From positions 20,785-84,784 of the forward strand of contig CACODD010000002.1 in assembly GCA_902625895.1 (NCBI GenBank): 64,000 bases of DNA, written 5' to 3'. The notes under the pieces were generated by a model. The model saw only the letters and a list, made by a program, of their open reading frames with translations, had not been told where the DNA came from and did not search any database. Position numbers and translations under genes: made by a program. Positions within the stretch are counted from its first letter, which is position 1, and each line of letters starts with the position of its first letter. The DNA comes from an uncultured Alphaproteobacteria bacterium (GTDB lineage: Bacteria > Pseudomonadota > Alphaproteobacteria > Methylaequorales > Methylaequoraceae). Shown here piece by piece: positions 1 through 64,000 of the stretch.

Positions 1-567
1 AATTTTATTGTCATCAAATAGAACTATTAATTTATTTAACTTTTGGTGTCCTGCAAATGAAATTGCTTCTTGTGAAATTCCCTCCATCAAGCAACCATCA
101 CCGACAACAACCCAAGTTTTATGATCAACTAATTTACCATATTTTTTATTTAGAATTTTTTCTGCTAGAGCCATACCAACGCCGTTAGCCAATCCTTGTC
201 CAAGTGGACCAGTTGTAGTTTCAATACTTTTTAACAATCCGTACTCAGGATGACCTGCAGTTTTGCTGCCAAGTTGTCTAAAATTTTTTAATTGATTAAG
301 ACTACAATCTTTATATCCAACTAAATATGAAAGAGCATAAAGTAGCATCGACCCATGCCCAGCTGATAACACGAATCTATCTCTGTTTAACCATTCAGGT
401 TTGTATGGATCGAATTTAAGATATTTTGAAAATAAAACTGTTGCTACATCTGACATTCCAAGGGGCATTCCAGGATGACCAGAATTAGCTTTCTCCACAG
501 CGTCAATAGAGAGACCTCTAATTGCGTTAGACATATTTTGTAATTTTTTTTGTTCAAATTTATTCAT
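1..567 (-). CDS. tkt: Transketolase, N-terminal part. Partial: the gene continues past the window start.
   Basis: Reverse-complement translation from the ATG at 565-567 reads [46 protein letters not shown]...[23 protein letters not shown]...[20 protein letters not shown]. This aligns closely with the N-terminus of bacterial TktA (thiamine-diphosphate binding region). The open frame runs to position 1. Confidence 0.85.
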
Positions 568-1553
568 TACTTTTCAACTATAAATTTTCCAAATGCTCTT
601 GGTCCTCCTGAAGTTTCTATTTTTTTTTTTACACTAAAATCGTTTAAATTTATTAGAATAATATTGTCTTCAAACCAACACGCAACAACAATTAAATTTT
701 GAGTGTAACTTATATCAATTCCCTCAGGATATTCGCAAACATCAACTAATGTTTTGACATTTTCTTTTTTGTCCATGTTAATAATCGAGATACTGTCATC
801 TCTTTGGTTTGTGATGTATAAATAGTTATTTTTTTTATTGTGAACTACAGAATATGGCCACTTTCCGACTTTTATATTTTTTAGTAGGTTAAAACTCTTT
901 TTTTCAATGATCGATACAGAACTGGATTGAACGTTTGTGACGACAATATAGTCTAAATAATCTTCTGAATAAACTCCAAATGGTGAATCCTCAACATTTA
1001 AATATTTTAAAACCTCAAAATTTTCTGTGTTAATCACAGAAATATTATTACTTTCCCTATTTGCAACATAAAGTTTTTGATTTTTTTTATCAAAATAAAT
1101 GCCAGCTGGTGATTGACCTACCTTTATTTCATATTTTTTTTTCTTTGTTACTAAATCTATAACTGAAATAACACCATCATACCAATTAGACACAAAAATA
1201 TTATTTTTAGAACTATCAAATGAAATTCCAAGTGGACTGTTTCCTGCTTCAACAAAGAAATGTGAGTCATCATATAGATCTATAACTGAAATATTATTAC
1301 TATCAGGATTTGAAACAAAAATTTTTCTTGAGTCTGAATCAATAAATATCGCGGCAGGTTTCTTCCCTAACTCAATCTCTTTAATTTTTTCTTGAATTGT
1401 TAAATCAATTACATCTAGCATATTACTTTCTTGATTTGTAATAAACGCTAGTTCTCTTGGGATCAGAGGACTGAAACAAATAACAATTAATGAACAAAGA
1501 ATAAATTTAATTTTTTTCAATAATTTTTTTGAGTCCATTAAGATTTTCAACAA
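567..1553 (-). CDS. Secreted YVTN-type beta-propeller repeat protein
   Basis: 328 aa ORF with an N-terminal hydrophobic signal-like segment ([13 protein letters not shown]). About 40-residue repeats of the form NxISVIDL...G..P.GI..D...N..YV.N recur about 6-7 times, typical of the YVTN beta-propeller family. Its stop codon shares one base with the tkt start codon. Confidence 0.55.
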
Positions 1554-2034
1554 TAAAAATTTTTACTTTTTTCTTTGAATTCTCGTCATTAAGCTCTGCT
1601 GGCGGATCATTGCCCATGAACCCCCTATAAAATCCGCTTTTATAGATGACTTTAGTTTTATTATCGCTTGGTTTAACAAAAATTTTTGCAGAGTAACTGT
1701 TTACGGGTAAAACTTTATTGTCAGTTTCTATTATTCTCCAGTTAATCATCATTTTGCTTTCATCTATTTTTTCAAGCTTTTGTTTAATACTTACACCTGA
1801 TTTGAAAAAAATGGTTCTCTCTGCACCAACATCATTTGAGCTTGCACTTATTTTTTCTACACTTTTGTTCCAATTAAAGTTATTAAAATCACTGACAATT
1901 TTCCATACTTCATCTGAAGAAGCATTAATCTCGATGGATTCTGAAACCTTTTGCCTAGAAGGACCATGACCATCAGTAGGTGTTGAGAGCAAAAGAATAA
2001 CAAAGAGAATTATTGAGTTTTTCAAATATGACAT
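1507..2034 (-). CDS. Secreted SRPBCC (Bet v1/START-like, polyketide cyclase/dehydrase and lipid transport family) protein
   Basis: 175 aa with a signal peptide (ILFVILLLSTPTDGHG). Size and the ...VWKIVSDFNNFNW... pattern are typical of SRPBCC ligand-binding domains. It overlaps the downstream YVTN gene by 47 nt. Confidence 0.45.
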   Translation of the reverse strand: MSYLKNSIILFVILLLSTPTDGHGPSRQKVSESIEINASSDEVWKIVSDFNNFNWNKSVEKISASSNDVGAERTIFFKSGVSIKQKLEKIDESKMMINWRIIETDNKVLPVNSYSAKIFVKPSDNKTKVIYKSGFYRGFMGNDPPAELNDENSKKKVKIFIVENLNGLKKIIEKN

Positions 2035-2050
2035 AATTAATCCTGTTAAA

Positions 2051-2245
2051 TTATAAAACCTTAAACTTATTTTTATCTTCTAAAACTGATAATGCAACTA
2101 AGATTTCTGAATTTTCGTCATTTATTTCTGCAATGACAGCATGAATTACTCCAGAAATTGTTTTTAATCTCTTAACTTTATATTGAGTTCTATTGAACTT
2201 TCTTTCTGAAACTTTCTGAACTATTTTATTAAGTATAAAATCCAT
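2051..2245 (-). CDS. Small hypothetical protein (64 aa)
   Basis: ORF only. Same strand and tight spacing with the SRPBCC gene. No recognisable motif. Confidence 0.25.
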   Translation of the reverse strand: MDFILNKIVQKVSERKFNRTQYKVKRLKTISGVIHAVIAEINDENSEILVALSVLEDKNKFKVL

Positions 2246-2299
2246 TAAAAAATATGTTATCTTATTTTCATTAATTAATAGTATAATTAATAATTTACA

Positions 2300-4792
2300 A
2301 TGAATAAATTATTAAACATAGTTTTATCAAATCCAAAAAAAACTTGTTACTTATTCGTTTTTATTTCTTTAATTTCTTTAACAGTTATCTCTAATCTTAA
2401 AATAAATACATCAACTGATTCACTTATAAACGAAAATTTAGATTTTAAAAAAAATCAAAAAAAACTTAAAGATTCCTTTAAAGTTCTTAAAAATAATCTT
2501 TTAATAAGAATTAAGGGTGAAAATTATGATGAAGTAAAATTTGCAAGTGAAAAGTTTGTGAAAAAGTTGAATGCATTAGATGGTGTGTCTTTCATTTTTT
2601 CACCAAATCTAGATAAAAATCTGAAAAAAAATTTTTTTCTTTTTCTGAATGATTTTGAAAAAGATAATTTGATACAAAAAATATATGAATCACAGCCTTT
2701 TTTATCACAAATAAACAATCATGAGAATAAGTTGGAAGGTTTAAATAATATTTTAGAATTATCATTAAAATCAGATTCAAAAGAAGATAAAGATGGTTTC
2801 GCCAATATATTCAAAATTTTTAATGAATCTCTTTTATTAAAAAAAAAAGTTGAGTGGTCAAATATTTTATCCTCTCAAAAAAATGAGTTTTTTATTCTTT
2901 TTGGATTATCTGAAGAATTTCTCGAAAAAAATTCATTTAAAGTTATTTATGAATTTCTTAATAATTTTAAGTCCGAACAAAGCCCTAGTATAAAAGTAGA
3001 TTACACTGGAGGGTTGTTAATTGACTATGAAGAAGTTGCATCAGTTTCTTCTGGAGCCTCATTTTCTGGTTTGCTAAGTTTTGTATTGGTAGCAATCTTA
3101 CTTTGGATAGCATTTAAAGACCTGTATTTATTGTTTTCGATGGTTTTAACTATTATTTTGGGTTTAGTTATTACTCTTGGAATCACAACATTAGTAATTG
3201 GTTCATTAAATCTAATCTCTGTAGCATTTGCTGTACTTTTTATAGGTCTTTCTGTTGATTATGGGATTCAAATTTGCTCAAGAATTAAAGAGAAGAATTT
3301 TTTAACAAATGAGATTGTTAAAGAAAAAACAAAAATAATTGAGTCAATTGGGAAAATATTATTTATTGCCTCAATTCCTTCTATAGTAGGTTTTTTGTCG
3401 TTCATTCCAACTGATTATGTTGGTTTGTCTGAACTTGGTATCATTTCAGCAATCGGTTTGTTTGTTGGACTAATCTTAAACACATTTTTTTTACCGTGTT
3501 TACTTGGACTTTTTTTAAAAAAAAAAAAAAATGGTTTCATAGAGTTGAATTCGAATCTTTATGAAAGTTTTTTAATTAATAATAAAAATAAAATATTAAT
3601 AATTTTTTTTATCATTGTTATTTATTCGTCTTTCAATTTAAGTAAGATAACTTTTGATTCAGATGCTTTAAACTTAAAAGATCAAGAGCTGCAATCTGTG
3701 AAACTTGCTAAAGAGTTAATTGATAACAATCCGACATCGGATTATATTGCCTCTGTAATTTTTACAGAAAAAGAATTAAAGAGTTTCAAACACGACCATC
3801 CAATTTTTCAGAATGATATTGTGAGTGGTTATTTTTCTTATGAAAAAATTTTTGAAAAGTACGAATCAGGAGATTTGGATTATCTTAAATTCTTACTTTC
3901 TAATAAAAAATTTGAGAGTCCTTCAGAAGGGGGGAACCAAAAAGCAAGGTTTAGTTTACTTCTTGACAAATATATTCATGGAGAATTTGGTCAAGTGTCT
4001 CTGAATGCAAAACTCTTAAAAGATAATATTTTAATATTTCAAAGTAATAAAATCTCAAACCTTGAAATTGAAGAAATCTTTTTTGGGAAATTTGATGATC
4101 TCATATCAAATATTTTAAATCTGGGTTCTATTCCAGATAATTTATCTAGTCAAATACCCGAGAATTTTAGAAACAGATATATATCTGATAATAATTTATA
4201 TCGTGTTGAAATTTTTCCAAGTCGAGACTTATCGAAACCTGAGGATTTAAAAGAATTTGTAAGTACTATAGAGACTTTTTTTCCAGGTGCTACAGGTATG
4301 CCTGTAGTCCAATTTAATGCAGGAAAAATAGTTGTTGATTCGTTTAAACAAGCTTTAATAATTTCACTATTTTTCTTAATTATATTTTTATTTTTTATTT
4401 TCAAAAAGGTTAATTATGTTTTAGTTTGTATAAGTTCGTTGGTTTGTGCATTCATATTAACAATTTTTTTTATGATAGTTTTAAAATTAAACTTTAATTT
4501 TGCTAATATGATTGCGATACCGTTGCTTTTTAGCTTAGGTGTAAGTTATCCAATATATTTTATAAAGCGATTTGATGAACTAGGAGATTTTAAAAAATTA
4601 TTTTCTTCTAACACGCCGATAGCAATTTTATTTAGTGGCTTAACAACAATTTTTTCATTTAGCACATTATTTTTCTCTTCACATAATGGAACATCTTCAA
4701 TGGGTCTTTTATTATTTATTTCATTATCAAATACATTGATAACTAGTCTTATTTTACTACCAATTTTTATTAAAATATTTAGAATTAAATGA
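2300..4792 (+). CDS. RND-superfamily exporter of the MMPL/HpnN-like type (two transmembrane bundles plus two large periplasmic loops)
   Basis: 830 aa. Two hydrophobic clusters of about 5-6 helices each (residues ~245-400 and ~690-830) are separated by large soluble domains, the architecture of MMPL/SSD-type RND exporters. An A14 homopolymer at 3520-3534 encodes KKKKK in a loop. Confidence 0.65.
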   Translation: MNKLLNIVLSNPKKTCYLFVFISLISLTVISNLKINTSTDSLINENLDFKKNQKKLKDSFKVLKNNLLIRIKGENYDEVKFASEKFVKKLNALDGVSFIFSPNLDKNLKKNFFLFLNDFEKDNLIQKIYESQPFLSQINNHENKLEGLNNILELSLKSDSKEDKDGFANIFKIFNESLLLKKKVEWSNILSSQKNEFFILFGLSEEFLEKNSFKVIYEFLNNFKSEQSPSIKVDYTGGLLIDYEEVASVSSGASFSGLLSFVLVAILLWIAFKDLYLLFSMVLTIILGLVITLGITTLVIGSLNLISVAFAVLFIGLSVDYGIQICSRIKEKNFLTNEIVKEKTKIIESIGKILFIASIPSIVGFLSFIPTDYVGLSELGIISAIGLFVGLILNTFFLPCLLGLFLKKKKNGFIELNSNLYESFLINNKNKILIIFFIIVIYSSFNLSKITFDSDALNLKDQELQSVKLAKELIDNNPTSDYIASVIFTEKELKSFKHDHPIFQNDIVSGYFSYEKIFEKYESGDLDYLKFLLSNKKFESPSEGGNQKARFSLLLDKYIHGEFGQVSLNAKLLKDNILIFQSNKISNLEIEEIFFGKFDDLISNILNLGSIPDNLSSQIPENFRNRYISDNNLYRVEIFPSRDLSKPEDLKEFVSTIETFFPGATGMPVVQFNAGKIVVDSFKQALIISLFFLIIFLFFIFKKVNYVLVCISSLVCAFILTIFFMIVLKLNFNFANMIAIPLLFSLGVSYPIYFIKRFDELGDFKKLFSSNTPIAILFSGLTTIFSFSTLFFSSHNGTSSMGLLLFISLSNTLITSLILLPIFIKIFRIK

Positions 4793-5258
4793 TTTCCCAG
4801 TTTCCGTTTTTATCTCTACATGCTGAAGAATTCTCTTCAAATATTTCATTATTTTTTTTAATAATCTTTTTAAAATCTCTACAATCTCTATTTTTCATTT
4901 TATAATTATTAAGTGGGATTACTTCACCAGTAATGTTCTGATTCTCATTACTTTGCCATTGTTCACTTGCATTATCGGGAGTAAAGTTAAGAGAATTTTC
5001 AATCACGTTATTAAATTCTACTCTTTCTTTTTTACTTAAAACCTCTACAATTTTACCACCTAAGATATATCCAGCTGCACCACCTAAAATAACAGAAATA
5101 TCTTTTGTAGCTCCAGAACCGACCTTAGAACCAAGATAACCTCCTACTGCTGCGCCAATAATTTGACCAAATACCTTTTTATCACTTGTATTTTCACATG
5201 AAACAATCAATAAAATTAAAGAAAATATTAAAATTTTAGTTCCGTTCATCTTATACAT
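4785..5258 (-). CDS. Lipoprotein with a glycine-zipper (Gly-zipper_2TM/17 kDa-antigen-like) domain
   Basis: Lipobox-like LLIVSC near the N-terminus. A GxxxGxxxG-rich segment follows (IIGAAVGGYLGSKVGSGA...ILGGAAGYILGG). Confidence 0.5.
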   Translation of the reverse strand: MYKMNGTKILIFSLILLIVSCENTSDKKVFGQIIGAAVGGYLGSKVGSGATKDISVILGGAAGYILGGKIVEVLSKKERVEFNNVIENSLNFTPDNASEQWQSNENQNITGEVIPLNNYKMKNRDCRDFKKIIKKNNEIFEENSSACRDKNGNWEII

Positions 5259-5277
5259 CTAATAATTATCTAACAAA

Positions 5278-6597
5278 CTACAACTTTTCCTCAACATCGA
5301 ACCCTCTAAAACATTTGAATCTTGGAAACCTTAAACTCCAGTGTTCACCATCCTGACTTTTACTAATAGAATCTGCCTTAATTTCTACAATTTGACCAAT
5401 TAATTTATTTCTATTTTTCCAAAAAGATTCTCTTTGTTCGTCTGAAAATCCAGAACCTATATTCAATCTAAAAAACTTATCATTGTCAACGCCTTCAGCT
5501 ATGATTGCTCCTAATTTACCTGCATTTCTTCCAGTTCCTTCTTCAAAATCTTTTACTTTAAGAGATATTTCTATGACCGGTTTTAATTTTAACCAGGTTG
5601 TAGATCTTTTGCATTCATAAAATGATTCTGGATCTTTTATCATAATACCTTCGTAACCTTGAACTATAGATTCATTGTTAAAACTTCTAAAAGCAGACAG
5701 GCCCTCAGGACAATCAAGATTAATAATTTTTTTTTTAATCAATTTAATTTTATCTGAATTCTTAATAAAACTATCATACCAATTTTTTAAATTTAAAGTT
5801 CTTAACTTATAGGATTTTTTGTAAACACCAACTTTGAATTTTTCAAATGGAAGAAAATCAAATAAAAATAGTGTAGCGTCTGGATTTTGAATAACTTCTT
5901 TTCTATGAATCTGTTTCATTAGCTCCTGAAAATTTTTGCTTACAACTTCTCCGTCAACTACTATTGCTTCTTCTAAGCGGTTAATACTAATTTTTTCTCT
6001 TAATTCTTCTTGTAAGTTATTAAAATTTGTTAATTCTTTTCCATTCCGACTGAACATGTCGACTTTTCCGTTTGGATATAAAACTGTAATTACTCGCACG
6101 CCATCTAACTTTACTTCAAGAATCTTTTCTCCAGTAAGTTTTTTCTGATGTAATTCTGAATCTTGTGCTAATTGACACGCAAAAACTGGAATTATATATT
6201 CATCAAAACCATTTTTTTTTGCTACATTGTTTATAGTTCTCTCTGAGAGCCCACATCTCATGTCTTTTTGTAAAATCCTTTTATAAAAAAAATTCCACTC
6301 ATCTTCGTGTGATTTCTCCATTTTTTCAAAAATTTCATCTCTTGCTGCATGACCAGTTAATTTTCTAGATAATAATTTGTCAGCTAATTGACTAAATTCT
6401 TCCCATGCTAAACCATCTCCGTCTGATTCAGATTTGGGAACTTTTTTAACACCGAAAGTTAAAAGTTTATTGTAAGCTAGGCTCATTCCATTAAAAAATA
6501 TCTGGTTGTTATTTTTCATTTCTTTAAGGATTATTTCTTCTTTTGATAACCGAGAATTTGTCGACTCAAGTTTTCTAATGATTTTAAAATTTTCCAT
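5278..6597 (-). CDS. ATP-dependent DNA ligase
   Basis: Adenylation motif I KxDGxR is present as EVKLDGVRVI at residue ~153. 439 aa with no signal peptide. Downstream nucleotidyltransferase/OB-like motifs (…EGIMIK…, …WLKLK…) are present. Confidence 0.75.
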   Translation of the reverse strand: MENFKIIRKLESTNSRLSKEEIILKEMKNNNQIFFNGMSLAYNKLLTFGVKKVPKSESDGDGLAWEEFSQLADKLLSRKLTGHAARDEIFEKMEKSHEDEWNFFYKRILQKDMRCGLSERTINNVAKKNGFDEYIIPVFACQLAQDSELHQKKLTGEKILEVKLDGVRVITVLYPNGKVDMFSRNGKELTNFNNLQEELREKISINRLEEAIVVDGEVVSKNFQELMKQIHRKEVIQNPDATLFLFDFLPFEKFKVGVYKKSYKLRTLNLKNWYDSFIKNSDKIKLIKKKIINLDCPEGLSAFRSFNNESIVQGYEGIMIKDPESFYECKRSTTWLKLKPVIEISLKVKDFEEGTGRNAGKLGAIIAEGVDNDKFFRLNIGSGFSDEQRESFWKNRNKLIGQIVEIKADSISKSQDGEHWSLRFPRFKCFRGFDVEEKL

Positions 6598-7324
6598 CTA
6601 ATATATTTTGAATACTTATTTGATATCTACAATATTTACAACTATTTTCACTGACTGGAACCTTATCATAATTTAAAGTTTGATATATTCTATCAAGAGT
6701 TGGTTCGATCCATGTTTGGTCAAGCTCCCTCTCGAAAATCAATAATTGAAAATCAATTATTTCTGATGAGTTTGGAATATCCTTAGAAGCATTTAAATAA
6801 ACAAGTATACCTGCTGAACCTACTTTCACTGAATTTTTTTTTAAAAGAAAAGAATATAAAGAGAGTTGTTTCCAGTAACCTGGCCAAATATTTTCTGAAC
6901 TAATATTTTTTTTACGTGATGTACTTTTAATAATAACTGGATAATTGTTTCCAGTTTCTTTACATAGCCAAATATCGTCAAGATTAGCTTTAATTTTTAA
7001 GTTTGTCTTTTTATCAATATAACTTATTCCTTTAAATGGATGTGTCCAGTTATCTAGTGATTCGTTGCTAATAGGAACTAATTTCTTATTTATGATTTTT
7101 GTTTCTGGTATAACTTTTTCTAGACTGCGATATTTATTCAAAGTATTTTTGAAATGACTTACAACAAAGTTATTGATAACCAAAGGTGTACCATGAGGTC
7201 TTTTTATGCCATGTTTTTGGTCTAAGTAAAAACATCTGTTACAATCGAAAAATAAATCAATTTTTGATCGATTTATTGCAAATGGTAAAAGATTATTTTT
7301 AATATATAATTTTTTTTTCCACAC
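6584..7324 (-). CDS. Putative PD-(D/E)XK nuclease with Cys cluster (Cas4/AddB-like Fe-S nuclease). Tentative.
   Basis: 246 aa. Cys pairs lie at the N-terminus (CNRC) and C-terminus (CKYCRYQ). A RecB-family QhxxY motif is present (WKQLSLYSF) and an acidic LDDIW segment precedes IIKST. Its 3' end overlaps the ligase start by 14 nt, on the same strand. Confidence 0.4.
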   Translation of the reverse strand: MWKKKLYIKNNLLPFAINRSKIDLFFDCNRCFYLDQKHGIKRPHGTPLVINNFVVSHFKNTLNKYRSLEKVIPETKIINKKLVPISNESLDNWTHPFKGISYIDKKTNLKIKANLDDIWLCKETGNNYPVIIKSTSRKKNISSENIWPGYWKQLSLYSFLLKKNSVKVGSAGILVYLNASKDIPNSSEIIDFQLLIFERELDQTWIEPTLDRIYQTLNYDKVPVSENSCKYCRYQISIQNILDGKF

Positions 7325-7479
7325 TTAATTTTACTTTTTTTTTTAAACAATTTGAATATAGTTAATATAACAAAAAGTTCTTATTTATCTAAATACAAAA
7401 ATTATAATTACAGATTATAAAAAATTAATTGGTTTAAAATTAAAATTGACAATTTTTTTTTTTTTGAAATTATCACTTT

Positions 7480-7854
7480 ATGTACTTATTATTTCTTTTC
7501 TTGATTCCAAAACTAGTTTTTTCACTTGAGCTCAATTTAGTATGTACTAATAATAACGCACTAACAAATGAAGTAGATGTAAAAGATATTTTTTTATTAT
7601 TGAACACCGACAATAAAAGAGTTGATTTAGGTGGTTTATCTTTTGAGGCTGATAATATTTTAGTAACAAAATCTAATATTTCATGGTTTTCTAAAAACAT
7701 CGAGCTTTATCCAGAGTCAAATGGATCTGTCTCAGGAATTCTAGGAAGATATTCAGGTGAGTTGGTACTTAATTTTAAACGTGAAGACAGTCAAAAAACG
7801 AATTCATTGATTTTTAATTGTAGGAAATTTGCTATTAAAGACAGAAAATTTTAA
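7480..7854 (+). CDS. Small secreted hypothetical protein
   Basis: 124 aa with an N-terminal signal-like segment (LLFLFLIPKLVFSLE). No known motif. Divergent from the minus-strand nuclease/ligase genes. Confidence 0.3.
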   Translation: MYLLFLFLIPKLVFSLELNLVCTNNNALTNEVDVKDIFLLLNTDNKRVDLGGLSFEADNILVTKSNISWFSKNIELYPESNGSVSGILGRYSGELVLNFKREDSQKTNSLIFNCRKFAIKDRKF

Positions 7855-8831
7855 TTTGCAAATATCTTTTCTTTCTCTATGAATTTAGTTAATAATCTTA
7901 CATGAAAAGTTTGTTGAAATTCATCATTTTTATGATCTAACTTTGGAAACATTCTTTTTACATTCTCAAATTGTATTAAATAATTTTCAGGTCTTACTTT
8001 TGAAATTTTTTTTAAATACCGATCGGGCATCCTAAACTTGCCTAGAGTAACCGAGTGAATTTTATTTTTGTCAATTAATTCAAAAACATTTTTAAAGAAT
8101 TCTTCATAGCCTCCTATTTGTTCACAGTAAATTAATGGATCGAATCTTAAGCCAATTGACCAGCCTAAATTTTGTAGTTTGATTATTGCTTTTAATCTTT
8201 TTGTAAGACTTGGTGTTTTATCTTCAAATTCTTTTACCACATATTCAGGATTAAGACTAAAAGCAGGTATTACATTTGCCACTGGTTTAATTTTTTCAAA
8301 GACTTTAATATTTATACTTTTTGAACGTATTTCTAATACACCTTTTTTTATTCCTTCAAAATACTTTATGAATTCTTTAAGAAAGTTTGTAACATTTTCA
8401 AGTGCCAAACTGTCGGAGTCGTAACCTGAAAAAAAACATGAATATTCTTTATTGTTTTCAGCTATTTTTTTTATTTTAGAATAGAAATCTTCGTAATTTA
8501 CAAATAAAACATAATTGGCCGAGTTAAACATTCCCTGAAGAAAACAGTATTTACAATCATAAGGACAATTAAGGAGATGAGAAAAATAATAATTATTTTT
8601 AAATCCAATAGTAAACTTTTTAGGTGCTTTAAGTATAAAGTTTTTTTTTTTATATGCTAATATTAACGAAGGTGTTTTTTTTTGAATCCTAAAATTTTGG
8701 TTATTTGCATTAAAAACTTCAGAGTAGGAATTACAATATATAATATTTTTATATTTAATTCTTTTGATAATGTTATACGTATTGGGATGCGATTTTGCAG
8801 CATTTTCAATATATATTGTATCAATTTTCAT
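7851..8831 (-). CDS. splB: Radical SAM enzyme, spore photoproduct lyase-like (SplB family)
   Basis: A CX3CX2C radical SAM motif (CPYDCKYCFLQ) lies about 90 residues from the N-terminus, the position seen in SplB rather than the N-terminal position of most radical SAM enzymes. At 326 aa the length is similar to SplB. Confidence 0.6.
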   Translation of the reverse strand: MKIDTIYIENAAKSHPNTYNIIKRIKYKNIIYCNSYSEVFNANNQNFRIQKKTPSLILAYKKKNFILKAPKKFTIGFKNNYYFSHLLNCPYDCKYCFLQGMFNSANYVLFVNYEDFYSKIKKIAENNKEYSCFFSGYDSDSLALENVTNFLKEFIKYFEGIKKGVLEIRSKSINIKVFEKIKPVANVIPAFSLNPEYVVKEFEDKTPSLTKRLKAIIKLQNLGWSIGLRFDPLIYCEQIGGYEEFFKNVFELIDKNKIHSVTLGKFRMPDRYLKKISKVRPENYLIQFENVKRMFPKLDHKNDEFQQTFHVRLLTKFIEKEKIFAN

Positions 8832-9619
8832 ACCTTCAGAAATTCTTTAAGTTTTTTTATATTGTATTCTGCATTTTCGCTGAAATTAATCACATTATTA
8901 TGAAGAGAACAATACTTTGTAAAATATAAATTAAGGAGTGCTTTCATTTGTTCGCGTTCTGTAAATGTAAACTTTATTTTTGCAAACAAATTATTTAATT
9001 CATTTTCAACAATTTCTTTACTAGTCGGATAAAATTCCTTTTTTAAATTTAACATATATGAGCAAAGTTCATTTATTAACTTTTTTTGATTAGAAATAAT
9101 ATTGTATACAACTTCTTTATTTTTAAAATCAATAGATTCAAACTGATTGTCAGAGACAATTTTGACAATCTGTAAAAGTTCTTTTGAAGAGTATTTACAT
9201 GCTGATTGATAAAAACCAAATGATTCCATGTCATAAACTTTTGAGCTGTAACTTTTCTTTTGAATTCCTACAGATAAACATTCTTGATTTTGCATTTCTA
9301 ATTTATTTATAAAAGGAAAAAAAATCTTTTTGGTTTCATTGTCAGTAATTTTATTTATTGAACAAATATCTCCAACCTTTAAATATTTGTGCCCTGCTAA
9401 TCCAATATTTATCCATATATTATTATTTTTTTTATTATAATAGTAATATGTATCAGTTACTCCGATGGCAGCATTTACTTTACCGATACCTGAAATGGTT
9501 AAGCTGATGTTCTGATTTGCGTAAATAAAAATGTGTTTTAAATCTTTGATTTTTTTTAGCTTGAATAGATCAATTAGTGGTCTTGCTTCTGAGTTTGTCG
9601 CAACTATAAAATGAATCAT
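8828..9619 (-). CDS. MTA/SAH nucleosidase-family (PNP_UDP_1 phosphorylase fold) protein with a C-terminal extension
   Basis: ISGIGKVNAAIGVTD matches KSGIGKVAAALGAT of E. coli MTAN. INIGLAGHKYLKVGDI matches INTGSAGGL..LKVGDI. VYDMESFGF...VKIVSD matches AVEMEATA...VRAISD. About 85 extra C-terminal residues are present. ATGA overlap with splB. Confidence 0.5.
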   Translation of the reverse strand: MIHFIVATNSEARPLIDLFKLKKIKDLKHIFIYANQNISLTISGIGKVNAAIGVTDTYYYYNKKNNNIWINIGLAGHKYLKVGDICSINKITDNETKKIFFPFINKLEMQNQECLSVGIQKKSYSSKVYDMESFGFYQSACKYSSKELLQIVKIVSDNQFESIDFKNKEVVYNIISNQKKLINELCSYMLNLKKEFYPTSKEIVENELNNLFAKIKFTFTEREQMKALLNLYFTKYCSLHNNVINFSENAEYNIKKLKEFLKV

Positions 9620-10417
9620 TTATTTTTTAATGAATTTTAGAGTCATGCGATCACTTTCACCTATGTCTTCGTAAATAGATTTATTTTTATCACCTTCTGC
9701 ATACCTTGGAGGGAGAGTCCATACACCTTTGTTGTAATTTTTGAGATCTTTAGGGTTAGAATTAAGTTCATTTTTTTCTAATAACTTAAATCCCTGTTCT
9801 TCAATATGTCTTATCAAAAATGATTCTTTTACATAACCTTTTTTAAAATTAGATGTTGCAGATTCATCAGCTCTATGTTGGACAACTCCAAGTATTCCAT
9901 TTTTTTTTAGTGATCTATGAAATGATTGATAAATATTTTCTGATTTTTTTTGATCTAAAAAGTTATGTGTATTTCTAAATGTCAAAATTAAATCAAAATA
10001 ATTTTCATTACTTTTAATTTTAAAATCTTTATCGATAAAAATTTTTTTAATTTCTCCAAATTTATTTTTATTCTTTTGAAAATATTCAAAGAATTCATTC
10101 TGGATTTTTGTGATGATCTCAATCGCGTAACTTGGTTCTTTATAAACTGCAACATGGAAGTTATTTGTTCCTTTCATGTAGGTGCTAATTATCTCTGTAT
10201 ACCAACCTCTACCTGGAATTATCTCTAAAACTTTTTTTGATCTATCCAATCCAAAGAAATTTAGTGTTTCATAAGGGTTTCTATATACGTCCCTTTTTCT
10301 GTTTTCTTCCTTTCTGTGAGGATTCTCAACAGCCTCTCTAACTAAATCAGTGTTTGCGTCAATTTTGTTAAAAAATAACAATGTTGTTAAGATTAAAGAA
10401 TATAGTAAAACCCTCAT
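9620..10417 (-). CDS. Predicted secreted class I SAM-dependent methyltransferase
   Basis: Signal peptide (LLYSLILTTLLFFNKIDA). An EIIPGRGWYTEII segment resembles the MTase glycine-rich motif I. A GILGVVQHRA segment resembles the post-II region. Confidence 0.45.
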   Translation of the reverse strand: MRVLLYSLILTTLLFFNKIDANTDLVREAVENPHRKEENRKRDVYRNPYETLNFFGLDRSKKVLEIIPGRGWYTEIISTYMKGTNNFHVAVYKEPSYAIEIITKIQNEFFEYFQKNKNKFGEIKKIFIDKDFKIKSNENYFDLILTFRNTHNFLDQKKSENIYQSFHRSLKKNGILGVVQHRADESATSNFKKGYVKESFLIRHIEEQGFKLLEKNELNSNPKDLKNYNKGVWTLPPRYAEGDKNKSIYEDIGESDRMTLKFIKK

Positions 10418-10420
10418 AAT

Positions 10421-10918
10421 TTATGTTACACTATCTATCATATCGTCTATAGAAAATTGTTTATGTATTGCATCAGTAATTAAACCTAAATCTTTTTCAT
10501 TTTTAATATCCCAACCGCAAGGAGCTTTTTTTGTTAGCCCAGATCTGCATGAATACGAAAATACTTTAAAATCTTTTACTGCATCATGCGGAGAGTATTT
10601 TTTTTCAGAATCATTATCGTATGGATCTTTTTTAAAAATACCTTTTTCATTTGGCTTAACATTCATTATTATACTGTAAGTATAATGATTTAAAAGAAGA
10701 AAAGGATCTTTGGACTTTACTTCGCCTAAAAATTCAATGAATGCTACCGATGTTGCCTCTATATCATCTGGGGTAAGTTCATCGTAATATTTTGAAAAAA
10801 AAGATATAAATTTTCTTGCACTAATAAATAAAGCTACATCTCTTACTATATAATCATAAACAGTTTGAGAAATAATAATTTTAAATAACCAATCTGGACA
10901 AAATCTTTCTTTACCCAT
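10421..10918 (-). CDS. Hypothetical protein (165 aa)
   Basis: ORF within a tightly packed same-strand run. No recognisable motif. Confidence 0.3.
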   Translation of the reverse strand: MGKERFCPDWLFKIIISQTVYDYIVRDVALFISARKFISFFSKYYDELTPDDIEATSVAFIEFLGEVKSKDPFLLLNHYTYSIIMNVKPNEKGIFKKDPYDNDSEKKYSPHDAVKDFKVFSYSCRSGLTKKAPCGWDIKNEKDLGLITDAIHKQFSIDDMIDSVT

Positions 10919-10920
10919 TT

Positions 10921-11238
10921 TTAGCCTTTCTTCAAAAAATTTTCAGCATAAGATTTTTTTATCAACGACCTTTTATTCGGCATTTGTACTTCATAATCAT
11001 ATTTATTTTTTTTTGCAAAGTTGATAGCTGATTCTAAATCATCAAAAAATAACTTAATTTGTTTTTCAGGGTTTGAAGATCCGTTCCAACAAAACTTACT
11101 ACTTATAAATGATTCATTAATTTCAATGTTTGAGAGACACCATTTGCGTGAGTTATTATATCCCGACTGCATGGCAGACTTAGTGGGTTTAAAAATCAAA
11201 AATTTATTTTTTTTCATAGTTTTTAAATCCTCGCTCAA
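10921..11238 (-). CDS. Possible ETC complex I subunit-like (NDUFS4/AQDQ-family) small protein
   Basis: About 100 aa with an SAMQSG...W.....S.DP.. pattern reminiscent of the alphaproteobacterial 'ETC complex I subunit conserved region' proteins. Weak. The true start is probably the internal Met (MKKNKF). Confidence 0.3.
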   Translation of the reverse strand: MSEDLKTMKKNKFLIFKPTKSAMQSGYNNSRKWCLSNIEINESFISSKFCWNGSSNPEKQIKLFFDDLESAINFAKKNKYDYEVQMPNKRSLIKKSYAENFLKKG

Positions 11239-12376
11239 GATCTTTAATCAAATCATCTGCTGATTCTAAACCAATATGAATTCTAAACCAATATACAGAC
11301 TTTTTATAATTTTTTAAAGAGGGCTTTGTTACATTTAATGGTAAAATCAAACTTTCGTATCCTCCCCAACTAAATCCAATTTTAAAAAAATTTAAATGAT
11401 CAATGAACGATTCAATTTTATTTATTTTTGCAACTGAAAAAGTAATAAGTCCATTGCTAAGATTAAAGTATTTTTTCCAAAGTTTGTGGTAAATATTTTT
11501 TTTATCGGGTAAGAAATAAATTTCTTTAACAACCTTTTTTGTCTCTAAATACTCAAAAACTTTTAAGGAATTTTCTTGATGTTTTTCTAGTCTTGTACTC
11601 AGAGTTCTCATACCTTTTATTGCGTTGAAACATGCCTCCGCAGAAACAAAATCTCCCATTCTAACCGCTGTTTGCTTAATTTTTTTGAAATGCTCATTCC
11701 CGCATGCTATTACGCCACAAAAATTATCAGAATGACCTGAAAAATATTTTGTACAAGATTCAATAGCCACATCTATTCCCCATTTTAAAGGGTTGAGACC
11801 TATGAATGTAGCCCAAGTATTATCCATAACAGTTATAATTTTATTTTTTTTTGCAATCTTTACAATTTCCTCGATATCTTCCACTTCATAATTGAGAGAC
11901 CCAGGCGATTCGATGTAAATTAATTTTGTTTTGTTGCTAATTAGTTTATTAAAAGAAGAAGAGTTATTATTTTTGTAGAAATAAGTTTTTATTCCAAATT
12001 TTTTTAACTCTTTTATACAGAAATTATAAACCGGTTCATAACAATTTTCAGTAATTAATACTTCATCTCCTTTTGACAAAAATGATAATAAACTTATCGT
12101 TATTGCTGACAATCCAGAACTTGTAACAATTGCATCTTGACTTTTGTATAATTGGCAAATTAATTTTTCAAATCTTTTAACTGAATAGTTTCCAAATCTT
12201 CCATAATAAGGTTTCTTAAATCTATTTTTTTTAGCTTCTAAAAAGCTATTATAGTCTTTAAAAATTATTGTCGAGGTTCTATATATGGGATCACTTAAAG
12301 ATCCATGATGTAAATTAGGATCACTTCCTAGTTCAATTAATTCAGAATTTATTTTATTTTTCCCCATTCTGCCCAT
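11204..12376 (-). CDS. Cys/Met-metabolism PLP-dependent enzyme (cystathionine beta-lyase/gamma-lyase/gamma-synthase family)
   Basis: PLP-lysine motif SCTKYFSGHSD. Length 390 aa. Fold-type I features (…DNTWAT…). Confidence 0.8.
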   Translation of the reverse strand: MGRMGKNKINSELIELGSDPNLHHGSLSDPIYRTSTIIFKDYNSFLEAKKNRFKKPYYGRFGNYSVKRFEKLICQLYKSQDAIVTSSGLSAITISLLSFLSKGDEVLITENCYEPVYNFCIKELKKFGIKTYFYKNNNSSSFNKLISNKTKLIYIESPGSLNYEVEDIEEIVKIAKKNKIITVMDNTWATFIGLNPLKWGIDVAIESCTKYFSGHSDNFCGVIACGNEHFKKIKQTAVRMGDFVSAEACFNAIKGMRTLSTRLEKHQENSLKVFEYLETKKVVKEIYFLPDKKNIYHKLWKKYFNLSNGLITFSVAKINKIESFIDHLNFFKIGFSWGGYESLILPLNVTKPSLKNYKKSVYWFRIHIGLESADDLIKDLERGFKNYEKK

Positions 12377-13191
12377 GATCCATCATACAGTTTAACTTCT
12401 TTAATACCTAATAATGTAAGAACAAATATAATATTGCAAGCTGTAACTCCAGATCCGCAATAGCATACTATGGTATTTTTTTTTTTTATTTTGTTTTGAT
12501 TGAAAATTAAATGCTCTAACTCATCAAAATTCTTTATAAGCATATTGTCTGTTATTACCTCAAACGGAATATTAATACTATTCTTAATTCTACCTTTTTT
12601 TAAATTAGGTCGCGGTTCTTTTTCAATTCCCAAAAATCTGTTTTGAGGTCTTGCGTCAATTACCTTTGTATTACAATCATTTTTAACAATAATTTTTTCT
12701 AATTCTTTTTTATTCACTATCCTCTTAGATTCAAATGAATTACATCTAAAATTAGATTTTTCTGTTTTTTTTATTTTATTTGTTATTGGAAGATTATTTT
12801 TAGTCCACTCTGAAAAACCACCATTTAGTATTCTTATCTTTTTAAATCCAAAAACTTTAAAAATAAACCAAACTCTTCCTGAACAAAAAAAACCCACTTG
12901 ATCATATATTATTATTTCGTGATTAATATTAATTCCATTTATTATAATAAAATTTTGGATTTGTTCAGTTGATGGAAACATATGGGGTAATTTAATGGAA
13001 TTATCCGACAATTTCTCAATATCGAAATAGATTGCATTCTCAATATGAGAGTTTGTATACTCTAATCTTCCTCTATTGGGTTTATTTAAATACCATCTAC
13101 AATCAATAATTCTAATGTTACAAGAGTTTTTTAAAGTAAAAAGCTCCTCACAGTTAATCACAAATTTTGAAATTAAATTTATCAAAGCCAC
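12349..13191 (-). CDS. sseA: Tandem-rhodanese sulfurtransferase (3-mercaptopyruvate/thiosulfate sulfurtransferase, SseA-like)
   Basis: Two rhodanese domains. The active-site loop CYCGSGVTAC is of the MST type (C-G/R-S-G-V-T-A). Confidence 0.8.
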   Translation of the reverse strand: MALINLISKFVINCEELFTLKNSCNIRIIDCRWYLNKPNRGRLEYTNSHIENAIYFDIEKLSDNSIKLPHMFPSTEQIQNFIIINGININHEIIIYDQVGFFCSGRVWFIFKVFGFKKIRILNGGFSEWTKNNLPITNKIKKTEKSNFRCNSFESKRIVNKKELEKIIVKNDCNTKVIDARPQNRFLGIEKEPRPNLKKGRIKNSINIPFEVITDNMLIKNFDELEHLIFNQNKIKKKNTIVCYCGSGVTACNIIFVLTLLGIKEVKLYDGSWAEWGKIK

Positions 13192-14180
13192 CCTGGAATT
13201 GGAAGTTCTTTGTCTTTAAGAAATTTTTTATTAAAAATTTTACTTTCGTATTTTGTGCCATAATCACACAAGATGGTTACAATTTTTTTGTTGGGACCAA
13301 TTAATTTTCCTAACTTCACAGCTCCCATAATATTTATTCCTGATGATCCTCCTAAAATTAGCCCTTCTTTTCTCACCATTTCATATACAATATTTAAAGC
13401 TTCTGTATCTGTTATTTGAAATGATTCGTCAATAACAGCATTTTCTAAATTCCTGGTTATTCTTCCTTGCCCAATTCCTTCAGTTATGGAAGAACCAGTC
13501 GATTTAAGTTTCCCATTTTTATAAAAATTGTGCATAGCTGAACCCATGGGATCTGCTAAACCAATAACAATACTTTTATTTTTTTCTTTTAAAAAATCAG
13601 AAACACCAGAAATAGTTCCTCCTGTGCCTATTGAACATATAAAAGCGTCAACCTTTTGGGAAAGTTGTGTATATATTTCAGGGCCGGTTGTTAAATAATG
13701 TGATTTTTTATTAGATAAATTATCAAATTGATTTGCCCATAAAACACCATGCTCATTAACAATTGACTTTGCTAAGGTTTCTGAGTAACGAATGTAATTT
13801 CCAGGATTCTTATATGGGAGTGCATCAACAAGTTTTAATTCTGCTCCACACAATTTTAACATTTTTTTTTTTTCATTACTTTGGGTTCTAGGCATCACTA
13901 TGATTGAATTCAACCCAATTGAATTTCCAACTAAACATAGACCTATCCCCGTGTTTCCTGCAGTTCCTTCGACAATTGTACCTCCTTTTTCGATTTGTTT
14001 TTTTTTAATTGCATCTTTTATTATTTGCAATGCAGGTCTGTCTTTAACTGATCCACCTGGATTAAGAAATTCACATTTACCAAATATTTCGCAACCAGAA
14101 AGTTCTGATGCGACTTTTAGTTTTATTATTGGAGTGTTTCCAATACATTCTGAAAAATTTCTTTTAAAATTAAATTTCAT
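13182..14180 (-). CDS. cysK: Cysteine synthase / cystathionine beta-synthase family PLP enzyme (CysK-like, no CBS pair)
   Basis: PLP-lysine motif NPGGSVKDRPAL. Gly-rich GTGGT loop (SIGTGGTISG). 332 aa. Confidence 0.8.
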   Translation of the reverse strand: MKFNFKRNFSECIGNTPIIKLKVASELSGCEIFGKCEFLNPGGSVKDRPALQIIKDAIKKKQIEKGGTIVEGTAGNTGIGLCLVGNSIGLNSIIVMPRTQSNEKKKMLKLCGAELKLVDALPYKNPGNYIRYSETLAKSIVNEHGVLWANQFDNLSNKKSHYLTTGPEIYTQLSQKVDAFICSIGTGGTISGVSDFLKEKNKSIVIGLADPMGSAMHNFYKNGKLKSTGSSITEGIGQGRITRNLENAVIDESFQITDTEALNIVYEMVRKEGLILGGSSGINIMGAVKLGKLIGPNKKIVTILCDYGTKYESKIFNKKFLKDKELPIPGWL

Positions 14181-14262
14181 TTTTTAAATGATCTTAAACT
14201 TTTTTTTGTTAAATCATATACAAAAAGTTAACAATGGTTTAGTTTAAGAATTTCACAAAAAA

Positions 14263-15120
14263 ATGCTAAATATTTTTATTAAAACTTTCATTTTTATTTT
14301 TTTTATCTCCTCTCCAATATGTTCTTTCGAGGTAAAATGGGTTGTTGACGGATTAAATGAGCCAGAGTCAGCTGTTTTTGATAAAAAAAATAGCGCTATA
14401 TATATTTCAAACATTAATGGTGATCCATTAAAATTAGACAAAAATGGGTATATCAGTAAAATCAGTGTGGATGGTCAGATTTTAGAAAAGAAATGGATAA
14501 AAGGTTTAGACGCACCAAAAGGTATGGCAATCTTTAATGACCATTTATTTGTTGCAGATATAAATAAAATTTGGAAGATCAATACTTTAAATAAAAAAAA
14601 ACAATTTTTCTCAGTTAATAGCGCAGGTTTTTTAAATGATTTAGTCGCAGACAAAAAAGGTCGTATTTATGCGTCTGACATGTTTAAAAATAGAATTTAC
14701 CAATTAAAAAATGAAAATATTACAATCTGGAAACAAAGCAAACTTTTAGATTCACCTAATGGATTGTTAATTGAGGGCAATTATTTAGTAATTGCTTGTT
14801 GGGGAAAAATTAAGAGTGGTTTTGATACAGAAATAAAAGGAAAATTAATAAAAGTTAATTTAAAAACAAGAGAGATTCAAAAATTTTTCAGTACTCGTCC
14901 AATTGGAAATTTGGACGGCATCGTCTTTAATAAAGATAATGGGTATTTATCAACTGATTGGATTAACGGAAAGCTTTTTTCAATCAATGAAAAAGGTATA
15001 GTTACGAACTCTTTTAAAGTTAATAAAGGGGCTGCCGACCTTGAGATATTAATGCATAAAAATCTAATTTTAATTCCAATGATGAAACATAATAATCTCA
15101 CAGCATTTCAGTACGATTAG
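14263..15120 (+). CDS. Secreted beta-propeller protein, SMP-30/gluconolactonase/LRE-like (tentative)
   Basis: Signal peptide (FIFIFFISSPICSFE). Repeated G..DG.IY..D motifs (…KKGRIYASDMF…, …LDGIVFN…). Confidence 0.35.
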   Translation: MLNIFIKTFIFIFFISSPICSFEVKWVVDGLNEPESAVFDKKNSAIYISNINGDPLKLDKNGYISKISVDGQILEKKWIKGLDAPKGMAIFNDHLFVADINKIWKINTLNKKKQFFSVNSAGFLNDLVADKKGRIYASDMFKNRIYQLKNENITIWKQSKLLDSPNGLLIEGNYLVIACWGKIKSGFDTEIKGKLIKVNLKTREIQKFFSTRPIGNLDGIVFNKDNGYLSTDWINGKLFSINEKGIVTNSFKVNKGAADLEILMHKNLILIPMMKHNNLTAFQYD

Positions 15121-15843
15121 GTGCCAAAAACATCAATTAAAACAAAAAACTTATCAAAGATATATGATAATAAAACTGTGGTTAGTAATGTTTCAATAAA
15201 TTTACCATACGGCGGAATCTTTGGAGTTTTAGGAAAAAATGGAGCAGGAAAAACAACTTTTCTAGCAATGTTAATGGGACTTATAACTCCTTCAGAAGGA
15301 GAAATTTTCATTTTTGATAAATCCCTTAAGTTCCACAAATATGAAATATTAAAAAATATAAATTTTCAGAGTCCATATATTGATCTTCCTAAAAAGATTA
15401 CAGTTATGCAAAACTTGATTTTTTATGCGAGGCTTTATGATGTAATAGATACCAAAAAAAAAATTTTAAAATTATCAGAAGATTTATTTATAACAGATTT
15501 ACTTGACAATATTTATGGAACATTATCTTCCGGTCAAAAAACTAGAGTAAATTTATGTAAAGCTTTATTAAATGATCCAAAATTACTTCTGTTAGACGAA
15601 CCAACAGCATCGTTAGATGTATCAACATCAGAATTTATTAGAAAATATATAAAAAGTTTTCAGAAAAAAAATAATTCAACAATCCTTATTACATCTCATA
15701 ATTTAGAAGAAATTGAAAAACTGTGTTCACATATTATTTTATTAGAAAAAGGGAAAATAAAATTTGATGGTAAAAAAAATGAGCTATTTAAACAAAATAA
15801 ATCCTTCTCACTTAAAGATATTTTTCTGAAAGATGATAAATAG
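15121..15843 (+). CDS. ABC transporter ATP-binding protein (ABC-2 exporter type). GTG start.
   Basis: Walker A GKNGAGKTT. ABC signature LSSGQKTRV. Walker B LLLLDEPTASLD. Confidence 0.85.
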   Translation: MPKTSIKTKNLSKIYDNKTVVSNVSINLPYGGIFGVLGKNGAGKTTFLAMLMGLITPSEGEIFIFDKSLKFHKYEILKNINFQSPYIDLPKKITVMQNLIFYARLYDVIDTKKKILKLSEDLFITDLLDNIYGTLSSGQKTRVNLCKALLNDPKLLLLDEPTASLDVSTSEFIRKYIKSFQKKNNSTILITSHNLEEIEKLCSHIILLEKGKIKFDGKKNELFKQNKSFSLKDIFLKDDK

Positions 15844-16624
15844 AATTTTAGCTCTATTAATAAGATATAAGAACATATCTTTTGGATCTTTTCCCAGGTT
15901 GTTGAGTATTTTTTATTGGCCAACTGTTCAAATTCTTTTTTGGGGATTCTTTACTAATTTTTTTATGTCTAATGGAAGCTTTGGTATTTGGAGTACCCTA
16001 AACATAATTCTTTCTGCAGTTGTTTTATGGGACGTTTTATTCAGAGGACAACTTGGTTTGACCATGTCTTTTTTTGAGGAGTTATGGTCAAGAAATTTAC
16101 CAAATTTATTTATCACACCATTAAGAGATATTGAGATGGTTTATGGATTGATACTTATAAGTTTCTTAAGAACTTTAATTGGAATTACTCCCGCTGTATT
16201 TTTCGCAAACTATTTTTTCGATTTTCATCTATTTGAACTAGGTTTGTATTTAATATTTCTCTTTTTAAATCTAATAATTTTCGGATGGTCCATTGGTTTT
16301 ATTGTCTCTGGCTTAGTGTTAAGATATGGGCAAGCCTTTGAAGAATTAGCGTGGGCGATTATCTTTATTATTCTTCCGTTTTCATGTGTATATTATCCAT
16401 TAGGTTCCTTACCTAATATAGTACAAGATATAGCTCTTTTTTTACCAACAGTACATATTTTTGAGACTATGAGATTGATTTTGATCGAAAATAAGATTGT
16501 TCTACATAATGTTTTTATAATTATTTTTCTCAATCTATTTTATTTAATTTTAAGTATCTTATTTTTTTTAAAAATGATCTTTATTGCTAGAAAAAAAGGG
16601 CTTCTTTTTAATCAGGGAGAATAA
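15833..16624 (+). CDS. ABC-2 type transporter permease
   Basis: Six hydrophobic segments, about 260 aa. Start overlaps the ATPase stop. Confidence 0.7.
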   Translation: MINRILALLIRYKNISFGSFPRLLSIFYWPTVQILFWGFFTNFFMSNGSFGIWSTLNIILSAVVLWDVLFRGQLGLTMSFFEELWSRNLPNLFITPLRDIEMVYGLILISFLRTLIGITPAVFFANYFFDFHLFELGLYLIFLFLNLIIFGWSIGFIVSGLVLRYGQAFEELAWAIIFIILPFSCVYYPLGSLPNIVQDIALFLPTVHIFETMRLILIENKIVLHNVFIIIFLNLFYLILSILFFLKMIFIARKKGLLFNQGE

Positions 16625-17547
16625 GCGTCTATTTTATATCTTATTGCATCTTTAGTTGAATGTTTATAGATAAAAATACACGATTCCTTAATTATATTTA
16701 AATAATTCTTACTCCCTAAAAATAAACAAATTCGCAGAAAGTTCATCCTATTAAATTTAGTTTTTTTTTTTTCTCTTCTATACCATTTTTCGGATCTTCC
16801 TATTGATTTCTTACATGCAATTTTTAATATTGATTCTTTTAACTCATTTTTTTTTATAAAGTAATATAATGCAGCGTTATAGTCGTGTATAAGTTGAGTT
16901 TTTTTCCCAATCATAATCCTGTTTTCGTCATCTTTTGGTCCATATGATGTTATGTTATCAATAAAACAAAAATTCCCAAAACGAGCTAAATTTAAAACCA
17001 AAGAAAAATCCTCTATAAAAAGTTTTTTATTACATCCACCGGATTTTTGAATTGTTTTATTACAATAGAGATTAGGGGTTGTACCTGAAAAACTTGAAGT
17101 AATTGTAGCTTTAAGGGGGTTTTCCAAAAATCTAAAGTTTTCGATTGTATTTTTTTCAAACGAAATATTATTAAAACTTGGCAATAATTTGTATGAGCTA
17201 AAAGCTGCTACAGATTTTTTTTTTAAAATTGTTTTTAATAAAATTTCACAACAATATGGAGCCATAATATCGTCGCCACCAACTAATTTAATATAATCAC
17301 CTTTAGCTCTACTAATTCCATGTTGAGTTGCAATGGCTGGTCCACTGTTTTTCTGACTTAAAATTGTTGTATCTTTCCACTTTTGAGTTTTTTTTTTTAA
17401 ATATTCTAGTGACCCATCGGTAGATCCATCATCAATAAAAATATATTCTTTTTCAAAACTTCCTACTTGTTCTTTTATAGAAGAAAGTACAATTTTTAAA
17501 TATTTTTTTTTGTTAAATATTGGGCATACAAAACTTATTTTTGTCAT
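16612..17547 (-). CDS. Family 2 glycosyltransferase
   Basis: N-terminal FVCPIFNKKKYL...IFIDDGSTDGS (DXD-containing GT-A motif). Confidence 0.75.
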   Translation of the reverse strand: MTKISFVCPIFNKKKYLKIVLSSIKEQVGSFEKEYIFIDDGSTDGSLEYLKKKTQKWKDTTILSQKNSGPAIATQHGISRAKGDYIKLVGGDDIMAPYCCEILLKTILKKKSVAAFSSYKLLPSFNNISFEKNTIENFRFLENPLKATITSSFSGTTPNLYCNKTIQKSGGCNKKLFIEDFSLVLNLARFGNFCFIDNITSYGPKDDENRIMIGKKTQLIHDYNAALYYFIKKNELKESILKIACKKSIGRSEKWYRREKKKTKFNRMNFLRICLFLGSKNYLNIIKESCIFIYKHSTKDAIRYKIDAYSP

Positions 17548-17548
17548 T

Positions 17549-18550
17549 TTAGAATAGTTTTTCTTTCCACGTTTTCGGTGTTTTTGAATTTATAATTTCA
17601 AGATCAAGATGGTATCTAAACTTCTTAACACCTTTTTCTTTTATAAAATCAATCATCTTTTTTAAGCCACTATCTAATGTTGTTTTTGTTTTGTAATTTA
17701 GGAGTCTGCGTACCTTATCAGCACTGCAAGTTGCTTCCAAAACCTCTTGAGGTCTGCCCTTTATATATTTTGGGTTCAGATTAAATTTGAGTTGATTAGC
17801 AATTTTGTTGGCCAAAGTATTAATTGTTATAAATTCTTCATCCGGCCCTATATTAATTATCTGACTCTTTACAGACTTATTAGTGGCCATTTCTTTAAGA
17901 CAAAATAGGTCATCATCAATATATGAGAAACATCTTTTTTGTTCTCCGTCTCCGTATATATAAGGTTGTCTATTTTGTAACATTAAATTAATCATAATTG
18001 AAGCTACATTGCGGTATGGGTCGTCGTATTTTTGTCTCGGTCCAATTATGTTGTGTGGTACCGCAATGACGTATTCAACACCGTGAACTTCACATAAATT
18101 TTTTAGGATATTTTCTGCTGCTACCTTTGCTATACCATATGGATCTTGGGGAGCAGGGATGAGCTCCTCTCTGAACGGTATTTCATTAGTTCCATATCGA
18201 GCCATAGATGAGCAAAATATGATTCTTTTAACTTTATTTTCAATTGCTGCACTAAATAATGACACTGATCCAGTAACAATATTTTGCGTAATTAGATGAG
18301 GTGAGAAAACAGATAAACCCTCATATGCTGTTGCTGCTGTATGATATACTAAGTCACATCCTTTGGTAATTTTTAGCATTGAATTTCGAAAACAACAATC
18401 GTACTGATAAAACTCAGCATCGGGTGGAACATTATCCAATTCACCGCCAATTAAACTATCGCAGCCAACAACATGATGACCATCATTGATAAACGCGTCC
18501 GCCAAGTGACTTCCAAGAAAACCAGCAATTCCACTAATAAATATTTTCAT
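17549..18550 (-). CDS. NAD-dependent epimerase/dehydratase (short-chain dehydrogenase/reductase fold, UDP-sugar epimerase/decarboxylase-like)
   Basis: N-terminal GIAGFLGSHL Rossmann motif. Catalytic YxxxK (YGIAKVAAE). Confidence 0.8.
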   Translation of the reverse strand: MKIFISGIAGFLGSHLADAFINDGHHVVGCDSLIGGELDNVPPDAEFYQYDCCFRNSMLKITKGCDLVYHTAATAYEGLSVFSPHLITQNIVTGSVSLFSAAIENKVKRIIFCSSMARYGTNEIPFREELIPAPQDPYGIAKVAAENILKNLCEVHGVEYVIAVPHNIIGPRQKYDDPYRNVASIMINLMLQNRQPYIYGDGEQKRCFSYIDDDLFCLKEMATNKSVKSQIINIGPDEEFITINTLANKIANQLKFNLNPKYIKGRPQEVLEATCSADKVRRLLNYKTKTTLDSGLKKMIDFIKEKGVKKFRYHLDLEIINSKTPKTWKEKLF

Positions 18551-18556
18551 AAAAAA

Positions 18557-18632
18557 TGGCTCCGGCGACAGGACTCGAACCTGTGACCCAGCGATTAACA
18601 GTCGCTTGCTCTACCAACTGAGCTACGCCGGA
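18557..18632 (-). tRNA. tRNA-Asn (anticodon GTT)
   Basis: Reverse complement TCCGGCGTAGCTCAGTTGGTAGAGCAAGCGACTGTTAATCGCT...GGTTCGAGTCC...CGCCGGAGCCA. The cloverleaf closes, with anticodon loop CTGTTAA and an encoded CCA. Confidence 0.85.
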
Positions 18633-18684
18633 ATTATGGATATAATAGTTAAATTTTTTTAATTGTAAAACATTTATAAAAACT

Positions 18685-18758
18685 TGGAGGTGCGGACCGG
18701 ATTCGAACCGGTGTACACGGCTTTGCAGGCCGGTGCGTAGCCTCTCCGCCACCGCACC
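18685..18758 (-). tRNA. tRNA-Cys (anticodon GCA)
   Basis: Reverse complement GGTGCGGTGGCGGAGAGGCTACGCACCGGCCTGCAAAGCCG...CCGGTTCGAATCCGG...CCGCACCTCCA. Discriminator U73 is typical of tRNA-Cys. Confidence 0.85.
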
Positions 18759-18833
18759 TCATTTAATTCTTAAATATTGTAATAAATATTAATACTTATA
18801 TATTAAAGTTTTACACATTAATAGCCCAATATA

Positions 18834-19508
18834 ATGAATAGTAATTTTTTTGATAAAGCACGAGCTAATATGGTAAATAATCAACTCCTTCCCAATGGTG
18901 TTAAAAATCTAGATCTGATCGAATCATTTGATAATACAAAGAAAGAACTATTTGTTCCAGACTCTGAAAAAGAGATGGTATACAGTGACTCAGATATTTT
19001 GATTTCTCCAGATAGATATTTAATAAGAACATTTGTCTTAGCAAAAATGTTTGAGCACTGTAGTTTTTCTAAAGATGATTCAGTTTTAGTGATTGGTTGC
19101 TTAACAGGTTATTCCGTCGCGATAATTTCAAATTTAGTAAGTTATGTATTTGGTGTTGAAAATTGTAAAAGTTTAGTTGAAAGGGCTAATTCTGTTTTAT
19201 CACATATGGGATGTTTAAATACTTCAGTTTTCTATAAATCAAATCTAGTTTTAGGTAATAATAAAAACTCTCCTTATGATAAGATTTTTATTGAGGGTGC
19301 TGTAAAATCAGTTCCAAAAGTTTTAATTAAACAATTGAAAGATAATGGTGAAATCTACACGGTTCTAAAAGAAGAAGATTATATTGGTGAATTTGTTAGA
19401 GGTCAGAAAATTGATTCTTTAATCTCATTTACCAAACTTTTCAATACAAATTTATACGAATTGAAAGATTTCATTATCCAGGAAAATGGATATGAAAAAA
19501 GTCTTTAA
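18834..19508 (+). CDS. Protein-L-isoaspartate O-methyltransferase-family (PCMT-like) protein, the TolC-linked paralog
   Basis: An R..MV..QL...GV segment followed by ...FVP... and SAM-binding VLVIGCLTGYSVAI. Positioned upstream of tolC as in many alphaproteobacteria. Confidence 0.55.
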   Translation: MNSNFFDKARANMVNNQLLPNGVKNLDLIESFDNTKKELFVPDSEKEMVYSDSDILISPDRYLIRTFVLAKMFEHCSFSKDDSVLVIGCLTGYSVAIISNLVSYVFGVENCKSLVERANSVLSHMGCLNTSVFYKSNLVLGNNKNSPYDKIFIEGAVKSVPKVLIKQLKDNGEIYTVLKEEDYIGEFVRGQKIDSLISFTKLFNTNLYELKDFIIQENGYEKSL

Positions 19509-20856
19509 AAAGTTTTGTTTAATTTTCTTGATTATATTTCCTCAATACTCTTCATCTAATCAGATAGTCAATGACGATCTTAAACAATCACTTGAAAAAC
19601 TTTATGAGTTAAACCCAAAAATCAAGTATTATAGAAATATTTTGAAGTCAAAAGATGAATTAATGCCTCAAGCATATTCTGAATTTAGACCAGAAATAAA
19701 AGGTTATTATCAAAAAGGAAAGGTGCATACAAACTCTCACGGATTCAATATCACATCTGATGGAATAAGATCTGAAACTAACAAAGGAATTACCATAACA
19801 CAGGATATTTTTGATGGAGGAAGTAGCTTAAGTAATATACAGGTTGCTAAAAATACTATTTTTTCAGAAAGATATATTCTACAAGATAAAGAACAAGAAA
19901 TTTTCTTCGATGCAATAAAAATTTATTCAGAATTTGCAACCGAACAGTCTAATTTTAAGTTAAAAAAAAAAAATGTTGAAGTCCTTAAAAATAGATTTGA
20001 ATTAACAAAAGAACAATTTGAAATTGGAGAGGTTACTCTGACAGATGTTTCAATAGCTGACGCAAGATTATCATTGGCCAAATCGGATTTAATAGAATCA
20101 GAAAAAAATTTAGAATCCTTAACTGCTAATTATTTTTATTTATTTGGTGTTAAACCAATTTCTCCCAAAATTGATCTAGCTGTTCTTGAATTCAAAAAAA
20201 ATGTTGACGATATAAGGTCCTTAGGACTTAAAAAAAATCCGAAAGTTAATGACTTAGTTTACCAAATTAAATCACTTGAATACAAAATTAAGACTCTTAA
20301 AAGAAAAAAACTTCCAAGTGTTAAACTAGAAGCAGACGCATACATAAATGAGGGTTACTTCAGAACTGACAGTAAAAGAGAGGTTCTCTCTGCTTTTGCC
20401 ATTATTGATATACCCTTATATCAGTCTGGTGCAGCTTCTTCCAAAATCAGAGAAGTAAAAAGTCAGCTATTTGCCTTGAATCAATTATTGCGACAAGTTA
20501 AAGAGGAAATTGAATTTAATATTACATCATCTATATCATCATACGATCATTCATATTCAAAAATTAAAGCATATAAAAAACAAATTGAATCAAACAAGAT
20601 CTATTTGGAGGGTTTGAGGCAAGAAATGCAACTTGGTGAACGAACAATGCTTGATTTACTTGACGGAGAACAAGAATTATTAAAATCACAGCTTGATCTT
20701 GTAAAGTCTTACCGAGATCTATTTAATTCTTATTATGAAACGATCTTCTTCATGGGTGGTCTAAATCCCAGAGATTTAGGATTAAATGTAAATTATTATG
20801 ACGAAACGACAAATTTTGACGATGTCAAATTTAAGTGGTTGGATATAATTGAATAA
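19486..20856 (+). CDS. tolC: TolC-family outer membrane efflux protein
   Basis: Signal peptide. Two internally repeated coiled-coil/beta halves. 456 aa. Conserved pcm-like-tolC-valS neighbourhood. Confidence 0.75.
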   Translation: MDMKKVFKKFCLIFLIIFPQYSSSNQIVNDDLKQSLEKLYELNPKIKYYRNILKSKDELMPQAYSEFRPEIKGYYQKGKVHTNSHGFNITSDGIRSETNKGITITQDIFDGGSSLSNIQVAKNTIFSERYILQDKEQEIFFDAIKIYSEFATEQSNFKLKKKNVEVLKNRFELTKEQFEIGEVTLTDVSIADARLSLAKSDLIESEKNLESLTANYFYLFGVKPISPKIDLAVLEFKKNVDDIRSLGLKKNPKVNDLVYQIKSLEYKIKTLKRKKLPSVKLEADAYINEGYFRTDSKREVLSAFAIIDIPLYQSGAASSKIREVKSQLFALNQLLRQVKEEIEFNITSSISSYDHSYSKIKAYKKQIESNKIYLEGLRQEMQLGERTMLDLLDGEQELLKSQLDLVKSYRDLFNSYYETIFFMGGLNPRDLGLNVNYYDETTNFDDVKFKWLDIIE

Positions 20857-20858
20857 TA

Positions 20859-23465
20859 ATGTTAGAAAAAAGATTTAATTTTTCAGAAATTGAAGCAAAA
20901 TGTTTAGATCATTGGTCTGAAAATCAAATATTTTCTTTTAATAACAACGAAAACAAAAAACCATTTTGTATTATGATGCCGCCACCAAATGTTACTGGTA
21001 GTTTGCATATGGGGCATGCTTTAACTTTCACTCTTCAAGATATCTTAATTAGATTTCATAAAAAACTTAATAAAAATGTTTTATGGCAACCCGGAACTGA
21101 TCATGCTGGAATTGCAACAGAAATAGTAGTTGAAAAAATGATTCAAAAAGAAAGTAAATTATCAAAAGCTGAATTAGGAAGATCAAAATTTATTGAAAAA
21201 ATTTGGAATTGGAAAGAAGAATCTGGAGATAAGATAATTAATCAAATGAAAAGATTAGGTACATCAGTTGATTGGAATATTTCTCGATTTACAATGGATG
21301 AAGGACTTAGTGATTCAGTTAAAGAGGTTTTTATAAATCTTTATAACCGAGGTTTGATTTATAAAGATAAAAGATTGGTTAATTGGGATCCAAAACTTGG
21401 AACTGCTCTTTCGGACCTAGAAGTGAACCAAATTGAAAAAGTTGGAAAAATGTGGTTTATAAAGTATCAATTGGAAAACAGCATAGAAAACATAGTTGTT
21501 GGAACAACCAGACCAGAAACAATCTTTGGTGACACTGGTATTGCGATTCATCCAAAAAATAAAAAACTTAAACATCTAATTGGAAAAAAAGCACTTATTC
21601 CTATTCTCAATAAAAAAATACCAATTTTTGCAGATGAATATGCAGACCCAGAAAAAGGTTCAGGTGCAGTAAAAATTACTCCGTCACACGATTTTAATGA
21701 TTTTGAAATAGGGAAAAAACATGATTTAGAATTTGTTAATATTTTAGATAAAACAGCAAGTTTAAATAAAAATACCCCAAAAGAATACCAAGGTTTAAAT
21801 AGGTTTGTTGCTAGGAAAAAATTGATAAGTGAACTTAAAAAAAATAATAAAATTCTAAAAACCGTTAATAATAAAATGTTTCTTCCTGTTGGAGATAGAA
21901 GCGGCGAAATTATAGAGCCACTATTAACCTTTCAATGGTTTTTAGATACTAAGAAAATAAGTGTCAAAGTTAAAAAAGCGATTAAAGAAAAAAAAATTGT
22001 ATTTCATCCAAACTCGTGGATAAATACATTCAAATATTGGATAGAAAATATTGAGCCATGGTGTATTTCTCGACAGATTTGGTGGGGACATAGAATACCA
22101 ATCTGGTACTCTAATAATGGACTTAAGATAGCTGCAAAATCAGAAGAAGAAGCAATTAACATTTTAATGTTAAAAGATGAAACTGATAAAATTTTGTATC
22201 AAGATGAAGATGTATTAGATACATGGTTTTCCTCTGCGCTATGGCCTTTTTCAACTTTAGGATGGCCAGAAAATGATAAACTGTTAAAGAACTTTTATCC
22301 ATCAAATGTATTAGTTACCGGGTTTGACATAATCTTCTTTTGGGTTGCAAGGATGGTAATGATGGGTCTTGAATTTATGAATGAAGTTCCTTTTAAGAAT
22401 ATTTATATTCATCCTTTAGTAAAAGATGAAAAGGGACAAAAAATGTCAAAATCAAAAGGTAATGTTATTGATCCTCTTGATATAATTGAAAAATATGGTT
22501 CTGATGCACTAAGATTTACATTAACTAATTTATCAACTCAAGGTAGAGATATAAAACTTTCTGACAAACTTGTCGAAAATAGTAGAAATTTTATAACAAA
22601 AATTTGGAATGTAGCTAGGTTTAGTCAGTTTAATAACTTTAAGTATGATAAAAAGTTTAATCCACAATATTGTGAACTACCTGTAAATAATTGGATTTTA
22701 TCAAGATTTTTTGAAACCCAAAAAAAGGTAATTAAAAATTTAGAGAATTTTAAATTTAATTTAATGATTTCTGAATTATATCAATTCATATGGAGTGATT
22801 TTTGCGATTTTTATATTGAACTTTCAAAGAATTACTTAAAAGAGGATAAAAATAAGAAAGAAATATCTAATGTTTTCAATTTTGTTTTTTCGAGATCATT
22901 AAATTTGATTAATCCAGTAATACCATTTATTACAGAAAAATTGGGTAAAGAGTTAGGATTTATAGAAGATTCTTTTTTCAAGACGAATTTACATACTGAT
23001 TTAAAGTTAAAATTTAATTCTAAAGAGATTGATAATTTTAAAAAATTTATCGAGCTAATAAAAAAAATTAGATTTGAAATTGGAAATAATAAATCTAGAT
23101 TTAGCCTCTATATTCTTTCTGAAGAAAAAGTGATGTGGATAGATGAAAACATTTATTTATTAACCTCAATATTTAAATTTGAATCCGTAGAGTATAAAAA
23201 AAAGATTATAAAAGAAAATAAAAATAGCAAAATTTTAGTAACTTTCGGATTAAAATTTATTATTGTTCCTTCAGAAGACTACAAATTTATTGATCAAAAA
23301 TCATTGAGAAAAAAGATTTCATTTTATGAAAATGAAATTAATTTCTTTAACGAAAAGTTAAAAAATAATGAATTTCTTAATAAAGCACCCTCAAAAGTAA
23401 TTGACCAATACAAATTTAAACTTGAGGAAGCTAGAAAGAATCTTAAGCTTTTAACTCAGAAGTGA
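20859..23465 (+). CDS. valS: Valine--tRNA ligase
   Basis: HIGH motif PPPNVTGSLHMGHA. KMSKS motif. 868 aa. Confidence 0.95.
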   Translation: MLEKRFNFSEIEAKCLDHWSENQIFSFNNNENKKPFCIMMPPPNVTGSLHMGHALTFTLQDILIRFHKKLNKNVLWQPGTDHAGIATEIVVEKMIQKESKLSKAELGRSKFIEKIWNWKEESGDKIINQMKRLGTSVDWNISRFTMDEGLSDSVKEVFINLYNRGLIYKDKRLVNWDPKLGTALSDLEVNQIEKVGKMWFIKYQLENSIENIVVGTTRPETIFGDTGIAIHPKNKKLKHLIGKKALIPILNKKIPIFADEYADPEKGSGAVKITPSHDFNDFEIGKKHDLEFVNILDKTASLNKNTPKEYQGLNRFVARKKLISELKKNNKILKTVNNKMFLPVGDRSGEIIEPLLTFQWFLDTKKISVKVKKAIKEKKIVFHPNSWINTFKYWIENIEPWCISRQIWWGHRIPIWYSNNGLKIAAKSEEEAINILMLKDETDKILYQDEDVLDTWFSSALWPFSTLGWPENDKLLKNFYPSNVLVTGFDIIFFWVARMVMMGLEFMNEVPFKNIYIHPLVKDEKGQKMSKSKGNVIDPLDIIEKYGSDALRFTLTNLSTQGRDIKLSDKLVENSRNFITKIWNVARFSQFNNFKYDKKFNPQYCELPVNNWILSRFFETQKKVIKNLENFKFNLMISELYQFIWSDFCDFYIELSKNYLKEDKNKKEISNVFNFVFSRSLNLINPVIPFITEKLGKELGFIEDSFFKTNLHTDLKLKFNSKEIDNFKKFIELIKKIRFEIGNNKSRFSLYILSEEKVMWIDENIYLLTSIFKFESVEYKKKIIKENKNSKILVTFGLKFIIVPSEDYKFIDQKSLRKKISFYENEINFFNEKLKNNEFLNKAPSKVIDQYKFKLEEARKNLKLLTQK

Positions 23466-24238
23466 TGTTTGAAATAAAATTTGATAATCTTATTTTAAAG
23501 TCTAATAAAAACAAAATCATTAATAATAATATTATTTTTCTTTTTTACGGGATAGGTTGTTGTTCAGATGATTTTAAATTTTTATTCAATACACTAGGTC
23601 CTAGATTTAATCTCTATATTGTAGAACTTCCAGGGCACAACGGTATTAAATATTCTGATAGTGATTTGTATTCATTCTCAAGAAAGATTTATCTTTTTTT
23701 AAAAAAAAAAAACATTAAGGAAATTACATTTTTTGCTCACTCTTTGGGTGGTATAATCCCAATAATTTTAGTAAAAAACTTTATAAAAAACAAAATACTA
23801 ATTAGTAACTTTATAAACTATGAGGGAAACTTGACTAAATATGATACAGAGACTTTAACAAAAAAAACTATTTCTTACAGGAAAAATGATTTTATAAGAA
23901 ACAAATTTAACAATTTATTAAAAAAAACTGAATCGTCTCAAAATAGGTTTTTAAGTTATTGGTCTCAATCATTAAAAAAAACTTCACCTTCTATTTTTTA
24001 TGATTTATCAAAGCAATGTGTTAAATTAAGCGAATCGAATGAACTATTAAATTTTTTTAAAACGTTTTTTAAAAAAAAAGTTTATATTTATGGTGAGAAG
24101 ACTCAATTAAAGGTTTCAAAATATATTTTTGGTCCAGTCCGATACAAAATAAAAAATTCTGGTCATTTCTCTTTTTTTGAAAGTAAATTAGATTTTAGTA
24201 GAATATTTAGAAAATTATTATTAAAAAAATATAAATGA
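23462..24238 (+). CDS. Alpha/beta-hydrolase fold protein
   Basis: Nucleophile elbow FFAHSLGG. HGxxG-like oxyanion region. C-terminal GHF. Confidence 0.5.
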
Positions 24239-25956
24239 ATAAAATTAAAAAACAACATCTTCCCAGTCGACATGTTTCTGTGGGTCCTAAAAGCTCGCCT
24301 CATAGATCTTATTATTATGCAATGGGAATGACTGAGAAAGAAATATATCAACCTTTTGTTGGTATTGCGACATGTTGGAATGAATCTGCACCATGTAATA
24401 TTTCTCTTTCTCGTCAAGCTCAATCAGCAAAGAAAGGTGTCAAAGATAATACCGGAACTCCCAGAGAGTTTACTACAATTACAGTTACTGATGGAATAGC
24501 GATGGGGCATGAAGGAATGAAATCATCATTGGTATCGAGAGAAATTATAGCAGATTCAATTGAGGTTTCTATGAGAGGACATTGTTATGATGGATTGGTT
24601 GGAATTGCAGGGTGTGATAAATCTTTACCTGGCATAATGATGGCGATGTTGAGGTTAAATGTTCCTGCTGTATTTTTATACGGTGGTTCGATTCTTCCGG
24701 GTAAACACAAAAACAAAGAGGTTACTGTCCAGGATGTGTTTGAAGCAGTTGGTGAATTTGATTCAAATAAGATCACCGAGGATGAGCTTTGTGATTTAGA
24801 AAAAGTTGCATGCCCATCAGCAGGTTCTTGCGGAGGGCAATTTACTGCAAACACAATGGCCTGTGTTGCTGAAGCAATTGGATTAGCATTGCCTGGTTCT
24901 TCTTCAACACCAGCTCCGTACGAGTCCAGAGATAAATTTGCATATGACTCTGGAATCAAGGTAATGGATCTTATCAATACGCAACTCAAACCTAGGGATA
25001 TTGTAAATAAAAAATCTCTGATCAATGCTGCAAGAATCGTTGCGTGTTCTGGTGGTTCAACAAATGCAGCTTTACATCTACCCGCATTAGCTAATGAAAT
25101 AGGAATAGACTTTGATATAATGGATGTTGCAAAAATTTTCAAAGAAACTCCATATATAGCTGACTTGAAACCTGGAGGAAAATATCTTGCAAAAGATCTT
25201 CATGATATTGGAGGAGTTCCAATTATAATGAAATCTTTATTGGATGGAGGTTTTCTAGATGGTTCGTGTCTAACAGTAACAGGTAAGACTTTAAAAGAAA
25301 ATTTAAGTTCTGTAAAGGTTGACTTTGGCTCTCAAAAAATCATTTTTTCTACTAAGAATCCTATCTCTAAAACCGGTGGAGTTGTCGGTTTGCAGGGAAA
25401 CCTAGCGCCTGATGGTGCAATTGTTAAGGTTGCAGGGTTAAAATCTCAAAAATTTGTTGGAAAAGCTAGATGTTTTGATTGTGAAGAGAGTGCTTTTGAT
25501 GCTGTAAGTAACAAACAGTATGAAGCTGGTGATGTAATAGTTATAAGGTATGAAGGACCAAAAGGGGGCCCAGGTATGAGAGAAATGCTTGCTACAACTG
25601 CCGCAATATATGGACAAGGGATGGGAGAAAAAGTTGCCTTAATTACAGATGGAAGATTTTCCGGCGCAACAAGAGGTTTATGTGTTGGTCATATAAGCCC
25701 GGAAGCTATGGCATTAGGTCCAATTGCTCTTATCAAGAATGGGGATCAAATATTAATTGATGCTAAAGAGGGAATAATAACTCTAAAGGTTGATGAAAAG
25801 ATATTAGAAGCCAGAAAAAAATCAATTCAAAAAAGAAAAAATAATTTTGGATCGGGTGCTTTATGGAAATTTTCTCAAACAGTCGGATCTGCAAGATTTG
25901 GCGCAGTAACTCATCCCGGTGCAAAAAAAGAAATAAAGAATTATTCAGACATCTAA
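24235..25956 (+). CDS. ilvD: Dihydroxy-acid dehydratase
   Basis: CDKSLPG and SGGSTNA motifs. Fe-S cysteines. 573 aa. Confidence 0.95.
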
Positions 25957-26724
25957 ATTGATCCATATTGGAATATGATCTGAGGGTTTCGTCAATCCCC
26001 TGTATTTTGAACCAAAATTAATATTTTTTACCAACTTTAAGTACTTTGGAGAAATTAGAAAATGATCAATTAATAATCCATCATTTCTTTCCCAACAAGC
26101 TCTTTGATAGTCCCAATACGAAAATGACGAACCTGGTTTTTTGAAAATTCTTACAATATTCGTCAGACCTGATGAAAGAATTTCTCTAAAGATTGTTCGA
26201 GACTCAATACACCCGAGAGCGTCATTTTCCCAATTATCAAAATTTAATACATCATTTTTATTTTCTAATACATTAAAGTCTCCACCAATGAGAAGATTAT
26301 CTACATTATTAATAAAATGTTTCGAAATTTTTTTAATTTCTGATAACCATGAAATTTTAAAGTCGAATTTTTTCTTGTCTTCGATTGGGTTTCCGTTTGG
26401 TGTGTAAACATTTAAGATGTTTAAATTATATTCGTTTACATATATGAAATTTGTTCTTGATTCGCATAATAAAACCTCGTTCTCTAGTTCTATAGACTTG
26501 AAATTTAATCCTTTTTTTAATAATGTCGCAACGCCGTACTTTCCTTTTTGTCCATTAACAATTAATTCATAACCAAATGAGGAGTAGAAATCTGGAAATT
26601 CTTCATTTGTACACTTGATTTCTTGAAGCAAAATTATGTCTGGGTTTATCTCTTCGATAAATTTTTTGAGAATATCAACTCTTATTCTAACGGAATTTAT
26701 ATTCCAAGAGGCAATTATAGCCAT
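25945..26724 (-). CDS. xth: Exodeoxyribonuclease III
   Basis: [15 protein letters not shown]...LLQEIK. C-terminal DH catalytic region. 259 aa. Confidence 0.9.
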
Positions 26725-27042
26725 TTATATTGAAAAGGAGGTTCCGCAACCACAAGTTGAATTGGCATTAGGATTTGTGATTTTAAAATATGAACCTATG
26801 AGGTCATTTACAAAATCTAACTTAGATCCTTTAAGAAAGTTTAATGATGTTGGATCTATTAAAATCTTAACATCGCTGAACTTAAAAATTTTATCTTCAT
26901 CATTAATCTTTTGATCAAAATTAAATTTATACGAAAAGCCCTGACACCCCCCGCCGTCTACTGAAATTCTAAAATATTCATGTTTTTCCTTAAGAGCAAT
27001 TTCCTTAATTCTTTCAACAGCATTTTTAGATACATCAAACAT
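26725..27042 (-). CDS. erpA: Iron-sulfur cluster insertion protein (HesB/IscA/ErpA family)
   Basis: C-terminal CGCGTSF motif. 105 aa. Confidence 0.85.
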   Translation of the reverse strand: MFDVSKNAVERIKEIALKEKHEYFRISVDGGGCQGFSYKFNFDQKINDEDKIFKFSDVKILIDPTSLNFLKGSKLDFVNDLIGSYFKITNPNANSTCGCGTSFSI

Positions 27043-27086
27043 TATAGTCTTTTTTTTTTTACATTTATAATATAGATATATAGATT

Positions 27087-28226
27087 ATGGTGCAATATTC
27101 AATTTTTTCAACAAATTATAAATCATCTAAAGGAAGGGTATTTTGCGAAAAAGATGATCCTAATAGAACTTGTTTTATGAGAGACAGGGATAGGATTATT
27201 CATTCCTCAGCATTTAGAAGGTTAAAATATAAAACACAAGTATTTGTTCATCACGAAGAAGATTACTTTAGGACAAGATTATCTCATAGTTTAGAAGTTT
27301 CACAATTATCAAGATCTATTTCAAAAGTTTTTAATATTAATGACGATCTTACAGAATCAATTTCACTAAGTCATGATCTAGGGCATACACCTTTTGGTCA
27401 TGCTGGCGAGGAAGTTTTAAATAATAAAATGAAAGGAAGAGGTGGCTTTAATCATAATTATCAAGCTTTAAAAATTTTAACAGTTTTAGAAAAAAAATAT
27501 CTAGATTTTGATGGATTAAATCTAACATTTGAAACTTTAGATGGTATTTTAAAACATAACGGTCCTGTTACCTCGGTATTACCAAGTTACATTCAAAGTT
27601 TTATTAATTTTTTCGGTGGGGAAAAAAAATCTCAAGGATCTTTTGAAGCTCAAATTGCCGCTATATGTGATGATATTGCTTATAATAATAATGATATTGA
27701 TGATGGCTTGTATGCAGGGTTATTCGAAATAGAAGAATTAAATGAATTAGAAATTATAAAAGACGCTTTAAAAAAAATTAATTTAAAAAAAAGTAAAGAG
27801 TATAGAAGAATCAAATACGAGCTGATAAGAAAACTAATAAATATAATGGTTGATGATTTAATTAGAAATACTAAACAAAATATCCAAAATTTCAAAATTA
27901 AAAACTGCTATCAAATTTTAGAGCTTGATAAACCTTTGGTAATTTTTGGAGATGAAATGAGAAATAAAGAAAAAAATTTAAAAGTTTTTTTAAGAAATAA
28001 AATGTATAATCATCCTAAAGTTAAAACAATGAATTTTAAAGCAAAAAAAATAGTGTCTGACCTATTTGATCTTTACATTGATGAGCCATATCTTTTACCA
28101 ATTGGTTGGAGAAACTTTAAAAATGAAAATGAGAAATACGTTAACGTTTCTGACTACATATCAGGAATGACAGATAATTATGCTATCAATATTCACAAAA
28201 AATATTTCGATCTATATAGTCATTAA
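27087..28226 (+). CDS. dgt: dGTP triphosphohydrolase-like HD-domain protein
   Basis: HD motifs RLSHSLEV and HDLGHTPFGH. Confidence 0.85.
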   Translation: MVQYSIFSTNYKSSKGRVFCEKDDPNRTCFMRDRDRIIHSSAFRRLKYKTQVFVHHEEDYFRTRLSHSLEVSQLSRSISKVFNINDDLTESISLSHDLGHTPFGHAGEEVLNNKMKGRGGFNHNYQALKILTVLEKKYLDFDGLNLTFETLDGILKHNGPVTSVLPSYIQSFINFFGGEKKSQGSFEAQIAAICDDIAYNNNDIDDGLYAGLFEIEELNELEIIKDALKKINLKKSKEYRRIKYELIRKLINIMVDDLIRNTKQNIQNFKIKNCYQILELDKPLVIFGDEMRNKEKNLKVFLRNKMYNHPKVKTMNFKAKKIVSDLFDLYIDEPYLLPIGWRNFKNENEKYVNVSDYISGMTDNYAINIHKKYFDLYSH

Positions 28227-29938
28227 TGTTTTATCATGATTTATTAAAAAAAGAATTATTTGATTATATTAATTCAGAATATTCTAAAAAAAAAATTAAA
28301 GAGGTTCCAACCAAATCATCTTTTAATATCGAAATTCCAACGAATAAAGAATATGGTGATGTGTCTACAAATATTGCAATGGTTTTTGCTAAGAAAATGG
28401 GACTTCCTCCAAGAGATTTGGCTTTAAAACTATCTAAGCATATGAATAAAGAAAACTTTATTGAAAAGTTAGAGGTTGTTGGACCAGGATTTTTAAATAT
28501 TTTTTTCAAGAAGTCGTTTTGGCAAGATCAATTAAAAGTCTATTTTAAAAATGTTAACTCCTTTAAATATAATATTATAAAGAAAAATATCTGCTTAGAA
28601 TTTGTTTCAGCTAACCCAACAGGACTTATGCATATTGGACATGCTAGAGGTGCTGTTTTGGGTGATACCATTGCATCTGTTTTAGAAGAAGTTGGTCACA
28701 AAGTTACCAAAGAATATTATATTAATGATGCTGGTGAACAAATTAAGAAACTAAAAAAAACAGTTAAATATCACTTAAAAAATAAAAATAATAAAAAAGT
28801 TAAAACAAATGATGAAATGTACCCTGGAGAGTATTTAAAGGAAATTTCAAAAAAGATTCATAATCAAGAACTCTCTGAATCTATGTTCGAAAATAATATA
28901 ATTAAATATATTATGAATGATATAAAGAAGGATCTATTAAAAATTAAAATTGCGCATGATTCTTTTATCTCTGAGAAAAAATACTCTTCGAAAAAGCATT
29001 TAGATGAGATACTTAAGAAACTTAATCAAAAAAAGTTAACTTATTATGGTTATCAAGAAAAACCCAAGTCTTTAAATAATGAAAGGTGGGAAAGGAAAAA
29101 GCTTTTATTATTTAAATCACAAGAACACGGTGACGAAACAGATAGAGCTCTGATAAAATCAAATGGTGAACTTACTTATTTTATGACGGATATTATTTAT
29201 CACCAAAAGAAAATTGATAAGAAATTTGATATCTTGTTAAATATTTGGGGGTCAGATCATTCAGGTTATGTAAAAAGATTGCAAAGTGCCATTGAACAAT
29301 TGAATAAGACAGCAAATTATATCTTTGAGATTAAATTAACTTCATTAGTAAATTTATTAAATGGTAAACAAGTTGTAAAAATGTCTAAAAGAGAGGGTAA
29401 CTATGTTACTTTAAGAGAGGTTGTAGACAAAGTGGGTCCAGATGTATTGAGGTATATGATGATTTCAAGAAGTGTTGATAAAAAAATAGACTTTGACTTT
29501 GAAGTTGTTAAATCTAAATCAAAAGACAATCCTGTATTTTATATTCAATATGCATATGCAAGGTGTATGTCACTAATTAAAATTTATGAAAAAACATTTA
29601 ATACTTCTTTGAAAAATATTGATATTAAGAAAGTAAATTTGTCTAAACTTAATTTAAATGAAGAGATAATTATGATAATAAAAATTTGTAATTTTTTTAA
29701 TGTAATAAAAAAAGCTGCTAAGTTTTATGAGCCTCATAGAATTGCTAACTACCTGTTAGATATTGCAAAAGATTTTCATGCATATTGGGGTCTCGGTAAA
29801 GCGGATTCGTCAAAAAAGATAATTATTGATCAAAATTTTAACATCTCTCTATCTAGAATTGTACTTATACTTTCAATTAGTAAGATTATTAAAAAGGGGA
29901 TGAATATATTAAAAATTGAATGTCCAGAGAATATGTAA
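28226..29938 (+). CDS. argS: Arginine--tRNA ligase
   Basis: HIGH-like SANPTGLMHIGHARG. 570 aa. Confidence 0.9.
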   Translation: MFYHDLLKKELFDYINSEYSKKKIKEVPTKSSFNIEIPTNKEYGDVSTNIAMVFAKKMGLPPRDLALKLSKHMNKENFIEKLEVVGPGFLNIFFKKSFWQDQLKVYFKNVNSFKYNIIKKNICLEFVSANPTGLMHIGHARGAVLGDTIASVLEEVGHKVTKEYYINDAGEQIKKLKKTVKYHLKNKNNKKVKTNDEMYPGEYLKEISKKIHNQELSESMFENNIIKYIMNDIKKDLLKIKIAHDSFISEKKYSSKKHLDEILKKLNQKKLTYYGYQEKPKSLNNERWERKKLLLFKSQEHGDETDRALIKSNGELTYFMTDIIYHQKKIDKKFDILLNIWGSDHSGYVKRLQSAIEQLNKTANYIFEIKLTSLVNLLNGKQVVKMSKREGNYVTLREVVDKVGPDVLRYMMISRSVDKKIDFDFEVVKSKSKDNPVFYIQYAYARCMSLIKIYEKTFNTSLKNIDIKKVNLSKLNLNEEIIMIIKICNFFNVIKKAAKFYEPHRIANYLLDIAKDFHAYWGLGKADSSKKIIIDQNFNISLSRIVLILSISKIIKKGMNILKIECPENM

Positions 29939-29939
29939 A

Positions 29940-30464
29940 ATGAATAAAAATAGATTTAAGTTATTGAGCATAATAATATCATACTTTTTTTTTGTTTTTG
30001 TAATTATAATTTCAATAAACACTGTAGTACCAGAAAAAGATCTTCAAGTATTAGAACCAAAAGAAATATTAATTCAAAAAGTTGATAATAATTTTTTAAG
30101 AAATAAAAACTCTGTTTACGAAATATTGGAAAAAGACAATCATGAGCCTGAAAAAAGTATTGAGTCTGAGGAGGGAAAATCAAATTCAAAAATTATTAAA
30201 AATGGAATTAAAAAAGATAATTTCAGAATTCAATTTGCTTCATTTAAAGAAAAACAAAAAAGTTTGGAAATTTCTTCTAAATTGAAAGAGAAAATGTCAA
30301 ATATGTCTATAGGGATAAACCTTATTGTAAAAGAAGTTAAAATAAAGGAAAACCAAACTTTTTATAGAGTAATATCTGAAAGTAAATATCCATTTGGAAA
30401 AGCAAATAGTGAATGCGCAAAATTTAAAAAAAATAAGATCCAATGTATAATTATTAAAAGTTAA
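29940..30464 (+). CDS. SPOR-domain (septal peptidoglycan-binding) membrane protein
   Basis: N-terminal transmembrane segment. C-terminal SPOR-like FRIQFASFKEK...FYRV. Conserved position between argS and nagZ. Confidence 0.55.
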   Translation: MNKNRFKLLSIIISYFFFVFVIIISINTVVPEKDLQVLEPKEILIQKVDNNFLRNKNSVYEILEKDNHEPEKSIESEEGKSNSKIIKNGIKKDNFRIQFASFKEKQKSLEISSKLKEKMSNMSIGINLIVKEVKIKENQTFYRVISESKYPFGKANSECAKFKKNKIQCIIIKS

Positions 30465-31490
30465 ATGAAACAAATAGACGCCATAATTTTATCTTGTTTT
30501 GGTTATGAACTTACGTCTAATGAAAAAAAATTTTTCAAAAATATTAATCCTTTTGGATTCATTCTTTTCAAAAGAAATTTTAAAAATAAAGAACAAATTA
30601 AACAATTAATACAAAACTTAAAAAAAGTAACTTTAAACCCTGATTTACTAATTTTCATTGATCAAGAAGGTGGTAGGGTGCAAAGACTAGATAACCACGA
30701 GTTTACTAAATTTCCTCCTCAAATGGCATTTGGGAATATATACAAAAAAGATAAGAAGAAGGCTATAGAATTAGCCTATAAATCTGCATTTTTAATGGGT
30801 AAACAACTTAAAGAAATTTGTATAGATGTTAATTTTTCACCAGTGTGTGACCTTTTTTTTGATAATGCACATAAAGTAATAGGTGATAGATCCTTTGGAT
30901 CAGATCCTGAATTAGTACTAAATTTATCAAATTCTTTTTGTAAAGCGCTTATAGACTCTGGAATTATTCCAGTACCAAAGCATTTTCCTGGCCATGGTAG
31001 ATCAAAATTCGATACACATTTGCAATCATCAATTATAAATGAAAGTTATAGTGATTTAATAAAAACCGATTTAGTACCATTTAAAATTCTTGATAAATCG
31101 TTAATGGTTATGTTGGCACATATCAAATATCCATTAATTGATTCAAAAGTTGCTACTTACTCAAATGAAATTACTAGGAATATTTTAAGGAAAAAGTTTA
31201 AATTTAAAGGTCTTGTGATTTCCGATGATATTTCAATGAAAGCAATAAAGGATGACCTTAAGACTAAAGTAATAAATTGTTATGAAGGTGGATGTGATAT
31301 AGTAATGTATTGTAAAGGAGATTTAAATGATATGAAATTAATTTATCCACTTGTGCAGGTTATAGAAAACAAAGTGATCAATTTCTTTTATAATCAAAAA
31401 AGAAAAATCATACCAAAAAGAAAAAATAATAACAAATTTAAGTCTGATCTGATAGAATATAATCTGATAAGTAATGCACCTAAATCTTAA
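30465..31490 (+). CDS. nagZ: Beta-N-acetylhexosaminidase (GH3)
   Basis: GH3 motifs …IDQEGGRVQR…, KHFPGHG. Confidence 0.85.
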   Translation: MKQIDAIILSCFGYELTSNEKKFFKNINPFGFILFKRNFKNKEQIKQLIQNLKKVTLNPDLLIFIDQEGGRVQRLDNHEFTKFPPQMAFGNIYKKDKKKAIELAYKSAFLMGKQLKEICIDVNFSPVCDLFFDNAHKVIGDRSFGSDPELVLNLSNSFCKALIDSGIIPVPKHFPGHGRSKFDTHLQSSIINESYSDLIKTDLVPFKILDKSLMVMLAHIKYPLIDSKVATYSNEITRNILRKKFKFKGLVISDDISMKAIKDDLKTKVINCYEGGCDIVMYCKGDLNDMKLIYPLVQVIENKVINFFYNQKRKIIPKRKNNNKFKSDLIEYNLISNAPKS

Positions 31491-32181
31491 CATAAGCGGA
31501 TATGAAGGACCTTTGGATTTATTACTTGATTTATCAAAAAAACAAAAAGTCGATATAAAAAAAATTTCAATACTAGAATTGGCTAATCAATACCTAAATT
31601 TTGTAGAAGAAAATCTTGAAAATTTAAAATTAACTGCTGACTATTTAGTAATGGCCTCTTTGTTAGCTTATTTGAAATCTAAGTTACTTATTCCTGAAGA
31701 AAAAGAAGAGGTTCAGGAAATTCAAGAGGATTTGACGCAAAGAATCGTTCATTATAATGCTATAAAAAAGTTGTCAAATAAAATATTTCAACTCCCTGTA
31801 GAAGGTCATGATTTCTTGAATATTTCAATTAAGAATGATTTCGTTATTAGTAATAAGATTGTACCAAAAATATCTCTACAAGATTTAATTTTAAAGTATT
31901 CTGAGATTTTTAAAAAAAAGAAATCAATTACACTTCTCACAGAGGAAAATGACTTTTACAGTCTAGAAGACGGCGAAAGGTGGCTTAGAAGTATTTTTAA
32001 ACTAAAAGAAAAAAATTGGTTAAATCTTTTTAAGTTTCTTCCAGAGGGTACTAAAAGTTTAAAAATGAAGAGGTCTGCAATATTATCTTTATTACTAGCT
32101 TCACTTGACAATGTTAATCAAGGAAAAATATTAATAAATCAAAAAGATCATTTCGAAGAAATCATGGTAAAATTAAAATAA
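31474..32181 (+). CDS. scpA: Segregation and condensation protein A
   Basis: ScpA-like N-terminus (YEGPLDLLLDL). Position before scpB. Confidence 0.8.
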   Translation: MHLNLNISGYEGPLDLLLDLSKKQKVDIKKISILELANQYLNFVEENLENLKLTADYLVMASLLAYLKSKLLIPEEKEEVQEIQEDLTQRIVHYNAIKKLSNKIFQLPVEGHDFLNISIKNDFVISNKIVPKISLQDLILKYSEIFKKKKSITLLTEENDFYSLEDGERWLRSIFKLKEKNWLNLFKFLPEGTKSLKMKRSAILSLLLASLDNVNQGKILINQKDHFEEIMVKLK

Positions 32182-32702
32182 TGGATAATAAGATTGCAAA
32201 AAATTTCATTGAATCTCTTATCTTTTCTGCGGATGAACCCTTGACAAAGGAAAGTATGAAGAAAATGCTTTCCTTTTATGGTGATTTTAATTTAGATCTT
32301 ATCCTTAGAGAGCTTAAAAACGATTATATGAATAGGGGTGTTCAATTGATTGAACTAGAAAAAAGATTTTATTTTAAAACAGCTGATACATTAAATGATT
32401 ACATGAGAATTGAGACAAAGAAAACTAGAAATTTGTCTCCTGCAGCAATGGAAACTTTAGCTATAATTTCTTATCATCAACCAGTTACAAGAGCTGAAAT
32501 AGAAAAAATTAGAGGAAAACCAGTTTTTAGAGGCACATTAGATACCTTATTGGAGTTAAAATGGATAAAACCCTCTGGTAGGAGGGAAACGCCTGGTCGA
32601 CCTGTGACATGGGTAACAGATTTTGAATTTTTAAGACACTTCGGGTTAAAATCTATCAAAGATTTACCAAAAGTTGATGAATTAGAATCAGTTATCTTGT
32701 AA
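32181..32702 (+). CDS. scpB: Segregation and condensation protein B
   Basis: Winged-helix ScpB motifs (…LSPAAMETLAIISYHQPVTRAEIE.IRG…). Confidence 0.85.
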   Translation: MDNKIAKNFIESLIFSADEPLTKESMKKMLSFYGDFNLDLILRELKNDYMNRGVQLIELEKRFYFKTADTLNDYMRIETKKTRNLSPAAMETLAIISYHQPVTRAEIEKIRGKPVFRGTLDTLLELKWIKPSGRRETPGRPVTWVTDFEFLRHFGLKSIKDLPKVDELESVIL

Positions 32703-32727
32703 TATATTTTTTAATAAGGGAGAGTTT

Positions 32728-32880
32728 ATGTTTGGTCTAGGTCATTGGGAAATTATTCTAATTCTGGTTATAGTTTTGATATTTTTCGGGGCGGGCAAGT
32801 TGCCAAAAGTAGCAGGAGAAATAGCCAAAGGGATTAAATCATTTAGGCAAGGTTTAAAAGATGATAAGAAAGAAAAGTAA
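32728..32880 (+). CDS. tatA: Sec-independent translocase subunit TatA (51 aa). Absent from the ORF track because it is under 60 aa.
   Basis: MFGLGHWEIILILVIVLIFFGAGKLPKVAGEIAKGIKSFRQGLKDDKKEK. Canonical TatA transmembrane helix, FG hinge and amphipathic helix. AAGGGAG ribosome-binding site 8 nt upstream. Confidence 0.8.
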   Translation: MFGLGHWEIILILVIVLIFFGAGKLPKVAGEIAKGIKSFRQGLKDDKKEK

Positions 32881-32889
32881 ATTAATTCT

Positions 32890-33132
32890 ATGTTTAATAT
32901 AGGTTTAATTGAATTTTTAATAATATTTTTTTTTTTTATTTTACTAGTTAAGCCTGAAGATATCCCAATTATTTTTAAAAATCTTGGTTTATTTTACAGA
33001 AAACTAAGTAGATATTTTTACAACATTAAATATGAAATCGATGAAATTAATAATGAATTTTCAGAAGTTAACATGAACAAAAAAAAAATAAATAATGAAG
33101 TATCTAGATCATCTAAAAGAACTAAGAAATAG
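32890..33132 (+). CDS. tatB: Sec-independent translocase subunit TatB
   Basis: MFNIGLIEFLIIFFFFILLVKPEDIP. TatA/B-family N-terminus between tatA and tatC. Confidence 0.7.
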   Translation: MFNIGLIEFLIIFFFFILLVKPEDIPIIFKNLGLFYRKLSRYFYNIKYEIDEINNEFSEVNMNKKKINNEVSRSSKRTKK

Positions 33133-33817
33133 ATTGCTTTTAAGCTTTTTATTTCTAACGATAAGTTTTATTTTTTTTTTTTATAATGCATCTCACTTAG
33201 GAGAACTTCTCTCTAAACCTTTATTCAAATTACTTGTTGATTCTGATTACAAAAGAATGATTTTTACTGGGTTACCAGAAGTTTTCGTATCTAACCTAAA
33301 AATATCATTGTTTGCGTCTTTTATTATTTCAATGCCCTTTTTAATTGTTCAAATGGTACTTTTCTTATCACCGGCAATGTATAAGAAAGAAAAAAAAATT
33401 TTAATGCCAATATTTTTTTTAGTTCCAATCTTATTTTTTTTTGGAATTGCTTTTGCATATTTTGTTTTAATTCCTTTTATTTGGTCTTTTTTTATTTCGT
33501 TTGAAAACTTTTTTTCGTCAGGTCTTAATTTGGAACTTGAATCTAGATATTCAGAATATATGAAATTAACAATGTTTCTGTTGTTTGCATCCGGAATGTC
33601 ATTTGAATTTCCAATTCTTTTAATAATTTTAACAAAATTTGGAATAGTCGATGTCAAATTCTTAAGAAAAAATAGAAAATACTTTTTTTTAGGAATTTTA
33701 GTTTTTTCAGCATTGTTCACCCCTCCTGATATTATTTCACAGTTAGGCATTGCTATTCCACTTATAATCTTTTATGAAGTTTCAATAGCCTTTATTTTTT
33801 TTTTTATGAGAAAGTAA
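33095..33817 (+). CDS. tatC: Sec-independent translocase subunit TatC
   Basis: LKELRNRLL... followed by six transmembrane helices. 240 aa. Confidence 0.85.
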   Translation: MKYLDHLKELRNRLLLSFLFLTISFIFFFYNASHLGELLSKPLFKLLVDSDYKRMIFTGLPEVFVSNLKISLFASFIISMPFLIVQMVLFLSPAMYKKEKKILMPIFFLVPILFFFGIAFAYFVLIPFIWSFFISFENFFSSGLNLELESRYSEYMKLTMFLLFASGMSFEFPILLIILTKFGIVDVKFLRKNRKYFFLGILVFSALFTPPDIISQLGIAIPLIIFYEVSIAFIFFFMRK

Positions 33818-33821
33818 AATT

Positions 33822-35099
33822 TTGCACGATATAAAGTTTATAAAAAATAACCCTTCACTTTTAGATGATTCTTTAAAAAAAAGAAAGTTACCACCTTGTA
33901 GTTCTAAAATTGTAAAAATTCATAACGAATATTTAGAACAATTAAACAAAAAACAAAAATTATTAGAAGAAAAAAACTCATTATCTAAATCTTTTTTAAA
34001 TAAAGAGAAAAACGTAGAAAAAATTAAAACATTGGTTCATGAATTAAAAATAAAAATTGACAGGATAAATGGTCTCGCAGATTTAAAATTACGTGAGTTA
34101 AATCAATCATTGCTGTTTCTTCCTAATATTCTGTCCAAAAAAGTTCCTGATGGAGAGTCTGAAGAAGATAACAGAATCGTTAAAGAATATGGTGAAATAA
34201 AAAGCTTTAATTTTAAACCTAAAAATCATTTGGAATTAGCAGAAAATCTTGGCCTAATTGATTATAAAAAAGCAATAAAGATTTCAGGAAGTAGATTTTC
34301 AATATTAAAAAGTGATTTGGCAAAACTTCATAGAGGGCTAATTAATTTTTTACTTGATAATAATTCACTGGAATTTGGTTTCGAGGAGTATGTTGTTCCA
34401 GAACTTGTAAAAGGAGAGGCTCTCAAAGGAACAGGTCAACTTCCAAAATTTGAAGAAGATCTATTTAAAACAAATTTTAACGATCTATATCTTATTCCTA
34501 CTTCGGAGGTTCCCTTAACAAATTTGAATAGAGATTCAATTATAAATAAAAATGATTTGCCTTTAAAATATACGACATATACAAATTGCTTTAGAGCAGA
34601 GGCCGGAGCATCAGGTTCAGATACTAAAGGATTAATGAGAGAGCATCAGTTCGGAAAAGTGGAGTTAGTAACAATTTCGGAACCGGAACAATCAAATGAA
34701 GAATTAAATAACATGATTATTTGCGTTGAAAATATATTGAAGAAATTGTCTATACCTTACAGAGTTGTAGAACTTTGTTCTGGTGATATTGGTTTTTCAT
34801 CCTCTTACACTCTTGATATAGAAATATGGATGCCAGGTCAAAATAAATATAGAGAAGTATCGAGTTGTTCAAACTGTACTGATTTTCAATCAAGAAGAAT
34901 GAAAATGCGTATTAAAAATTTTGAAAGTGGAGAAATTTATTATCCACATACGCTCAATGGTTCGTCTTTAGCTATTGGAAGGCTTTTAATATCCATTCTT
35001 GAAAATTATCAAAATGAGGATGGTACAATCCGAATTCCATCAATCCTGAAAGAATATACAAATGGTTTAAGTATTATTTCTAATGATAAAAAAATCTGA
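33822..35099 (+). CDS. serS: Serine--tRNA ligase
   Basis: N-terminal coiled-coil arm. Class II motifs (…FRAEAGASG…, …GRLLISILENYQ…). Confidence 0.9.
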   Translation: MHDIKFIKNNPSLLDDSLKKRKLPPCSSKIVKIHNEYLEQLNKKQKLLEEKNSLSKSFLNKEKNVEKIKTLVHELKIKIDRINGLADLKLRELNQSLLFLPNILSKKVPDGESEEDNRIVKEYGEIKSFNFKPKNHLELAENLGLIDYKKAIKISGSRFSILKSDLAKLHRGLINFLLDNNSLEFGFEEYVVPELVKGEALKGTGQLPKFEEDLFKTNFNDLYLIPTSEVPLTNLNRDSIINKNDLPLKYTTYTNCFRAEAGASGSDTKGLMREHQFGKVELVTISEPEQSNEELNNMIICVENILKKLSIPYRVVELCSGDIGFSSSYTLDIEIWMPGQNKYREVSSCSNCTDFQSRRMKMRIKNFESGEIYYPHTLNGSSLAIGRLLISILENYQNEDGTIRIPSILKEYTNGLSIISNDKKI

Positions 35100-35730
35100 A
35101 ATTAAAAAAAAAATTAATTTAATTTTAGAACTTCAAAACCATGGTATTGATAACGCGGATGTTTTAAAAGTTATGGAGGAAGTTGATAGGCAAATCTTTG
35201 TAGAAGAAAGTCTAAGACAAAAAGCTTTTGATAATATAGCTCTTCCTATAGGTTGTGGACAAACTATATCTCAACCGCTTGTTGTCGCGTTAATGACACA
35301 ATTTTTAGATATAAAAAAAAATATGAGAGTATTAGAGATTGGAACTGGAAGTGGCTATCAAACTTATATTCTCTCCAAATTAGCAAGATTTGTTTACACT
35401 GTGGAAAGACATAAATTCTTGTCCATCAATGCATATAATCTTTTTAAAAAACTTATGGTTACAAATATTTTTTGTAAGCATGATGATGGTGGCCTTGGGT
35501 GGAAGGATCAAGCACCTTTCGACAGAATAATAGTTACAGCTAGTGCTCCTGAGATTCCTGGAAAGTTAATCGAGCAATTATCAATCAACGGTAAAATGAT
35601 TATTCCAATTGGAGACCAACACAATGATCAAATTTTAAAGAGTATTTCAAAAAATAACGAAAGACTCATAATTACTGATATTGGTTCAGTAAGATTTGTC
35701 CCACTATTAGAAGGAAAAGAGAATAAATGA
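35083..35730 (+). CDS. pcm: Protein-L-isoaspartate O-methyltransferase
   Basis: Signature LPIGCGQTISQP. SAM motif VLEIGTGSGYQT. Confidence 0.85.
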   Translation: MIKKSEIKKKINLILELQNHGIDNADVLKVMEEVDRQIFVEESLRQKAFDNIALPIGCGQTISQPLVVALMTQFLDIKKNMRVLEIGTGSGYQTYILSKLARFVYTVERHKFLSINAYNLFKKLMVTNIFCKHDDGGLGWKDQAPFDRIIVTASAPEIPGKLIEQLSINGKMIIPIGDQHNDQILKSISKNNERLIITDIGSVRFVPLLEGKENK

Positions 35731-36605
35731 AAAATTTGTACATATTTTTCTTTTTTTTGGTAATGAGTTGCGAAAGTTACTTGTATGATAATTATAAAAT
35801 CATTGATTATAAAAGCAAAGTCAGTCGTGATTATATTCAAAAGAATAATCTATACAAAGTAAGAAAAGGTGATAATCTTTTTTCAATATCTCGTCGATTC
35901 AATATCTCAATTCAAGATCTTATTAAAGTCAATAAAATACAAGAACCATATAAAATATTTCCAAATCAAAGTATTTTCATTCCTCAAAATCAAATTCATA
36001 CAGTTGTAAAAGGCGAAACTCTTTATTCCATATCGAGGTATTATGAAACAACAGTGTTTACACTCGCAAAATACAACAATATTAAAAATGTTAACAACAT
36101 AAAAGTTGGGAAAGAATTAATTATTCCTAAAAGAAGTAAAAAAAAAAAAAAAATTAAAAACAAAAAATGGGATAGTAACTTCAAAAAAAAAAACATAGAA
36201 AATAATAAAAATGTAATACTTAGGGATAATAAAACTTCACAATTTATTTGGCCTGTAAAAGGTAAGCTACTTTCAAAATATGGTAAATCAAAAGAGGGAT
36301 TTTATAATGATGGAATAAACATTGACTCAAAAAAAGGAACAAAAGTAATGTCATCACAAGCTGGAAAAGTGATTTATTGCGGAAATGAAATCCCAGGTTA
36401 TGGAAATTTAATTTTAATAAAACATTCAAAAAACTGGATAACTGCATATGCACATCTAAATGAAGTTTTCACAGAAAAAGGTAAGAAGGTCCGTAAAGGT
36501 GAAATAATTGGTTCGGTTGGTAATACAGGTAACGTAAGGTCACCGCAACTTCATTTTGAAATTCGCAAAGGTAAGGATTCTGTTAATCCGTTAAAATTAC
36601 TTTAA
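35727..36605 (+). CDS. nlpD: LysM-domain M23 peptidase lipoprotein (NlpD-like)
   Basis: Lipobox FLVMSC. Two LysM repeats (…YKVRKGDNLFSISRRF…, …HTVVKGETLYSISRYY…). C-terminal M23 (…HLHFEIR…). Confidence 0.8.
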   Translation: MKNLYIFFFFLVMSCESYLYDNYKIIDYKSKVSRDYIQKNNLYKVRKGDNLFSISRRFNISIQDLIKVNKIQEPYKIFPNQSIFIPQNQIHTVVKGETLYSISRYYETTVFTLAKYNNIKNVNNIKVGKELIIPKRSKKKKKIKNKKWDSNFKKKNIENNKNVILRDNKTSQFIWPVKGKLLSKYGKSKEGFYNDGINIDSKKGTKVMSSQAGKVIYCGNEIPGYGNLILIKHSKNWITAYAHLNEVFTEKGKKVRKGEIIGSVGNTGNVRSPQLHFEIRKGKDSVNPLKLL

Positions 36606-36619
36606 TAATGACTAATCTA

Positions 36620-37384
36620 TTATTTAAGATTTTTTACAAATTGCTGAGCTGTCCTTCCAGAAAAATTTCCTTTTTCAATTGACCAATTTAAAGCTTTTCT
36701 TTCTAAATATTGCGAAAATTTAATTGAGTTTTTTTTTAAATAATATTTCACAATGTTAATATATTGCTCTTGACTGGAGTCATAAAAACCGACCCAACAC
36801 CCGAATCGATCAGATAAGGATATTAGATTTTGATTATTTTCTTTATTTTCGATATCATTATTTGAAATATCTGTGTTTCGATGCGATAGATGCCTCAAAT
36901 TTGATGTTATATAATAACGAACATTTTCAACATGACTTAGAAGACTTCCTTCAATGAGTGTTTTAAATAAATTGAAGTTATCATCATTATCTTTAAATGA
37001 AATATCATCTATAAAAATAATGAATTTATATTGATATTTAGTTATATGGTATACAATATCTATTAAATGCTCAATATTGTTGTTTAAGACTTCCAGCACT
37101 TTTAAGTTTTCGTTAAATTCTTTATTACAATAATCTGCAACGCATTTTACTAATGATGATTTACCCATGCCCTTTGCTCCCCAAAGTAAAATATTATTTG
37201 AATATTTATTCTCCAAAAAATTTTTTGTGTTATTAAGAACAACATTTTTTTGGTAACTAATTTCTAAAAGATCTTCTAGCTTCACATTAAAATTTGTTTT
37301 TACAGGTTCTAACTTGTTACTTCTTGGAATAAAAATAAAAAAATTATTTTCTTTTAGTTGTTTGACATTGTTAAAAACACTCAT
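36620..37384 (-). CDS. P-loop ATPase, DUF815/AAA-like
   Basis: Walker A LLWGAKGMGKSSLV. Walker B-like FIIFIDDIS. Confidence 0.5.
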   Translation of the reverse strand: MSVFNNVKQLKENNFFIFIPRSNKLEPVKTNFNVKLEDLLEISYQKNVVLNNTKNFLENKYSNNILLWGAKGMGKSSLVKCVADYCNKEFNENLKVLEVLNNNIEHLIDIVYHITKYQYKFIIFIDDISFKDNDDNFNLFKTLIEGSLLSHVENVRYYITSNLRHLSHRNTDISNNDIENKENNQNLISLSDRFGCWVGFYDSSQEQYINIVKYYLKKNSIKFSQYLERKALNWSIEKGNFSGRTAQQFVKNLK

Positions 37385-37491
37385 AACTTTTTCATATTTT
37401 AATCAAATTCTTATTTTATACTTGTATTTATAAAGATTTTCTATATTGATTTCATTGTATTTAAATGTAAACAATTATTTAAAGGAAAATC

Positions 37492-37791
37492 ATGATTAAT
37501 TATGCTCATGCTCAAACAGCTGCTCAGCAGCCTTCGATGCTAGCCTCATTCATTCCATTAATTTTAATTTTCTTAATTTTTTATTTTCTTCTGATTAGAC
37601 CACAACAAAAAAAACAAAAAGAGCATAAAATTCTCCTAGACTCAATCCAAAGAGGGGATGAAATTTTATCAAGTGGAGGAATTTTAGGAAAAGTTATAAA
37701 AGTAGATAATGATAAACTTACAGTTGAAATAGCAAAAGGTGTTAATGTTACTATCATCCGATCAACTGTTGCTGATGTAATTAAAAAATAA
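37492..37791 (+). CDS. yajC: Preprotein translocase subunit YajC
   Basis: Single transmembrane segment then LIRPQQKKQKEH...GGILGKV. Upstream of secD. Confidence 0.8.
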   Translation: MINYAHAQTAAQQPSMLASFIPLILIFLIFYFLLIRPQQKKQKEHKILLDSIQRGDEILSSGGILGKVIKVDNDKLTVEIAKGVNVTIIRSTVADVIKK

Positions 37792-37798
37792 AAATAAA

Positions 37799-39373
37799 AT
37801 GCTAAAAATTAATAAATGGAACGTTTTTTTTGTTTTGGCAGTTTGCGTGACAGCAATATATTATATAATTCCAAATATTTATGGAAAAAGTGAGGTTACT
37901 GCACTTCCAAAATTCCTTTCACAGAAGCAAGTTAATTTAGGACTTGATCTTCAGGGTGGATCTCACTTACTTCTTGAAGTTGACACCAAATCAGTTTTAA
38001 AAGAAAAATCTGAAGATTTAGTTGACGATATTAGAAAGTCTTTGAGGAAATCAAAAATTAAATACTCTAATCTTGGTTCGAAAATAACAGGAGCAGTGGT
38101 TACAATTACTGATCCAGAAAAAATTACTTTAGCCAAAAACAGCATCAAAGAAAATATTGAAAAGGGTATTTTAATTGAAGAATCCAAAAATAAATTAAAC
38201 CTATTTTTTTCTGATCAATATATCATTGATACTAGATCTAATACAGTGGAACAATCTATTGAAGTTGTAAGGAAAAGAGTTGATGAATCTGGAACAAAAG
38301 AGCCCTCTATCCAAAGACAAGGAGAAGAAAGAATTGTTGTTCAGCTTCCAGGAATCAAAAATCCGGAGAGAGTTAAAGCTTTGATAGGTAGAACTGCAAA
38401 ACTGAATTTTCATATGCTAGATCCAACCACAGTAGAGCTTGCCGAACAAAGAGGAAAACTTCCACCTGGAACTTTTAAAGCCCTAAATTCTGATCCAACC
38501 GCTTATGAGAAACAGTTTGTTGTTAAAAAAAGAGTACTACTAACTGGGGAAAGGCTCAAAAATGCTGCTGCAACTGTTGACGCGCAAACTGGAAGGTATG
38601 TGGTTGCTTTTGAGTTTGATAAGAAGGGTGCAAAGAAATTTGCCAAAGTTACTACCGATAATACTTATCAAAGATTAGCAATTCTTCTTGATAATAAAGT
38701 AATAAGTGCTCCTCAGATAAGAGAACCAATTACTGGAGGTCAGGGAAATATTAGTGGTAATTTTTCACCTGAAGCTGCCAACGATTTAGCAGTTCTTTTA
38801 AGAGCTGGATCTCTCCCAGCTCCTATCAAGGTATTAGAGGAAAGAACAGTAGGTCCTAGTCTTGGCATTGATTCTATAGAAGCAGGTAAAAAAGCATTAG
38901 TAATTGGTTTTATTTTAGTAATAGTATTTATGATCATAAGATATAAAGCTTTTGGAATTGTTGCTGATTTTGCCATAATTTTCAATATCATTTTGTTGAT
39001 TTCGATGTTAAGCGCGATAGAAGCTACCTTAACGATGCCAGGGATAGCTGGCATAGTTCTAACGGTCGGTATGGCAGTCGACGCAAATGTTTTGGTATTT
39101 GAGAGAATAAAAGAGGAAATAAGGTCTGGAAGATCAATATTGAACTCCATTGATTTAGGTTATAAATTTGCAATAAAAACAATTTTAGATGCAAATTTTA
39201 CAACTCTCATTGCAGCACTATTGTTATATAACTATGGATCAGGACCGATAAAAGGTTTCGCAGTAACTTTGAGTATCGGTATCTTAACATCAATGTTTAC
39301 AGCGTTAATATTAACTAAACTAATAGTAACTTTTTGGGTCCTCAAGCTAAAACCGAAAAGATTGTACATCTAA
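37799..39373 (+). CDS. secD: Protein translocase subunit SecD
   Basis: LGLDLQGGSHLLLEV motif. C-terminal 6-transmembrane bundle. Confidence 0.9.
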   Translation: MLKINKWNVFFVLAVCVTAIYYIIPNIYGKSEVTALPKFLSQKQVNLGLDLQGGSHLLLEVDTKSVLKEKSEDLVDDIRKSLRKSKIKYSNLGSKITGAVVTITDPEKITLAKNSIKENIEKGILIEESKNKLNLFFSDQYIIDTRSNTVEQSIEVVRKRVDESGTKEPSIQRQGEERIVVQLPGIKNPERVKALIGRTAKLNFHMLDPTTVELAEQRGKLPPGTFKALNSDPTAYEKQFVVKKRVLLTGERLKNAAATVDAQTGRYVVAFEFDKKGAKKFAKVTTDNTYQRLAILLDNKVISAPQIREPITGGQGNISGNFSPEAANDLAVLLRAGSLPAPIKVLEERTVGPSLGIDSIEAGKKALVIGFILVIVFMIIRYKAFGIVADFAIIFNIILLISMLSAIEATLTMPGIAGIVLTVGMAVDANVLVFERIKEEIRSGRSILNSIDLGYKFAIKTILDANFTTLIAALLLYNYGSGPIKGFAVTLSIGILTSMFTALILTKLIVTFWVLKLKPKRLYI

Positions 39374-39378
39374 AGACC

Positions 39379-40260
39379 ATGAAATTTAATATTAATTTTT
39401 TCAAATACAGATTTGTCGCTTTTTTATTGTCCATATCATTGATGGGACTGTCAGCCTTCCTATTTCTGACCAAAAACTTAAATCTTGGTATTGATTTTAA
39501 AGGTGGAATCATGGTCGAAGCTAAATTTTCTCAAGCCCCTAACCTTGCTATATTGAGAGACAAAATAGACAAATTACAAATTGGAAACTCTGAAATACAG
39601 GAATTTGGTGATTCTAACACAATTTTATTCAGATTAGAAAAAATTGATGACAGTAACATGACCCAAGAGCAAATTATTCAAAAATTAAAAAATGAATTAG
39701 ATAGTGATACTGATTACAGAAGAGTTGAATTCGTTGGACCTAAAGTTGGTAAAGAGCTTAAATCAATTGCAATAAAAGCGGTATTATTCTCTTTAATTGC
39801 AATGTTCATTTATATTTGGTTTAGATTTTCTGGTTGGCAATTTGGTCTTGGTGCTTTAGTAGCTCTGTTTCACGATGTTCTTTCAACTATGGGTTTTTTT
39901 TCTTTAACACAAATAGAGTTCAATTTGGCTTCGATTGCTGCTATTTTAACTATTGCAGGTTATTCAATTAACGATACAGTTGTTGTATTTGACAGAATAA
40001 GGGAAAATTTAGTTAAAACAGACAGAGAGTTAGAGGAATTGCTAAATCAATCTATTAATCAGACTTTGTCAAGAACGTTAATGACTTCAATTACTACACT
40101 TCTAGCTTTATTGGCATTATTTGTTTTTGGAGGAGAAGTAGTAAAAGGTTTTGTTTCTGCAATGATGTGGGGAGTTTTAATTGGCACGTACTCGTCTATA
40201 TTTATTGCCTCTCCATTAATTTTATTTTTTGGTTTTAAAAAAGTCGAAGAAAAATCATAA
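39379..40260 (+). CDS. secF: Protein translocase subunit SecF
   Basis: …GIDFKGG… motif and 6 transmembrane helices. I chose the ATG at 39379 (MKFNINFF), which lies after the secD stop, rather than the extended upstream frame given in the ORF track. Confidence 0.9.
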   Translation: MKFNINFFKYRFVAFLLSISLMGLSAFLFLTKNLNLGIDFKGGIMVEAKFSQAPNLAILRDKIDKLQIGNSEIQEFGDSNTILFRLEKIDDSNMTQEQIIQKLKNELDSDTDYRRVEFVGPKVGKELKSIAIKAVLFSLIAMFIYIWFRFSGWQFGLGALVALFHDVLSTMGFFSLTQIEFNLASIAAILTIAGYSINDTVVVFDRIRENLVKTDRELEELLNQSINQTLSRTLMTSITTLLALLALFVFGGEVVKGFVSAMMWGVLIGTYSSIFIASPLILFFGFKKVEEKS

Positions 40261-40563
40261 ATGAAATTTTATTGATGATTTAGAAATAGAAAAAACTATT
40301 TGACCTAATATATTGTATTCTTTTATAGGTCCAACTTGTGTTTTTGAAATACTAGATTGATGTTCCCCTTCAAACCAAAAATTATTTGAAGAATCTATTT
40401 TAACCAGCTTTTTTACCAATTTGCCGAAAGTCTCATGTTGAAATATGAAAAATTTATTAATTTTTTTTTTTTTAAAAGGTTTGATCAATACAAACGTATT
40501 ATTATTTAAAGAAGGAGACATGCTGTCTCCTTCAATTTTATAGAATGAGAGTTTTAAAAACAT
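40255..40563 (-). CDS. sodX: Ni-SOD maturation peptidase (S24/S26 signal-peptidase-like, SodX)
   Basis: GDSMSPSL catalytic-serine box. 102 aa. Immediately downstream of sodN. Confidence 0.6.
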   Translation of the reverse strand: MFLKLSFYKIEGDSMSPSLNNNTFVLIKPFKKKKINKFFIFQHETFGKLVKKLVKIDSSNNFWFEGEHQSSISKTQVGPIKEYNILGQIVFSISKSSIKFHL

Positions 40564-41066
40564 TAGTTTTTTAAATCAGGGTAAACCAACTCTTGTTCAG
40601 GTGGATAAGGACTAACAGCTTTAAATGTTTTAATGTTTTTAGAATCCCAAAAGATTTCAGAAAATCTATTAACCTTCTCCAGTAGGTCAAGGGTTGCTGC
40701 TTTATCAACGTTTTGTTTAGCTTTTGATGCTGCTAACATAATTGAGTGAGACAATTTATGGAGTTCAGGATATTTTTCAAGTTGTGGTTCTTTAATATAG
40801 TCACCCCATATAACTCTAATTTCATCTTTAACTTTATGACCGTGTTCCTCTTTTTGAGCTATAAGTCGCGAAATTTGTGCGTGATCTTTAGAAGTTAAAG
40901 AATCTTTTTTTTCTATTTCTTCGATTAAATCAACAAGTCGTATCATTGTTAAAACTGCAATCTGAGATGTTATTGGGTCATAAATCTTACAAGGAATATC
41001 GCAATGTGCTGAAACTTTCTTAAAAGGTCTAATTTTGTCTATAACATTAATTATTTTATATATCAT
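40563..41066 (-). CDS. sodN: Nickel-containing superoxide dismutase
   Basis: A pro-peptide is followed by the Ni-hook HCDIPCKIYDP. Downstream KYPELH and FW motifs match Streptomyces SodN. Confidence 0.9.
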   Translation of the reverse strand: MIYKIINVIDKIRPFKKVSAHCDIPCKIYDPITSQIAVLTMIRLVDLIEEIEKKDSLTSKDHAQISRLIAQKEEHGHKVKDEIRVIWGDYIKEPQLEKYPELHKLSHSIMLAASKAKQNVDKAATLDLLEKVNRFSEIFWDSKNIKTFKAVSPYPPEQELVYPDLKN

Positions 41067-41151
41067 TTTTGGTCCCTAATTTGTTGTGTTTATTAAAGTT
41101 GTTATTATTTAAGTTATATGTGTATATAATATATTATTTTTTTTAAAAAAA

Positions 41152-41757
41152 GTGCAATCTCAAATGAATAAAAAGAAAAAAGGTTTATTCTATACTAGAT
41201 ACCTTCAACAACAGTTATATTTTAGAAAAAATGATGTAGTCAATGCACTATTTAATTTAGAAAAATATCTTTTTGAAAACTTTGAATTTAATCAAGATAT
41301 ACCAATTTCTCATTTTAAACAAAAGTGGATTTACGATTGTATTTGTAAAGATGATTATTCGAATGAAATATCAAGCCAATTTAAAGTTTTTTCTAAAGGA
41401 GAGTTAAAAAAAAGTGTTCTATCATTAATTAACACATTTAGTCAAATACCTAACTTATCTGAGACACAAAACTTTTTAAATTCGTTTAAAAAGTTCAATC
41501 ATGAGTTCAATAAATTACTTACTTTAGAAAGTGGTAATAATTTCAAGACATATATTTATTTCCAAATTATCTTTTTATTTTATTTAAAGAAATTAAAAGT
41601 AGAAGAAAATTTTGTAAACAAAATCATGTTGGATTATAAATTAGTAGATATTTTTGAAACAATTTTTTTAGAAATATTTCTAAAAAAAAGAAATTATAAA
41701 ATTTCTAAAGTTTTCTATTTATCTAAACTTTTAATTAGATTAATAATAAAAAAATGA
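41152..41757 (+). CDS. Hypothetical protein (201 aa)
   Basis: ORF only. Lys-rich. No motif. Confidence 0.3.
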   Translation: MQSQMNKKKKGLFYTRYLQQQLYFRKNDVVNALFNLEKYLFENFEFNQDIPISHFKQKWIYDCICKDDYSNEISSQFKVFSKGELKKSVLSLINTFSQIPNLSETQNFLNSFKKFNHEFNKLLTLESGNNFKTYIYFQIIFLFYLKKLKVEENFVNKIMLDYKLVDIFETIFLEIFLKKRNYKISKVFYLSKLLIRLIIKK

Positions 41758-42008
41758 GATACAACATATTTAACACAATTTGTATTATATTGATAAACGT
41801 TCTTTTGTTTTTAGCGATTAACAATCATCAAATATTTGCATATATTCTTATAACTTTTTTATTTCTTTTGTTGAGTTTTGGGTTAAAAAAAATTCTTAAT
41901 TCTCAAAATTCTTATATAGAAAATAATGATTCAAGATCTAAGGATACACAAGAAACTGCTGAAGATCATCCTATAATAAGATCAGCAAGAAAAAGGTTGG
42001 GAAAGTAA
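41754..42008 (+). CDS. Small two-transmembrane-helix hypothetical membrane protein
   Basis: Two hydrophobic helices then a charged tail. Start overlaps the previous stop. Confidence 0.3.
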   Translation: MRYNIFNTICIILINVLLFLAINNHQIFAYILITFLFLLLSFGLKKILNSQNSYIENNDSRSKDTQETAEDHPIIRSARKRLGK

Positions 42009-44834
42009 TTATTTTTTTAAAAATTCATTGAGGCATTTACTTGTATCATTATTATTTTCCGATAACAAATGTTCAACTGTTCCTTCAAATAATATATGGC
42101 CTCCCTTATCTCCACCTTCTGGACCTAGGTCTATAATCCAATCTGATGTTTTAATCACATCTAAATTATGTTCAATAACAAGTACGGTATTTCCTTCAAC
42201 AACAAATTTGTGAAGAATTTCAAGAAGTTTTCGTACATCGTGCGTATGCAAACCAGTTGTGGGTTCATCAAGGATGTACATAGTTCTGCCAGTTGATCTT
42301 TTTGAAAGTTCTTTTGCTAATTTAATTCTTTGAGCTTCCCCTCCAGATAAAGTTGTAGCTGACTGTCCTATTTTTATATATTCTAAACCTACTTTTTTTA
42401 GTGTTTCGAGTTTTTTAGAGATCGAGGGGATGGCTTTGAAAAACTCTAAGCCTTCTTCTACAGTCATATTTAATACATCAGAGATATTTTTATTTTTAAA
42501 TCTTACTTCCAGTGTTTCTCTGTTAAATCTTCTTCCTTTACATAAGTCACAAGTTACAAATACGTCTGCAAGAAAATGCATTTCTATTCTCAAGAGTCCG
42601 TCACCTTGACAATTTTCACATCTACCTCCTTTAACATTAAAAGAAAATCGACCTGGTTTATATCCTCTGGCTCTTGACTCTGGTAGATGTGAGTACCATT
42701 CTCTTATGAAATTAAAACACCCAGTATATGTCGCAGGGTTGGATCTTGGTGTTCTACCGATTGGTGTTTGATCTATTTGAATTATTTTATCAAGATTTTC
42801 ATGTCCTTTAACTTCTTCATGAGAAAGAGGTTGCTCACTTGAGTTATAGATTTTTTTTGATAAAGATTTAAAAAGGGTTTCTATTACCAAAGTTGATTTT
42901 CCACCACCCGATACTCCAGTAATGCTGATAAACTTTTTAAGAGGAAACTTTACGTTTAAGTTTTTGAGGTTATTTCCACTTGCACCCTTTATTTCGACAT
43001 ATTTATCATCCATCGCAGTATTATTCTTATTTATTGGAATCATTAATTTTTTCGATAAATATGCTCCTGTTAAACTTTTACTATTTTTTATTATTTCGCT
43101 AGGTTTGCCTTCAGCAATTACGTTACCACCGTTTACACCAGCTCCAATCCCTACATCAATCACATAATCACTTTCTAGAATAGTTTCTTCGTCGTGTTCA
43201 ACGACAATTAGTGAATTCCCAAGATCTCTTAAACTTTTTAATGTGCTAATTAGTTTTTTATTGTCCCTTTGATGCAGCCCAATTGATGGTTCGTCCAGCA
43301 CATATAAAACACCAGTTAAGCCTGATCCTATTTGTGAGGCTAATCTTATCCTTTGGCTTTCTCCACCTGATAATGTGTTAGAACTTCTAGATAATTGAAG
43401 ATAACCTAGACCAACGTTGTTAAGAAAAGATAATCTATCAATTATTTCTTTTATAATTTTATCTGAAATTTTTTTTTTATACTCAGATAAAGATTTTTCT
43501 AAATTCATGAACCATTGCAAAATTTTTTCAATTGATAGATTTGTGATCTCACTGATATCTTTATCATTTATTTTAACTGCTAATGCCTCTTTTTTTAACC
43601 TAGTTCCACTGCATGTTTCACAACGGAATTTGCTTAAATATTTATTAAGCTCCTCTCTTTGCCACATATCCGATCTCTTTAACTTATTTTCTAAAAATCC
43701 CACCACTCCATTAAATTCTTTGCTGTAATTCCAACCAGTGTAATTATTAAAAATATTAATCATTTTATTGTCACCAAAAATTACTTTTTTTTTCTTCTCT
43801 TCAGCTAAATCTTTCCATTTTTGATTTGGGTTTATAGAACAATGCCTAGCTACTTCTTTTGTTAATTCTTGATAAAATTGGTTATTCTTATTCCATGGAA
43901 GAATGACACCTTCATTGAGAGATAATGAGGGGTTGCCAATAATAAGCTCTGGGTTGAATCTTTCCTTATAACCAAGACCATCACAAGATTTACAAGCTCC
44001 ATTGGGACTATTAAAAGAAAATAGTCTTGGCTCTATTTCTTCAATAGTAAAACCTGAAATTGGACATGCAAACTTTGATGAAAAAATAAAATTTTTTTTT
44101 TCAACTACATCATAAAAATAAATGACTCCATCAGACAAACTTATCGCAGCTTCTATTGATTGTGCTATTCTACTTTCGTATTTTTTATCAACTTCTATTC
44201 TATCAACTATGATATCAATTGAATGATTTTTCTTCTTATCAAGTTCAGGAATATTTGAAGAATCACAAACTTTCCCGTCAATTCTAAATCTCATAAATCC
44301 TTTTTTAATAAAATCATTAATTTCTTTTTTAAACTCACCCTTTCTGTTATTCACGACAGGAGAAATCAAATAAAATTTTTGTTTTTTTTTGAATTTATAA
44401 AATTCATCCACAATTTCTTGAACACTCATTGATTTAATTTCTTTTCCAGTTTCTGGAGAATAAGGAGTTCCAATTCTTGCAAATAAAACTCTAAAGTAAT
44501 CATATATTTCTGTAACTGTGCCAACGGTTGATCTTGGATTTCTAGATGTTGTTTTTTGATCAATTGATATTGATGGCGATAATCCTTCTATGGAATCAAC
44601 ATCAGGCTTCTCCATCATGTTTAAAAATTGTCTAGCATAGGAGGATAAACTCTCCACGTATCGTCTCTGACCCTCTGCATAAATCGTATCAAAAGCCAGC
44701 GATGATTTTCCTGATCCAGATAAACCACTGATAACAACAAACTTATTTTTAGGAATATTTACATTAATGTTTTTAAGATTGTGTTGTCTTGCTCCAATTA
44801 TTTTAATAAAGTTTTGATTGTGCTTTGATTTCAT
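42009..44834 (-). CDS. uvrA: Excinuclease ABC subunit A
   Basis: Two ABC modules ([20 protein letters not shown]). Zn-finger cysteines. 941 aa. Confidence 0.95.
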
Positions 44835-44908
44835 TTTCTTAAAAACTTTTAAAAGATTTATATTTTATTTAGAGTAATTATGATATTATAATTTTTTTTA
44901 ATATAACA

Positions 44909-45370
44909 ATGGCCGGATCAGTTAATAAAGTCATATTGCTTGGAAGATTAGGTGGAGACCCAGAAATCAGAGTTTCTCAAGAGGGAACAAAAATAGCTAG
45001 GTTCTCAGTTGCTACAAGTGAATCTTGGAAAGACAAGACAACAAACGAGAAAAAAGAAAAAACCGATTGGCATAAGATTGTAATTTTCTCATCTGGGCTA
45101 TCTGAAATAGTAGAGAAATTTCTTAAGAAAGGTTCTTTAGTATATTTAGAAGGTCAAATTAGATCCAGAAAATTCAAGGATCAAGCTGACGTTGAAAAAA
45201 CAACAACTGAAATAATACTTCAAGGATATAATTGCCAGTTGACAATGTTAGACAACAAATCCGATGATTTTCAAAAATTGAACTCTCCTAACATTGAAAA
45301 CTCTTCGGTTGAAAAAAAAATTGATGAATCCCCACAAGATTTTGATATTGAGGATGAAGTCCCTTTTTAA
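44909..45370 (+). CDS. ssb: Single-stranded DNA-binding protein
   Basis: OB-fold N-terminus (VNKVILLGRLGGDPE). Acidic tail DIEDEVPF. Confidence 0.9.
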   Translation: MAGSVNKVILLGRLGGDPEIRVSQEGTKIARFSVATSESWKDKTTNEKKEKTDWHKIVIFSSGLSEIVEKFLKKGSLVYLEGQIRSRKFKDQADVEKTTTEIILQGYNCQLTMLDNKSDDFQKLNSPNIENSSVEKKIDESPQDFDIEDEVPF

Positions 45371-45382
45371 AACAAAAAATTT

Positions 45383-48019
45383 ATGATTGACGATAGTAAG
45401 CCAGAAAATATAGAGAACGAAAGTATTTTTATAGAAAGGGAAATGGAGAACTCTTTCCTAGACTATGCAATGAGTGTAATAGTTTCTCGGGCTTTACCAG
45501 ATGTATGTGATGGGTTAAAACCAGTTCATAGGAGAATTATTTATGCAATGAATGAAGCTGGGTACACTTCAGGTAAACCCTCAAGAAAATCTGCAAGAAT
45601 TGTTGGTGATGTTATGGGTAAATACCATCCGCATGGTGATTCTGCTATATATGACGCAATGGTTCGATTAGCCCAGAATTTTAGTATGAGAGTTCCGCTT
45701 ATTGATGGTCAAGGAAATTTTGGTTCAATGGATGGAGATTCTGCAGCTGCTATGAGATATACAGAAGCTAAGTTATCTCCAATTGCTTCATTTCTTGTAA
45801 ATGATATTGATAACGAGACCGTCAATTTTAAAGAAAATTATGATGGAACAGCTTTTGAACCAGAACTACTTCCTGCTGAGTTTCCAAACTTATTGATAAA
45901 TGGTTCAGAGGGAATTGCTGTTGGTATGGCAACCAAAATTCCTCCACATTGCCCAAATGAAATTATTGATGCGTGTTGTAAAATTATTTTAGAACCTAAT
46001 GCCTCAGATGAAGATTTACTTGACTTAGTGAAAGGACCAGATTTCCCAACTGGAGGAATAATTGTTGGGAAAAGTGGTATCAAAGATGCTTATTCGAAAG
46101 GAAAAGGTTCAATAATAATTAGAGCTAAAACATCCGTAGAAAATTCAAAAAAAGGGAGGGAATCAATAATTATTTCAGAGATTCCTTATTCAATAAAGAA
46201 GTCTCAATTAATTGAAAATATTGCAAAAGTAGCAAAAGAAAAGATTATAGACGGAATTTCCGAACTAAGAGATGAATCGAACAGAGAAGGGGTGAGAGTT
46301 GTAATTGATTTAAAAAGAGATGTTCAAGCTGATGTGGTGATGAACCAACTATACAAATTTACATCATTGCAAACCTCTTTTGGGATAAATATGTTGGCAT
46401 TAAACAATGGTGTACCAGAACTATTAAATTTAAGAAGATATTTAGAACTTTTCACAAAGTTTAGGAAAGATGTCGTTTATAAAAGAACCAAATATCATTT
46501 AAAGAAAACAAGAGAAAAGGCACACATACTATTAGGACTTTCTGTAGCTCTAGAAAATATTGACCAAATAATTGAACTTATTAAATCCTCTAAAGATTCA
46601 AATGATGCAAAAAACAAATTAACTTCTCAAAATTGGAAAATCCCAACTGATGATTTCATAAAAGATTTTATTAACTCAGATAATGAAGGCTTAATTGAAA
46701 CTGATAATTTTAAGATCACTGATACCCAAGCTAAAGCAATTTTAGAGATTAAGTTGAGTAGACTAACAGGATTAGAGAGATCGAAATTAATTAATGATCT
46801 GAAGGAATGTGTAAATTTAATAAATAATTTTTTAAAAATTTTATCTTCTAAAGATAAACTTAACGAAGTAATTATTGAAGAATTACATCAAATAAAAGAA
46901 AAAATAGGATCTTTACGACAAACTGAGATTTCAGAGAGTGAAGAAATCATTGATGACGAATCACTCATTAAGTCCGAGGATGTTGTTGTTACCTTAACGC
47001 ATACAGGATATATAAAAAGGGTTCCACTAAATTCCTATAGAGCACAAAAGCGAGGTGGAAAAGGCAGAGCTGGAATGACAACTAAACAAGAAGACTTTGT
47101 CAGCGAGGTTTTTGCAGTAAATACACTTGCTCCATTACTATTTTTTTCATCAAGAGGAATAGTATATAAACTGAAGACATACAAATTGCCGATTGGAAGC
47201 CCGACTTCTAAAGGAAAAGCTTTGGTAAATTTACTCCCTTTAAGAAGTGGAGAAAAAATAACAGCAATAATGCCATATGATATTTCAGAAAATAATATAA
47301 TTTTTGCAACGTCTTCAGGAAACATTAGAAGAAATAAACTTACTGATTTTCACAACATCAATTCAAACGGAAAAATTGCTATGAAACTAAATGAAAACGA
47401 CAAGCTGGTGAATGTATTAACATGTTCAGAAGATTCAAATATCTTCTTATCAACTAAACTAGGAAAATGTATCCGATTTTCATGCAGTGATCTCAGAATT
47501 TTCTCAGGTAGATCCTCAATAGGCGTGAGAGGTATAAAACTTTCCAAAGGTGATACAGTTATTTCTTTAGCGATTCTTAATGGTATTGACTTTGATGTTA
47601 ATGAAAGAGACGAGTATTTGAGAATAAGCACTTTGATGAGAAAAAATGAAAAGATAGAAAATAAGAATTTAAATAATGCAAAGTTTGAAAATTTGAAAGA
47701 AAATGAAGAATTTATTTTAAGTGTTACAGATAAGGGTTTTGGTAAAAGAAGCTCTGCTTTTGAATACAGAAAAACCAAAAGAGGTGGACTTGGTATTGCA
47801 AATATGCAGCTAAGTGAAAGAAATGGAAGTCAGGTAGTAGCGTCTTTTCCAATTAATAACAGTGATCAGCTAGTTCTGGTTACAGATAAGGGAAAGTTAA
47901 TTAGATGTCCTGTCAATGATGTTAGAATTGGGGGAAGACAAACTCAGGGTGTTACGCTTTTCAATGTATCTGATGAAGAAAAAGTTGTTTCCGTTGCTAA
48001 ATTAGAGGAAAATGACTGA
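45383..48019 (+). CDS. gyrA: DNA gyrase subunit A
   Basis: [15 protein letters not shown]. Active-site AAMRYTE (Tyr). [15 protein letters not shown]-terminal beta-pinwheel. 878 aa. Confidence 0.9.
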
Positions 48020-48518
48020 TAATCTTATTACAGGAATTTATCCTGGAACATTTGATCCTGTGACTTTCGGGCACCTAGATATTATCCAACGAGCTTCTCA
48101 CATTGTTAATAAATTAATCATAAGTGTTGCTGAAAATAAACATAAAAAGCCTTTTTTTAAAATAGACGAGAGGATTATTATGATTAAAGATTCGTTAAAC
48201 GATATTGATACTAAAAATTGTGACATAGACGTTGTAGGTTTTGATAATTTGTTAGTTGAACATGCTAAAAAATGTGAAGCAAAAGTTATTATCAGAGGCC
48301 TAAGAGCTGTAGCAGATTTTGAATATGAGTTTCAGATGGCAGGGATGAATTCAAAGTTAGGTCCTGAGATAGAGACAATTTTTTTAATGGCATCCGAAAA
48401 TCTTCAGTTAACTTCTGCAAGATTTGTAAAAGAAATTGCATTGTATGATGGTGAGATTAACAATTTTGTTCCAGACAACGTTCTTAAAATGTTTGAAATT
48501 AAAAGAAAGGAAAAATAA
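48012..48518 (+). CDS. coaD: Phosphopantetheine adenylyltransferase
   Basis: [18 protein letters not shown]. Confidence 0.9.
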
Positions 48519-49045
48519 TGTTTAAATTTTTAAGATATTTTATACAAACTTGCTTATTTTTTATTTTTACTAATACTATGGCAACAGAGAGTCCAGTGCT
48601 TCACATGGTTTTAGAGAAAGGGATTGTAAAGATTAAGACTTTTTCAGAAAAAGCCCCTAATACAGTTAAAAGGATAATAGAATTGTCGGAATCTGGGTTT
48701 TATGATGGTTTGACTTTCCATAGAGTCATATCTGGTTTCATGGCTCAAGGAGGAGATCCAAAAGGCGATGGAACTGGTGGAAGTGGTAGGAATATTAAAG
48801 CTGAATTTAACGATATTAAACATGAACGAGGAATTGTATCAATGGCAAGGGCAAATGACCCAGATTCAGCTGATAGTCAATTTTTTATTTGTTACGACAG
48901 TCATCCATTTTTGGATGGGAAATATACAGTATGGGGTAAAGTTATTGAAGGGATGAATTTAATTGATAGAATTCCAGAGGGAAAAGGACAAAACGGACAA
49001 GTTCTTAGAAACCCTACAAAAATAATTACAATAAGATTAAAATAA
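48518..49045 (+). CDS. ppiB: Peptidyl-prolyl cis-trans isomerase, cyclophilin type
   Basis: FHRVISGFMAQGGDP...GTGG. Signal-like N-terminus. Confidence 0.85.
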   Translation: MFKFLRYFIQTCLFFIFTNTMATESPVLHMVLEKGIVKIKTFSEKAPNTVKRIIELSESGFYDGLTFHRVISGFMAQGGDPKGDGTGGSGRNIKAEFNDIKHERGIVSMARANDPDSADSQFFICYDSHPFLDGKYTVWGKVIEGMNLIDRIPEGKGQNGQVLRNPTKIITIRLK

Positions 49046-49098
49046 AATAAATTTTTGTTGTGAAAATCATATAATTTTACTATATCCTAACTAACAAT

Positions 49099-49174
49099 GC
49101 GCCCGTAGCTCAGTTGGTAGAGCACTCCCCTTTTAAGGGAGTTGTCATGAGTTCGAGCCTCATCGGGCGTACCA
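49099..49174 (+). tRNA. tRNA-Lys (anticodon TTT)
   Basis: GCGCCCGTAGCTCAGTTGGTAGAGCACTCCCCTTTTAAGGGAG...ATGAGTTCGAGCCTCATCGGGCGTACCA. The cloverleaf closes, with anticodon loop CTTTTAA. Confidence 0.85.
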
Positions 49175-49191
49175 AAAGACTTGAGTGCTAA

Positions 49192-49815
49192 ATGTGGGCT
49201 AGATTAAAAAACTATTTTTTTACTGGAATCCTAGTAACAGCACCGGTTGTTATTACTTTTTGGATAGTAATATCACTGATCAATTTATTTGATAGGCTTA
49301 TCACGCCTGTGATACCATATTATTTGAATCCTAATTTTTATCTACCAAGAGATGTTCCAGGATTAGGTCTAATAGTTCTTATTTTCTTCATGGTTGTTAT
49401 TGGTTCTTTGACAGCTAATTTCTTCGGTTCGTGGCTCCTAAAAAAAACTGATCTGATAATTCAAAGAATTCCATTGATAAAAGTTTTTTATAAAACAATA
49501 AAACAAATATTGGAAACGGTTCTCAAAACAAATTCTGACGCCTTCAGAGAGGCAGTTTTAGTAGAATATCCCAGAAAAGGAGTGTGGGTTATAGGTTTTA
49601 CAACAGGAGATGTTGAAGGTGAGATTAAAACAAAATTGAAAAAAAAACTTACTAATGTTTTTATCCCAACAACACCCAATCCAACATCTGGATTCCTTTT
49701 AATGGTTCCTAATACCGAATTAAAAAAATTAAATGTTAGTGTTGATGACGCAATAAAAACAATTGTGTCAGCAGGTATAATTAAATTAGAATCTAGACAG
49801 AATAAAAATTCTTGA
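49192..49815 (+). CDS. DUF502-family membrane protein
   Basis: An N-terminal transmembrane pair then a conserved soluble domain (…VLVEYPRKGVWVIGFTTG…). Confidence 0.5.
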   Translation: MWARLKNYFFTGILVTAPVVITFWIVISLINLFDRLITPVIPYYLNPNFYLPRDVPGLGLIVLIFFMVVIGSLTANFFGSWLLKKTDLIIQRIPLIKVFYKTIKQILETVLKTNSDAFREAVLVEYPRKGVWVIGFTTGDVEGEIKTKLKKKLTNVFIPTTPNPTSGFLLMVPNTELKKLNVSVDDAIKTIVSAGIIKLESRQNKNS

Positions 49816-51859
49816 AATTTTTTTCTTGATAAAAAATTTTCTGTAGAAACTCAATTTTATCTATGTTCTCTCTATAATTTTTTATTAAATATTCTGAATT
49901 TTCTTTAACAGAATTTAGAAGTGTATGATCTTCATGAGGCCTAAAAAACTTCCATGAAGGCAACCCAGTTTGATTTGTCCCAAAAAAATCACCAGCCCCT
50001 CTTAAATAAAGATCCTTTTCTGCGATTTCAAAGCCATCACTACTTTTTTTTAGAATTAAAAGTCTTTGTTTTGATAATTCTGATAAATTTTGATTATAAA
50101 TTAAAACGCAATTAGATTGAAGATTACCTCTAGTTACTCTACCCCTAAGTTGATGAATTTGTGCAAGTCCAAATCTCTCAACATTTTCGATTATCATTAA
50201 TGTTGCATTAGGAATATTTATTCCAACCTCAATAACGGTTGTAGATACAAGAATCATAATTTTTTGATCTTTAAAGTCCTGCATTATTCTCTCAGCATCT
50301 TCTTTATTTACTTTACCGTGAATAAAACCAACTTTGTTTTTAAATCTTTTCTTTAGATATTCATATCTTGTGATTAATGTTTGCTCCTCAGAGTCCAATG
50401 TTCCTATTGTGGGTAAAATCCAAAAAATTTGTTCATTCTTAATAAGTTTTCTTTCGATACCCTCTATAAGAGTTTCAATTTGATTTTTATTTATTAAAGA
50501 TGTAACTACTTCTTTTCTTTCTTGGGGTTTAGACTTAATATTCGATATGGATATTTCACCATACATAACAAAAGAAAGACTTCTTGGAATTGGTGTTGCA
50601 GACATTATTAAAGTATGACATCCAGTTGACTTCTCTAAAAGATTAATTCTTTGTCTAACACCAAATTTGTGTTGTTCGTCTATGACGATTAGACCTAATT
50701 TATAGAATTCAATAGAGGAATTGTAAACACTATGAGTTCCAATTAAGATATCGATATCTTTCTTTACTAAACGAGTGTAAATATCTTTTTTATTTTTGGT
50801 TTTACCAGTGAGTATTTCAGTTTTAATATTATATGGAGAAAGTAGGTTATTAAAATATTCAAAATGCTGATTGGCTAATATTTCTGTTGGAGCCATTAAC
50901 ACTACCTGAAATCCGCTTTTAATTACATCGGCAATAATTAAAAGTGCAACTATTGTCTTCCCAGAACCAACATCACCCTGTATTAGTCTATACATTTGTT
51001 TTTTTAATGATAAGTCATATTTTATGTCCTTCAAAGTAGTTAACTGATCTTTTGTAAGTTTGAATGAAAGTTTTCTTTGGATTTCATTTGACAATTCATA
51101 ATTTAAAATTGGTGGAATATTATTTTTTAAATTAATTTTTTTTTTTAGTTCATAAAAAATTATATAACTTGCGAGAAGTTCGTCATATGCAAGTCTTTGA
51201 CGGTTTTTATCGAGTAATTTAAATTCAAAAAGAGAATTGGGGTTGTGAAGGTGTAAAAGAGAGTCTTTGAAAGAGTTCCAATTTTTTTTTCTAAACTTTT
51301 TCAGGATCCATTCTTCAGGAAAATTATAAGATTCAATAATATCTATATGATTTTTAATAAACTTTCTGAAAATTTTTTTATTAATCTTTTTTCTTGATAA
51401 ATCGTATTGCGGTTCAAATTTGTCAAAATAAAAGAAATCTTTCTCATTTAAAACCCCTGTTGGGTGGATAATTTGAAGCTTATTCTTTACATAAACTAAT
51501 TTACCTGAGATTCTGTATGTGTTTTCTAGTTTAATATAATTTTTGATTTGAAATTCATTCATATTAAAGAAAAGGAGTTCAATTATTTGTTTTTTCTTAT
51601 TTTCGCATAGAATCTTAAATGGACTGTTTTTACTGTACTTTTTTTCATATTTATTTACTAACAAGTCACATGAGATAATTTTTTCGAAATGAATTGGTTT
51701 GATTTCTTCAACTAAAATATTCTCATTAATACTGAGTGGCATATGGGTAAAAAGATCAATAATTCTTTTTCCGAAATAGTTGATGATGTTTTTAATTGTT
51801 AAGTTAGTTTTTAAAAAATCGAAATTATTAAAAATATTTTTATTTTTTAAATTGTTCAT
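49793..51859 (-). CDS. recG: ATP-dependent DNA helicase RecG
   Basis: Walker A GDVGSGKT. DEQH box. Wedge/OB N-terminus. 688 aa. Confidence 0.9.
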   Translation of the reverse strand: MNNLKNKNIFNNFDFLKTNLTIKNIINYFGKRIIDLFTHMPLSINENILVEEIKPIHFEKIISCDLLVNKYEKKYSKNSPFKILCENKKKQIIELLFFNMNEFQIKNYIKLENTYRISGKLVYVKNKLQIIHPTGVLNEKDFFYFDKFEPQYDLSRKKINKKIFRKFIKNHIDIIESYNFPEEWILKKFRKKNWNSFKDSLLHLHNPNSLFEFKLLDKNRQRLAYDELLASYIIFYELKKKINLKNNIPPILNYELSNEIQRKLSFKLTKDQLTTLKDIKYDLSLKKQMYRLIQGDVGSGKTIVALLIIADVIKSGFQVVLMAPTEILANQHFEYFNNLLSPYNIKTEILTGKTKNKKDIYTRLVKKDIDILIGTHSVYNSSIEFYKLGLIVIDEQHKFGVRQRINLLEKSTGCHTLIMSATPIPRSLSFVMYGEISISNIKSKPQERKEVVTSLINKNQIETLIEGIERKLIKNEQIFWILPTIGTLDSEEQTLITRYEYLKKRFKNKVGFIHGKVNKEDAERIMQDFKDQKIMILVSTTVIEVGINIPNATLMIIENVERFGLAQIHQLRGRVTRGNLQSNCVLIYNQNLSELSKQRLLILKKSSDGFEIAEKDLYLRGAGDFFGTNQTGLPSWKFFRPHEDHTLLNSVKENSEYLIKNYRENIDKIEFLQKIFYQEKNFKNFYSV

Positions 51860-51864
51860 TTAAA

Positions 51865-52149
51865 ATGCTCCAAAAAGTTTTTATTATGAATACATCTTCT
51901 AAAAAAAAAATTCTGCATAGAGCTAAGTACAGAGGAATTAAAGAATTAGATATTATATTTGAAAAATTCGTCAATACATATAAATATAAATTAAACGACC
52001 AAGAATTCAAAGAACTTGAAGAAATTTTAAATCTGCCAGATAATCTTCTTTTGGATATTATTTTAAAGAAAGAAAAGGTACCCGCTAATTATGACAATCC
52101 TGTAATGAAAAAAATTTTTAAAACTTGTAACGATAAATCAAGTGAATAA
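51865..52149 (+). CDS. sdhE: FAD assembly factor SdhE (DUF339)
   Basis: RAKYRGIKELDIIF matches the SdhE RGxxE(L/M)D motif. Conserved position between recG and mfd. The true start is probably the internal Met (MNTSS). Confidence 0.7.
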   Translation: MLQKVFIMNTSSKKKILHRAKYRGIKELDIIFEKFVNTYKYKLNDQEFKELEEILNLPDNLLLDIILKKEKVPANYDNPVMKKIFKTCNDKSSE

Positions 52150-55100
52150 AATATTAAATAAATATGCACTAGATAAATCTTCACTAGAATTCTTTTTAGC
52201 TGCTCAGTCCACTAAATACAACAAAATTGCGTATTTTTCCAGTATTGAATACGATTTCGATGAAATCAAAAATAAATTACTTAAAATCAACCCTAAATTG
52301 AATGTAATTGAATTTCCAAGTTTTGATTGTTTTTTTTTTTCAAATCTTTCACCTACTAATAAAAATAAGTCCGATCGAATAAATTGTCTTCATAATATAG
52401 TTTTCTCAGATTTCTCAGAAAATATAATTATAAGTTCTATTAAAGCCATAGCAACCAATACAATTAACATTGAAACCGTAAAGAAATCTCAATTAGTAAT
52501 AAGGAAAAGAAGCTCTTTAACATACGACCAAATTCTTAATTTTTTAGTTGAAGGTGGGTACGAGAGAGTTGATTTTGTACATAATAAAGGAGAATTTGCA
52601 ATAAGAGGAGAAATTATGGATATTTTCTCTCCAATTCATAAACAACCACTTAGAATTTTATTTGACTTTGAAAAAATAGACAAACTAAATTTGTTTTCTA
52701 CACAAGACCAACTTTCAATAAGTACTGTTAATGATTATTATTTATCCTTATCCTCTGAGTTTCAATTCAATTCAGAGAATATAGCATGTTTTAGAAGCTT
52801 GTTTAGACAACTTAAACTAAAGGATAAAGACGACTATTATAAATCACTTTCTCAGAAAATAGTTTTACCAGGTACAGAACAGTTTTTTCCAATCTTAAAT
52901 AATAATTTTAATTCTTTTTTAGAATATTTAGATGGTTATAAAATCCTTTTGGACTCTAATTTTGAAAAGGATTTCAAACAAGTAACATCGGATTTATTTG
53001 ACAATATTGATGAATATAAAGATTTAAAAAAAATCAATTGTAATTATTTTTATAATTTAAAAGAACTAAATTCTAAAATTGAAAATAGATTCCATACTCT
53101 TTCATTCAATCAGTTAAATTCAAAAGAAGAAGGAATAAATTATTTTTCATCAAGATATAATTTTCATAAAAATAAAATACTAAATCAAAAAAAGTTAATA
53201 ACTTTAATAAAAAAAAGAGAAATTATAATTTTCTGTTATTCATCAAATGTAAATAAAAAAAAAATTCTAAGTTTTTTAAATTCAAAAAACATAAACTATA
53301 TAGACAAGTTTAAACAAGATTTTTTTGATTTAACTAGAATAAACTTTAACTTCTTAGTCTATAAATTCACAATAAATAATAGTTTCGTTTTAAATTTTAA
53401 TAATACTCATTCACTATATTTTATTTCTGATGAAGAAATTTATGGCAAAACTTCGAAAAAATATATTTCTAAATCAATAAAAGAAGAAAATTTGATAGAT
53501 GATTATTCAAATCTTAAAATTGGAGATTATATAGTCCATAATGACCATGGTATTGGAAAATATAATGGACTTATATCCAGAACGTTTAATAACGTTGTTC
53601 AAGAGTTTTTAGAGTTGCTATATCATGGAAATGATAAATTGTTAATTCCAGTAGAGAATCTAGATCAGATTTCAAAATATGGTCAAAGTGAAATTAAGGT
53701 GAGCTTAGATAAGTTAGGTATACAGAGTTGGCAGCAAAGAAGGGCCATTGTAAAGAATCGAATAAAAGACATTGCAGAGAATTTATTAAAAACTGCAGCT
53801 AAGAGAAAATTAGAAAAAGGTGATGTTCTCATTCCTAAATCTTTTGAGTATGAAAAATTCTCATCAGAGTTTGAATTTACGGAAACATCAGATCAGTTAA
53901 AATCAATACAACAAATTGAGAATGATTTGGCCTCAGGTTCACCAATGGACCGCTTAATCTGCGGAGATGTGGGTTTTGGAAAAACAGAAATAGCAATGAG
54001 AGCTTCATTTGTTTCTGTTTCAGCTGGATTCCAAGTTGCATTGATATGCCCTAAATTACTTTTAGTAAATCAACACATAAAAAATTTTAAAAAAAGATTT
54101 AAAAATTTTGATTATGTAATAAAAAAAATTTCAAGAATTGAATCAGATACTGAAAAAAAAAATCTTAAAGAAGAAATTGGTAATGGAAATATTGATATTC
54201 TAATTGGAACTCATGCAATATTATCAAGCGAACTTGTCTTTAAAAAGTTAGGTTTAATAATCATTGATGAGGAGCAGAGTTTTGGTGTTGAACAAAAAGA
54301 AATACTAAAAAAATTTAAGCCAAATTGTCATATCCTGACTTTAACTGCGACACCAATTCCAAGAACATTACAATCGTCTATATTTCAATTAAAAAATATT
54401 TCATTAATAAAAACTCCACCTCTTAGTAGATTGAATATAAAAACCTATCTTATGTTGAAGGAAAAAAAACAATTAAAAAAAATTATTCAAAAAGAAATTA
54501 ATCGTGATGGACAGATTTTTTATGTGGCACCGAGAATTTCTGATTTAAATAATATCCAAAAAAATCTAAATAATCTCATTCCTAATGAGAAAATAGAAGT
54601 AATTCATGGTAGATTGTCCAATAAAAATATTGAAGAATCTTATAATAGATTCTTTTTAAAAAAGTCAAAAATATTGGTTTCAACAGCTATGATCGAATCT
54701 GGATTAGATATTTCTAATGTGAATACAATAATAATTGAAAAGCCACAATTATTTGGTCTTTCTCAGTTATATCAGTTAAGAGGACGAGTGGGCAGATCAA
54801 GTAGACAAGCATATGCATACTTGCTTCTTGATGATTTTAAAAATATAAGCGAAAATTCGATTCAAAAACTTAAAATAATCTCTAAAATTCAAAATCTTGG
54901 TGCAGGCTTATCTATTGCTTCTAGTGACCTTGAGCTTAGAGGAGGGGGGAATATTGTTGGGTCAGAACAGTCAGGTCATATTAAAGAAGTAGGTATTGAA
55001 CTATATTATAAAATGCTCAAAGAAACTATTGACGAACTTAAAAATATTAAGACAATTGATAGAGATTGGTCCCCAGTAATTAAACTTGGATTCGCAATTA

Positions 55101-55510
55101 GTATTCCAAAAAATTACATTAAAGATTTGGATATGAGATTGAGCTTTTATAGAAAAATATCGAATATAGTTAATATTGACGAATTAGAGAATATGCTATC
55201 CAACTTGAATGATAGGTTCGGAAACATTCCTAACTCTTTCAAGAATTTATTTCATATAATTGAGATTAAATTAAAAGCTAAAAAGATGAATATAAAAAAA
55301 ATTGAGAATACCAATAAAGGTTTTGTACTGGAATTTAAAGATGATAATATGATGAATGTTGAAAAACTTATAAAATTAGTTGAAAAAAATGCTGAAATTT
55401 TAAAATTGATGCCAGGTTCAAAGTTATTTTTTAAGAATGTTAAAATTAAAGATGAAGAGAAAGTAATGAGTTTAAAAAATCTTTTACAAATACTCTCTAA
55501 ACAAATATGA
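52142..55510 (+). CDS. mfd: Transcription-repair coupling factor
   Basis: CGDVGFGKTE and DEEQSFGV helicase motifs. TRG/C-terminal domain. 1122 aa. Confidence 0.9.
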   Translation: MNKILNKYALDKSSLEFFLAAQSTKYNKIAYFSSIEYDFDEIKNKLLKINPKLNVIEFPSFDCFFFSNLSPTNKNKSDRINCLHNIVFSDFSENIIISSIKAIATNTINIETVKKSQLVIRKRSSLTYDQILNFLVEGGYERVDFVHNKGEFAIRGEIMDIFSPIHKQPLRILFDFEKIDKLNLFSTQDQLSISTVNDYYLSLSSEFQFNSENIACFRSLFRQLKLKDKDDYYKSLSQKIVLPGTEQFFPILNNNFNSFLEYLDGYKILLDSNFEKDFKQVTSDLFDNIDEYKDLKKINCNYFYNLKELNSKIENRFHTLSFNQLNSKEEGINYFSSRYNFHKNKILNQKKLITLIKKREIIIFCYSSNVNKKKILSFLNSKNINYIDKFKQDFFDLTRINFNFLVYKFTINNSFVLNFNNTHSLYFISDEEIYGKTSKKYISKSIKEENLIDDYSNLKIGDYIVHNDHGIGKYNGLISRTFNNVVQEFLELLYHGNDKLLIPVENLDQISKYGQSEIKVSLDKLGIQSWQQRRAIVKNRIKDIAENLLKTAAKRKLEKGDVLIPKSFEYEKFSSEFEFTETSDQLKSIQQIENDLASGSPMDRLICGDVGFGKTEIAMRASFVSVSAGFQVALICPKLLLVNQHIKNFKKRFKNFDYVIKKISRIESDTEKKNLKEEIGNGNIDILIGTHAILSSELVFKKLGLIIIDEEQSFGVEQKEILKKFKPNCHILTLTATPIPRTLQSSIFQLKNISLIKTPPLSRLNIKTYLMLKEKKQLKKIIQKEINRDGQIFYVAPRISDLNNIQKNLNNLIPNEKIEVIHGRLSNKNIEESYNRFFLKKSKILVSTAMIESGLDISNVNTIIIEKPQLFGLSQLYQLRGRVGRSSRQAYAYLLLDDFKNISENSIQKLKIISKIQNLGAGLSIASSDLELRGGGNIVGSEQSGHIKEVGIELYYKMLKETIDELKNIKTIDRDWSPVIKLGFAISIPKNYIKDLDMRLSFYRKISNIVNIDELENMLSNLNDRFGNIPNSFKNLFHIIEIKLKAKKMNIKKIENTNKGFVLEFKDDNMMNVEKLIKLVEKNAEILKLMPGSKLFFKNVKIKDEEKVMSLKNLLQILSKQI

Positions 55511-56688
55511 ATACTTCTAAGAAACAGATTAATTTTAATTTGAACGATTTTCTTCCTTTTATTGACGGTTTGGATATTGCAATAAACTTTTCTTTAGTTA
55601 TTTTTTTTTCTTCTTTTCTTTTAGAGTCATTAGATACAAGAATAGGTGTTGTTATCTTATGTTTTGTTACTTCATTATCTTTTATTTCCAGAATATTTGA
55701 CTTAAAAATTTCAAAGTTATTAGAAAAATTAAAAATCAATAAAATAAATCTATTTTTAATTTTATGCTTTCTTTACTTTATACCTGTTATAATTCAAAAG
55801 GAATTTCCAATTTTATTATCAATTGGAATTTTCGGAATTTTTCGGGTTTTCACAGGTATTATAATTTCATTAAGTTATAGAAATGTTTTAATAAACGAAC
55901 AAAAATTTGGTACGGATGTTTTACAGTTGAAATATTGGATATTAATTTTTCTAGGTATTGCCTGCGGTTCACTATTTTATAATTTAATGAATGAAATTTA
56001 TTCAAATGATTTCATAAATAATGGTGGTTGGAAAATACTTTATGTAATAGTTATAACCTTACTTTTAGTAATATTTGTTTTTTCCAAATTTTATTTTAAA
56101 AAGAATCTAATTATAATTCTAGATTCCAATAATATAAAAAATAATTCTTTTGTTACTAACTATATAAACAGTTTTATTTTATTTATACCTATCTTATGTT
56201 TTTTACTTTTTTCTTTTTCTAATTGGCTGCCAAAATTCAGTAACCCCGATAATTTATACTTTTTAAGTTATGGATTTTTATATTTATTTCTAACTAACTT
56301 AATTTTGTTTTTTATAAAACCGCTTGCTAATATTGTAGGTAGAAGAAAATCTGTAATATTCTTCAATTTATCGGTTCTAATAATTTCCTCAATTTGCTCA
56401 TTTGTAGATCACTCATCAAGTTATAGTATCGATTTTCTTAAATTTTTTTTATCTTTGGTGTCAAGTTTCACAATTTGTTGCTTTATCCTTCAACAGCAAA
56501 TAAACAGAACAACAGAAAATTTATGTATTTCAAGTTTAAATCTTTCTTTTCTTACTACAGCTATATTTGTTTCGCCGTTTGTTTTTTTTGCAGTTAATTT
56601 TTCAATAAATTATTCTGCTATTTACATATTTTTATCAATAGTTTATTTTATAAATTATATAAGGTTCGTTATAAAAAAAGATGGATAA
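55507..56688 (+). CDS. Polytopic membrane protein, function unknown (possibly a transporter)
   Basis: About 10-12 hydrophobic segments. No recognisable signature. Confidence 0.35.
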
Positions 56689-57001
56689 AATTTCAGCCTC
56701 ACACATTTTGATAATGCATAAAGATTCTAAAGATTCTAGATCAAGTTTATCTAAAGAAGAAGCTATGAAACTTATCAAGAAAATACATAATGAACTGACT
56801 AGTGAGAAATCTTCTTTCAAAGATCTTGCTAGTAAACATTCTGAATGCTCCTCGTCTGCATATGGAGGAAGTTTAGGAGAATTTGGCAAAGGAATGATGG
56901 TTAAGCCCTTTGAGGAAAGTGCCTTTTCTCTAAAAGTTGGTGAAATTTGTGAACCGATTGAAACTGAGTTTGGTTTTCATATAATTAAAAGAGACGAATA
57001 A
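56681..57001 (+). CDS. ppiC: Parvulin-type peptidyl-prolyl isomerase (PpiC)
   Basis: SASHILI... followed by [21 protein letters not shown]...GFHIIKR. Confidence 0.75.
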
Positions 57002-57024
57002 ATACCGTGTGGTAATAAGAAGCT

Positions 57025-57252
57025 TTATTCTTTTAAATCTTCTGACCAAGCAGCTGCCAATAGCTGTCTGATTCTCACAATATTTTCATTATTTTGAGTT
57101 TTAATATTTATATCTTTTTTTTTTTTCTTTACGCTAGCGTTTAACCACAACATTTCAATTGATTCAATTAAATTTTTTTTTTCAATAGAGGATAGATTAT
57201 TGAAATTTTTAATAGACTCTTTCAAATTAATTATTTCGTTGTCATGCGCCAT
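57025..57252 (-). CDS. Small hypothetical protein (75 aa). An upstream 48-aa ORF lies in another frame.
   Basis: ORF. Contains a T14 homopolymer at 57113-57126. Overlaps by 11 nt a 48-aa ORF (57242-57388, MTNTEEKLIAIKNEME...) in the +1 frame. Confidence 0.25.
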   Translation of the reverse strand: MAHDNEIINLKESIKNFNNLSSIEKKNLIESIEMLWLNASVKKKKKDINIKTQNNENIVRIRQLLAAAWSEDLKE

Positions 57253-57431
57253 ATTCAGTTGCCATTTCGAATAAAAATCTTGTTTCTTTTTGATAAACTT
57301 CTTTATTAATAAATCCTTTTACATAAAGTTCTCTGACATTTTCCATTTCATTTTTTATTGCTATCAATTTTTCTTCTGTATTTGTCATATTTTGATAATA
57401 ATATAGTATTATATTTAGTAAACATTATAAT

Positions 57432-57686
57432 ATGAAAAATAGACTTTCAAAATCTATTCAAAGATTAAAAAAAGAGAAAAAACTTTCTGATAAAGAGAAA
57501 TCTGATTCAAAAGTTTTAACAGCGTATAATGTAAAAATATTTAGAAATTTGTCCGAGAAATATGACTTATCATTAACATTAAATAATGAAAAAACTAATA
57601 GAGAAAATGATAAGGAACAAAATTTAAGTTTGGGTGCACAGATGACTCTAGAAAGAATAAAAAAAGGTGAGAATTTTAAGTTATAA
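57432..57686 (+). CDS. Small hypothetical Lys/Glu-rich protein
   Basis: ORF only. Confidence 0.25.
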   Translation: MKNRLSKSIQRLKKEKKLSDKEKSDSKVLTAYNVKIFRNLSEKYDLSLTLNNEKTNRENDKEQNLSLGAQMTLERIKKGENFKL

Positions 57687-58149
57687 AATTCTCTTTTTAG
57701 TTATTTTTGGATTTACCGAGCTGCGATCAAACGAGTTCGCACTCATTCATTCAAAAAATTTTTCTAATTTGTTAGTAAAAATAGCCGTTGATGATAATAC
57801 AAAGCAAAAAGGTCTTATGAATATGAAACAGTTAAAAACTCATAATGGGATGCTTTTTATTTACGATGCACCGCAAATAGTCAAGTTCTGGATGTACAAT
57901 ACTTTTATTCCGTTAGATATAATATTTATTGACGATAGAAATATTATCAGTTCTATTAAAGAGGGTGTTCCAATGAAAAAAAATTTAATTTCATCTGAAA
58001 TTAAAATTTCCGCTGTATTAGAAATACCAAGAGGTTGTGCAAAAAAATTAAAAGTTAAGAAAGGTCAAATTGTTTCTTGGATAATAAAAAATTCGGCTGA
58101 AATTAAAAATATAAGATATTTTCATTGTTTAAATTCAAAAGCAAAATAG
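57667..58149 (+). CDS. DUF192-family secreted protein
   Basis: Signal-like N-terminus. MLFIYDAPQIVKFWMYNTFIPLDIIFID matches the DUF192/COG1430 core. Confidence 0.5.
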   Translation: MRILSYKILFLVIFGFTELRSNEFALIHSKNFSNLLVKIAVDDNTKQKGLMNMKQLKTHNGMLFIYDAPQIVKFWMYNTFIPLDIIFIDDRNIISSIKEGVPMKKNLISSEIKISAVLEIPRGCAKKLKVKKGQIVSWIIKNSAEIKNIRYFHCLNSKAK

Positions 58150-58169
58150 AATAAAACGGGGAAATTGTT

Positions 58170-58787
58170 TTGGGAAAATTTATTGAAAAATATAAATTAG
58201 AAAATCCTAGCTTTAGCTTTGAATTAAATGAACTAATTCAAAAAATTAAGTCTGAGAATAATCAAGAAACAGAAGATTTGTTTTCTACAATTAACTCGCT
58301 AAGAGAAAAATTAGACCAATCCATTTTTGAAAAAAATAATGCAGTGCAAAAAGCTATTTCATTAAAGAATGATGAAATAAACCAATTAAAATCTTCTGTG
58401 CAAGAACTTAGAAATCAAATGGAGAAGCTAAGGTTTGAAAAAAGAGAAGCAATTCAAATTCAAATTCAGTCTTCAGCTAATGAAATAAAACAACTTAAGT
58501 TATCTTGCTCTGCATTAAGAGAAGAGCTTGAAAATTTAAAGTTCGAAAAACAAGAGGCAGTTCAAAATGCGATAAAGAAATCTTCACTTGAAATTAACGA
58601 ATTAAAAGATGCAACATCTGCGTTAAGAGACGAATTAGTTGAATCAAAGTTTTCAAAAAAACAAGCAATTCAAAAAGCGGTTTTAAATTCCAGTGATGAA
58701 ATTAAACAACTTAAAAATTCAACACAATCACTAAGAGACGAATTAGAAAAAGTAATAAAAAATTATGAAAAAAAAATCCAAAAATAA
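58170..58787 (+). CDS. Coiled-coil protein with four tandem ~36-aa repeats
   Basis: Repeats of AxQxAI...EIxQLK.S.Q.LR.ELE.LKFEK.E. Heptad hydrophobic periodicity. Confidence 0.5.
   Translation: MGKFIEKYKLENPSFSFELNELIQKIKSENNQETEDLFSTINSLREKLDQSIFEKNNAVQKAISLKNDEINQLKSSVQELRNQMEKLRFEKREAIQIQIQSSANEIKQLKLSCSALREELENLKFEKQEAVQNAIKKSSLEINELKDATSALRDELVESKFSKKQAIQKAVLNSSDEIKQLKNSTQSLRDELEKVIKNYEKKIQK
58341..58780. repeat. Intragenic tandem repeat array, 4 x ~108 nt, encoding the coiled-coil repeats
   Basis: Protein-level repeats with recurring EIKQLK / LRDELE / KFEK blocks are visible in the translation of 58170-58787. Confidence 0.5.
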
Positions 58788-58798
58788 TAAGTTAAAAT

Positions 58799-61105
58799 AT
58801 GAAAAATGATAATGAAAAAATAGTTCAAACCCTGGAGAAGCTACGAAGAACTGAACTTTTACTTCAGATTTCAAGAAAAATTGCTGGACTTAAATCTTTA
58901 GAGGAGATTTTATGGACACTAATAGAATTCGTCACTAATGAGTTAGATGCAGATAGAGGAACATTATTTTTAAATGACAACGAAACAAATGAACTTTATT
59001 CAAGAGTTGCCCAAGGAGACTTGACTCGCGAAATAAGAATTTTAAACAACGTGGGAATAGCAGGTGCAATTTTTCAAAACAAGTCAGGGGAAGTCATTCA
59101 TGACGTTTATGCCGATTCCCGTTTTAACAAAGAAGTTGATCAAGAAACAGGTTATAAGACAAAAAATATGATTTGTTGTCCAGTTAAAACTGTTGACGGA
59201 TCGACAATAGGCGTTATTCAAGTTTTAAATAAAAGAAAGGGAAGATTTACAAAAGATAATCTTTTCTTTGCAGAATCAATTGCTACCCAAGCCGCTGTAT
59301 CAATTCAAAATGCTCAAAATACAGAACATTTTGAAAAAAAAAGAGCCAAAGAAATGGAGTTTATTAGTATTGTTTCTGATGTTACAGCTGAAATCGATTT
59401 AGGAGCTTTACTTCAAAGAGTGATGGAGGAGGCAACACGAATGCTAAATGCTGACAGGGCCACATTATTTTTAAATGATGAAAAAACCAATGAATTATTT
59501 TCAAGGGTTGCTATGGGGGAAGGCATTGGTGAGATAAGACTTCCTAATACTGCAGGAATTGCAGGATCTGTTTTTACTTCTGGTAAATCAATGAATATTC
59601 CTTATGCCTACGCTGATTTAAGATTTAATCCTTCATTTGATAAACAGACAGGGTATTTTACTCGTTCGATTTTATGTGTACCAGTTGTTAATAAAGAAGG
59701 TAAGGTAATTGGTTGTACACAAGTTTTAAATAAGAGTGGTGGCAAATTTACAGATGAAGATGAATCTAGATTAAAGGCATTTACTCAACAAGTTGCAATT
59801 GCTCTTGAAAATGCCAAGCTTTTTGAAGATGTTTCAAAATCTAGAAAGTATAATGAAAGCATGCTTTCTAGTATGTCTAACGGAGTTATAACAATTAACA
59901 GTGAAGAAGAAATTGTTACTTGTAACAAATCTGGTTTAAAAATACTGCGAACTAAAGATTCAGATATAATAAAAAAACAATCCAAAGTTTTTTTTTCCGG
60001 AAATAAAAAATGGATATATGAGAAAATTAAGAGTGTTGGTGAATCAAAAGAACCAGAAATTATTGTTGATGCAGAAATAGAGGTTTACGACAATGAAACA
60101 GAAAAAGAAGAAAAAATATCAGTAAATTTGACAATACTCCCACTGATAAATGAAGATAGTGATGGTAGAACAGATCAATCAGACAATTTTCTGGGTACTT
60201 TATTGATGTTTGAGGATATTTCTTCAGAAAAAAGAATGAAATCAACAATGTCTAGATACATGGATCCTGGAATAGCAGATCAATTATTAGAGGATGGATC
60301 AGACATCATGGGAGGCTTAGAAACAACGGCAACTTTGTTGTTTTCTGATTTAAGAAGTTTTACAACCATTACAGAGTCGTTGGGTGCCCAGGGCACTGTA
60401 AAATTATTGAATGAATATTTTGAAATAATGGTTGAATGCATATCAGAGCAGGGAGGTATGTTAGATAAATTTATTGGAGATGCAATAATGGCTGCATTTG
60501 GTCTTCCTATATCACATGAGGATGATGAAGATAGGGGTGTTAAAGCTGGTATCAATATGATCAAAAGATTATGGGAGTGGAACAAGCAAAGGGAAAAAGA
60601 CGGAAAGCCACCTGTGGATATGGGATTAGGATTAAATACTGACAAAATTGTGGCAGGAAATATTGGATCACAAAAAAGAATGGATTATACGATGATAGGT
60701 GACGGTGTGAATTTAGCAGCGCGTTTAGAAAGTGCATGCAAACAATATAGTGCAAGGATATTAATTAGTGACTATACTTTCAAAAAACTAAAAGGTACTT
60801 ATCGCATTAGGTATATAGATGATGTAGTTGTTAAAGGAAAAAAAGAACCTATAGGTGTTCATGAGGTTTTAGATTATCACAATGATAAAACTTTTCCGAA
60901 TTTAATGGATGTTGTCAATCATTTTAATGAAGGAAGAAAACATTATAAAAGTGGAAGTTTTGAGCAAGCTATTTCATCTTTTAACGAATGTCTAAAATCA
61001 AATTCTCAAGATAACTTATCAAAAACATACATTGAGAGGTGTAATTTATTAATAGAGGAAAAACCAACTGACTGGAATGGTGTTTGGGTGATGAAAAGCA
61101 AATGA
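58799..61105 (+). CDS. Signalling protein: tandem GAF domains, a PAS-like linker, a class III nucleotidyl (adenylate-type) cyclase domain and a TPR-like C-terminus
   Basis: Two GAF-like blocks (…DRGTLFLNDNETNELYSRVA…, …DRATLFLNDEKTNELFSRVA…). Cyclase motifs ATLLFSDLRSFTTITE, KFIGDAIMAAFG and GDGVNLAARLES. Lys in KFIG and Asp in MDYTMIGD occupy the purine-specifying positions (adenylate-like). Confidence 0.8.
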   Translation: MKNDNEKIVQTLEKLRRTELLLQISRKIAGLKSLEEILWTLIEFVTNELDADRGTLFLNDNETNELYSRVAQGDLTREIRILNNVGIAGAIFQNKSGEVIHDVYADSRFNKEVDQETGYKTKNMICCPVKTVDGSTIGVIQVLNKRKGRFTKDNLFFAESIATQAAVSIQNAQNTEHFEKKRAKEMEFISIVSDVTAEIDLGALLQRVMEEATRMLNADRATLFLNDEKTNELFSRVAMGEGIGEIRLPNTAGIAGSVFTSGKSMNIPYAYADLRFNPSFDKQTGYFTRSILCVPVVNKEGKVIGCTQVLNKSGGKFTDEDESRLKAFTQQVAIALENAKLFEDVSKSRKYNESMLSSMSNGVITINSEEEIVTCNKSGLKILRTKDSDIIKKQSKVFFSGNKKWIYEKIKSVGESKEPEIIVDAEIEVYDNETEKEEKISVNLTILPLINEDSDGRTDQSDNFLGTLLMFEDISSEKRMKSTMSRYMDPGIADQLLEDGSDIMGGLETTATLLFSDLRSFTTITESLGAQGTVKLLNEYFEIMVECISEQGGMLDKFIGDAIMAAFGLPISHEDDEDRGVKAGINMIKRLWEWNKQREKDGKPPVDMGLGLNTDKIVAGNIGSQKRMDYTMIGDGVNLAARLESACKQYSARILISDYTFKKLKGTYRIRYIDDVVVKGKKEPIGVHEVLDYHNDKTFPNLMDVVNHFNEGRKHYKSGSFEQAISSFNECLKSNSQDNLSKTYIERCNLLIEEKPTDWNGVWVMKSK

Positions 61106-61824
61106 GGAATTTTCCACTGGGCAAAGGTTTACCGAGTTTAGATTATATAGTTAAGAATTGGCCAAAAACAAAATGTATTTTAAAAAAATATATTTTATCA
61201 AATCATAAACAACCAGATTTATACTCGATAGCTTTAATTTGTTTAAAAGAGTTAAAAGTTTTTAAGTTAAAAGACTATAAATCAATTATTAGAAAATTAT
61301 CAAAATTATGTTTAAGGAATACATGTTTCAATACATACCATGATTCACATCACTTTAAGTCAGTTTTGGTAATTTCATGCATATTAGGAAAACAAATAAA
61401 TTTAAAATACAAAGATAGGCTTTTATTGGTTATAATAGCTCTTACTCACGATATGAATCATCAGGGTAGAAGAATACTTATGAGCAAGCCCTACTATCAG
61501 GAATTAAAGAGTTATGCCGGATTAGAAAAAATTTTATTCAAAAAAATCTTTGTTTTTAAAGAATTAAAGAGGATTAAGAGAATATTTGAGAGCACCTTTT
61601 TCCCTATTAAACCAGAAAATGTAGAAGACGATCTTGAAAAAATAATTTTAGATGCTGATATATTATCATCCCTAATGTTTGGTCCTCAAGTTGGAGTGAA
61701 ACTCGCTAGCAGATTGAAACAAGAGATTAGGTATAATGATGATTCAGAACTACTTTTTTCAAATTTTCTTAAACTTTTAGGGGGAAAATGTTTATACCTA
61801 GATTATTCAAAAAAATCATGTTAA
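61102..61824 (+). CDS. HD-domain 3',5'-cyclic-nucleotide phosphodiesterase-like protein (class I/eukaryotic-type PDE motif)
   Basis: YHDSHHFKSV matches PDE4 YHNSLHAADV. THDMNHQGRR matches HDVDHPGVSN. The ATG at 61102 overlaps the cyclase TGA stop (ATGA). An upstream TTG at 61084 is the alternative start. Confidence 0.5.
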   Translation: MRNFPLGKGLPSLDYIVKNWPKTKCILKKYILSNHKQPDLYSIALICLKELKVFKLKDYKSIIRKLSKLCLRNTCFNTYHDSHHFKSVLVISCILGKQINLKYKDRLLLVIIALTHDMNHQGRRILMSKPYYQELKSYAGLEKILFKKIFVFKELKRIKRIFESTFFPIKPENVEDDLEKIILDADILSSLMFGPQVGVKLASRLKQEIRYNDDSELLFSNFLKLLGGKCLYLDYSKKSC

Positions 61825-61869
61825 TAATAAACTATTATGAAATATTGTCGTTAAAAGTTATTCACAGTT

Positions 61870-63210
61870 ATGAAATTGTGGATAAGTAGTAATATGGGAA
61901 AATTTGTAATAGGGTGTTTTATTTTTTTGATTGGTGTTGGATCATTTGTATCCGCGCAAGAAGAAAAAGATGAATTTATACCATATAATCTAAAAGCCGC
62001 ACTTAAGTCAGTTTTGAATAATCATAAGACCATATTGGCAACAAAAAGTGATATAGAGGCTGCTAAGTTGAGACTAAAACAATCCAAGGGTGGTTATTTT
62101 CCTTCGTTAGACGTTACAGCCAATTACGGACATGAAAATATTATAAAATATGGACCAGGAAATAACACACAATTGATGGGAAGGGACGCAACAGCAAAAA
62201 TAACTCAAACAATTACAGATTTTGGTTTGACAAAATCAACAGTAGAAACTTCAAGATTATCCTTAAAACAAACACGAGCAACTGAAACACAAATTAAAAA
62301 TGACATCTTATTAAGAGCAATTTCAGCGTACTTGAGAATTATACAATCAAGGGAAAGTGTTCGGTACGCAAGACAATCAGTTGCAAATATAAAAAAACAA
62401 ACTGAATTGGAAGATGCAGCAGTAACTGCGGGAGGTGGACTTACTTCGGATGTTCTCCAAGCAAAAACTCAATTAGCTGGTGCTCAGGCACGTTTAATTC
62501 AGTTTGAAGGTGTATTAGCCACATCTAGACATGAATTTGAATACGTTTTTAATTCATTTCCAGATAATTTAAATTCTTTGGTACTCCTCAAATCTGTTTT
62601 TGATAGATTACCTAATTCTCAAGAAGAAGCAGAGGAAATAACAATGAAAAATAATCCCTCACTGATTGCAGCAAGAATTACAGAAGATATTGGTAAAGAG
62701 GCAATAAATACAGCAAAATCCTCTCTTTTTCCAACAGTAAAAGGCATAGTAAGTCACTCAGAAAAACAAGATTTTGGTGGTGTTGTAGGATTCAAAAGAG
62801 AAACCTCTGCTAAATTAGATTTTGCATATCCATTAAATTTAAGCCTTTCAGAATATGCAGGAAAAGATGCAGCGGTTGAGTCCTATTTAGCTACATCTAC
62901 AAGAATAAGAGATCAAGAAGATATGATTAAACAAATGTTAAGAACTACATGGGACGGATTGAAAACAGCTCAACAAAATGCTCAATTTCTTACAAATCAG
63001 GCAAGAATTTCTGGTGAATTTTTAGAGCTTGCAAGACAAGAAAGACAAGCAGGAAACCGTACTCTACTTGATGTTTTAGGAGGTGAAACTGCTTTGATTA
63101 ACGCTCAAGCAGATGCAATTGCAGCCAAGATTGAGGTTCTCATAAATAGTTACACTCTATTGAGTTTAATGGGAGGACTTTCAATTGAATCAATTGAATT
63201 TGTTGAATAA
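61870..63210 (+). CDS. TolC-family outer membrane channel (second copy), likely type I secretion component
   Basis: Signal peptide (FIFLIGVGSFVSAQEE). 446 aa. Tandem halves with TolC-like coiled-coil segments (…LTSDVLQAKTQLAGAQARL…, …LLDVLGGETALINAQADAIAAK…). Confidence 0.7.
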   Translation: MKLWISSNMGKFVIGCFIFLIGVGSFVSAQEEKDEFIPYNLKAALKSVLNNHKTILATKSDIEAAKLRLKQSKGGYFPSLDVTANYGHENIIKYGPGNNTQLMGRDATAKITQTITDFGLTKSTVETSRLSLKQTRATETQIKNDILLRAISAYLRIIQSRESVRYARQSVANIKKQTELEDAAVTAGGGLTSDVLQAKTQLAGAQARLIQFEGVLATSRHEFEYVFNSFPDNLNSLVLLKSVFDRLPNSQEEAEEITMKNNPSLIAARITEDIGKEAINTAKSSLFPTVKGIVSHSEKQDFGGVVGFKRETSAKLDFAYPLNLSLSEYAGKDAAVESYLATSTRIRDQEDMIKQMLRTTWDGLKTAQQNAQFLTNQARISGEFLELARQERQAGNRTLLDVLGGETALINAQADAIAAKIEVLINSYTLLSLMGGLSIESIEFVE

Positions 63211-63266
63211 ATAAGGTCTTTTTAACTTTTAAAATATTAGTGTTTCGCCTATAGTTAAAACTGTAT

Positions 63267-64000
63267 ATGAAAGGAAATAGTCACCAAATAAATTTAAACG
63301 ACAGTGGTTCTTTAACTAAGATCTACGCTGGCAGCACCATTGACATTAATGGATTACCAAGTTGGTTACCAAAGGCAAATTTTTCAAAAACGCAAACAGA
63401 CCTCCTAATAACTTCACCTGCTGGCGATGAAATATTATTAGTAGATTTTTTTACAAACTTTGAACTTCCTTCACTCAAAACTGAAAACGGTTTATTACTT
63501 AAAGGCACTTTAATTGATACTTTATCTGGATCATTCACACCTGGACAGTACGCACAAGCCAATAATGCAAACTCACTTTCTATCGGAGAAGTTTCTAGTG
63601 TCACAGGAGAGGCTAAAGCAACTCGTTTGGACGGAACAACTGTAAATCTCTCAACTGGAGACCCAGTTTTTCAGGGTGATACTGTCGAAACTACTGGGGC
63701 AGGAGCGATTGGATTAGTATTTCTTGATAAAACAACTCTCTCATTATCGGAGGGAGGAAAAATGGTTTTAGATGAACTTGTATATGACCCGGCAACTGGA
63801 ACTGGAAGTATGGCCGTTGACATGGTTGAGGGAGCTTTCAGTTTTGTGAGTGGCGAGATTGCTAAAACTGGGCCAGATGCAATGAAAGTTTCAACACCGG
63901 TTGCAACTATTGGGATAAGAGGAACTACGGTTGCAGGTAAAGCTGCAGTTGAAGGCAATGAAAACTCCTTTACACTTCTACAAGACGCTGATGGAGGCGT
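63267..64000 (+). CDS. 5' end of an open-ended gene (partial, continues past the window). Candidate type-I-secreted large protein.
   Basis: The frame is open from the ATG at 63267 to the window end (244 codons, no stop). It is absent from the ORF track because it is unterminated. There is no signal peptide. The sequence is Gly/Thr/Ala-rich and contains GDPVFQGDTVETTGAGAIGLVFLDKTTLSLSEGGKMVLDELVYDPATGTG. Whether that block is diagnostic of the N-terminal retention modules of giant T1SS adhesins is from memory and unchecked; only ~244 aa are visible. Confidence 0.5.
   Translation, partial: MKGNSHQINLNDSGSLTKIYAGSTIDINGLPSWLPKANFSKTQTDLLITSPAGDEILLVDFFTNFELPSLKTENGLLLKGTLIDTLSGSFTPGQYAQANNANSLSIGEVSSVTGEAKATRLDGTTVNLSTGDPVFQGDTVETTGAGAIGLVFLDKTTLSLSEGGKMVLDELVYDPATGTGSMAVDMVEGAFSFVSGEIAKTGPDAMKVSTPVATIGIRGTTVAGKAAVEGNENSFTLLQDADGG

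Follow-up and report, generated by a model that had tools for sequence, protein, structure and literature searches.

A predicted ATP-dependent DNA ligase of the Pmar-Lig type is paired with a solo Cas4-like protein across a marine alphaproteobacterial lineage

In the 64-kb stretch of DNA analysed here (the window), the gene of a predicted ATP-dependent DNA ligase directly follows the gene of a solo Cas4-like protein, and the two are adjacent in 17 of 17 loci of a marine alphaproteobacterial lineage, with nuclease identity ranging from 95% down to 42%. The loci were taken from surface-ocean single-cell genomes (GORG-type) and Tara metagenomes. We propose, with a confidence somewhat above even, that the genes form a vertically inherited core unit in which the Cas4-like protein prepares DNA ends for its partner ligase. 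The two overlapping reading frames that an earlier note on this DNA had described, and the co-oriented pair that they form, are confirmed by the following layout and by the retention of the pair in every lineage locus.

5278..6597, minus strand: predicted ATP-dependent DNA ligase gene, 439 aa, ATG start
6584..7324, minus strand: solo Cas4-like / RecB-family PD-(D/E)XK-fold gene, 246 aa, GTG start
6584..6597, minus strand: overlap of nuclease stop and ligase start, 14 nt, read from the sequence
7325..7479, no strand: AT-rich divergent intergenic region, probable promoter site of the nuclease-ligase unit
7480..7854, plus strand: conserved 124-aa ORF with a signal-peptide-like N-terminus, between the SPL-like gene and the pair
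7851..8831, minus strand: SPL-family radical-SAM gene, PF20903 80.6 bits

On the minus strand the sequence across the junction is TTAGATGGAAAATTTTAA, in which the ligase ATG (6597) precedes the end of the nuclease stop (6584) by 14 nt. Every nuclease homologue opens with MWKKK and the alignment to Pmar-Lig begins at ligase residue 5, and both annotated starts are supported in this way. Nuclease and ligase are co-oriented behind a single upstream intergenic region, and they either overlap or lie no more than 13 nt apart. By coordinates, an overlap of 8-14 nt is found in 11/17 lineage loci (L007 was not resolved), and a gap of 5-13 nt takes its place in three of the five loci with an intermediate active-site motif. 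The overlap of 14 nt is ordinary for the window, in which overlapping neighbours are the norm (24 of 43 same-strand gene pairs) and coding density is ~95%. The promoter of the unit is probably located within 7325..7479, where promoter-like minus-strand matches occur at 7393-7364 and 7356-7328; promoter and terminator scans were uninformative at 28% GC, the 36 promoter-like matches of this region exceeding the 25.5 expected from shuffled sequence (sd 4.9) by only ~2 sd.

Judged by its sequence, the downstream gene encodes a genuine ATP-dependent DNA ligase of the Pmar-Lig / T4 type, with these parts:

6178..6597, minus strand: N-terminal helical DNA-binding domain, ~residues 1-140, aligning to Pmar-Lig 10-150
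5581..6156, minus strand: nucleotidyltransferase (adenylation) domain, residues 148-339, from Pfam and the 6RAU alignment
6094-6111, minus strand: motif I with K163, KLDGVR at residues 163-168, read from the sequence
5305..5541, minus strand: OB-fold domain (OB_2 type), residues 353-431, from PF14743 and the 6RAU alignment

The earlier assignment to the ATP-dependent ligases is borne out by scores above cut-off for PF01068 (85.7 bits vs 26.2) and PF14743 (45.6 bits vs 28), by a full-length match to PDB 6RAU/6RAS/6RAR (E 2e-135; residues 5-438 onto 6RAU 10-441) and by the complete set of motifs, which includes III (VVDGEVV), IV (EGIMIKD), V (WLKLKP) and VI (LRFPRF, aligned with the same motif of Pmar-Lig) as well as FLFDF. 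Residues 5-125 match the N-terminal domain of T4 ligase (5WFY, E 5e-6). The N-terminus, MENFKIIRKLESTNSRLSKEE..., is hydrophilic and part of the conserved DNA-binding domain, so no signal peptide is present, in agreement with the earlier note and with the start supported by homologues. The ligase is under purifying selection (dN/dS 0.11-0.16) and ranks with the most conserved genes of the region, at 62-72% identity vs 47-63% for SPL and 41-56% for MMPL.

Three other ligase types were considered and rejected. LigE is out, given the missing signal peptide, the ~140-aa DNA-binding domain and a score for NF006592 of 67 bits vs a cut-off of 200. A LigD or NHEJ ligase is out, as neither a polymerase nor a phosphoesterase domain is present, the window holds no Ku and the NHEJ models stay below cut-off (TIGR02779 76 bits vs 228; TIGR02776 59 vs 373). 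The Lig B 'cisplatin damage response' ligase is out as well, with TIGR04120 at 42 bits vs 400 and unrelated neighbours. A Pfam scan of all ORFs of at least 150 aa in the 64-kb window detected no Ku, LigD or LigA, in keeping with the earlier statement that no Ku lies nearby. The word 'extra', which the earlier note used for the ligase, presupposes a LigA elsewhere in the genome.

The closest characterised relative is Pmar-Lig, or 'AD-Lig P', of Prochlorococcus marinus (PDB 6RAR, 6RAS, 6RAU, 6RCE; Williamson & Leiros 2019, PMC6698739). The two enzymes are of equal length, share the seven-helix N-terminal DNA-binding, NTase and OB_2 domains and are collinear over residues 5-438 with all catalytic motifs kept; yet their mean identity is ~51%, no Cas4-like gene adjoins the Prochlorococcus one, and the alphaproteobacterial ligases form a monophyletic clade apart from those of Prochlorococcus. 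Phage-like marine sequences surround the Pmar-Lig clade but not the alphaproteobacterial one. With T4 ligase the window protein shares a homologous N-terminal DNA-binding domain (5WFY, 6DT1), and with the SPO1-like and marine myophage ligases a match to phrog_114 at E 1.5e-88 and hundreds of IMG/VR relatives (at least 589 matches at 50-56% identity, in marine myophage contigs). Unlike these, the window gene is chromosomal and vertically inherited; it is ~53% identical to viral ligases and 34.5% identical to the best deposited phage, and no phage locus examined carries a Cas4-like partner. The neighbours of the IMG/VR ligases include phage tail-fibre and 2OG oxygenase genes.

The upstream 246-aa protein has, according to its AF2 model (pLDDT 90.6), a solo Cas4 / RecB-type PD-(D/E)XK fold. 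Foldseek matched the model to RecE, AdnAB, Cas4 SSO0001, lambda exonuclease, MGME1, EXO5 and Dna2. The fold was identified by structure comparison because searches of the PDB at the sequence level, with the single sequence and with a 60-sequence profile, gave spurious matches only (LysR, TcpK, HA2). Among family models PDDEXK_1 scores above cut-off (25.8 bits vs 22), whereas Cas_Cas4 (PF01930) and TIGR00372 score below it (18.7 bits vs 22.7 and 21.7 vs 65); across the family, PDDEXK_1 is matched by 53/60 members and Cas_Cas4 by 42/60. The gene is under purifying selection (dN/dS 0.09-0.13). The motifs of the protein are:

7232..7243, minus strand: N-terminal Cys pair C28-x2-C31, invariant in 213/213 family sequences
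6968..6979, minus strand: motif II, D116-D117-I-W, with D117 in 213/213 and D116 in 202/213; D117 starts predicted strand 117-121
6917..6934, minus strand: motif III, degenerate, I131-I132-K133 in place of (D/E)-x-K, in predicted strand 127-135
6854..6868, minus strand: RecB-family motif Q153-x3-Y157, in 210/213 sequences, within predicted helix 148-163
6629..6640, minus strand: C-terminal Cys pair C229-x2-C232, in 209/213 and 207/213, the rest being gaps in truncated sequences

The four cysteines are thus essentially invariant in a 2+2 pattern, CxxC...CxxC, and the site that they are predicted to form could bind Zn rather than Fe-S. All the short motifs named in the earlier note, KLDGVR 163-168 of the ligase and C28-N-R-C31, C229-K-Y-C232 and Q153-x3-Y157 of its neighbour, were found. 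The solo-Cas4 and Cas4-family nucleases (SSO0001, 4IC1; M. mazei Solo-Cas4; the 'iron-staple' domains of AddB, AdnAB, Dna2 and EXO5) have the fold in common (Foldseek E 5e-6 to 1e-3), place N- and C-terminal cysteines so as to staple the domain, and share the motif II Asp, the motif III Lys and QxxxY with the 246-aa protein, as well as an enrichment in small genomes such as those of CPR bacteria. They differ in that the latter stays under the family thresholds, matches no PDB entry by sequence even with a profile, arranges its cysteines 2+2 and, in its sub-lineage, carries Ile for the motif III acid. Cas4 and AddB are said, on the account of Lemak and colleagues from 2013, to use one N-terminal and three C-terminal cysteines.

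Distant nuclease homologues carry mixed domain fusions (TIR, HD, NUDIX, DUF2779) and have no conserved partner, the largest cluster of neighbours occurring in 7/73 loci; a few of these neighbours, judged by eye, presumably resemble RmuC, MGMT or UDG.

The active site of the window protein is altered. D117, the metal-binding Asp of motif II, is invariant, as is K133 (213/213). At position 131, 119 sequences have D, 82 have I and 7 have V. Isoleucine is found in the window protein and most of its close relatives, DYK being kept in distant ones, so that the triad D...(D/E)-x-K is incomplete: D117 and K133 are kept and the acid is replaced. No member of the family lacks both D116 and D/E131. In the window sub-lineage the change of D131 to I is accompanied by the loss of several other acidic residues and the gain of E198, and this remodelling is confined to the ligase-linked nuclease clade. 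Since these residues changed, the chemistry of the remodelled protein may be attenuated or altered, and binding of DNA ends may be its main contribution to the partnership. The earlier description of a Cas4-like nuclease therefore stands as to the RecB-family fold and the four conserved cysteines but falls short as to the triad, and nuclease activity is only putative because the canonical motif III acid is absent. Metal-dependent nuclease activity persists in an archaeal solo-Cas4 that has no canonical RecB motif (PMC12501428). As loci with the canonical D/ExK motif are paired too, the pairing is older than the motif change.

The pairing is specific to this alphaproteobacterial lineage. The pair was not found in 80 Pmar-Lig-like metagenome loci, the Cas4-like nuclease was not found in 80 IMG/VR ligase loci, the ligase was not found in 85 distant nuclease loci (0/73, and 0/12 from IMG/VR), and the nuclease had no match among 50,697 deposited phage records; the viral counts (0/80 and 0/12) contradict the earlier suggestion that such pairs are common in phages. 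Within the lineage the ~14 kb surroundings, from PALP to a PQQ-like gene, are collinear down to 42% nuclease identity, and in L008, the most rearranged locus, several neighbour genes are lost and the pair is kept. The GC content of the locus matches that of its flanks with no compositional anomaly, a repeat search returned only AT-rich chance matches in place of flanking repeats, and no integrase was found at the locus. Given the synteny, the GC content and the lack of flanking repeats, the pair is a predicted core-chromosome operon of a streamlined low-GC lineage and not a mobile islet, and the horizontal mobility that had been suspected is not upheld.

How might the two proteins act together? 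In the mechanism that we favour, the ligase would self-adenylate on K163, to judge from ~50-60% identity to the Prochlorococcus relative with every motif kept, would encircle the nicked duplex by means of its N-terminal helical, NTase and OB domains and would seal 3'-OH/5'-P nicks. The Prochlorococcus relative itself seals nicks and cohesive ends in an ATP- and Mg-dependent manner (bioRxiv 10.1101/2020.05.11.089284; PMC6698739). The Cas4-like protein, a RecB-like PD-(D/E)XK core stapled by the predicted four-Cys metal site, would bind and probably trim 5' ends or flaps, and the resulting ligatable nick would be passed to the ligase, as with Dna2, MGME1 or EXO5 and their ligases. These three are structural neighbours of the 246-aa protein and serve as a model for trimming of 5' flaps or ends to a ligatable nick, although the analogy is one of fold only and the 246-aa protein has no helicase domain and a degenerate motif III. 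An ATP-dependent ligase is encoded beside an end-processing enzyme also in LigD-Ku NHEJ and in the Lig B module (Lhr-like helicase / MBL exonuclease / PdeM, TIGR04120-04122); the window pair, however, belongs to other protein families, with no Ku, polymerase or phosphoesterase domain, and its end-processing partner is a PD-(D/E)XK Cas4-like protein and not a beta-CASP / MBL exonuclease.

The partnership is supported by 17/17 adjacency, co-orientation, the single upstream intergenic region and purifying selection on both genes. Against it stand the two families never being linked outside the lineage (0/80, 0/80, 0/73, 0/12) and the distant nuclease homologues with their heterogeneous fusions and no conserved partner. 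Adjacency alone is weak evidence here, given synteny over the whole ~14 kb and overlaps in over half of the same-strand pairs of the window. The same observations, together with the over-representation of solo Cas4 without a fixed partner in small-genome bacteria such as CPR (PMC5704561), would fit a reading that we regard as rather unlikely, namely that the genes have independent functions and sit side by side by inheritance only, in a gene order frozen by streamlining, the ligase being an accessory nick sealer and the Cas4-like protein a housekeeping or repair nuclease as in CPR bacteria. What speaks against inheritance alone is that the pair outlasts the loss of neighbours in L008, that the genes are always co-oriented and at most 13 nt apart behind one intergenic region, and that the active site is remodelled only inside the ligase-linked clade. 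It is also conceivable, at a low probability, that the ligase is the main replicative ligase in place of LigA and the Cas4-like protein its flap or end partner in lagging-strand maturation and repair. In high-light Prochlorococcus, LigA is reported to have given way to a ~51% identical relative (bioRxiv 10.1101/2020.05.11.089284), and the ligase occurs at all lineage loci examined, strongly conserved, on the core chromosome and with low dN/dS. No ligA lies within the window, but these 64 kb are a small part of a genome estimated at ~1.5 Mb, and the Prochlorococcus ligases form a separate clade whose loci have no Cas4-like neighbour.

The earlier note had placed the pair together with the SPL-like gene in a compact UV and strand-break repair islet, and we hold it improbable that the lyase, nuclease and ligase act jointly as a unit acquired by mobility, possibly from phage. 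The three genes do occur together in 17/17 lineage loci of a surface-ocean organism, and marine myophage contigs are rich in ligases of this family. However, the conserved opposite-strand gene at 7480-7854 (dN/dS 0.07-0.12) parts the SPL-like gene from the pair, and the SPL-like gene is coupled instead to an upstream nucleosidase-like gene by a 4-nt overlap. The SPL-like gene is thus outside the transcription unit of the pair, and its co-occurrence is lineage-wide synteny only, extending well past the three genes: SPL was found near neither ligase nor nuclease in 245 loci outside the lineage, and no viral locus holds the pair. Its scores, below the equivalog cut-offs (TIGR04070 89.9 bits vs 400; TIGR03886 36.9 vs 437), mark the predicted product as an SPL-family radical-SAM enzyme and not the Bacillus-type equivalog. 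Nothing compositional, no flanking repeat and no integrase points to acquisition, and as the alphaproteobacterial ligases form one clade with only ~53% identity to viral ones, any transfer of the ligase must be ancient. Least probable of all, and by far, is a role of the Cas4-like gene in anti-phage defence or CRISPR. Cas4 profiles are its sole PADLOC matches, weak ones (best E 3.7e-8), and some distant family members carry TIR fusions; yet no cas1, cas2 or CRISPR array lies in the neighbourhood of any lineage locus, both Cas4 models stay under cut-off, and the setting is a syntenic core chromosome under purifying selection typical of housekeeping genes. A genuine CRISPR Cas4, a defence role and a recent mobile-island origin were rejected on these grounds and on those of synteny and absent flanking repeats.

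The ligase alone is ordinary, being of a known and structurally characterised type. What is new is its fixed, lineage-wide pairing with a solo Cas4-like protein; our full-text literature search found no report of a solo Cas4-like protein paired with an ATP-dependent ligase, and a search on SAR11 or Pelagibacter with a Pmar-Lig-like ligase or SPL returned nothing relevant. For 'solo Cas4', which is enriched among small-genome bacteria, the pairing provides a tangible clue to function. Also new is the series of active sites within one orthologous group, from DYK through N116/DxK to D116/IIK with E198, which can be used for testing how a PD-(D/E)XK site is rewired or switched off.

The lineage is, in addition, an abundant second one in which the claim of bacterial replication with an ATP-dependent ligase can be tested. 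A bold extension, to which we give little credence, is that the lineage, like high-light Prochlorococcus, has no LigA and would run replication and repair on the ATP-dependent ligase, with the remodelled Cas4-like protein (D131I, E198) as its ligase-specific end-binding or flap factor. Should the pair be a syntenic accident and ligA be present, the enzyme would be a routine accessory repair ligase; should the LigA-free reading be true, bacteria would have changed over to nick processing in the eukaryote or phage style a second time, independently.

The ligase and the Cas4-like nuclease are encoded by two overlapping open reading frames:

5278-6597, minus strand: ATP-dependent DNA ligase, 439 aa, ATG start
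6584-7324, minus strand: Cas4-like protein of PD-(D/E)XK fold (putative nuclease), 246 aa, GTG start

Their junction reads TTAGATGGAAAATTTTAA on the minus strand, with a 14-nt overlap between the ligase ATG and the nuclease stop codon. The coordinates, the overlap and the motifs, KLDGVR at ligase residues 163-168 and CNRC (28-31), Q153-x3-Y157 and CKYC (229-232) in the nuclease, are exactly as the earlier note had described them; its observation is confirmed, its interpretation supported in part. Both starts are backed by homology, as the alignment with the crystallised Prochlorococcus ligase Pmar-Lig opens at ligase residue 5 and MWKKK opens all nuclease homologues. The window has a GC content of ~28% and a coding density of ~95%, and since 24 of its 43 same-strand neighbouring gene pairs overlap, the 14-nt overlap is real but typical of the genome.

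The identification of an ATP-dependent DNA ligase was borne out. The adenylation and OB_2 domains both exceed their Pfam thresholds, all nucleotidyltransferase motifs are kept, and residues 5-438 are collinear over the full length with residues 10-441 of the Prochlorococcus marinus enzyme (E 2e-135; PDB 6RAU/6RAS/6RAR/6RCE), a match that we regard as decisive in placing the sequence in the Pmar-Lig type. Matches to T4 ligase, among them its isolated N-terminal DNA-binding domain, are weaker, and scores fall below the NCBIfam equivalog thresholds for LigD, NHEJ, LigE-like PRK09125 and the Lig B 'cisplatin damage response' ligases. As the protein has no signal peptide, as first noted, a periplasmic LigE is excluded. 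The cluster of Pmar-Lig-type enzymes is small, its sequences coming from proteobacteria and cyanobacteria, and their DNA-binding domain is unannotated (2020 review, PMC7470946), and ATP-dependent nick sealing is shown for the type or for a close relative; the window ligase adds a new member to this known, crystallised family. The reported lack of Ku nearby also held, family scans finding no Ku, LigD or LigA in the 64-kb window. High-light Prochlorococcus are reported to have no complete NAD-dependent ligase, their ATP-dependent ligase occupying the chromosomal position of ligA in low-light strains (bioRxiv preprint, 10.1101/2020.05.11.089284); by analogy, LigA could, though with low probability, have been replaced in the present lineage.

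The proposed Cas4-like, RecB-family identity of the 246-aa protein was upheld. It scores just over threshold for Pfam PDDEXK_1 (25.8 against 22), just under for Cas_Cas4 (18.7 against 22.7) and far under for TIGR00372; of 60 family members, PDDEXK_1 matches 53 and Cas_Cas4 42. PADLOC Cas4 profiles match nearly the full length (up to E 3.7e-8), and PDB sequence searches, profile included, gave no genuine match. Built on 60 aligned sequences, an AlphaFold2 model reaches high confidence (pLDDT 90.6, pTM 0.88), its Foldseek neighbours being RecE, the AdnA/AdnB nuclease domains, Cas4 SSO0001, lambda exonuclease, MGME1, EXO5, Dna2 and AddB and, among viral models, Cas4-like and PD-(D/E)XK exonucleases. 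On these grounds the protein has a RecB-like, Cas4-family fold.

Aligning 213 nuclease-family sequences to the family HMM showed C28, C31, D117 and K133 to be invariant (213/213), Q153 and Y157 to be kept in 210, and C229 and C232 to be missing in truncated sequences only. All four cysteines proposed are therefore conserved, forming a putative Fe-S or Zn site, but their 2+2 arrangement (CxxC...CxxC) differs from that of Cas4 and AddB, which have one N-terminal and three C-terminal cysteines. The earlier note had made its reading depend on an intact catalytic triad, of which D117 and K133 are kept, whereas the acid of (D/E)xK, within predicted strand 127-135, is I131, a change that tells in part against that reading. 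This position is D in 119 sequences, I in 82 and V in 7. The window protein and most marine relatives have D116-D117...I131-I132-K133, distant relatives (CPR bacteria, Gammaproteobacteria and others) DD...DYK, and an intermediate marine group N/S/T116-D117...D/E131-x-K133; none of the aligned sequences lacks both D116 and D/E131. The I131 group has lost D55, E146, E155 and D230 and gained E198, which may be a relocated catalytic acid. Positions 55, 116, 131, 146, 155, 198 and 230 covary across the family, a coordinated active-site change running from D55/D116/D131/E155/P198/D230 (CPR) and N116/D131/S155/S198 (marine intermediate) to V55/D116/I131/S155/E198/K230 (window). The dN/dS of 0.09-0.13 reflects purifying selection as strong as on neighbouring genes. 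Such conservation marks the gene as functional; any nuclease chemistry of its product is non-canonical. Since an archaeal solo-Cas4 missing the RecB motif is reported to retain nuclease activity (PMC12501428), inactivity cannot be assumed.

A scan of genomes with the nuclease family gave 80 loci. Seven of them and one fetched separately (L001-L008) belong to single-cell genomes or MAGs of marine 'uncultured Alphaproteobacteria'. These eight loci have the order SPL-like gene, small opposite-strand ORF, nuclease, ligase, as do five loci found via a 66%-identity ligase homologue and four via motif-intermediate nuclease homologues (17/17 lineage loci).

Partner gene in loci outside the lineage
Distant nuclease loci in genomes (Patescibacteria, Gammaproteobacteria, others): 0/73
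IMG/VR nuclease loci: 0/12
Pmar-Lig-like metagenome loci, including Prochlorococcus-like 30% GC contigs: 0/80
IMG/VR ligase loci: 0/80

The pairing is thus specific to this marine alphaproteobacterial lineage, and since three ligase-linked loci (L008, L259, L261) retain the canonical D/ExK motif, it is older than the D131I change. In CPR and gammaproteobacterial genomes the distant homologues (L009-L081) lack a constant neighbour: the commonest neighbouring cluster (7/73 loci) resembles an ATP-cone protein with a restriction-endonuclease-like part, and others, of 3-5 loci each, resemble RmuC, an MGMT-like domain protein and uracil-DNA glycosylase, all candidate identities from reading the sequences; fusions to TIR, HD, NUDIX and DUF2779 domains are rare.

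The suggestion of a horizontally mobile islet is rejected. Gene order is collinear throughout the lineage all the way from the PALP gene to the PQQ-like gene, the GC of the pair equals that of its flanks, neither flanking repeats nor an integrase or CRISPR array were found around it, and the remainder of the window consists of core-chromosome genes (ValRS, ArgRS, SerRS, IlvD, SecDF, TatC, ScpAB, UvrA, SSB, GyrA, RecG, Mfd). Likewise, of the claim that such pairs are common in phages only the ligase half stands: the ligase family is common in marine phages, IMG/VR holding 589 or more matches (50-56% identity) beside tail-fibre and 2OG-oxygenase genes, but the pair is absent from the 80 ligase and 12 nuclease loci there. 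Among deposited phages the closest ligase is only 34.5% identical, and none matches the nuclease. Neighbour-joining groups the alphaproteobacterial ligases as a deep, monophyletic branch by themselves, and the Prochlorococcus ligases nest inside a phage-like marine group, so that an ancient transfer of the ligase seems plausible; current mobility of the pair is not. Among the ligase loci L087-L166 and L179-L258, neighbour-joining places the high-light-Prochlorococcus-like ligases within a 35-44% GC marine group. On the IMG/VR contigs, which were sampled separately, the ligase lies beside myophage-like genes (tail fibres, 2OG-Fe(II) oxygenase), consistent with a phage origin of Prochlorococcus 'AD-Lig P'.

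Other genes noted in the window are:

7480-7854, plus strand: conserved 124-aa ORF
7851-8831, minus strand: SPL-like radical-SAM gene
8828-9619, minus strand: 263-aa protein weakly similar to MTA/SAH nucleosidases (Pfs/MtnN-like)
10421-10918, minus strand: 165-aa ORF
18834-19508 and 35083-35730, plus strand: two protein-L-isoaspartate O-methyltransferase paralogues
25945-26724 and 42009-55510: concentration of DNA-maintenance genes (ExoIII-like, UvrA, SSB, GyrA, RecG, Mfd)
40563-41066, minus strand: nickel superoxide dismutase
58799-61105, plus strand: GAF-GAF adenylate/guanylate cyclase

The SPL-like gene belongs to the Pfam SPL family, far under the SplB equivalog cut-offs. A compact UV repair islet including it, although conceivable, finds no specific support, because the conserved opposite-strand gene parts it from the pair and the two co-occur only within lineage-wide synteny. 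That 124-aa ORF, always so placed, has a signal-peptide-like N-terminus, a dN/dS of 0.07-0.12 and no match in a family search. The nucleosidase-like gene, upstream of the SPL-like gene and overlapping it by 4 nt, is retained beside it in all lineage loci reaching far enough upstream, and its product may clear 5'-deoxyadenosine made by the radical-SAM enzyme. The 165-aa ORF is the region's most conserved gene (96-100% aa identity between single-cell genomes, dN/dS 0-0.05), its orthologues having no precomputed Pfam match.

We propose that nuclease and ligase would be co-transcribed from the 7325-7479 intergenic region, that the Cas4-like protein would bind or trim 5' ends or flaps, a role suggested by analogy with Dna2, MGME1 and EXO5, and that it would pass a ligatable nick to the ligase. 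The two genes are co-oriented and tightly spaced, and both are under purifying selection. The main rival reading takes the adjacency for the mere inherited gene order of a frozen, compact genome. With its remodelled site, the nuclease may cleave less strongly or may serve chiefly to bind DNA. While 'ligase plus end-processing enzyme' is a known theme, a fixed pair of a ligase and a solo-Cas4-like protein, with its series of active-site states, is new.

Follow-up and report, generated by a model that had tools for sequence, protein, structure and literature searches.

Three gene units probably juxtaposed in an eight-gene minus-strand run of a SAR11-like genome

The eight minus-strand genes g1 to g8 (Table 1), found in a window of 64,000 nucleotides (the whole stretch of DNA analysed here), are best read as three independent units juxtaposed in a streamlined Pelagibacterales genome and not as one pathway, with a probability of about 0.7. 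Unit A (g1–g3) would be an old alphaproteobacterial sulfur-amino-acid operon. In unit B (g4–g6), an NDUFS4-like protein would stand beside an orphan restricted to this lineage and an exported protein with a methyltransferase fold. Unit C (g7–g8) would form the core pair of genes in a widespread cassette composed of GT2, nucleosidase, SPL-like radical SAM and SDR genes. The eight genes may well be co-transcribed, and g1–g3 are the only sulfur amino-acid enzymes within the run. The preliminary description had proposed methionine/SAM-to-cysteine salvage by all eight genes; the MetC-type lyase, the exported g6 and the separate linkage of g7–g8 largely refute this, while its protein-family calls hold overall, the CGL-like and CBS-like specifics apart. 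The triad g1–g3 and the g7–g8 cassette are modest leads.

Table 1. Genes of the run and the features at its two ends
Feature	Position	Strand	Length	Description	Family or basis
g1	13182..14180	-	332 aa	CysK2-type PLP fold-II enzyme	PALP; NCBIfam PRK10717 ('cysteine synthase A')
g2	12349..13191	-	280 aa	tandem-rhodanese sulfurtransferase, 3-mercaptopyruvate sulfurtransferase (SseA) type	two rhodanese domains
g3	11204..12376	-	390 aa	MetC-type cystathionine / C-S beta-lyase	Cys_Met_Meta_PP family
g4	10921..11238	-	105 aa as longest ORF	NDUFS4-like small protein	PF04800 (NDUS4)
g5	10421..10918	-	165 aa	orphan all-helical protein	so far Pelagibacterales-like sequences only
g6	9620..10417	-	265 aa	exported (signal-peptide or lipoprotein-like), class I methyltransferase fold	large bacterial family
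g7	8828..9619	-	263 aa	MTAN-fold nucleosidase-like, extra C-terminal helical domain of ~100 aa	AF2 + Foldseek
g8	7851..8831	-	326 aa	SPL-like (COG1533-type) radical SAM enzyme, last of run	PF20903
Divergent intergenic region	14181..14262	.	82 nt	between g1 and plus-strand gene at 14263	
Convergent ORF	7480..7854	+	124 aa	overlaps g8 stop codon by 4 nt	

Packing, borders and host lineage of the run

The ORF listing reproduced all eight minus-strand genes at 7851-14180 with coordinates identical to those given before, and the distances between neighbours from g1 to g8 were -10, -28, -35, +2, +3, 0 and -4 nt, some of the overlaps depending on the choice of the longest ORF as start. The overlapping or abutting arrangement (-35 to +3 nt) is therefore confirmed. 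In the rest of the window, 70% of 30 same-strand neighbour pairs were also separated by 3 nt or less (median -1 nt), and further tight runs of 4-6 genes were found, three of them mixing unrelated functions: PCMT-TolC-ValRS-?-IlvD, HD-ArgRS-?-NagZ-ScpA-ScpB and TatC-SerRS-PCMT-M23 peptidase. The tight packing of the run is genuine but not special, being the norm of this genome, and the earlier step from overlap to a shared pathway does not hold, because unrelated genes overlap here in the same way.

No terminator-like site was found on the minus strand within the run; promoter-like sites were as frequent as in shuffled sequences (63 versus 64.2 +/- 7.8) and hence uninformative. The divergent intergenic region is the sole non-coding stretch available as a promoter of the run, and an Rfam search of it, taken up to E<=1, returned neither a SAM riboswitch nor any other family. 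At the other end, the convergent ORF closes the run and parts it from a Cas4-like/DNA-ligase pair at 5278-7324; SAR11 loci L002-L007 and L173 have a gene of 123-141 aa on the opposite strand at the matching place.

The source organism looks SAR11-like, as had been supposed: the window has 25-30% GC and is ~92% coding, and over 20 kb it is syntenic with marine contigs from TARA and with MAGs carrying the label Alphaproteobacteria or Rickettsiales. The order of the eight genes was intact in every Pelagibacterales locus seen, with g7 identity down to 37-44%. This synteny is not specific to the run, because it spans ~20 kb including unrelated flanks (epimerase, GT2, ABC transporter, DNA ligase, MMPL and DXS genes), and 96% of SAR11 gene order is reported to be conserved (PMC2217521).

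The sulfur amino-acid triad g1–g3

g1, which opens both the run and the triad, matched the NCBIfam model PRK10717 with 494.9 bits (cutoff 387), and scored 271 bits with the CBS model (cutoff 510) and 265 bits with that of canonical cysK (cutoff 351). Its best solved relatives were the 'cysteine synthase' chains 5jis/5i7w/5jjc (~404 bits, versus ~190 for OASS and CBS chains), and Brucellaceae loci were 90-91% identical to that chain. The motifs SVKDR, TAGNTGIGL and GTGGT were found in the translation. Genetic evidence in a B. ovis preprint places CysK2 downstream of CysE and redundant with CysK1; the B. abortus study cited there describes CysK2 without a complex with CysE, and CysK2 shares sequence features with the O-acetylserine-dependent CBS of H. 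pylori (bioRxiv 10.1101/2020.12.22.424080). The earlier CBS-like reading of g1 gives way to a CysK2-type enzyme whose Brucella relative is reported downstream of CysE in cysteine synthesis; CBS-type chemistry may remain compatible with the near-equal scores of the CBS and OASS models.

The tandem rhodanese g2 scored 212 bits with the 3-MST model PRK11493, under its cutoff of 250, and carries the active-site loop CGSGVT; the homologue at locus L008 clears the cutoff with 287 bits.

Five of the six top NCBIfam models of g3 were beta-lyases, among them TIGR01324 (316.6 bits, below its cutoff of 365.9), and the third-ranked was an archaeal alanine/glutamate racemase (296 bits); gamma-lyase and gamma-synthase models reached 205 bits or less. 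Against the PDB, E. coli MetC (1cl1) gave 237 bits and CGL 141-164. The MetC residues Y56, R58, Y111, D185, K210, S339, W340 and R372 are kept. At positions 55 and 338 the enzyme has Y and F, whereas CGL and CGS typically carry acidic residues there. SAR11 g3 departs from E. coli MetC at residues close to the distal substrate end (R59F/I, D116N, Y238V, Y338F), and these positions also vary among ordinary alphaproteobacterial MetC proteins. By these scores and residues g3 falls with the beta-lyases, not the gamma-lyases, which speaks against the former CGL-like label. Because of this placement, which the preliminary description had itself named as counter-evidence, the postulated CBS + CGL pair for reverse transsulfuration is unsupported.

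A genome scan seeded with a Brucellaceae-type CysK2 yielded 80 non-SAR11 loci, 74 of which could be evaluated for the rhodanese. In 39 of these 74 alphaproteobacterial loci, cysK2 was followed on its own strand by a 3-MST-type rhodanese. The full cysK2-rhodanese-metC order with a 4-nt overlap was found in the Rhodospirillales loci L072 and L073, the L072 orthologue of g3 clearing the MetC cutoff with 477 bits, and a looser arrangement of all three at L081. Linkage of the triad was seen across several alphaproteobacterial orders, whereas homologues of g4–g8 had no match near cysK2 in the 80 loci. Judged by family and neighbourhood, g1–g3 are a genuine sulfur amino-acid module, also outside SAR11, and in this part the proposed joining of sulfur-amino-acid enzymes stands.

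From membership and linkage we infer the substrates and direction of flux in unit A. By beta-replacement, g1 would form cysteine from O-acetylserine and sulfide or sulfane sulfur; g2, as an SseA-type enzyme whose role beside CysK2 is judged from linkage only, would carry or deliver persulfide sulfur; and g3 would convert cystathionine to homocysteine or cut cysteine/cystine at the beta carbon.

The middle genes g4–g6 and the g7–g8 cassette

No link to sulfur metabolism was detected for g4, g5 or g6, which adjoin the triad in SAR11 only, as compared with the 80 non-SAR11 cysK2 loci. The NDUS4 model matched g4 with 81.4 bits (cutoff 31.9), and g4 was absent from 160 non-SAR11 loci around cysK2 or g7-like genes. 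Since its SAR11 orthologues have 97-100 aa, translation more likely begins at the ATG at 11217, which would reduce the g3/g4 overlap from 35 to 14 nt. Pfam and NCBIfam searches with g5 gave no match, and only 50 homologues were found, all at least 52% identical, with the invariant motifs FCPxWL, CRSGLT..AP.GW and FSIDDMIDS; its AF2 model (pLDDT 82) had no fold match in the PDB at E<=0.001.

Alone, g6 gave methyltransferase matches below threshold. Its family comprises 2340 cluster representatives at E<=1e-3; Methyltransf_12 was matched by 18 of 31 sampled members, and the family profile hit the SAM-dependent MTase 3dh0 (3.6e-6). A hydrophobic, signal-like N-terminal segment was present in all 31, followed in several by a lipobox-like LxGC. 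The description of g6 as a secreted methyltransferase is retained as regards the class I fold and the signal-like N-terminus, but not as regards SAH supply to a pathway, because a protein of an exported family cannot plausibly be a source of cytoplasmic SAH.

The MTAN match of g7 was weak by sequence, but the fold was confident: the AF2 model had a pLDDT of 90, and every top Foldseek match was an MTA/SAH nucleosidase, futalosine hydrolase or CT263 (E ~1e-12, probability 1.00). The invariant residues E11, M131-E132 and S156-D157 presumably correspond to E12, M173-E174 and S196-D197 of E. coli MTAN. From its fold and the invariant residues at catalytic positions, g7 looks like an active nucleosidase. 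The SPL family PF20903 matched g8 with 80.6 bits, and the CX3CX2C motif is kept as CPYDCKYC. We rejected g8 as a true spore photoproduct lyase orthologue, since it scored low with TIGR04070 (89.9 bits, cutoff 400) and TIGR03886 (36.9 bits, cutoff 437) and has a Tyr aligned to what we take to be the H-donor cysteine of SPL (C140). Its 4552 homologues include ~52% identical ones in Methylococcaceae MAGs.

In 59 of 60 evaluable non-SAR11 metagenome loci, an SPL-like gene was immediately preceded by a g7-like gene, with GT2 upstream in 57 of 62 loci and SDR downstream in 34 of 49; a cassette of this type was also seen at L090/L091 and L175. Among 80 non-SAR11 loci, g1 and g3–g6 were never found near the pair, and the only g2 match was a single one (27%, opposite strand). 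By conserved neighbourhood, g7 and g8 are functionally linked. Radical SAM enzymes and nucleosidases are known to pair in HpnH/HpnG and MqnE/MqnB, and g7 would cleave adenine off either 5'-deoxyadenosine or an adenosylated radical SAM product. The suggestion that the methyltransferase, MTAN-like and radical SAM enzymes all produce or consume SAM by-products fits the g7–g8 pair but not plausibly the exported g6.

Alternative readings of the run

A single salvage operon, in which the methyltransferase makes SAH, the MTAN-like and radical SAM enzymes process adenosyl by-products, the CBS-like and CGL-like enzymes perform reverse transsulfuration and persulfide is left to the rhodanese, would resemble the proven methionine-to-cysteine operon yrrT-mtnN-mccA-mccB of Bacillus subtilis in its MTase fold, MTAN fold, CysK/CBS-like and Cys_Met_Meta_PP members (PMC2566862). 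SAR11 grows with methionine as sole sulfur source and must turn its sulfur into cysteine by a route described as unclear; the conserved Pelagibacterales order and the lack of an internal terminator-like site would also suit such an operon. We nevertheless regard it as very improbable. Besides the MetC-type g3, the export of g6 and the missing sulfur link of g4 and g5, the g7–g8 pair outside SAR11 accompanies GT2 and SDR and never cys/met genes, nor does the triad there ever adjoin g4–g8. AhcY is reported in SAR11, so an MTAN/LuxS route to homocysteine is unnecessary; an upstream SAM riboswitch is absent, tight spacing is the genome norm, and annotated SAR11 cysK and metC, which may or may not correspond to g1 and g3, are reported not to be induced by sulfur limitation.

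Three separate units remain the preferred reading, within which the triad might be read differently. It is doubtful that the triad by itself converts homocysteine to cysteine in SAR11, with g1 as an O-acetylserine/serine CBS and g3 cleaving at the gamma position or passing persulfide to the rhodanese. The CBS and CysK scores of g1 (271 and 265 bits), the features shared with the H. pylori enzyme (bioRxiv 10.1101/2020.12.22.424080), the four departures of g3 from E. coli MetC and the acknowledged gap in how SAR11 arrives at cystathionine and cysteine would agree with this. However, g3 retains S339-W340 and aromatic residues at 55 and 338, its departures recur in ordinary alphaproteobacterial MetC, the triad also occurs outside SAR11 where no reduced-sulfur dependence is reported, and a CBS with a beta-lyase would just cycle homocysteine. 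The classical H2S-producing enzyme types are CBS, CSE/CBL-like and 3-MST. The three families of the triad, which form one operon in several orders of Alphaproteobacteria, match them, so that sulfur could instead be removed from cysteine as H2S or sulfane sulfur, to serve cofactors, signalling or the detoxification of cysteine, through CBS/CysK-type H2S release, a MetC-type cysteine/cystine beta-lyase and 3-MST acting on 3-mercaptopyruvate. Such a catabolic role also seems unlikely: the triad lacks a linked cysteine aminotransferase, constitutive cysteine destruction is unexpected where reduced sulfur is scarce and needed, and the genetics of Brucella CysK2 favour cysteine synthesis over breakdown (bioRxiv 10.1101/2020.12.22.424080).

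Packing and synteny of the g1-g8 run

The run under study consists of eight minus-strand genes, g1 to g8, lying in a window in which most 2-kb blocks have a GC content of 25-30% and about 92% of the sequence is coding. The ORF listing recovered all eight exactly at the positions and on the strand given in the preliminary description. The near-zero spacing was also confirmed, with gaps between neighbors of -10, -28, -35, +2, +3, 0, and -4 nt, in which some overlaps are upper bounds because the longest ORF was called. The orthologues of g4 in SAR11 have lengths of 97-100 aa, compared to 105 aa for its longest ORF, which makes the ATG at 11217 the likelier g4 start and would give a g3/g4 overlap of 14 nt.

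Table. Features of the run and its surroundings in the window
Feature	Position (nt)	Strand	Remark
Cas4-like/PD-(D/E)XK protein and ATP-dependent DNA ligase	5278-7324	-	246 aa with C-terminal CxxC, and 439 aa; 14-nt overlap
Convergent ORF	7480-7854	+	overlaps the g8 stop codon and closes the run
g8	7851-8831	-	SPL-like radical SAM
g7	8828-9619	-	MTAN-fold nucleosidase-like
g6	9620-10417	-	predicted exported, MTase-fold
g5	10421-10918	-	orphan
g4	10921-11238	-	NDUFS4-like (longest ORF)
g3	11204-12376	-	MetC-type lyase
g2	12349-13191	-	3-MST-type rhodanese
g1	13182-14180	-	CysK2-type
Divergent intergenic region, 82 nt	14181-14262		start of the run
GT2	16612-17547
Epimerase	17549-18550
tRNA-Asn(GTT) and tRNA-Cys(GCA)	18557-18758	-	about 4.4 kb upstream of g1
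PCMT-family paralogues	18834-19508 and 35083-35730	+	87 and 204 bits
Tight run of unrelated genes	18834-25956		PCMT, TolC-like, ValRS, uncharacterised protein, IlvD
Tight run of unrelated genes	27087-32702		HD phosphohydrolase, ArgRS, uncharacterised protein, NagZ-like, ScpA, ScpB
Tight run of unrelated genes	33095-36605		TatC, SerRS, PCMT, M23 peptidase

The tight spacing had been taken as a sign of shared function. Over the 37 same-strand neighbor pairs of the window, however, the median gap is -1 nt, and gaps of 3 nt or less were found in 70% of the 30 same-strand pairs outside the run. Tight packing is thus the norm here, and other tight runs mix unrelated genes, so the spacing does not support a common function. 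Scanning the minus strand within the run revealed no terminator-like sites, and promoter-like sites numbered 63 against 64 expected from shuffled sequences, a scan that is uninformative in such AT-rich DNA. Co-transcription of g1-g8 is plausible, if unproven, and a shared transcript alone would not indicate a common pathway. An Rfam search of the region 5' of g1, at the gathering threshold and at E ≤ 1, returned no family, the SAM riboswitch included. The tRNA-Cys gene near g1 is separated from it by the GT2/epimerase pair and a plus-strand NHL-like/ABC-transporter block, and its position is taken to be coincidental. Two PCMT-family (protein-L-isoaspartate O-methyltransferase) paralogues were also present in this streamlined genome, the upstream one being much more divergent.

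Marine SAR11 contigs carrying g7 homologues at 37-44% identity retain all eight genes, and they also retain about 20 kb of unrelated flanks (epimerase, GT2, ABC transporter, Cas4-like nuclease, DNA ligase, MMPL, and DXS). [quoted passage not shown] The order is kept within Pelagibacterales and therefore cannot tell an operon from background synteny; in streamlined genomes generally, overlapping genes and synteny inside a clade tell almost nothing about function. In all SAR11 loci seen, the Cas4-like/DNA-ligase pair lies just past the SPL-like gene, so this may be a small DNA-repair neighborhood.

The g1-g3 sulfur genes

The g1 protein is a fold-II PLP enzyme, and the only NCBIfam model that it passed was PRK10717 'cysteine synthase A' (494.9 bits, cutoff 387). 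It is equidistant from the CBS model (271 bits, cutoff 510) and the cysK model (265 bits, cutoff 351). The motifs SVKDR, TAGNTG, and GTGGT appear in its translation, and the PLP lysine and phosphate loop are present. Judged by these sequence matches, g1 belongs to the PRK10717/CysK2-type cysteine synthase family, with O-acetylserine sulfhydrylase as its putative activity. The g2 protein contains two rhodanese domains, with a CGSGVT loop whose cysteine is residue 245; a CG[ST]GVT catalytic loop in the second domain is typical of 3-mercaptopyruvate sulfurtransferases (SseA). It scored below the 3-MST equivalog cutoff of NCBIfam (212.1 versus 250 bits), and its homologue in the Brucellaceae locus scored above it (287 bits).

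The preliminary description had called g3, of the Cys_Met_Meta_PP family, CGL-like. The scores did not bear this out, as g3 matched beta-lyase models best (316.6 bits) and gamma-lyase or gamma-synthase models at no more than 205 bits. Its best solved relative is E. coli MetC (1cl1, 237 bits), compared with 141-164 bits for CGL structures; the MetC equivalog TIGR01324 was not reached (316.6 versus 365.9 bits). The MetC catalytic and substrate-binding residues Y56, R58, Y111, D185, K210, S339, W340, and R372 are retained, the S339-W340 motif among them. At positions 55 and 338, where gamma-lyases and gamma-synthases typically have acidic residues, g3 is aromatic. Compared to E. coli MetC, g3 carries F55Y, R59F, D116N, Y238V, and Y338F, and its gene differs in sharing a predicted operon with cysK2 and sseA. 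The changes at 59, 116, 238, and 338 are weak evidence of altered specificity, because other, ordinary alphaproteobacterial MetC proteins vary at the same positions.

We then scanned genomes with the best solved relative of g1, aligned with g1 and chosen to return non-SAR11 loci, and obtained 80 cysK2 loci from Hyphomicrobiales/Rhizobiales, Rhodobacterales, Rhodospirillales, and others. All eight window proteins were searched against these loci by tblastn. Of the 74 evaluable loci, 39 had a 3-MST-type rhodanese gene downstream of cysK2 in the same orientation, adjacent to it in Parvibaculum, Zavarzinia, and others. The complete order cysK2-rhodanese-metC recurred in two Rhodospirillales loci, L072 and L073 (Defluviicoccus vanus). 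A 4-nt overlap joins the rhodanese and metC genes of L072, and the metC product there, a syntenic g3 orthologue, scored above the MetC cutoff at 477 bits. Rhodobacterales loci carried cysK2 alone, and g4-g8 had no match in any of the 80 loci. Brucellaceae cysK2 lies upstream of a 3-MST-type rhodanese gene, as g1 does; unlike the run, Rhizobiales loci have an AlaXM-like gene between cysK2 and the rhodanese gene and no metC after it. This alanyl-tRNA editing-domain protein is encoded at 11008-11757 in the Rhizobiales locus L008, where its gene overlaps the cysK2 stop codon by 4 nt, and in about 30 other Rhizobiales loci within L008-L041.

Brucella CysK2 is about 57% identical to g1 and in the same equivalog, PRK10717; 5jis, 5jjc, and 5i7w are the closest solved relatives, and g1 shares 57% identity with the Brucellaceae-type structure sequence. 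For Brucella ovis, genetic evidence has been reported that CysK2 is redundant with CysK1 and acts downstream of CysE, and the same preprint describes sequence features that CysK2 shares with an O-acetylserine-dependent CBS (bioRxiv 10.1101/2020.12.22.424080). As cited in that preprint, a study of B. abortus CysK2 reported no complex with CysE. In the reading we prefer, g1 would attach sulfide or sulfane sulfur to O-acetylserine, with the rhodanese g2 handling sulfane sulfur and g3 acting as a C-S beta-lyase that would join cysteine and cystathionine to homocysteine. There is precedent in Ruegeria for sulfide 'reassembly' from methanethiol.

Two other roles for the triad are possible at a lower probability. 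It could carry out reverse transsulfuration by itself, a reading consistent with the equal distance of g1 from the CBS and cysK models; g3, which would have to supply the second step, is of the beta-lyase type. It could also be cysteine-catabolic, yielding H2S or persulfide.

The middle genes and the g7-g8 pair

The NDUFS4-like g4 is followed by g5, which belongs to no Pfam or NCBIfam family and has just 50 homologues, none below 52% identity. The model of g5 is helical with no PDB fold match, and the homologue search detected no relatives beyond Pelagibacterales-like sequences. Two cysteines of g5, C7 and C124, are invariant, and the stretches FCPxWL, CRSGLT..AP.GW, and FSIDDMIDS are strictly conserved. 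An apparent NDUS4-g5 fusion (P0223) was rejected as Rosetta-stone evidence, since its contig (L092) is a polished, error-prone long-read assembly with several fragmented genes. The g6 protein by itself gave only sub-threshold methyltransferase matches; its family comprises 2340 cluster representatives, 18 of 31 sampled members match methyltransferase models, and the family profile matches the SAM-dependent methyltransferase 3dh0. All 31 sampled members carry an N-terminal hydrophobic signal-like segment, several with a lipobox-like motif. The family is predicted to be exported. As SAM should be confined to the cytoplasm, g6 is implausible as a cytoplasmic SAH source, and the earlier idea that it yields SAH finds no support. 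The 90%-identity cluster holding g6 includes members of 659-669 aa (representative, 669 aa), which could be fusions with a neighboring gene or gene-calling artefacts.

The predicted structure of g7 (AF2) reached a pLDDT of 90, and its top 50 Foldseek matches were all MTAN (MTA/SAH nucleosidase), futalosine hydrolase, or chlamydial CT263 (E down to 9e-13, probability 1.00), so the modelled protein has an MTAN fold. It scored 20-29 bits against MTAN and futalosine-hydrolase equivalogs with cutoffs of 74-169 bits, missing all of them. Residues E11, M131-E132, and S156-D157 are invariant among 32 family members and in a 9-sequence alignment including distant members. By motif position, not by structural superposition, E11, E132, and D157 correspond to the catalytic residues that E. 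coli MTAN has at E12, E174, and D197. The extra C-terminal domain of g7 had no match among PDB sequences or in Pfam.

The g8 protein matched PF20903 and has the CX3CX2C motif as CPYDCKYC (residues 89-96). It resembles SplB (Geobacillus 4fhc; TIGR04070) in both features and in the Tyr just before the third Cys; against the spore photoproduct lyase model TIGR04070 it scored 89.9 bits, short of the cutoff of 400. In the alignment to 4k9r, g8 has Tyr at the position of the conserved H-atom-donor cysteine of SPL (C140/C141). It has 4552 homologues, those in Methylococcaceae MAGs being about 52% identical, and unlike splB the g8-type gene is found in bacteria that form no spores, with nucleosidase, GT2, and SDR genes as its linked partners.

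This linkage was seen in a gammaproteobacterial-type contig (L090/L091), in which GT2, a 279-aa protein, an SPL-like protein, and SDR are encoded in that order (L090 4296-7713); the second of these is homologous to g7 (E = 4e-24). Used as the lead in a metagenome scan, this 279-aa protein gave 80 further loci (L093-L172). The SPL-like gene followed the g7-like gene directly in 59 of 60 evaluable loci, with GT2 upstream in 57/62 and SDR downstream in 34/49. No homologues of g1 or g3-g6 were found in the 80 loci, and the sole g2 match was one 27% rhodanese on the opposite strand. The cassette in L175 (6630-10592) is GT2-nucleosidase-SPL-like-SDR with a PTP-like insert. SAR11 retains just the two middle genes of this cassette (GT2, sometimes PTP-like, nucleosidase-like, SPL-like, and SDR). 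Given its linkage and its GT2/SDR context outside SAR11, we regard g7-g8 as a genuine functional pair that belongs to another system. The window's own GT2 and epimerase genes were considered as displaced cassette partners and rejected, with only generic GT2 N-terminal similarity and no SDR similarity. In L001 a 66-aa ORF (10813-11013) stands where its close relative L175 has the SPL-like gene (9597-10592), which points to recent loss or an assembly problem. A plasmid collection searched for g7-like genes gave one weak, irrelevant match.

Radical SAM and nucleosidase enzymes are paired in HpnH/HpnG (hopanoid side chain) and MqnE/MqnB (futalosine pathway). The g7-g8 pair likewise sets a radical SAM gene beside an MTAN-superfamily nucleosidase gene; g8, however, is SPL-like rather than HpnH- or MqnE-like, and the usual partners are GT2 and SDR. 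By analogy, it would work most like these pairs while being a member of neither. In the literature we found no report of SPL-like genes in SAR11, the only splB match being a LexA-regulated one predicted for alpha- and beta-proteobacteria, and no described function for a cassette of nucleosidase and SPL-like radical SAM genes.

Comparison with methionine-to-cysteine operons and SAR11 sulfur metabolism

Operons converting methionine to cysteine are known as yrrT-mtnN-mccA-mccB-yrhC in B. subtilis and ubiG-mccB-mccA in Clostridium acetobutylicum (PMC2566862). Like them, the run has same-strand MTase-fold, MTAN-fold, CysK/CBS-like PLP, and Cys_Met_Meta_PP genes, and its host must also convert methionine sulfur to cysteine. 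However, its lyase is of the MetC (beta) type and not the MccB (gamma) type, and its MTase-fold protein is predicted to be exported, unlike the cytoplasmic one of the yrrT/ubiG-type operons. The MTAN-fold protein of the run comes from a divergent family and is tied not to SAH recycling but to a radical SAM gene. The run also lacks the S-box, T-box, or SAM riboswitch, contains three extra unrelated genes, and has parts that separate completely in other lineages.

The preliminary description had suggested that g1-g8 could be one methionine/SAM-to-cysteine sulfur-salvage operon with CBS and CGL reverse transsulfuration. Its protein-family calls hold, as shown by the Pfam/NCBIfam scores, the g7 fold, and the g6 family profile. 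The reverse-transsulfuration operon does not, since g3 is no gamma-lyase type and no RNA regulator lies upstream, and the eight-gene salvage operon is largely refuted by the lack of a gamma-lyase and a cytoplasmic methyltransferase, the tie of the nucleosidase to radical SAM, and the separation of the parts outside SAR11. The run is an ordinary dense SAR11-type stretch that holds a conserved sulfur module of three genes, all for known kinds of enzyme, and a second conserved module of two genes. We tentatively propose, at a probability of roughly 0.3, that g7-g8 is the minimal core of an undescribed, widespread bacterial pathway, in which the SPL-like enzyme and a dedicated MTAN-fold nucleosidase would act jointly, usually with GT2 and SDR, and which would build or repair something via a 5'-deoxyadenosyl intermediate, and that, separately, CysK2-SseA-MetC is the missing cysteine-forming step of SAR11. 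If so, the retention of the pair in a streamlined SAR11 genome would suggest an important housekeeping role.

[quoted passage not shown] They have AhcY, CysE, and CysK and lack metE and metH, and the route from methionine/DMSP sulfur to cysteine has been described as still unclear. The triad bears on this open question: the eight-gene run is removed as a tempting false lead, and the candidates are narrowed to the CysK2-SseA-MetC module, common to at least two Rhodospirillales loci and partly to Rhizobiales and other alphaproteobacteria. As a by-product, the conserved nucleosidase and SPL-like radical SAM cassette came to light. In the supplementary expression and locus-tag tables of the SAR11 papers, which have no metC, sseA, or splB entry, the only cysK entry is SAR11_0789 of HTCC1062. 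Its reported neighbors, SAR11_0788 ('unknown protein') and SAR11_0791 ('ring-cleaving dioxygenase'), are unlike those in this window. SAR11_0789 may thus be a paralogue of g1, giving SAR11 two CysK-type genes, and the published SAR11 cysK expression data may refer to a gene other than g1.

Follow-up and report, generated by a model that had tools for sequence, protein, structure and literature searches.

Class I cyclic-nucleotide phosphodiesterases (PDEs; PF00233), among them PDE1-11, the trypanosomatid PDEs, and the choanoflagellate RhoPDE, carry the motifs Y-H-[ND]-x-x-H and H-D-x-x-H-x-G. Their C-terminal helices hold an invariant, purine-recognising glutamine and a hydrophobic clamp, as in the structures of PDE4 and PDE5. 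Class I has been described from animal, fungal, and protist enzymes, and the characterised bacterial cAMP phosphodiesterases belong to class III (CpdA/Rv0805 type) or class II (PMC4222275, PMC13087886). The class III enzymes CpdA, Icc, and Rv0805 and the class II enzymes Rv1339 and PdeE fill the role that we predict below for a 240-aa protein, i.e., removal of bacterial cAMP, but with folds (calcineurin-like metallophosphoesterase and metallo-beta-lactamase) unrelated to that of the 240-aa protein. Some bacterial cAMP PDEs are encoded beside cyclase genes, e.g., spdA at the cyaD1 locus; since SpdA hydrolyses 2',3'-cNMP, such adjacency is no guarantee of 3',5'-cAMP specificity (PMC4222275). No characterised bacterial class I-type PDE was found in the literature searched, although its absence is not thereby proven, and a search on cAMP signalling in SAR11 gave no report of a bacterial class I PDE.

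On the side of synthesis, Anabaena CyaB1 and CyaB2 carry a tandem of GAF domains ahead of a class III cyclase domain, and in CyaB1 a PAS domain lies between the two. Both cyclases are activated by cAMP via their GAF domains (PMC4411481) and have been termed a 'self-activating cAMP switch' (Kanacher et al. 2002, as cited in PMC4411481). A single genetic unit found in Marchantia and other streptophytes, CAPE (COMBINED AC with PDE), holds both a class III adenylyl cyclase and a PDE of class I type, and cAMP synthesis and breakdown are thereby co-expressed (PMC5159850, PMC8115329). The locus described here has a comparable arrangement; however, in CAPE both activities reside in one eukaryotic polypeptide, 1,610 aa long, whose N-terminal PDE domain is of full size (PMC5159850, PMC8115329), whereas this locus consists of two bacterial genes in the order cyclase-then-PDE, with a minimal PDE-like part.

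The locus lies in a 64,000-nt stretch of DNA from an uncultured alphaproteobacterium (hereafter, the window) and has the following features:

57667..58149, + strand: DUF192 (COG1430) protein (Pfam DUF192, 3.5e-26), conserved upstream neighbour of the cluster
58170..58787, + strand: repetitive coiled-coil protein, 205 aa, separated by 11 nt from the cyclase gene
58799..61105, + strand: class III adenylyl cyclase, cytoplasmic, 768 aa, CyaB1/CyaB2 type
58871..59338, + strand: GAF-A of the cyclase (aa ~25-180)
59390..59818, + strand: GAF-B (aa ~198-340), predicted cNMP-binding regulatory site
59855..60169, + strand: PAS-like domain (aa ~353-457), weak, below Pfam cutoffs
60326..60850, + strand: class III catalytic domain, from alignments to solved cyclases
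61102..61105, + strand: ATGA stop/start overlap of the cyclase and the 240-aa ORF
61102..61824, + strand: compact class I-PDE-like HD-superfamily phosphohydrolase, 240 aa
61870..63210, + strand: TolC-family outer-membrane channel (OEP 1e-52, TIGR01844 1e-54)
63267..64000, + strand: open-ended gene (5' part) encoding a large secreted protein, from its translation

The two central ORFs were confirmed at 58799-61105 and 61102-61824, where an earlier note on this DNA had placed them, as was the overlap of the cyclase's TGA stop with the ATG of the 240-aa ORF (GCAAATGAGG, 61102-61105). The TolC-like channel and the open-ended gene that it had described downstream are also present. The DUF192 gene occurs in 27/27 loci, and tolC lies directly 3' of the 240-aa ORF in all lineages examined whose locus extends beyond that gene. 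Orthologues of the 63267 ORF, 969-981 aa in length, have HemolysinCabind domains and a weak FecR domain, and an ABC transporter gene comes next after them; the product is a probable type I secretion substrate. The 205-aa protein gave only weak coiled-coil-type matches in Pfam, together with internal self-matches, and its gene co-occurs with the cyclase, both being present or both absent; it is missing in loci L026, L027, and L041. A promoter/terminator scan was uninformative, since counts were not above those in shuffled sequence. A crude regular expression found no CRP-type cNMP-binding motif within the window, and no cNMP effector was seen there.

Domains and residues of the cyclase

Pfam bore out the two GAF domains (1.4e-38) and the class III cyclase domain (Guanylate_cyc at aa 510-684, 3.7e-23) that the earlier note had proposed. 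Two further parts, absent from that note, are a TPR-like C-terminus and a PAS-like region (PAS_9 2.8e-5, PAS 1.3e-3), the latter also carried as precomputed PAS matches by orthologues; the domain order is thus GAF-A, GAF-B, PAS, catalytic domain, TPR-like tail. The GAF tandem matched that of Anabaena CyaB2 best among PDB entries (1ykd, 1.3e-45), followed by the GAF domains of PDE5, PDE2A, and PDE10A. The NKFDE motif, a marker of cNMP-binding GAFs (PMC4411481), is complete in GAF-B (N311, K312, F317, D321, and E322; 59729-59764) and invariant in 23/23 orthologues, GAF-B being the most conserved domain of the cyclase (mean identity 96%). In GAF-A the motif is incomplete (N144, K145, and F150, then N154-L155). 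GAF-B would therefore be the site at which cAMP binds, and the idea of feedback through the GAF domains, raised in the earlier note, gains support from the 1ykd match and the invariant GAF-B motif.

The residue set of class III adenylyl cyclases (Asp pair, Lys plus Asp/Thr, Asn plus Arg) is complete. The catalytic, metal-binding Asp pair, which the earlier note had expected on alignment, is intact (D517, 60347-60349; D561, 60479-60481), the substrate-specifying residues are K557 and T631, and the transition-state residues are N638 and R642; all six are invariant in the 23 orthologues. Of the Lys/Asp specificity pair previously proposed, the Lys stands and the second residue is Thr631, and the resulting Lys/Thr pair, which is also that of the adenylyl cyclase CyaB, predicts ATP as the substrate, like the pair first proposed. 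The catalytic domain matched IlaC/Cya2 (3e-38) and Pseudomonas aeruginosa CyaB (3e-32) in the PDB. The 23 intact orthologues share 73-99% identity and have dN/dS values of 0.02-0.03, indicating strong purifying selection. In a homologue search for distant contexts, the matches listed were dominated by orthologues of at least 83% identity; metagenomic clusters for the cyclase alone number more than 7,400. In addition to the tandem-GAF architecture, the protein shares with CyaB1/CyaB2 the GAF-B NKFDE motif and the Lys/Thr pair, but differs from them in being alphaproteobacterial rather than cyanobacterial, in its incomplete GAF-A motif, in its TPR-like tail, and in having a PDE-like gene 3' of it.

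Class I-like features of the 240-aa protein

The 240-aa ORF has homologues in 132 clusters and occurs in 27 species-level genomes, with dN/dS of about 0.06-0.08, i.e., strong purifying selection. A chance ORF or pseudogene was ruled out by this conservation and a dN/dS of about 0.07. An alternative TTG start at 61084, from which some homologues are annotated at 246 aa, was set aside because distant homologues begin at the 61102 ATG.

Both of the HD motifs reported in the earlier note were found, YHDSHHFKSV at 61336-61365 (Y79-H80-D-S-H-H84) and THDMNHQGRR at 61444-61473 (H116-D117-x-x-H120-x-G), although the first is no HD motif but the class I motif Y-H-N-x-x-H with Asp for Asn. Their spacing equals that in class I PDEs. 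Further key residues are E134, T165, D186 (LDADI, 61648-61662), and E208, and H80, H84, H116, D117, and D186 are invariant in 52 diverse sequences. A signature of [YF]-H-[NDHS]-x2-H-x(28-40)-HD is present in 35/36 clade members and in 47/52 sequences of the wider family. The spacing H80-x3-H84-x32-D117 agrees with the class I motif H-x3-H-x(25-35)-[DE] (quoted in PMC4222275).

These residues must be weighed against the leading alternative, which is that the 240-aa protein is an HD-superfamily phosphohydrolase acting on a substrate unrelated to the cyclase (e.g., a nucleotide or phosphorylated metabolite), its position beside the cyclase reflecting frozen gene order and tight packing in a streamlined genome, and its true partner, if any, being the TolC/type I secretion locus always found 3' of it. 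The invariant H84, H116-D117, and D186 also make up the general HD-superfamily pattern H...HD...D, a metal core that the protein has in common with generic HD and HD-GYP proteins (PF01966; YpgQ, 2pq7, PA4781, and Bd1817), and many homologous clusters bear a precomputed PF01966 annotation. The protein itself falls below the Pfam cutoffs for both families, scoring 13.2 bits (E 0.074) with PDEase_I, against a gathering threshold of 24.8, and 16.6 with HD, against 22. Across the clade, the generic HD model matched more members than PDEase_I, i.e., 30/36, weakly (best 3.6e-6), vs. 23/36 (best E 1e-4). The PROSITE class I signature PS00126, which we take to be H-D-[LIVMFY]-x-H-x-[AG]-x(2)-[NQ]-x-[LIVMFY], was found in full, in that form, in 0/36 clade members and 1/52 wider-family sequences; its core, HD-[LIVMFY]-x-H-x-[AG], is present in 36/36, and the mismatch falls at [NQ], which is I125 in the 240-aa protein. 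A single-sequence phmmer search of PDB sequences and a search of NCBIfam returned no match.

Profile comparisons pointed elsewhere than to a generic HD protein, since of all the solved HD families they detected class I cNMP PDEs only. In the PDB, a profile of the clade (A1) matched class I PDEs and nothing else (7d7p best, at 6.7e-5, then PDE5, PDE9, and PDE10), in alignments that begin ~45 residues ahead of the first His motif, and a wider profile (A2) matched PDE8A at 4e-12, all the matches listed being class I PDEs. In the A2 register, T165 falls on the PDE 'LATD', D186 on 'AADIS', and E208 on 'LMEEF'; E134 aligns with 'LENHH', T165 with 'TD', and E208 with 'KEF' of solved PDEs. The T, D, and E positions are thus in register, as are the metal-binding His/His-Asp/Asp and the general-acid His with the PDE motifs YHN..H, HD..H, and AD. 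That general-acid His, H80, is typical of class I PDEs, and its invariance likewise argues against an unrelated HD hydrolase. Like class I PDEs, the protein has a helical N-terminal subdomain of ~75-80 residues ahead of the first His, and its fold appears class I-like in a predicted model (pLDDT 80). A profile of the C-terminal half (A3) found no class I PDE in the PDB, its best match being a generic HD protein (E 0.05), so that the sequence of this later part does not independently confirm the class I assignment and, if like anything, resembles a generic HD protein. An HD-GYP c-di-GMP phosphodiesterase was ruled out by the lack of a GYP motif and a low Z.

The protein also differs from known class I PDEs in size. 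Its 240 aa are ~90 residues under the ~320-330 of class I catalytic domains, the deficit comprising ~50 residues in the stretch from the HD motif to the final metal-binding Asp and ~40 at the C-terminus, and in class I PDEs both of these regions form the substrate and inhibitor pocket. No conserved Gln matching the purine-specifying glutamine was found in the last helices of the clade or of the 52-sequence wider family, and therefore the substrate is not readable from sequence; F222, which hardly varies, is a candidate for the clamp Phe. Unlike its described counterparts, moreover, this putative PDE is bacterial and stand-alone.

The earlier note held the class I fold to be overwhelmingly eukaryotic. 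This view did not survive, considering that 188 or more clusters at 50% identity make up the wider family and that those of its members whose neighbourhoods were inspected sit among bacterial genes. The few named members are called 'hypothetical' or 'HD domain-containing'. Remote bacterial relatives pass the PDEase_I threshold (25.6-37.0 bits vs. 24.8), match class I PDE structures at 1.5e-14 over ~200 positions, and are homologous to the 240-aa clade (hhalign 99.8%, E 9e-28, 179 columns). Thus, the class I identity that the note expected an HMM search to reveal was missed by the Pfam and PROSITE tests of the protein itself but recovered by profiles and through its relatives. The deeper sequence tests place the protein nearest to class I PDEs, and its clade appears to be an uncharacterised bacterial family of class I-like PDEs.

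Pairing of the two genes and alternative functions

The cyclase lies directly upstream of the 240-aa gene in 25/27 genomes, the identical ATGA junction is found in 23 related loci, and the pairing with this cAMP-type cyclase is retained in a lineage of 46% identity, a persistence that speaks against mere packing of unrelated genes. However, overlaps are routine in the window, where 19/41 same-strand pairs overlap, 5 of them by ATGA (including mfd with an unrelated membrane protein), and the junction is therefore weak evidence of a functional pair. Furthermore, three lineages keep DUF192, the 240-aa gene, and tolC without a cyclase between them, and the closest outgroups of the clade adjoin STAS/PP2C/RsbW partner-switching genes rather than cyclases. 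The synthesis/degradation pair of the earlier note thus draws support from conserved adjacency but little from the overlap, which is real. The cyclase and the 240-aa protein may be functionally or physically coupled, and a 'pulse generator' is a reasonable hypothesis. Taken with the Pfam HD counts, the C-terminal half, and the missing glutamine, these exceptions give some weight to a cyclase-unrelated HD phosphohydrolase, which we nevertheless regard as rather unlikely.

Distinctly less probable is a PDE for another cyclic nucleotide (cGMP, 2',3'-cNMP, or a cyclic dinucleotide) that is not the cognate degrader of the cyclase product. Sequence is a poor guide to PDE specificity, the protein lacks the specificity glutamine, and SpdA provides a precedent (PMC4222275); against this, the neighbouring cyclase has the adenylyl-type Lys/Thr pair, and the 240-aa protein has no GYP motif and resembles class I PDEs far more closely than it does HD-GYP, PgpH, or V-cGAP. 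A Pycsar-like anti-phage system, composed of a cyclic-pyrimidine cyclase and an accessory gene, is scarcely credible and was ruled out as generic cyclase homology alone, since the match of the cyclase domain to PADLOC PycC models (2.6e-26) is expected of PycC, itself a class III cyclase, and although the 240-aa protein has phage relatives (phrog_16069 at 5e-8, and jumbo-phage HD proteins), no PADLOC model matches it, a TM or TIR effector is absent with no effector model matching, the sensor domains are CyaB-type, and the two genes belong to the conserved, syntenic core and are subject to very strong purifying selection.

A putative cAMP switch and its implications

On balance, we think that the locus probably encodes a cytoplasmic cAMP module, in which a CyaB-type cyclase is combined with a compact class I-like PDE that converts cAMP to 5'-AMP and so resets the switch. 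The 768-aa cyclase, built like Anabaena CyaB1/CyaB2 (GAF-GAF-PAS-cyclase), would make cAMP, which, by analogy with those enzymes, would probably activate it through GAF-B in positive feedback. The 240-aa protein, made from the same transcript, would be related to the class I PDE catalytic domain, as a compact and divergent bacterial form that keeps both the general-acid histidine H80 and the two-metal site (H84, H116, D117, and D186, with E134 and T165). Its most likely reaction would be hydrolysis of 3',5'-cAMP, the presumed substrate, to 5'-AMP, and this breakdown would reset the switch and limit the height and duration of the signal. Speculatively, the output may involve the adjacent TolC/type I secretion locus.

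A bolder reading, which we offer tentatively as plausible but short of probable, is that the 240-aa protein represents an unrecognised prokaryotic branch of class I PDEs whose minimal core truly hydrolyses cAMP. Together with the CyaB-type cyclase it would form a complete one-operon, 'eukaryote-style' toolkit (cNMP-binding GAF, class III cyclase, and class I PDE), a switch that both activates and resets itself, and in sister clades the enzyme would be under RsbV/RsbW-type partner-switching control, as a neighbour or fusion. If this is true, partner-switching modules would gain a new class of output, and the family could be a sign that the catalytic domain of eukaryotic PDEs has bacterial ancestors. 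The link of the sister clades to partner-switching kinases is a second lead that can be tested independently. If the activity is confirmed, the 240-aa protein would give bacterial cAMP signalling a degradative arm that is now missing and provide a minimal scaffold for studies of class I PDE catalysis and evolution, and it would suggest that cAMP signalling is regulated in a very abundant, uncultured lineage of marine alphaproteobacteria.

Organization and conservation of the locus

Every feature that an earlier note on this stretch had described was located where it had been placed, including a 768-aa cyclase and the 240-aa protein encoded immediately after it (hereafter, the product of the small gene). 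The genes of the locus are arranged as follows:

57667-58149, + strand, DUF192 gene
58170-58787, + strand, 205-aa coiled-coil protein, repetitive, ending 11 nt before the cyclase
58799-61105, + strand, 768-aa cyclase
61102-61824, + strand, 240-aa ORF (small gene)
61870-63210, + strand, TolC
from 63267, + strand, open-ended ORF

The cyclase's stop and the small gene's start share an ATGA (61102-61105). The window's GC content is low (about 25-36%) and its coding density is about 90%, with overlaps in 19 of the 41 same-strand neighbouring gene pairs (e.g., 55507-55510, 8828-8831, 24235-24238, and 35727-35730). Five of these 41 pairs, including mfd and the membrane-protein gene that follows it, have 4-nt overlaps of the ATGA type, and five same-strand pairs overlap by 1 nt. 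Since the genome is strongly compacted, gene overlaps say little about function, and the ATGA overlap would indicate co-transcription at most. GC content rises locally to 0.33-0.36 at 24001-26000, 38001-40000, and 62001-64000 versus a background of about 0.25-0.30, and the last of these blocks overlies tolC and the giant-protein gene. A 106-aa ORF (56681-57001), which shares 8 nt with the end of the membrane-protein gene before it, resembles, by eye, a parvulin-type peptidyl-prolyl isomerase (...GGSLGEF...FGFHIIK).

The small gene was present in 27 species-level genomes, all from uncultured marine Alphaproteobacteria (single-cell genomes and MAGs deposited as Alphaproteobacteria, 'Rickettsiales' or Pelagibacteraceae). 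Conservation of the gene pair, which the earlier note had proposed checking, was largely borne out: the order DUF192, coiled-coil, cyclase, small gene, TolC was kept in 25 of the 27, the ATGA junction was identical in 23, and a 46%-identical lineage retains the cyclase, 2 nt ahead of the small gene. For the small gene, dN/dS at unsaturated dS was 0.06-0.08, and the cyclase had values of 0.02-0.03; both are under strong purifying selection. However, three lineages (L026, L027, and the P0114 group) lack the cyclase and coiled-coil genes at the locus while keeping DUF192, the small gene, TolC, the FecR/HemolysinCabind giant protein, and the ABC transporter. The coiled-coil protein itself occurs in all 25 cyclase-bearing loci and in none of these three lineages, so that its gene and that of the cyclase seem to come and go together; one possibility is that it serves as a scaffold for the cyclase.

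Downstream of the small gene there are in every case TolC, a giant protein of at least about 970 aa bearing FecR-like and HemolysinCabind (RTX) domains, and an ABC transporter, which together form a type I secretion locus (window 61870-64000; related loci L041 5812-10699 and L027 6808-11135). This locus is the constant neighbour, and the small gene's linkage to it is broader than that to the cyclase.

More distant relatives have other partners. In the closest outgroup (E 1.5e-24) the PDE-like gene lies in an operon with STAS, GAF-PP2C, and HATPase_c_2 genes, and other relatives carry an RsbW-like HATPase_c_2 domain as a fusion. Taken together, the closest outgroups (L030 926-4063, L031 140-3277, and also L029 303-1509; proteins P0152, P0205, P0231, and P0263) either sit in partner-switching operons in which STAS, GAF-SpoIIE/PP2C, and HATPase_c_2 precede the PDE-like gene, or have such a fusion. 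Inspection of the surroundings of further relatives revealed no cNMP-related neighbours; one relative has a weak cNMP_binding/ferredoxin gene nearby. Because outgroups and relatives adjoin partner-switching or non-cNMP genes, the pairing with the cyclase is specific to the window's clade.

Relationship of the 240-aa protein to class I phosphodiesterases

From its HD motifs, the small gene's product had been likened to class I phosphodiesterases (PDEs). In a Pfam scan it fell below both relevant cutoffs (HD, E 0.01, 16.6 bits, cutoff 22; PDEase_I, E 0.074, 13.2 bits, cutoff 24.8), and it had no match in NCBIfam or in a single-sequence phmmer search of the PDB. Several members of its wider family, however, do pass the PDEase_I gathering score (P0193, 36.2 bits; P0205, 37.0; P0188, 27.8; P0175, 26.1). 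We collected 132 homologous clusters, almost all marine and nearly all without a name, the few named ones being 'hypothetical protein'; an exhaustive profile search of 1.8 billion representatives returned 188 clusters at E <= 1e-3.

An alignment of 36 close relatives showed H83, H84, H116, D117, H120, E134, and D186 to be invariant. Against the PDB, its profile matched class I PDEs only (RhoPDE 7d7p, 6.7e-5, then PDE5, PDE9, and PDE10), which was a fair competition because the PDB includes many other HD families. These alignments start about 45 residues ahead of the first His motif and cover helices that generic HD proteins lack. In a wider, 52-sequence alignment, H80, H84, H116, D117, and D186 were invariant and the consensus, N-x-Y-H-N-x-x-H-x-x-x-V ... 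A-A-L-x-H-D-L-x-H-x-G-R, resembled the class I signature; its profile matched PDE8A at 4e-12, with class I PDEs throughout among the matches listed. The class I motif, H-x3-H-x(25-35)-[DE] (PMC4222275), is present as H80-x3-H84-x32-D117. The link between the window's clade and class I PDEs is transitive, running through relatives at or near the PDEase_I threshold: hhalign joined the two groups with 99.8% probability (E 9e-28, 179 columns), and those relatives, searched on their own, matched structures of class I PDEs (1.5e-14, about 200 positions aligned). In the combined, transitive alignments, E134, T165, D186, and E208 fall on the PDE 'LENHH', 'TD', 'AD', and 'KEF' motifs. We regard it as highly probable that the 240-aa protein is a divergent enzyme of the class I-type PDE fold.

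It is not a canonical member, since it scores below the Pfam cutoff and lacks the full PROSITE class I signature, which was found in none of the 36 clade members. The protein is about 90 residues shorter than eukaryotic class I catalytic domains, the missing parts presumably being, in PDE4D numbering, a stretch of about 50 residues that would separate the HD motif from the last metal-binding Asp, plus about 40 residues of the C-terminus. In eukaryotic PDEs, these regions build the nucleotide/inhibitor pocket. Neither alignment contained a conserved glutamine matching the purine-recognising Gln, F222 was the sole nearly invariant residue of the last helices in both, and the region beyond the HD motif, used alone as a profile, detected no PDE in the PDB. 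Weighing the profile, motif, and residue evidence against these departures, homology and shared catalytic machinery with class I PDEs are well supported, whereas the sequence does not tell which substrate is used.

The phage 'phosphohydrolase' family phrog_16069 matched the 240-aa protein at E 5e-8, better than any Pfam model, and the predicted model of the protein is similar to jumbo-phage HD proteins about 210-250 aa long (PaBG, Dickeya JA29, and Goslar).

The cyclase and its GAF domains

With Pfam, the cyclase matched GAF twice (1.4e-38) and the class III cyclase domain once (3.7e-23), along with a PAS below threshold and a TPR-like tail, and the catalytic domain aligned with solved cyclases (Cya2-derived IlaC, 3e-38; P. 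aeruginosa CyaB, 3e-32). Among 23 intact orthologues, the catalytic metal-binding pair D517 and D561, the substrate lysine K557, T631, and the transition-state residues N638 and R642 were invariant. Since K557 and T631 are invariant, the specificity pair is Lys/Thr rather than the Lys/Asp previously read. P. aeruginosa CyaB aligns with the same residue at the second position ('DYT-IG'), and we take the Lys/Thr pair still to predict ATP as substrate, as in class IIIb cyclases. In four related assemblies (L001, L016, L021, and L023; region ~3700-6000), frameshifts interrupt the cyclase ORF; these are probably assembly errors rather than pseudogenes, since at least two (LRMED MAGs) are long-read by name and one contig is labelled 'pilon'.

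The GAF tandem best matched the cAMP-binding tandem of Anabaena CyaB2 (1ykd, 1.3e-45), followed by the cNMP-binding GAFs of PDE5, PDE2A, PDE10A, and PDE6. GAF-B is the most conserved part of the cyclase (mean 96% identity) and its NKFDE signature is invariant; GAF-A lacks the final Asp-Glu. NKFDE is conserved in most characterised cNMP-binding GAF domains, and CyaB2 activity rises when cAMP binds its GAFs (PMC4411481, which cites Kanacher et al., 2002, under the words 'a self-activating cAMP switch'). Given this likeness, signature, and precedent, the cyclase is a new member of an already known kind, the CyaB type, and feedback by its product through GAF-B is a well-grounded inference by analogy.

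Possible function of the gene pair

A CyaB-type adenylyl cyclase and a class I-like, metal-dependent phosphohydrolase thus lie intact, back to back, and conserved. The cyclase would make cAMP and be stimulated by it at GAF-B, and the small enzyme would convert cAMP to 5'-AMP using a metal site of H84, H116, D117, and D186 with H80 as general acid. Co-expression would fix the ratio of synthesis to degradation, so that a positive-feedback switch could reset. We lean, by a little, toward cAMP being the physiological substrate and the two proteins working together. The functional pairing is less secure than first assumed, in view of the common ATGA overlaps, the three cyclase-less lineages, and the partner-switching operons of outgroups, and it is possible, if less probable, that the 240-aa protein is an HD hydrolase of unrelated substrate beside the cyclase through frozen synteny only. 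That it is a PDE for another cyclic nucleotide seems unlikely; a cautionary precedent is SpdA, whose gene also adjoins a cyclase and which proved 2',3'-specific (PMC4222275). A Pycsar-like defence system is very improbable, as the match of the cyclase catalytic domain (60326-60850) to the PADLOC PycC model (2.6e-26) reflects generic class III homology, although it could lead automated annotation to label this conserved, housekeeping-like locus wrongly as a defence system. For the cAMP module that we favour, control of the neighbouring secretion locus is speculation.

In the literature searched, no bacterial cNMP PDE of class I type was described, and classes I and II are said to have a 'more restricted presence' in bacteria than class III (PMC13087886, 2026). 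Among published systems, the closest in uniting a class III cyclase and a class I PDE is CAPE (PMC5159850), which differs in being a eukaryotic fusion. The finding is based on in-silico inference throughout; for cNMP specialists it is surprising and easy to test. The bacterial family of the small protein is uncharacterised and is best regarded as a minimal version of the class I PDE domain. Phage PDE-like copies could matter for cyclic-nucleotide-based defence. In the outgroups, the PDE-like enzyme sits in the slot usual for the regulated output of a partner-switching module, and it may represent a new output class for such modules.
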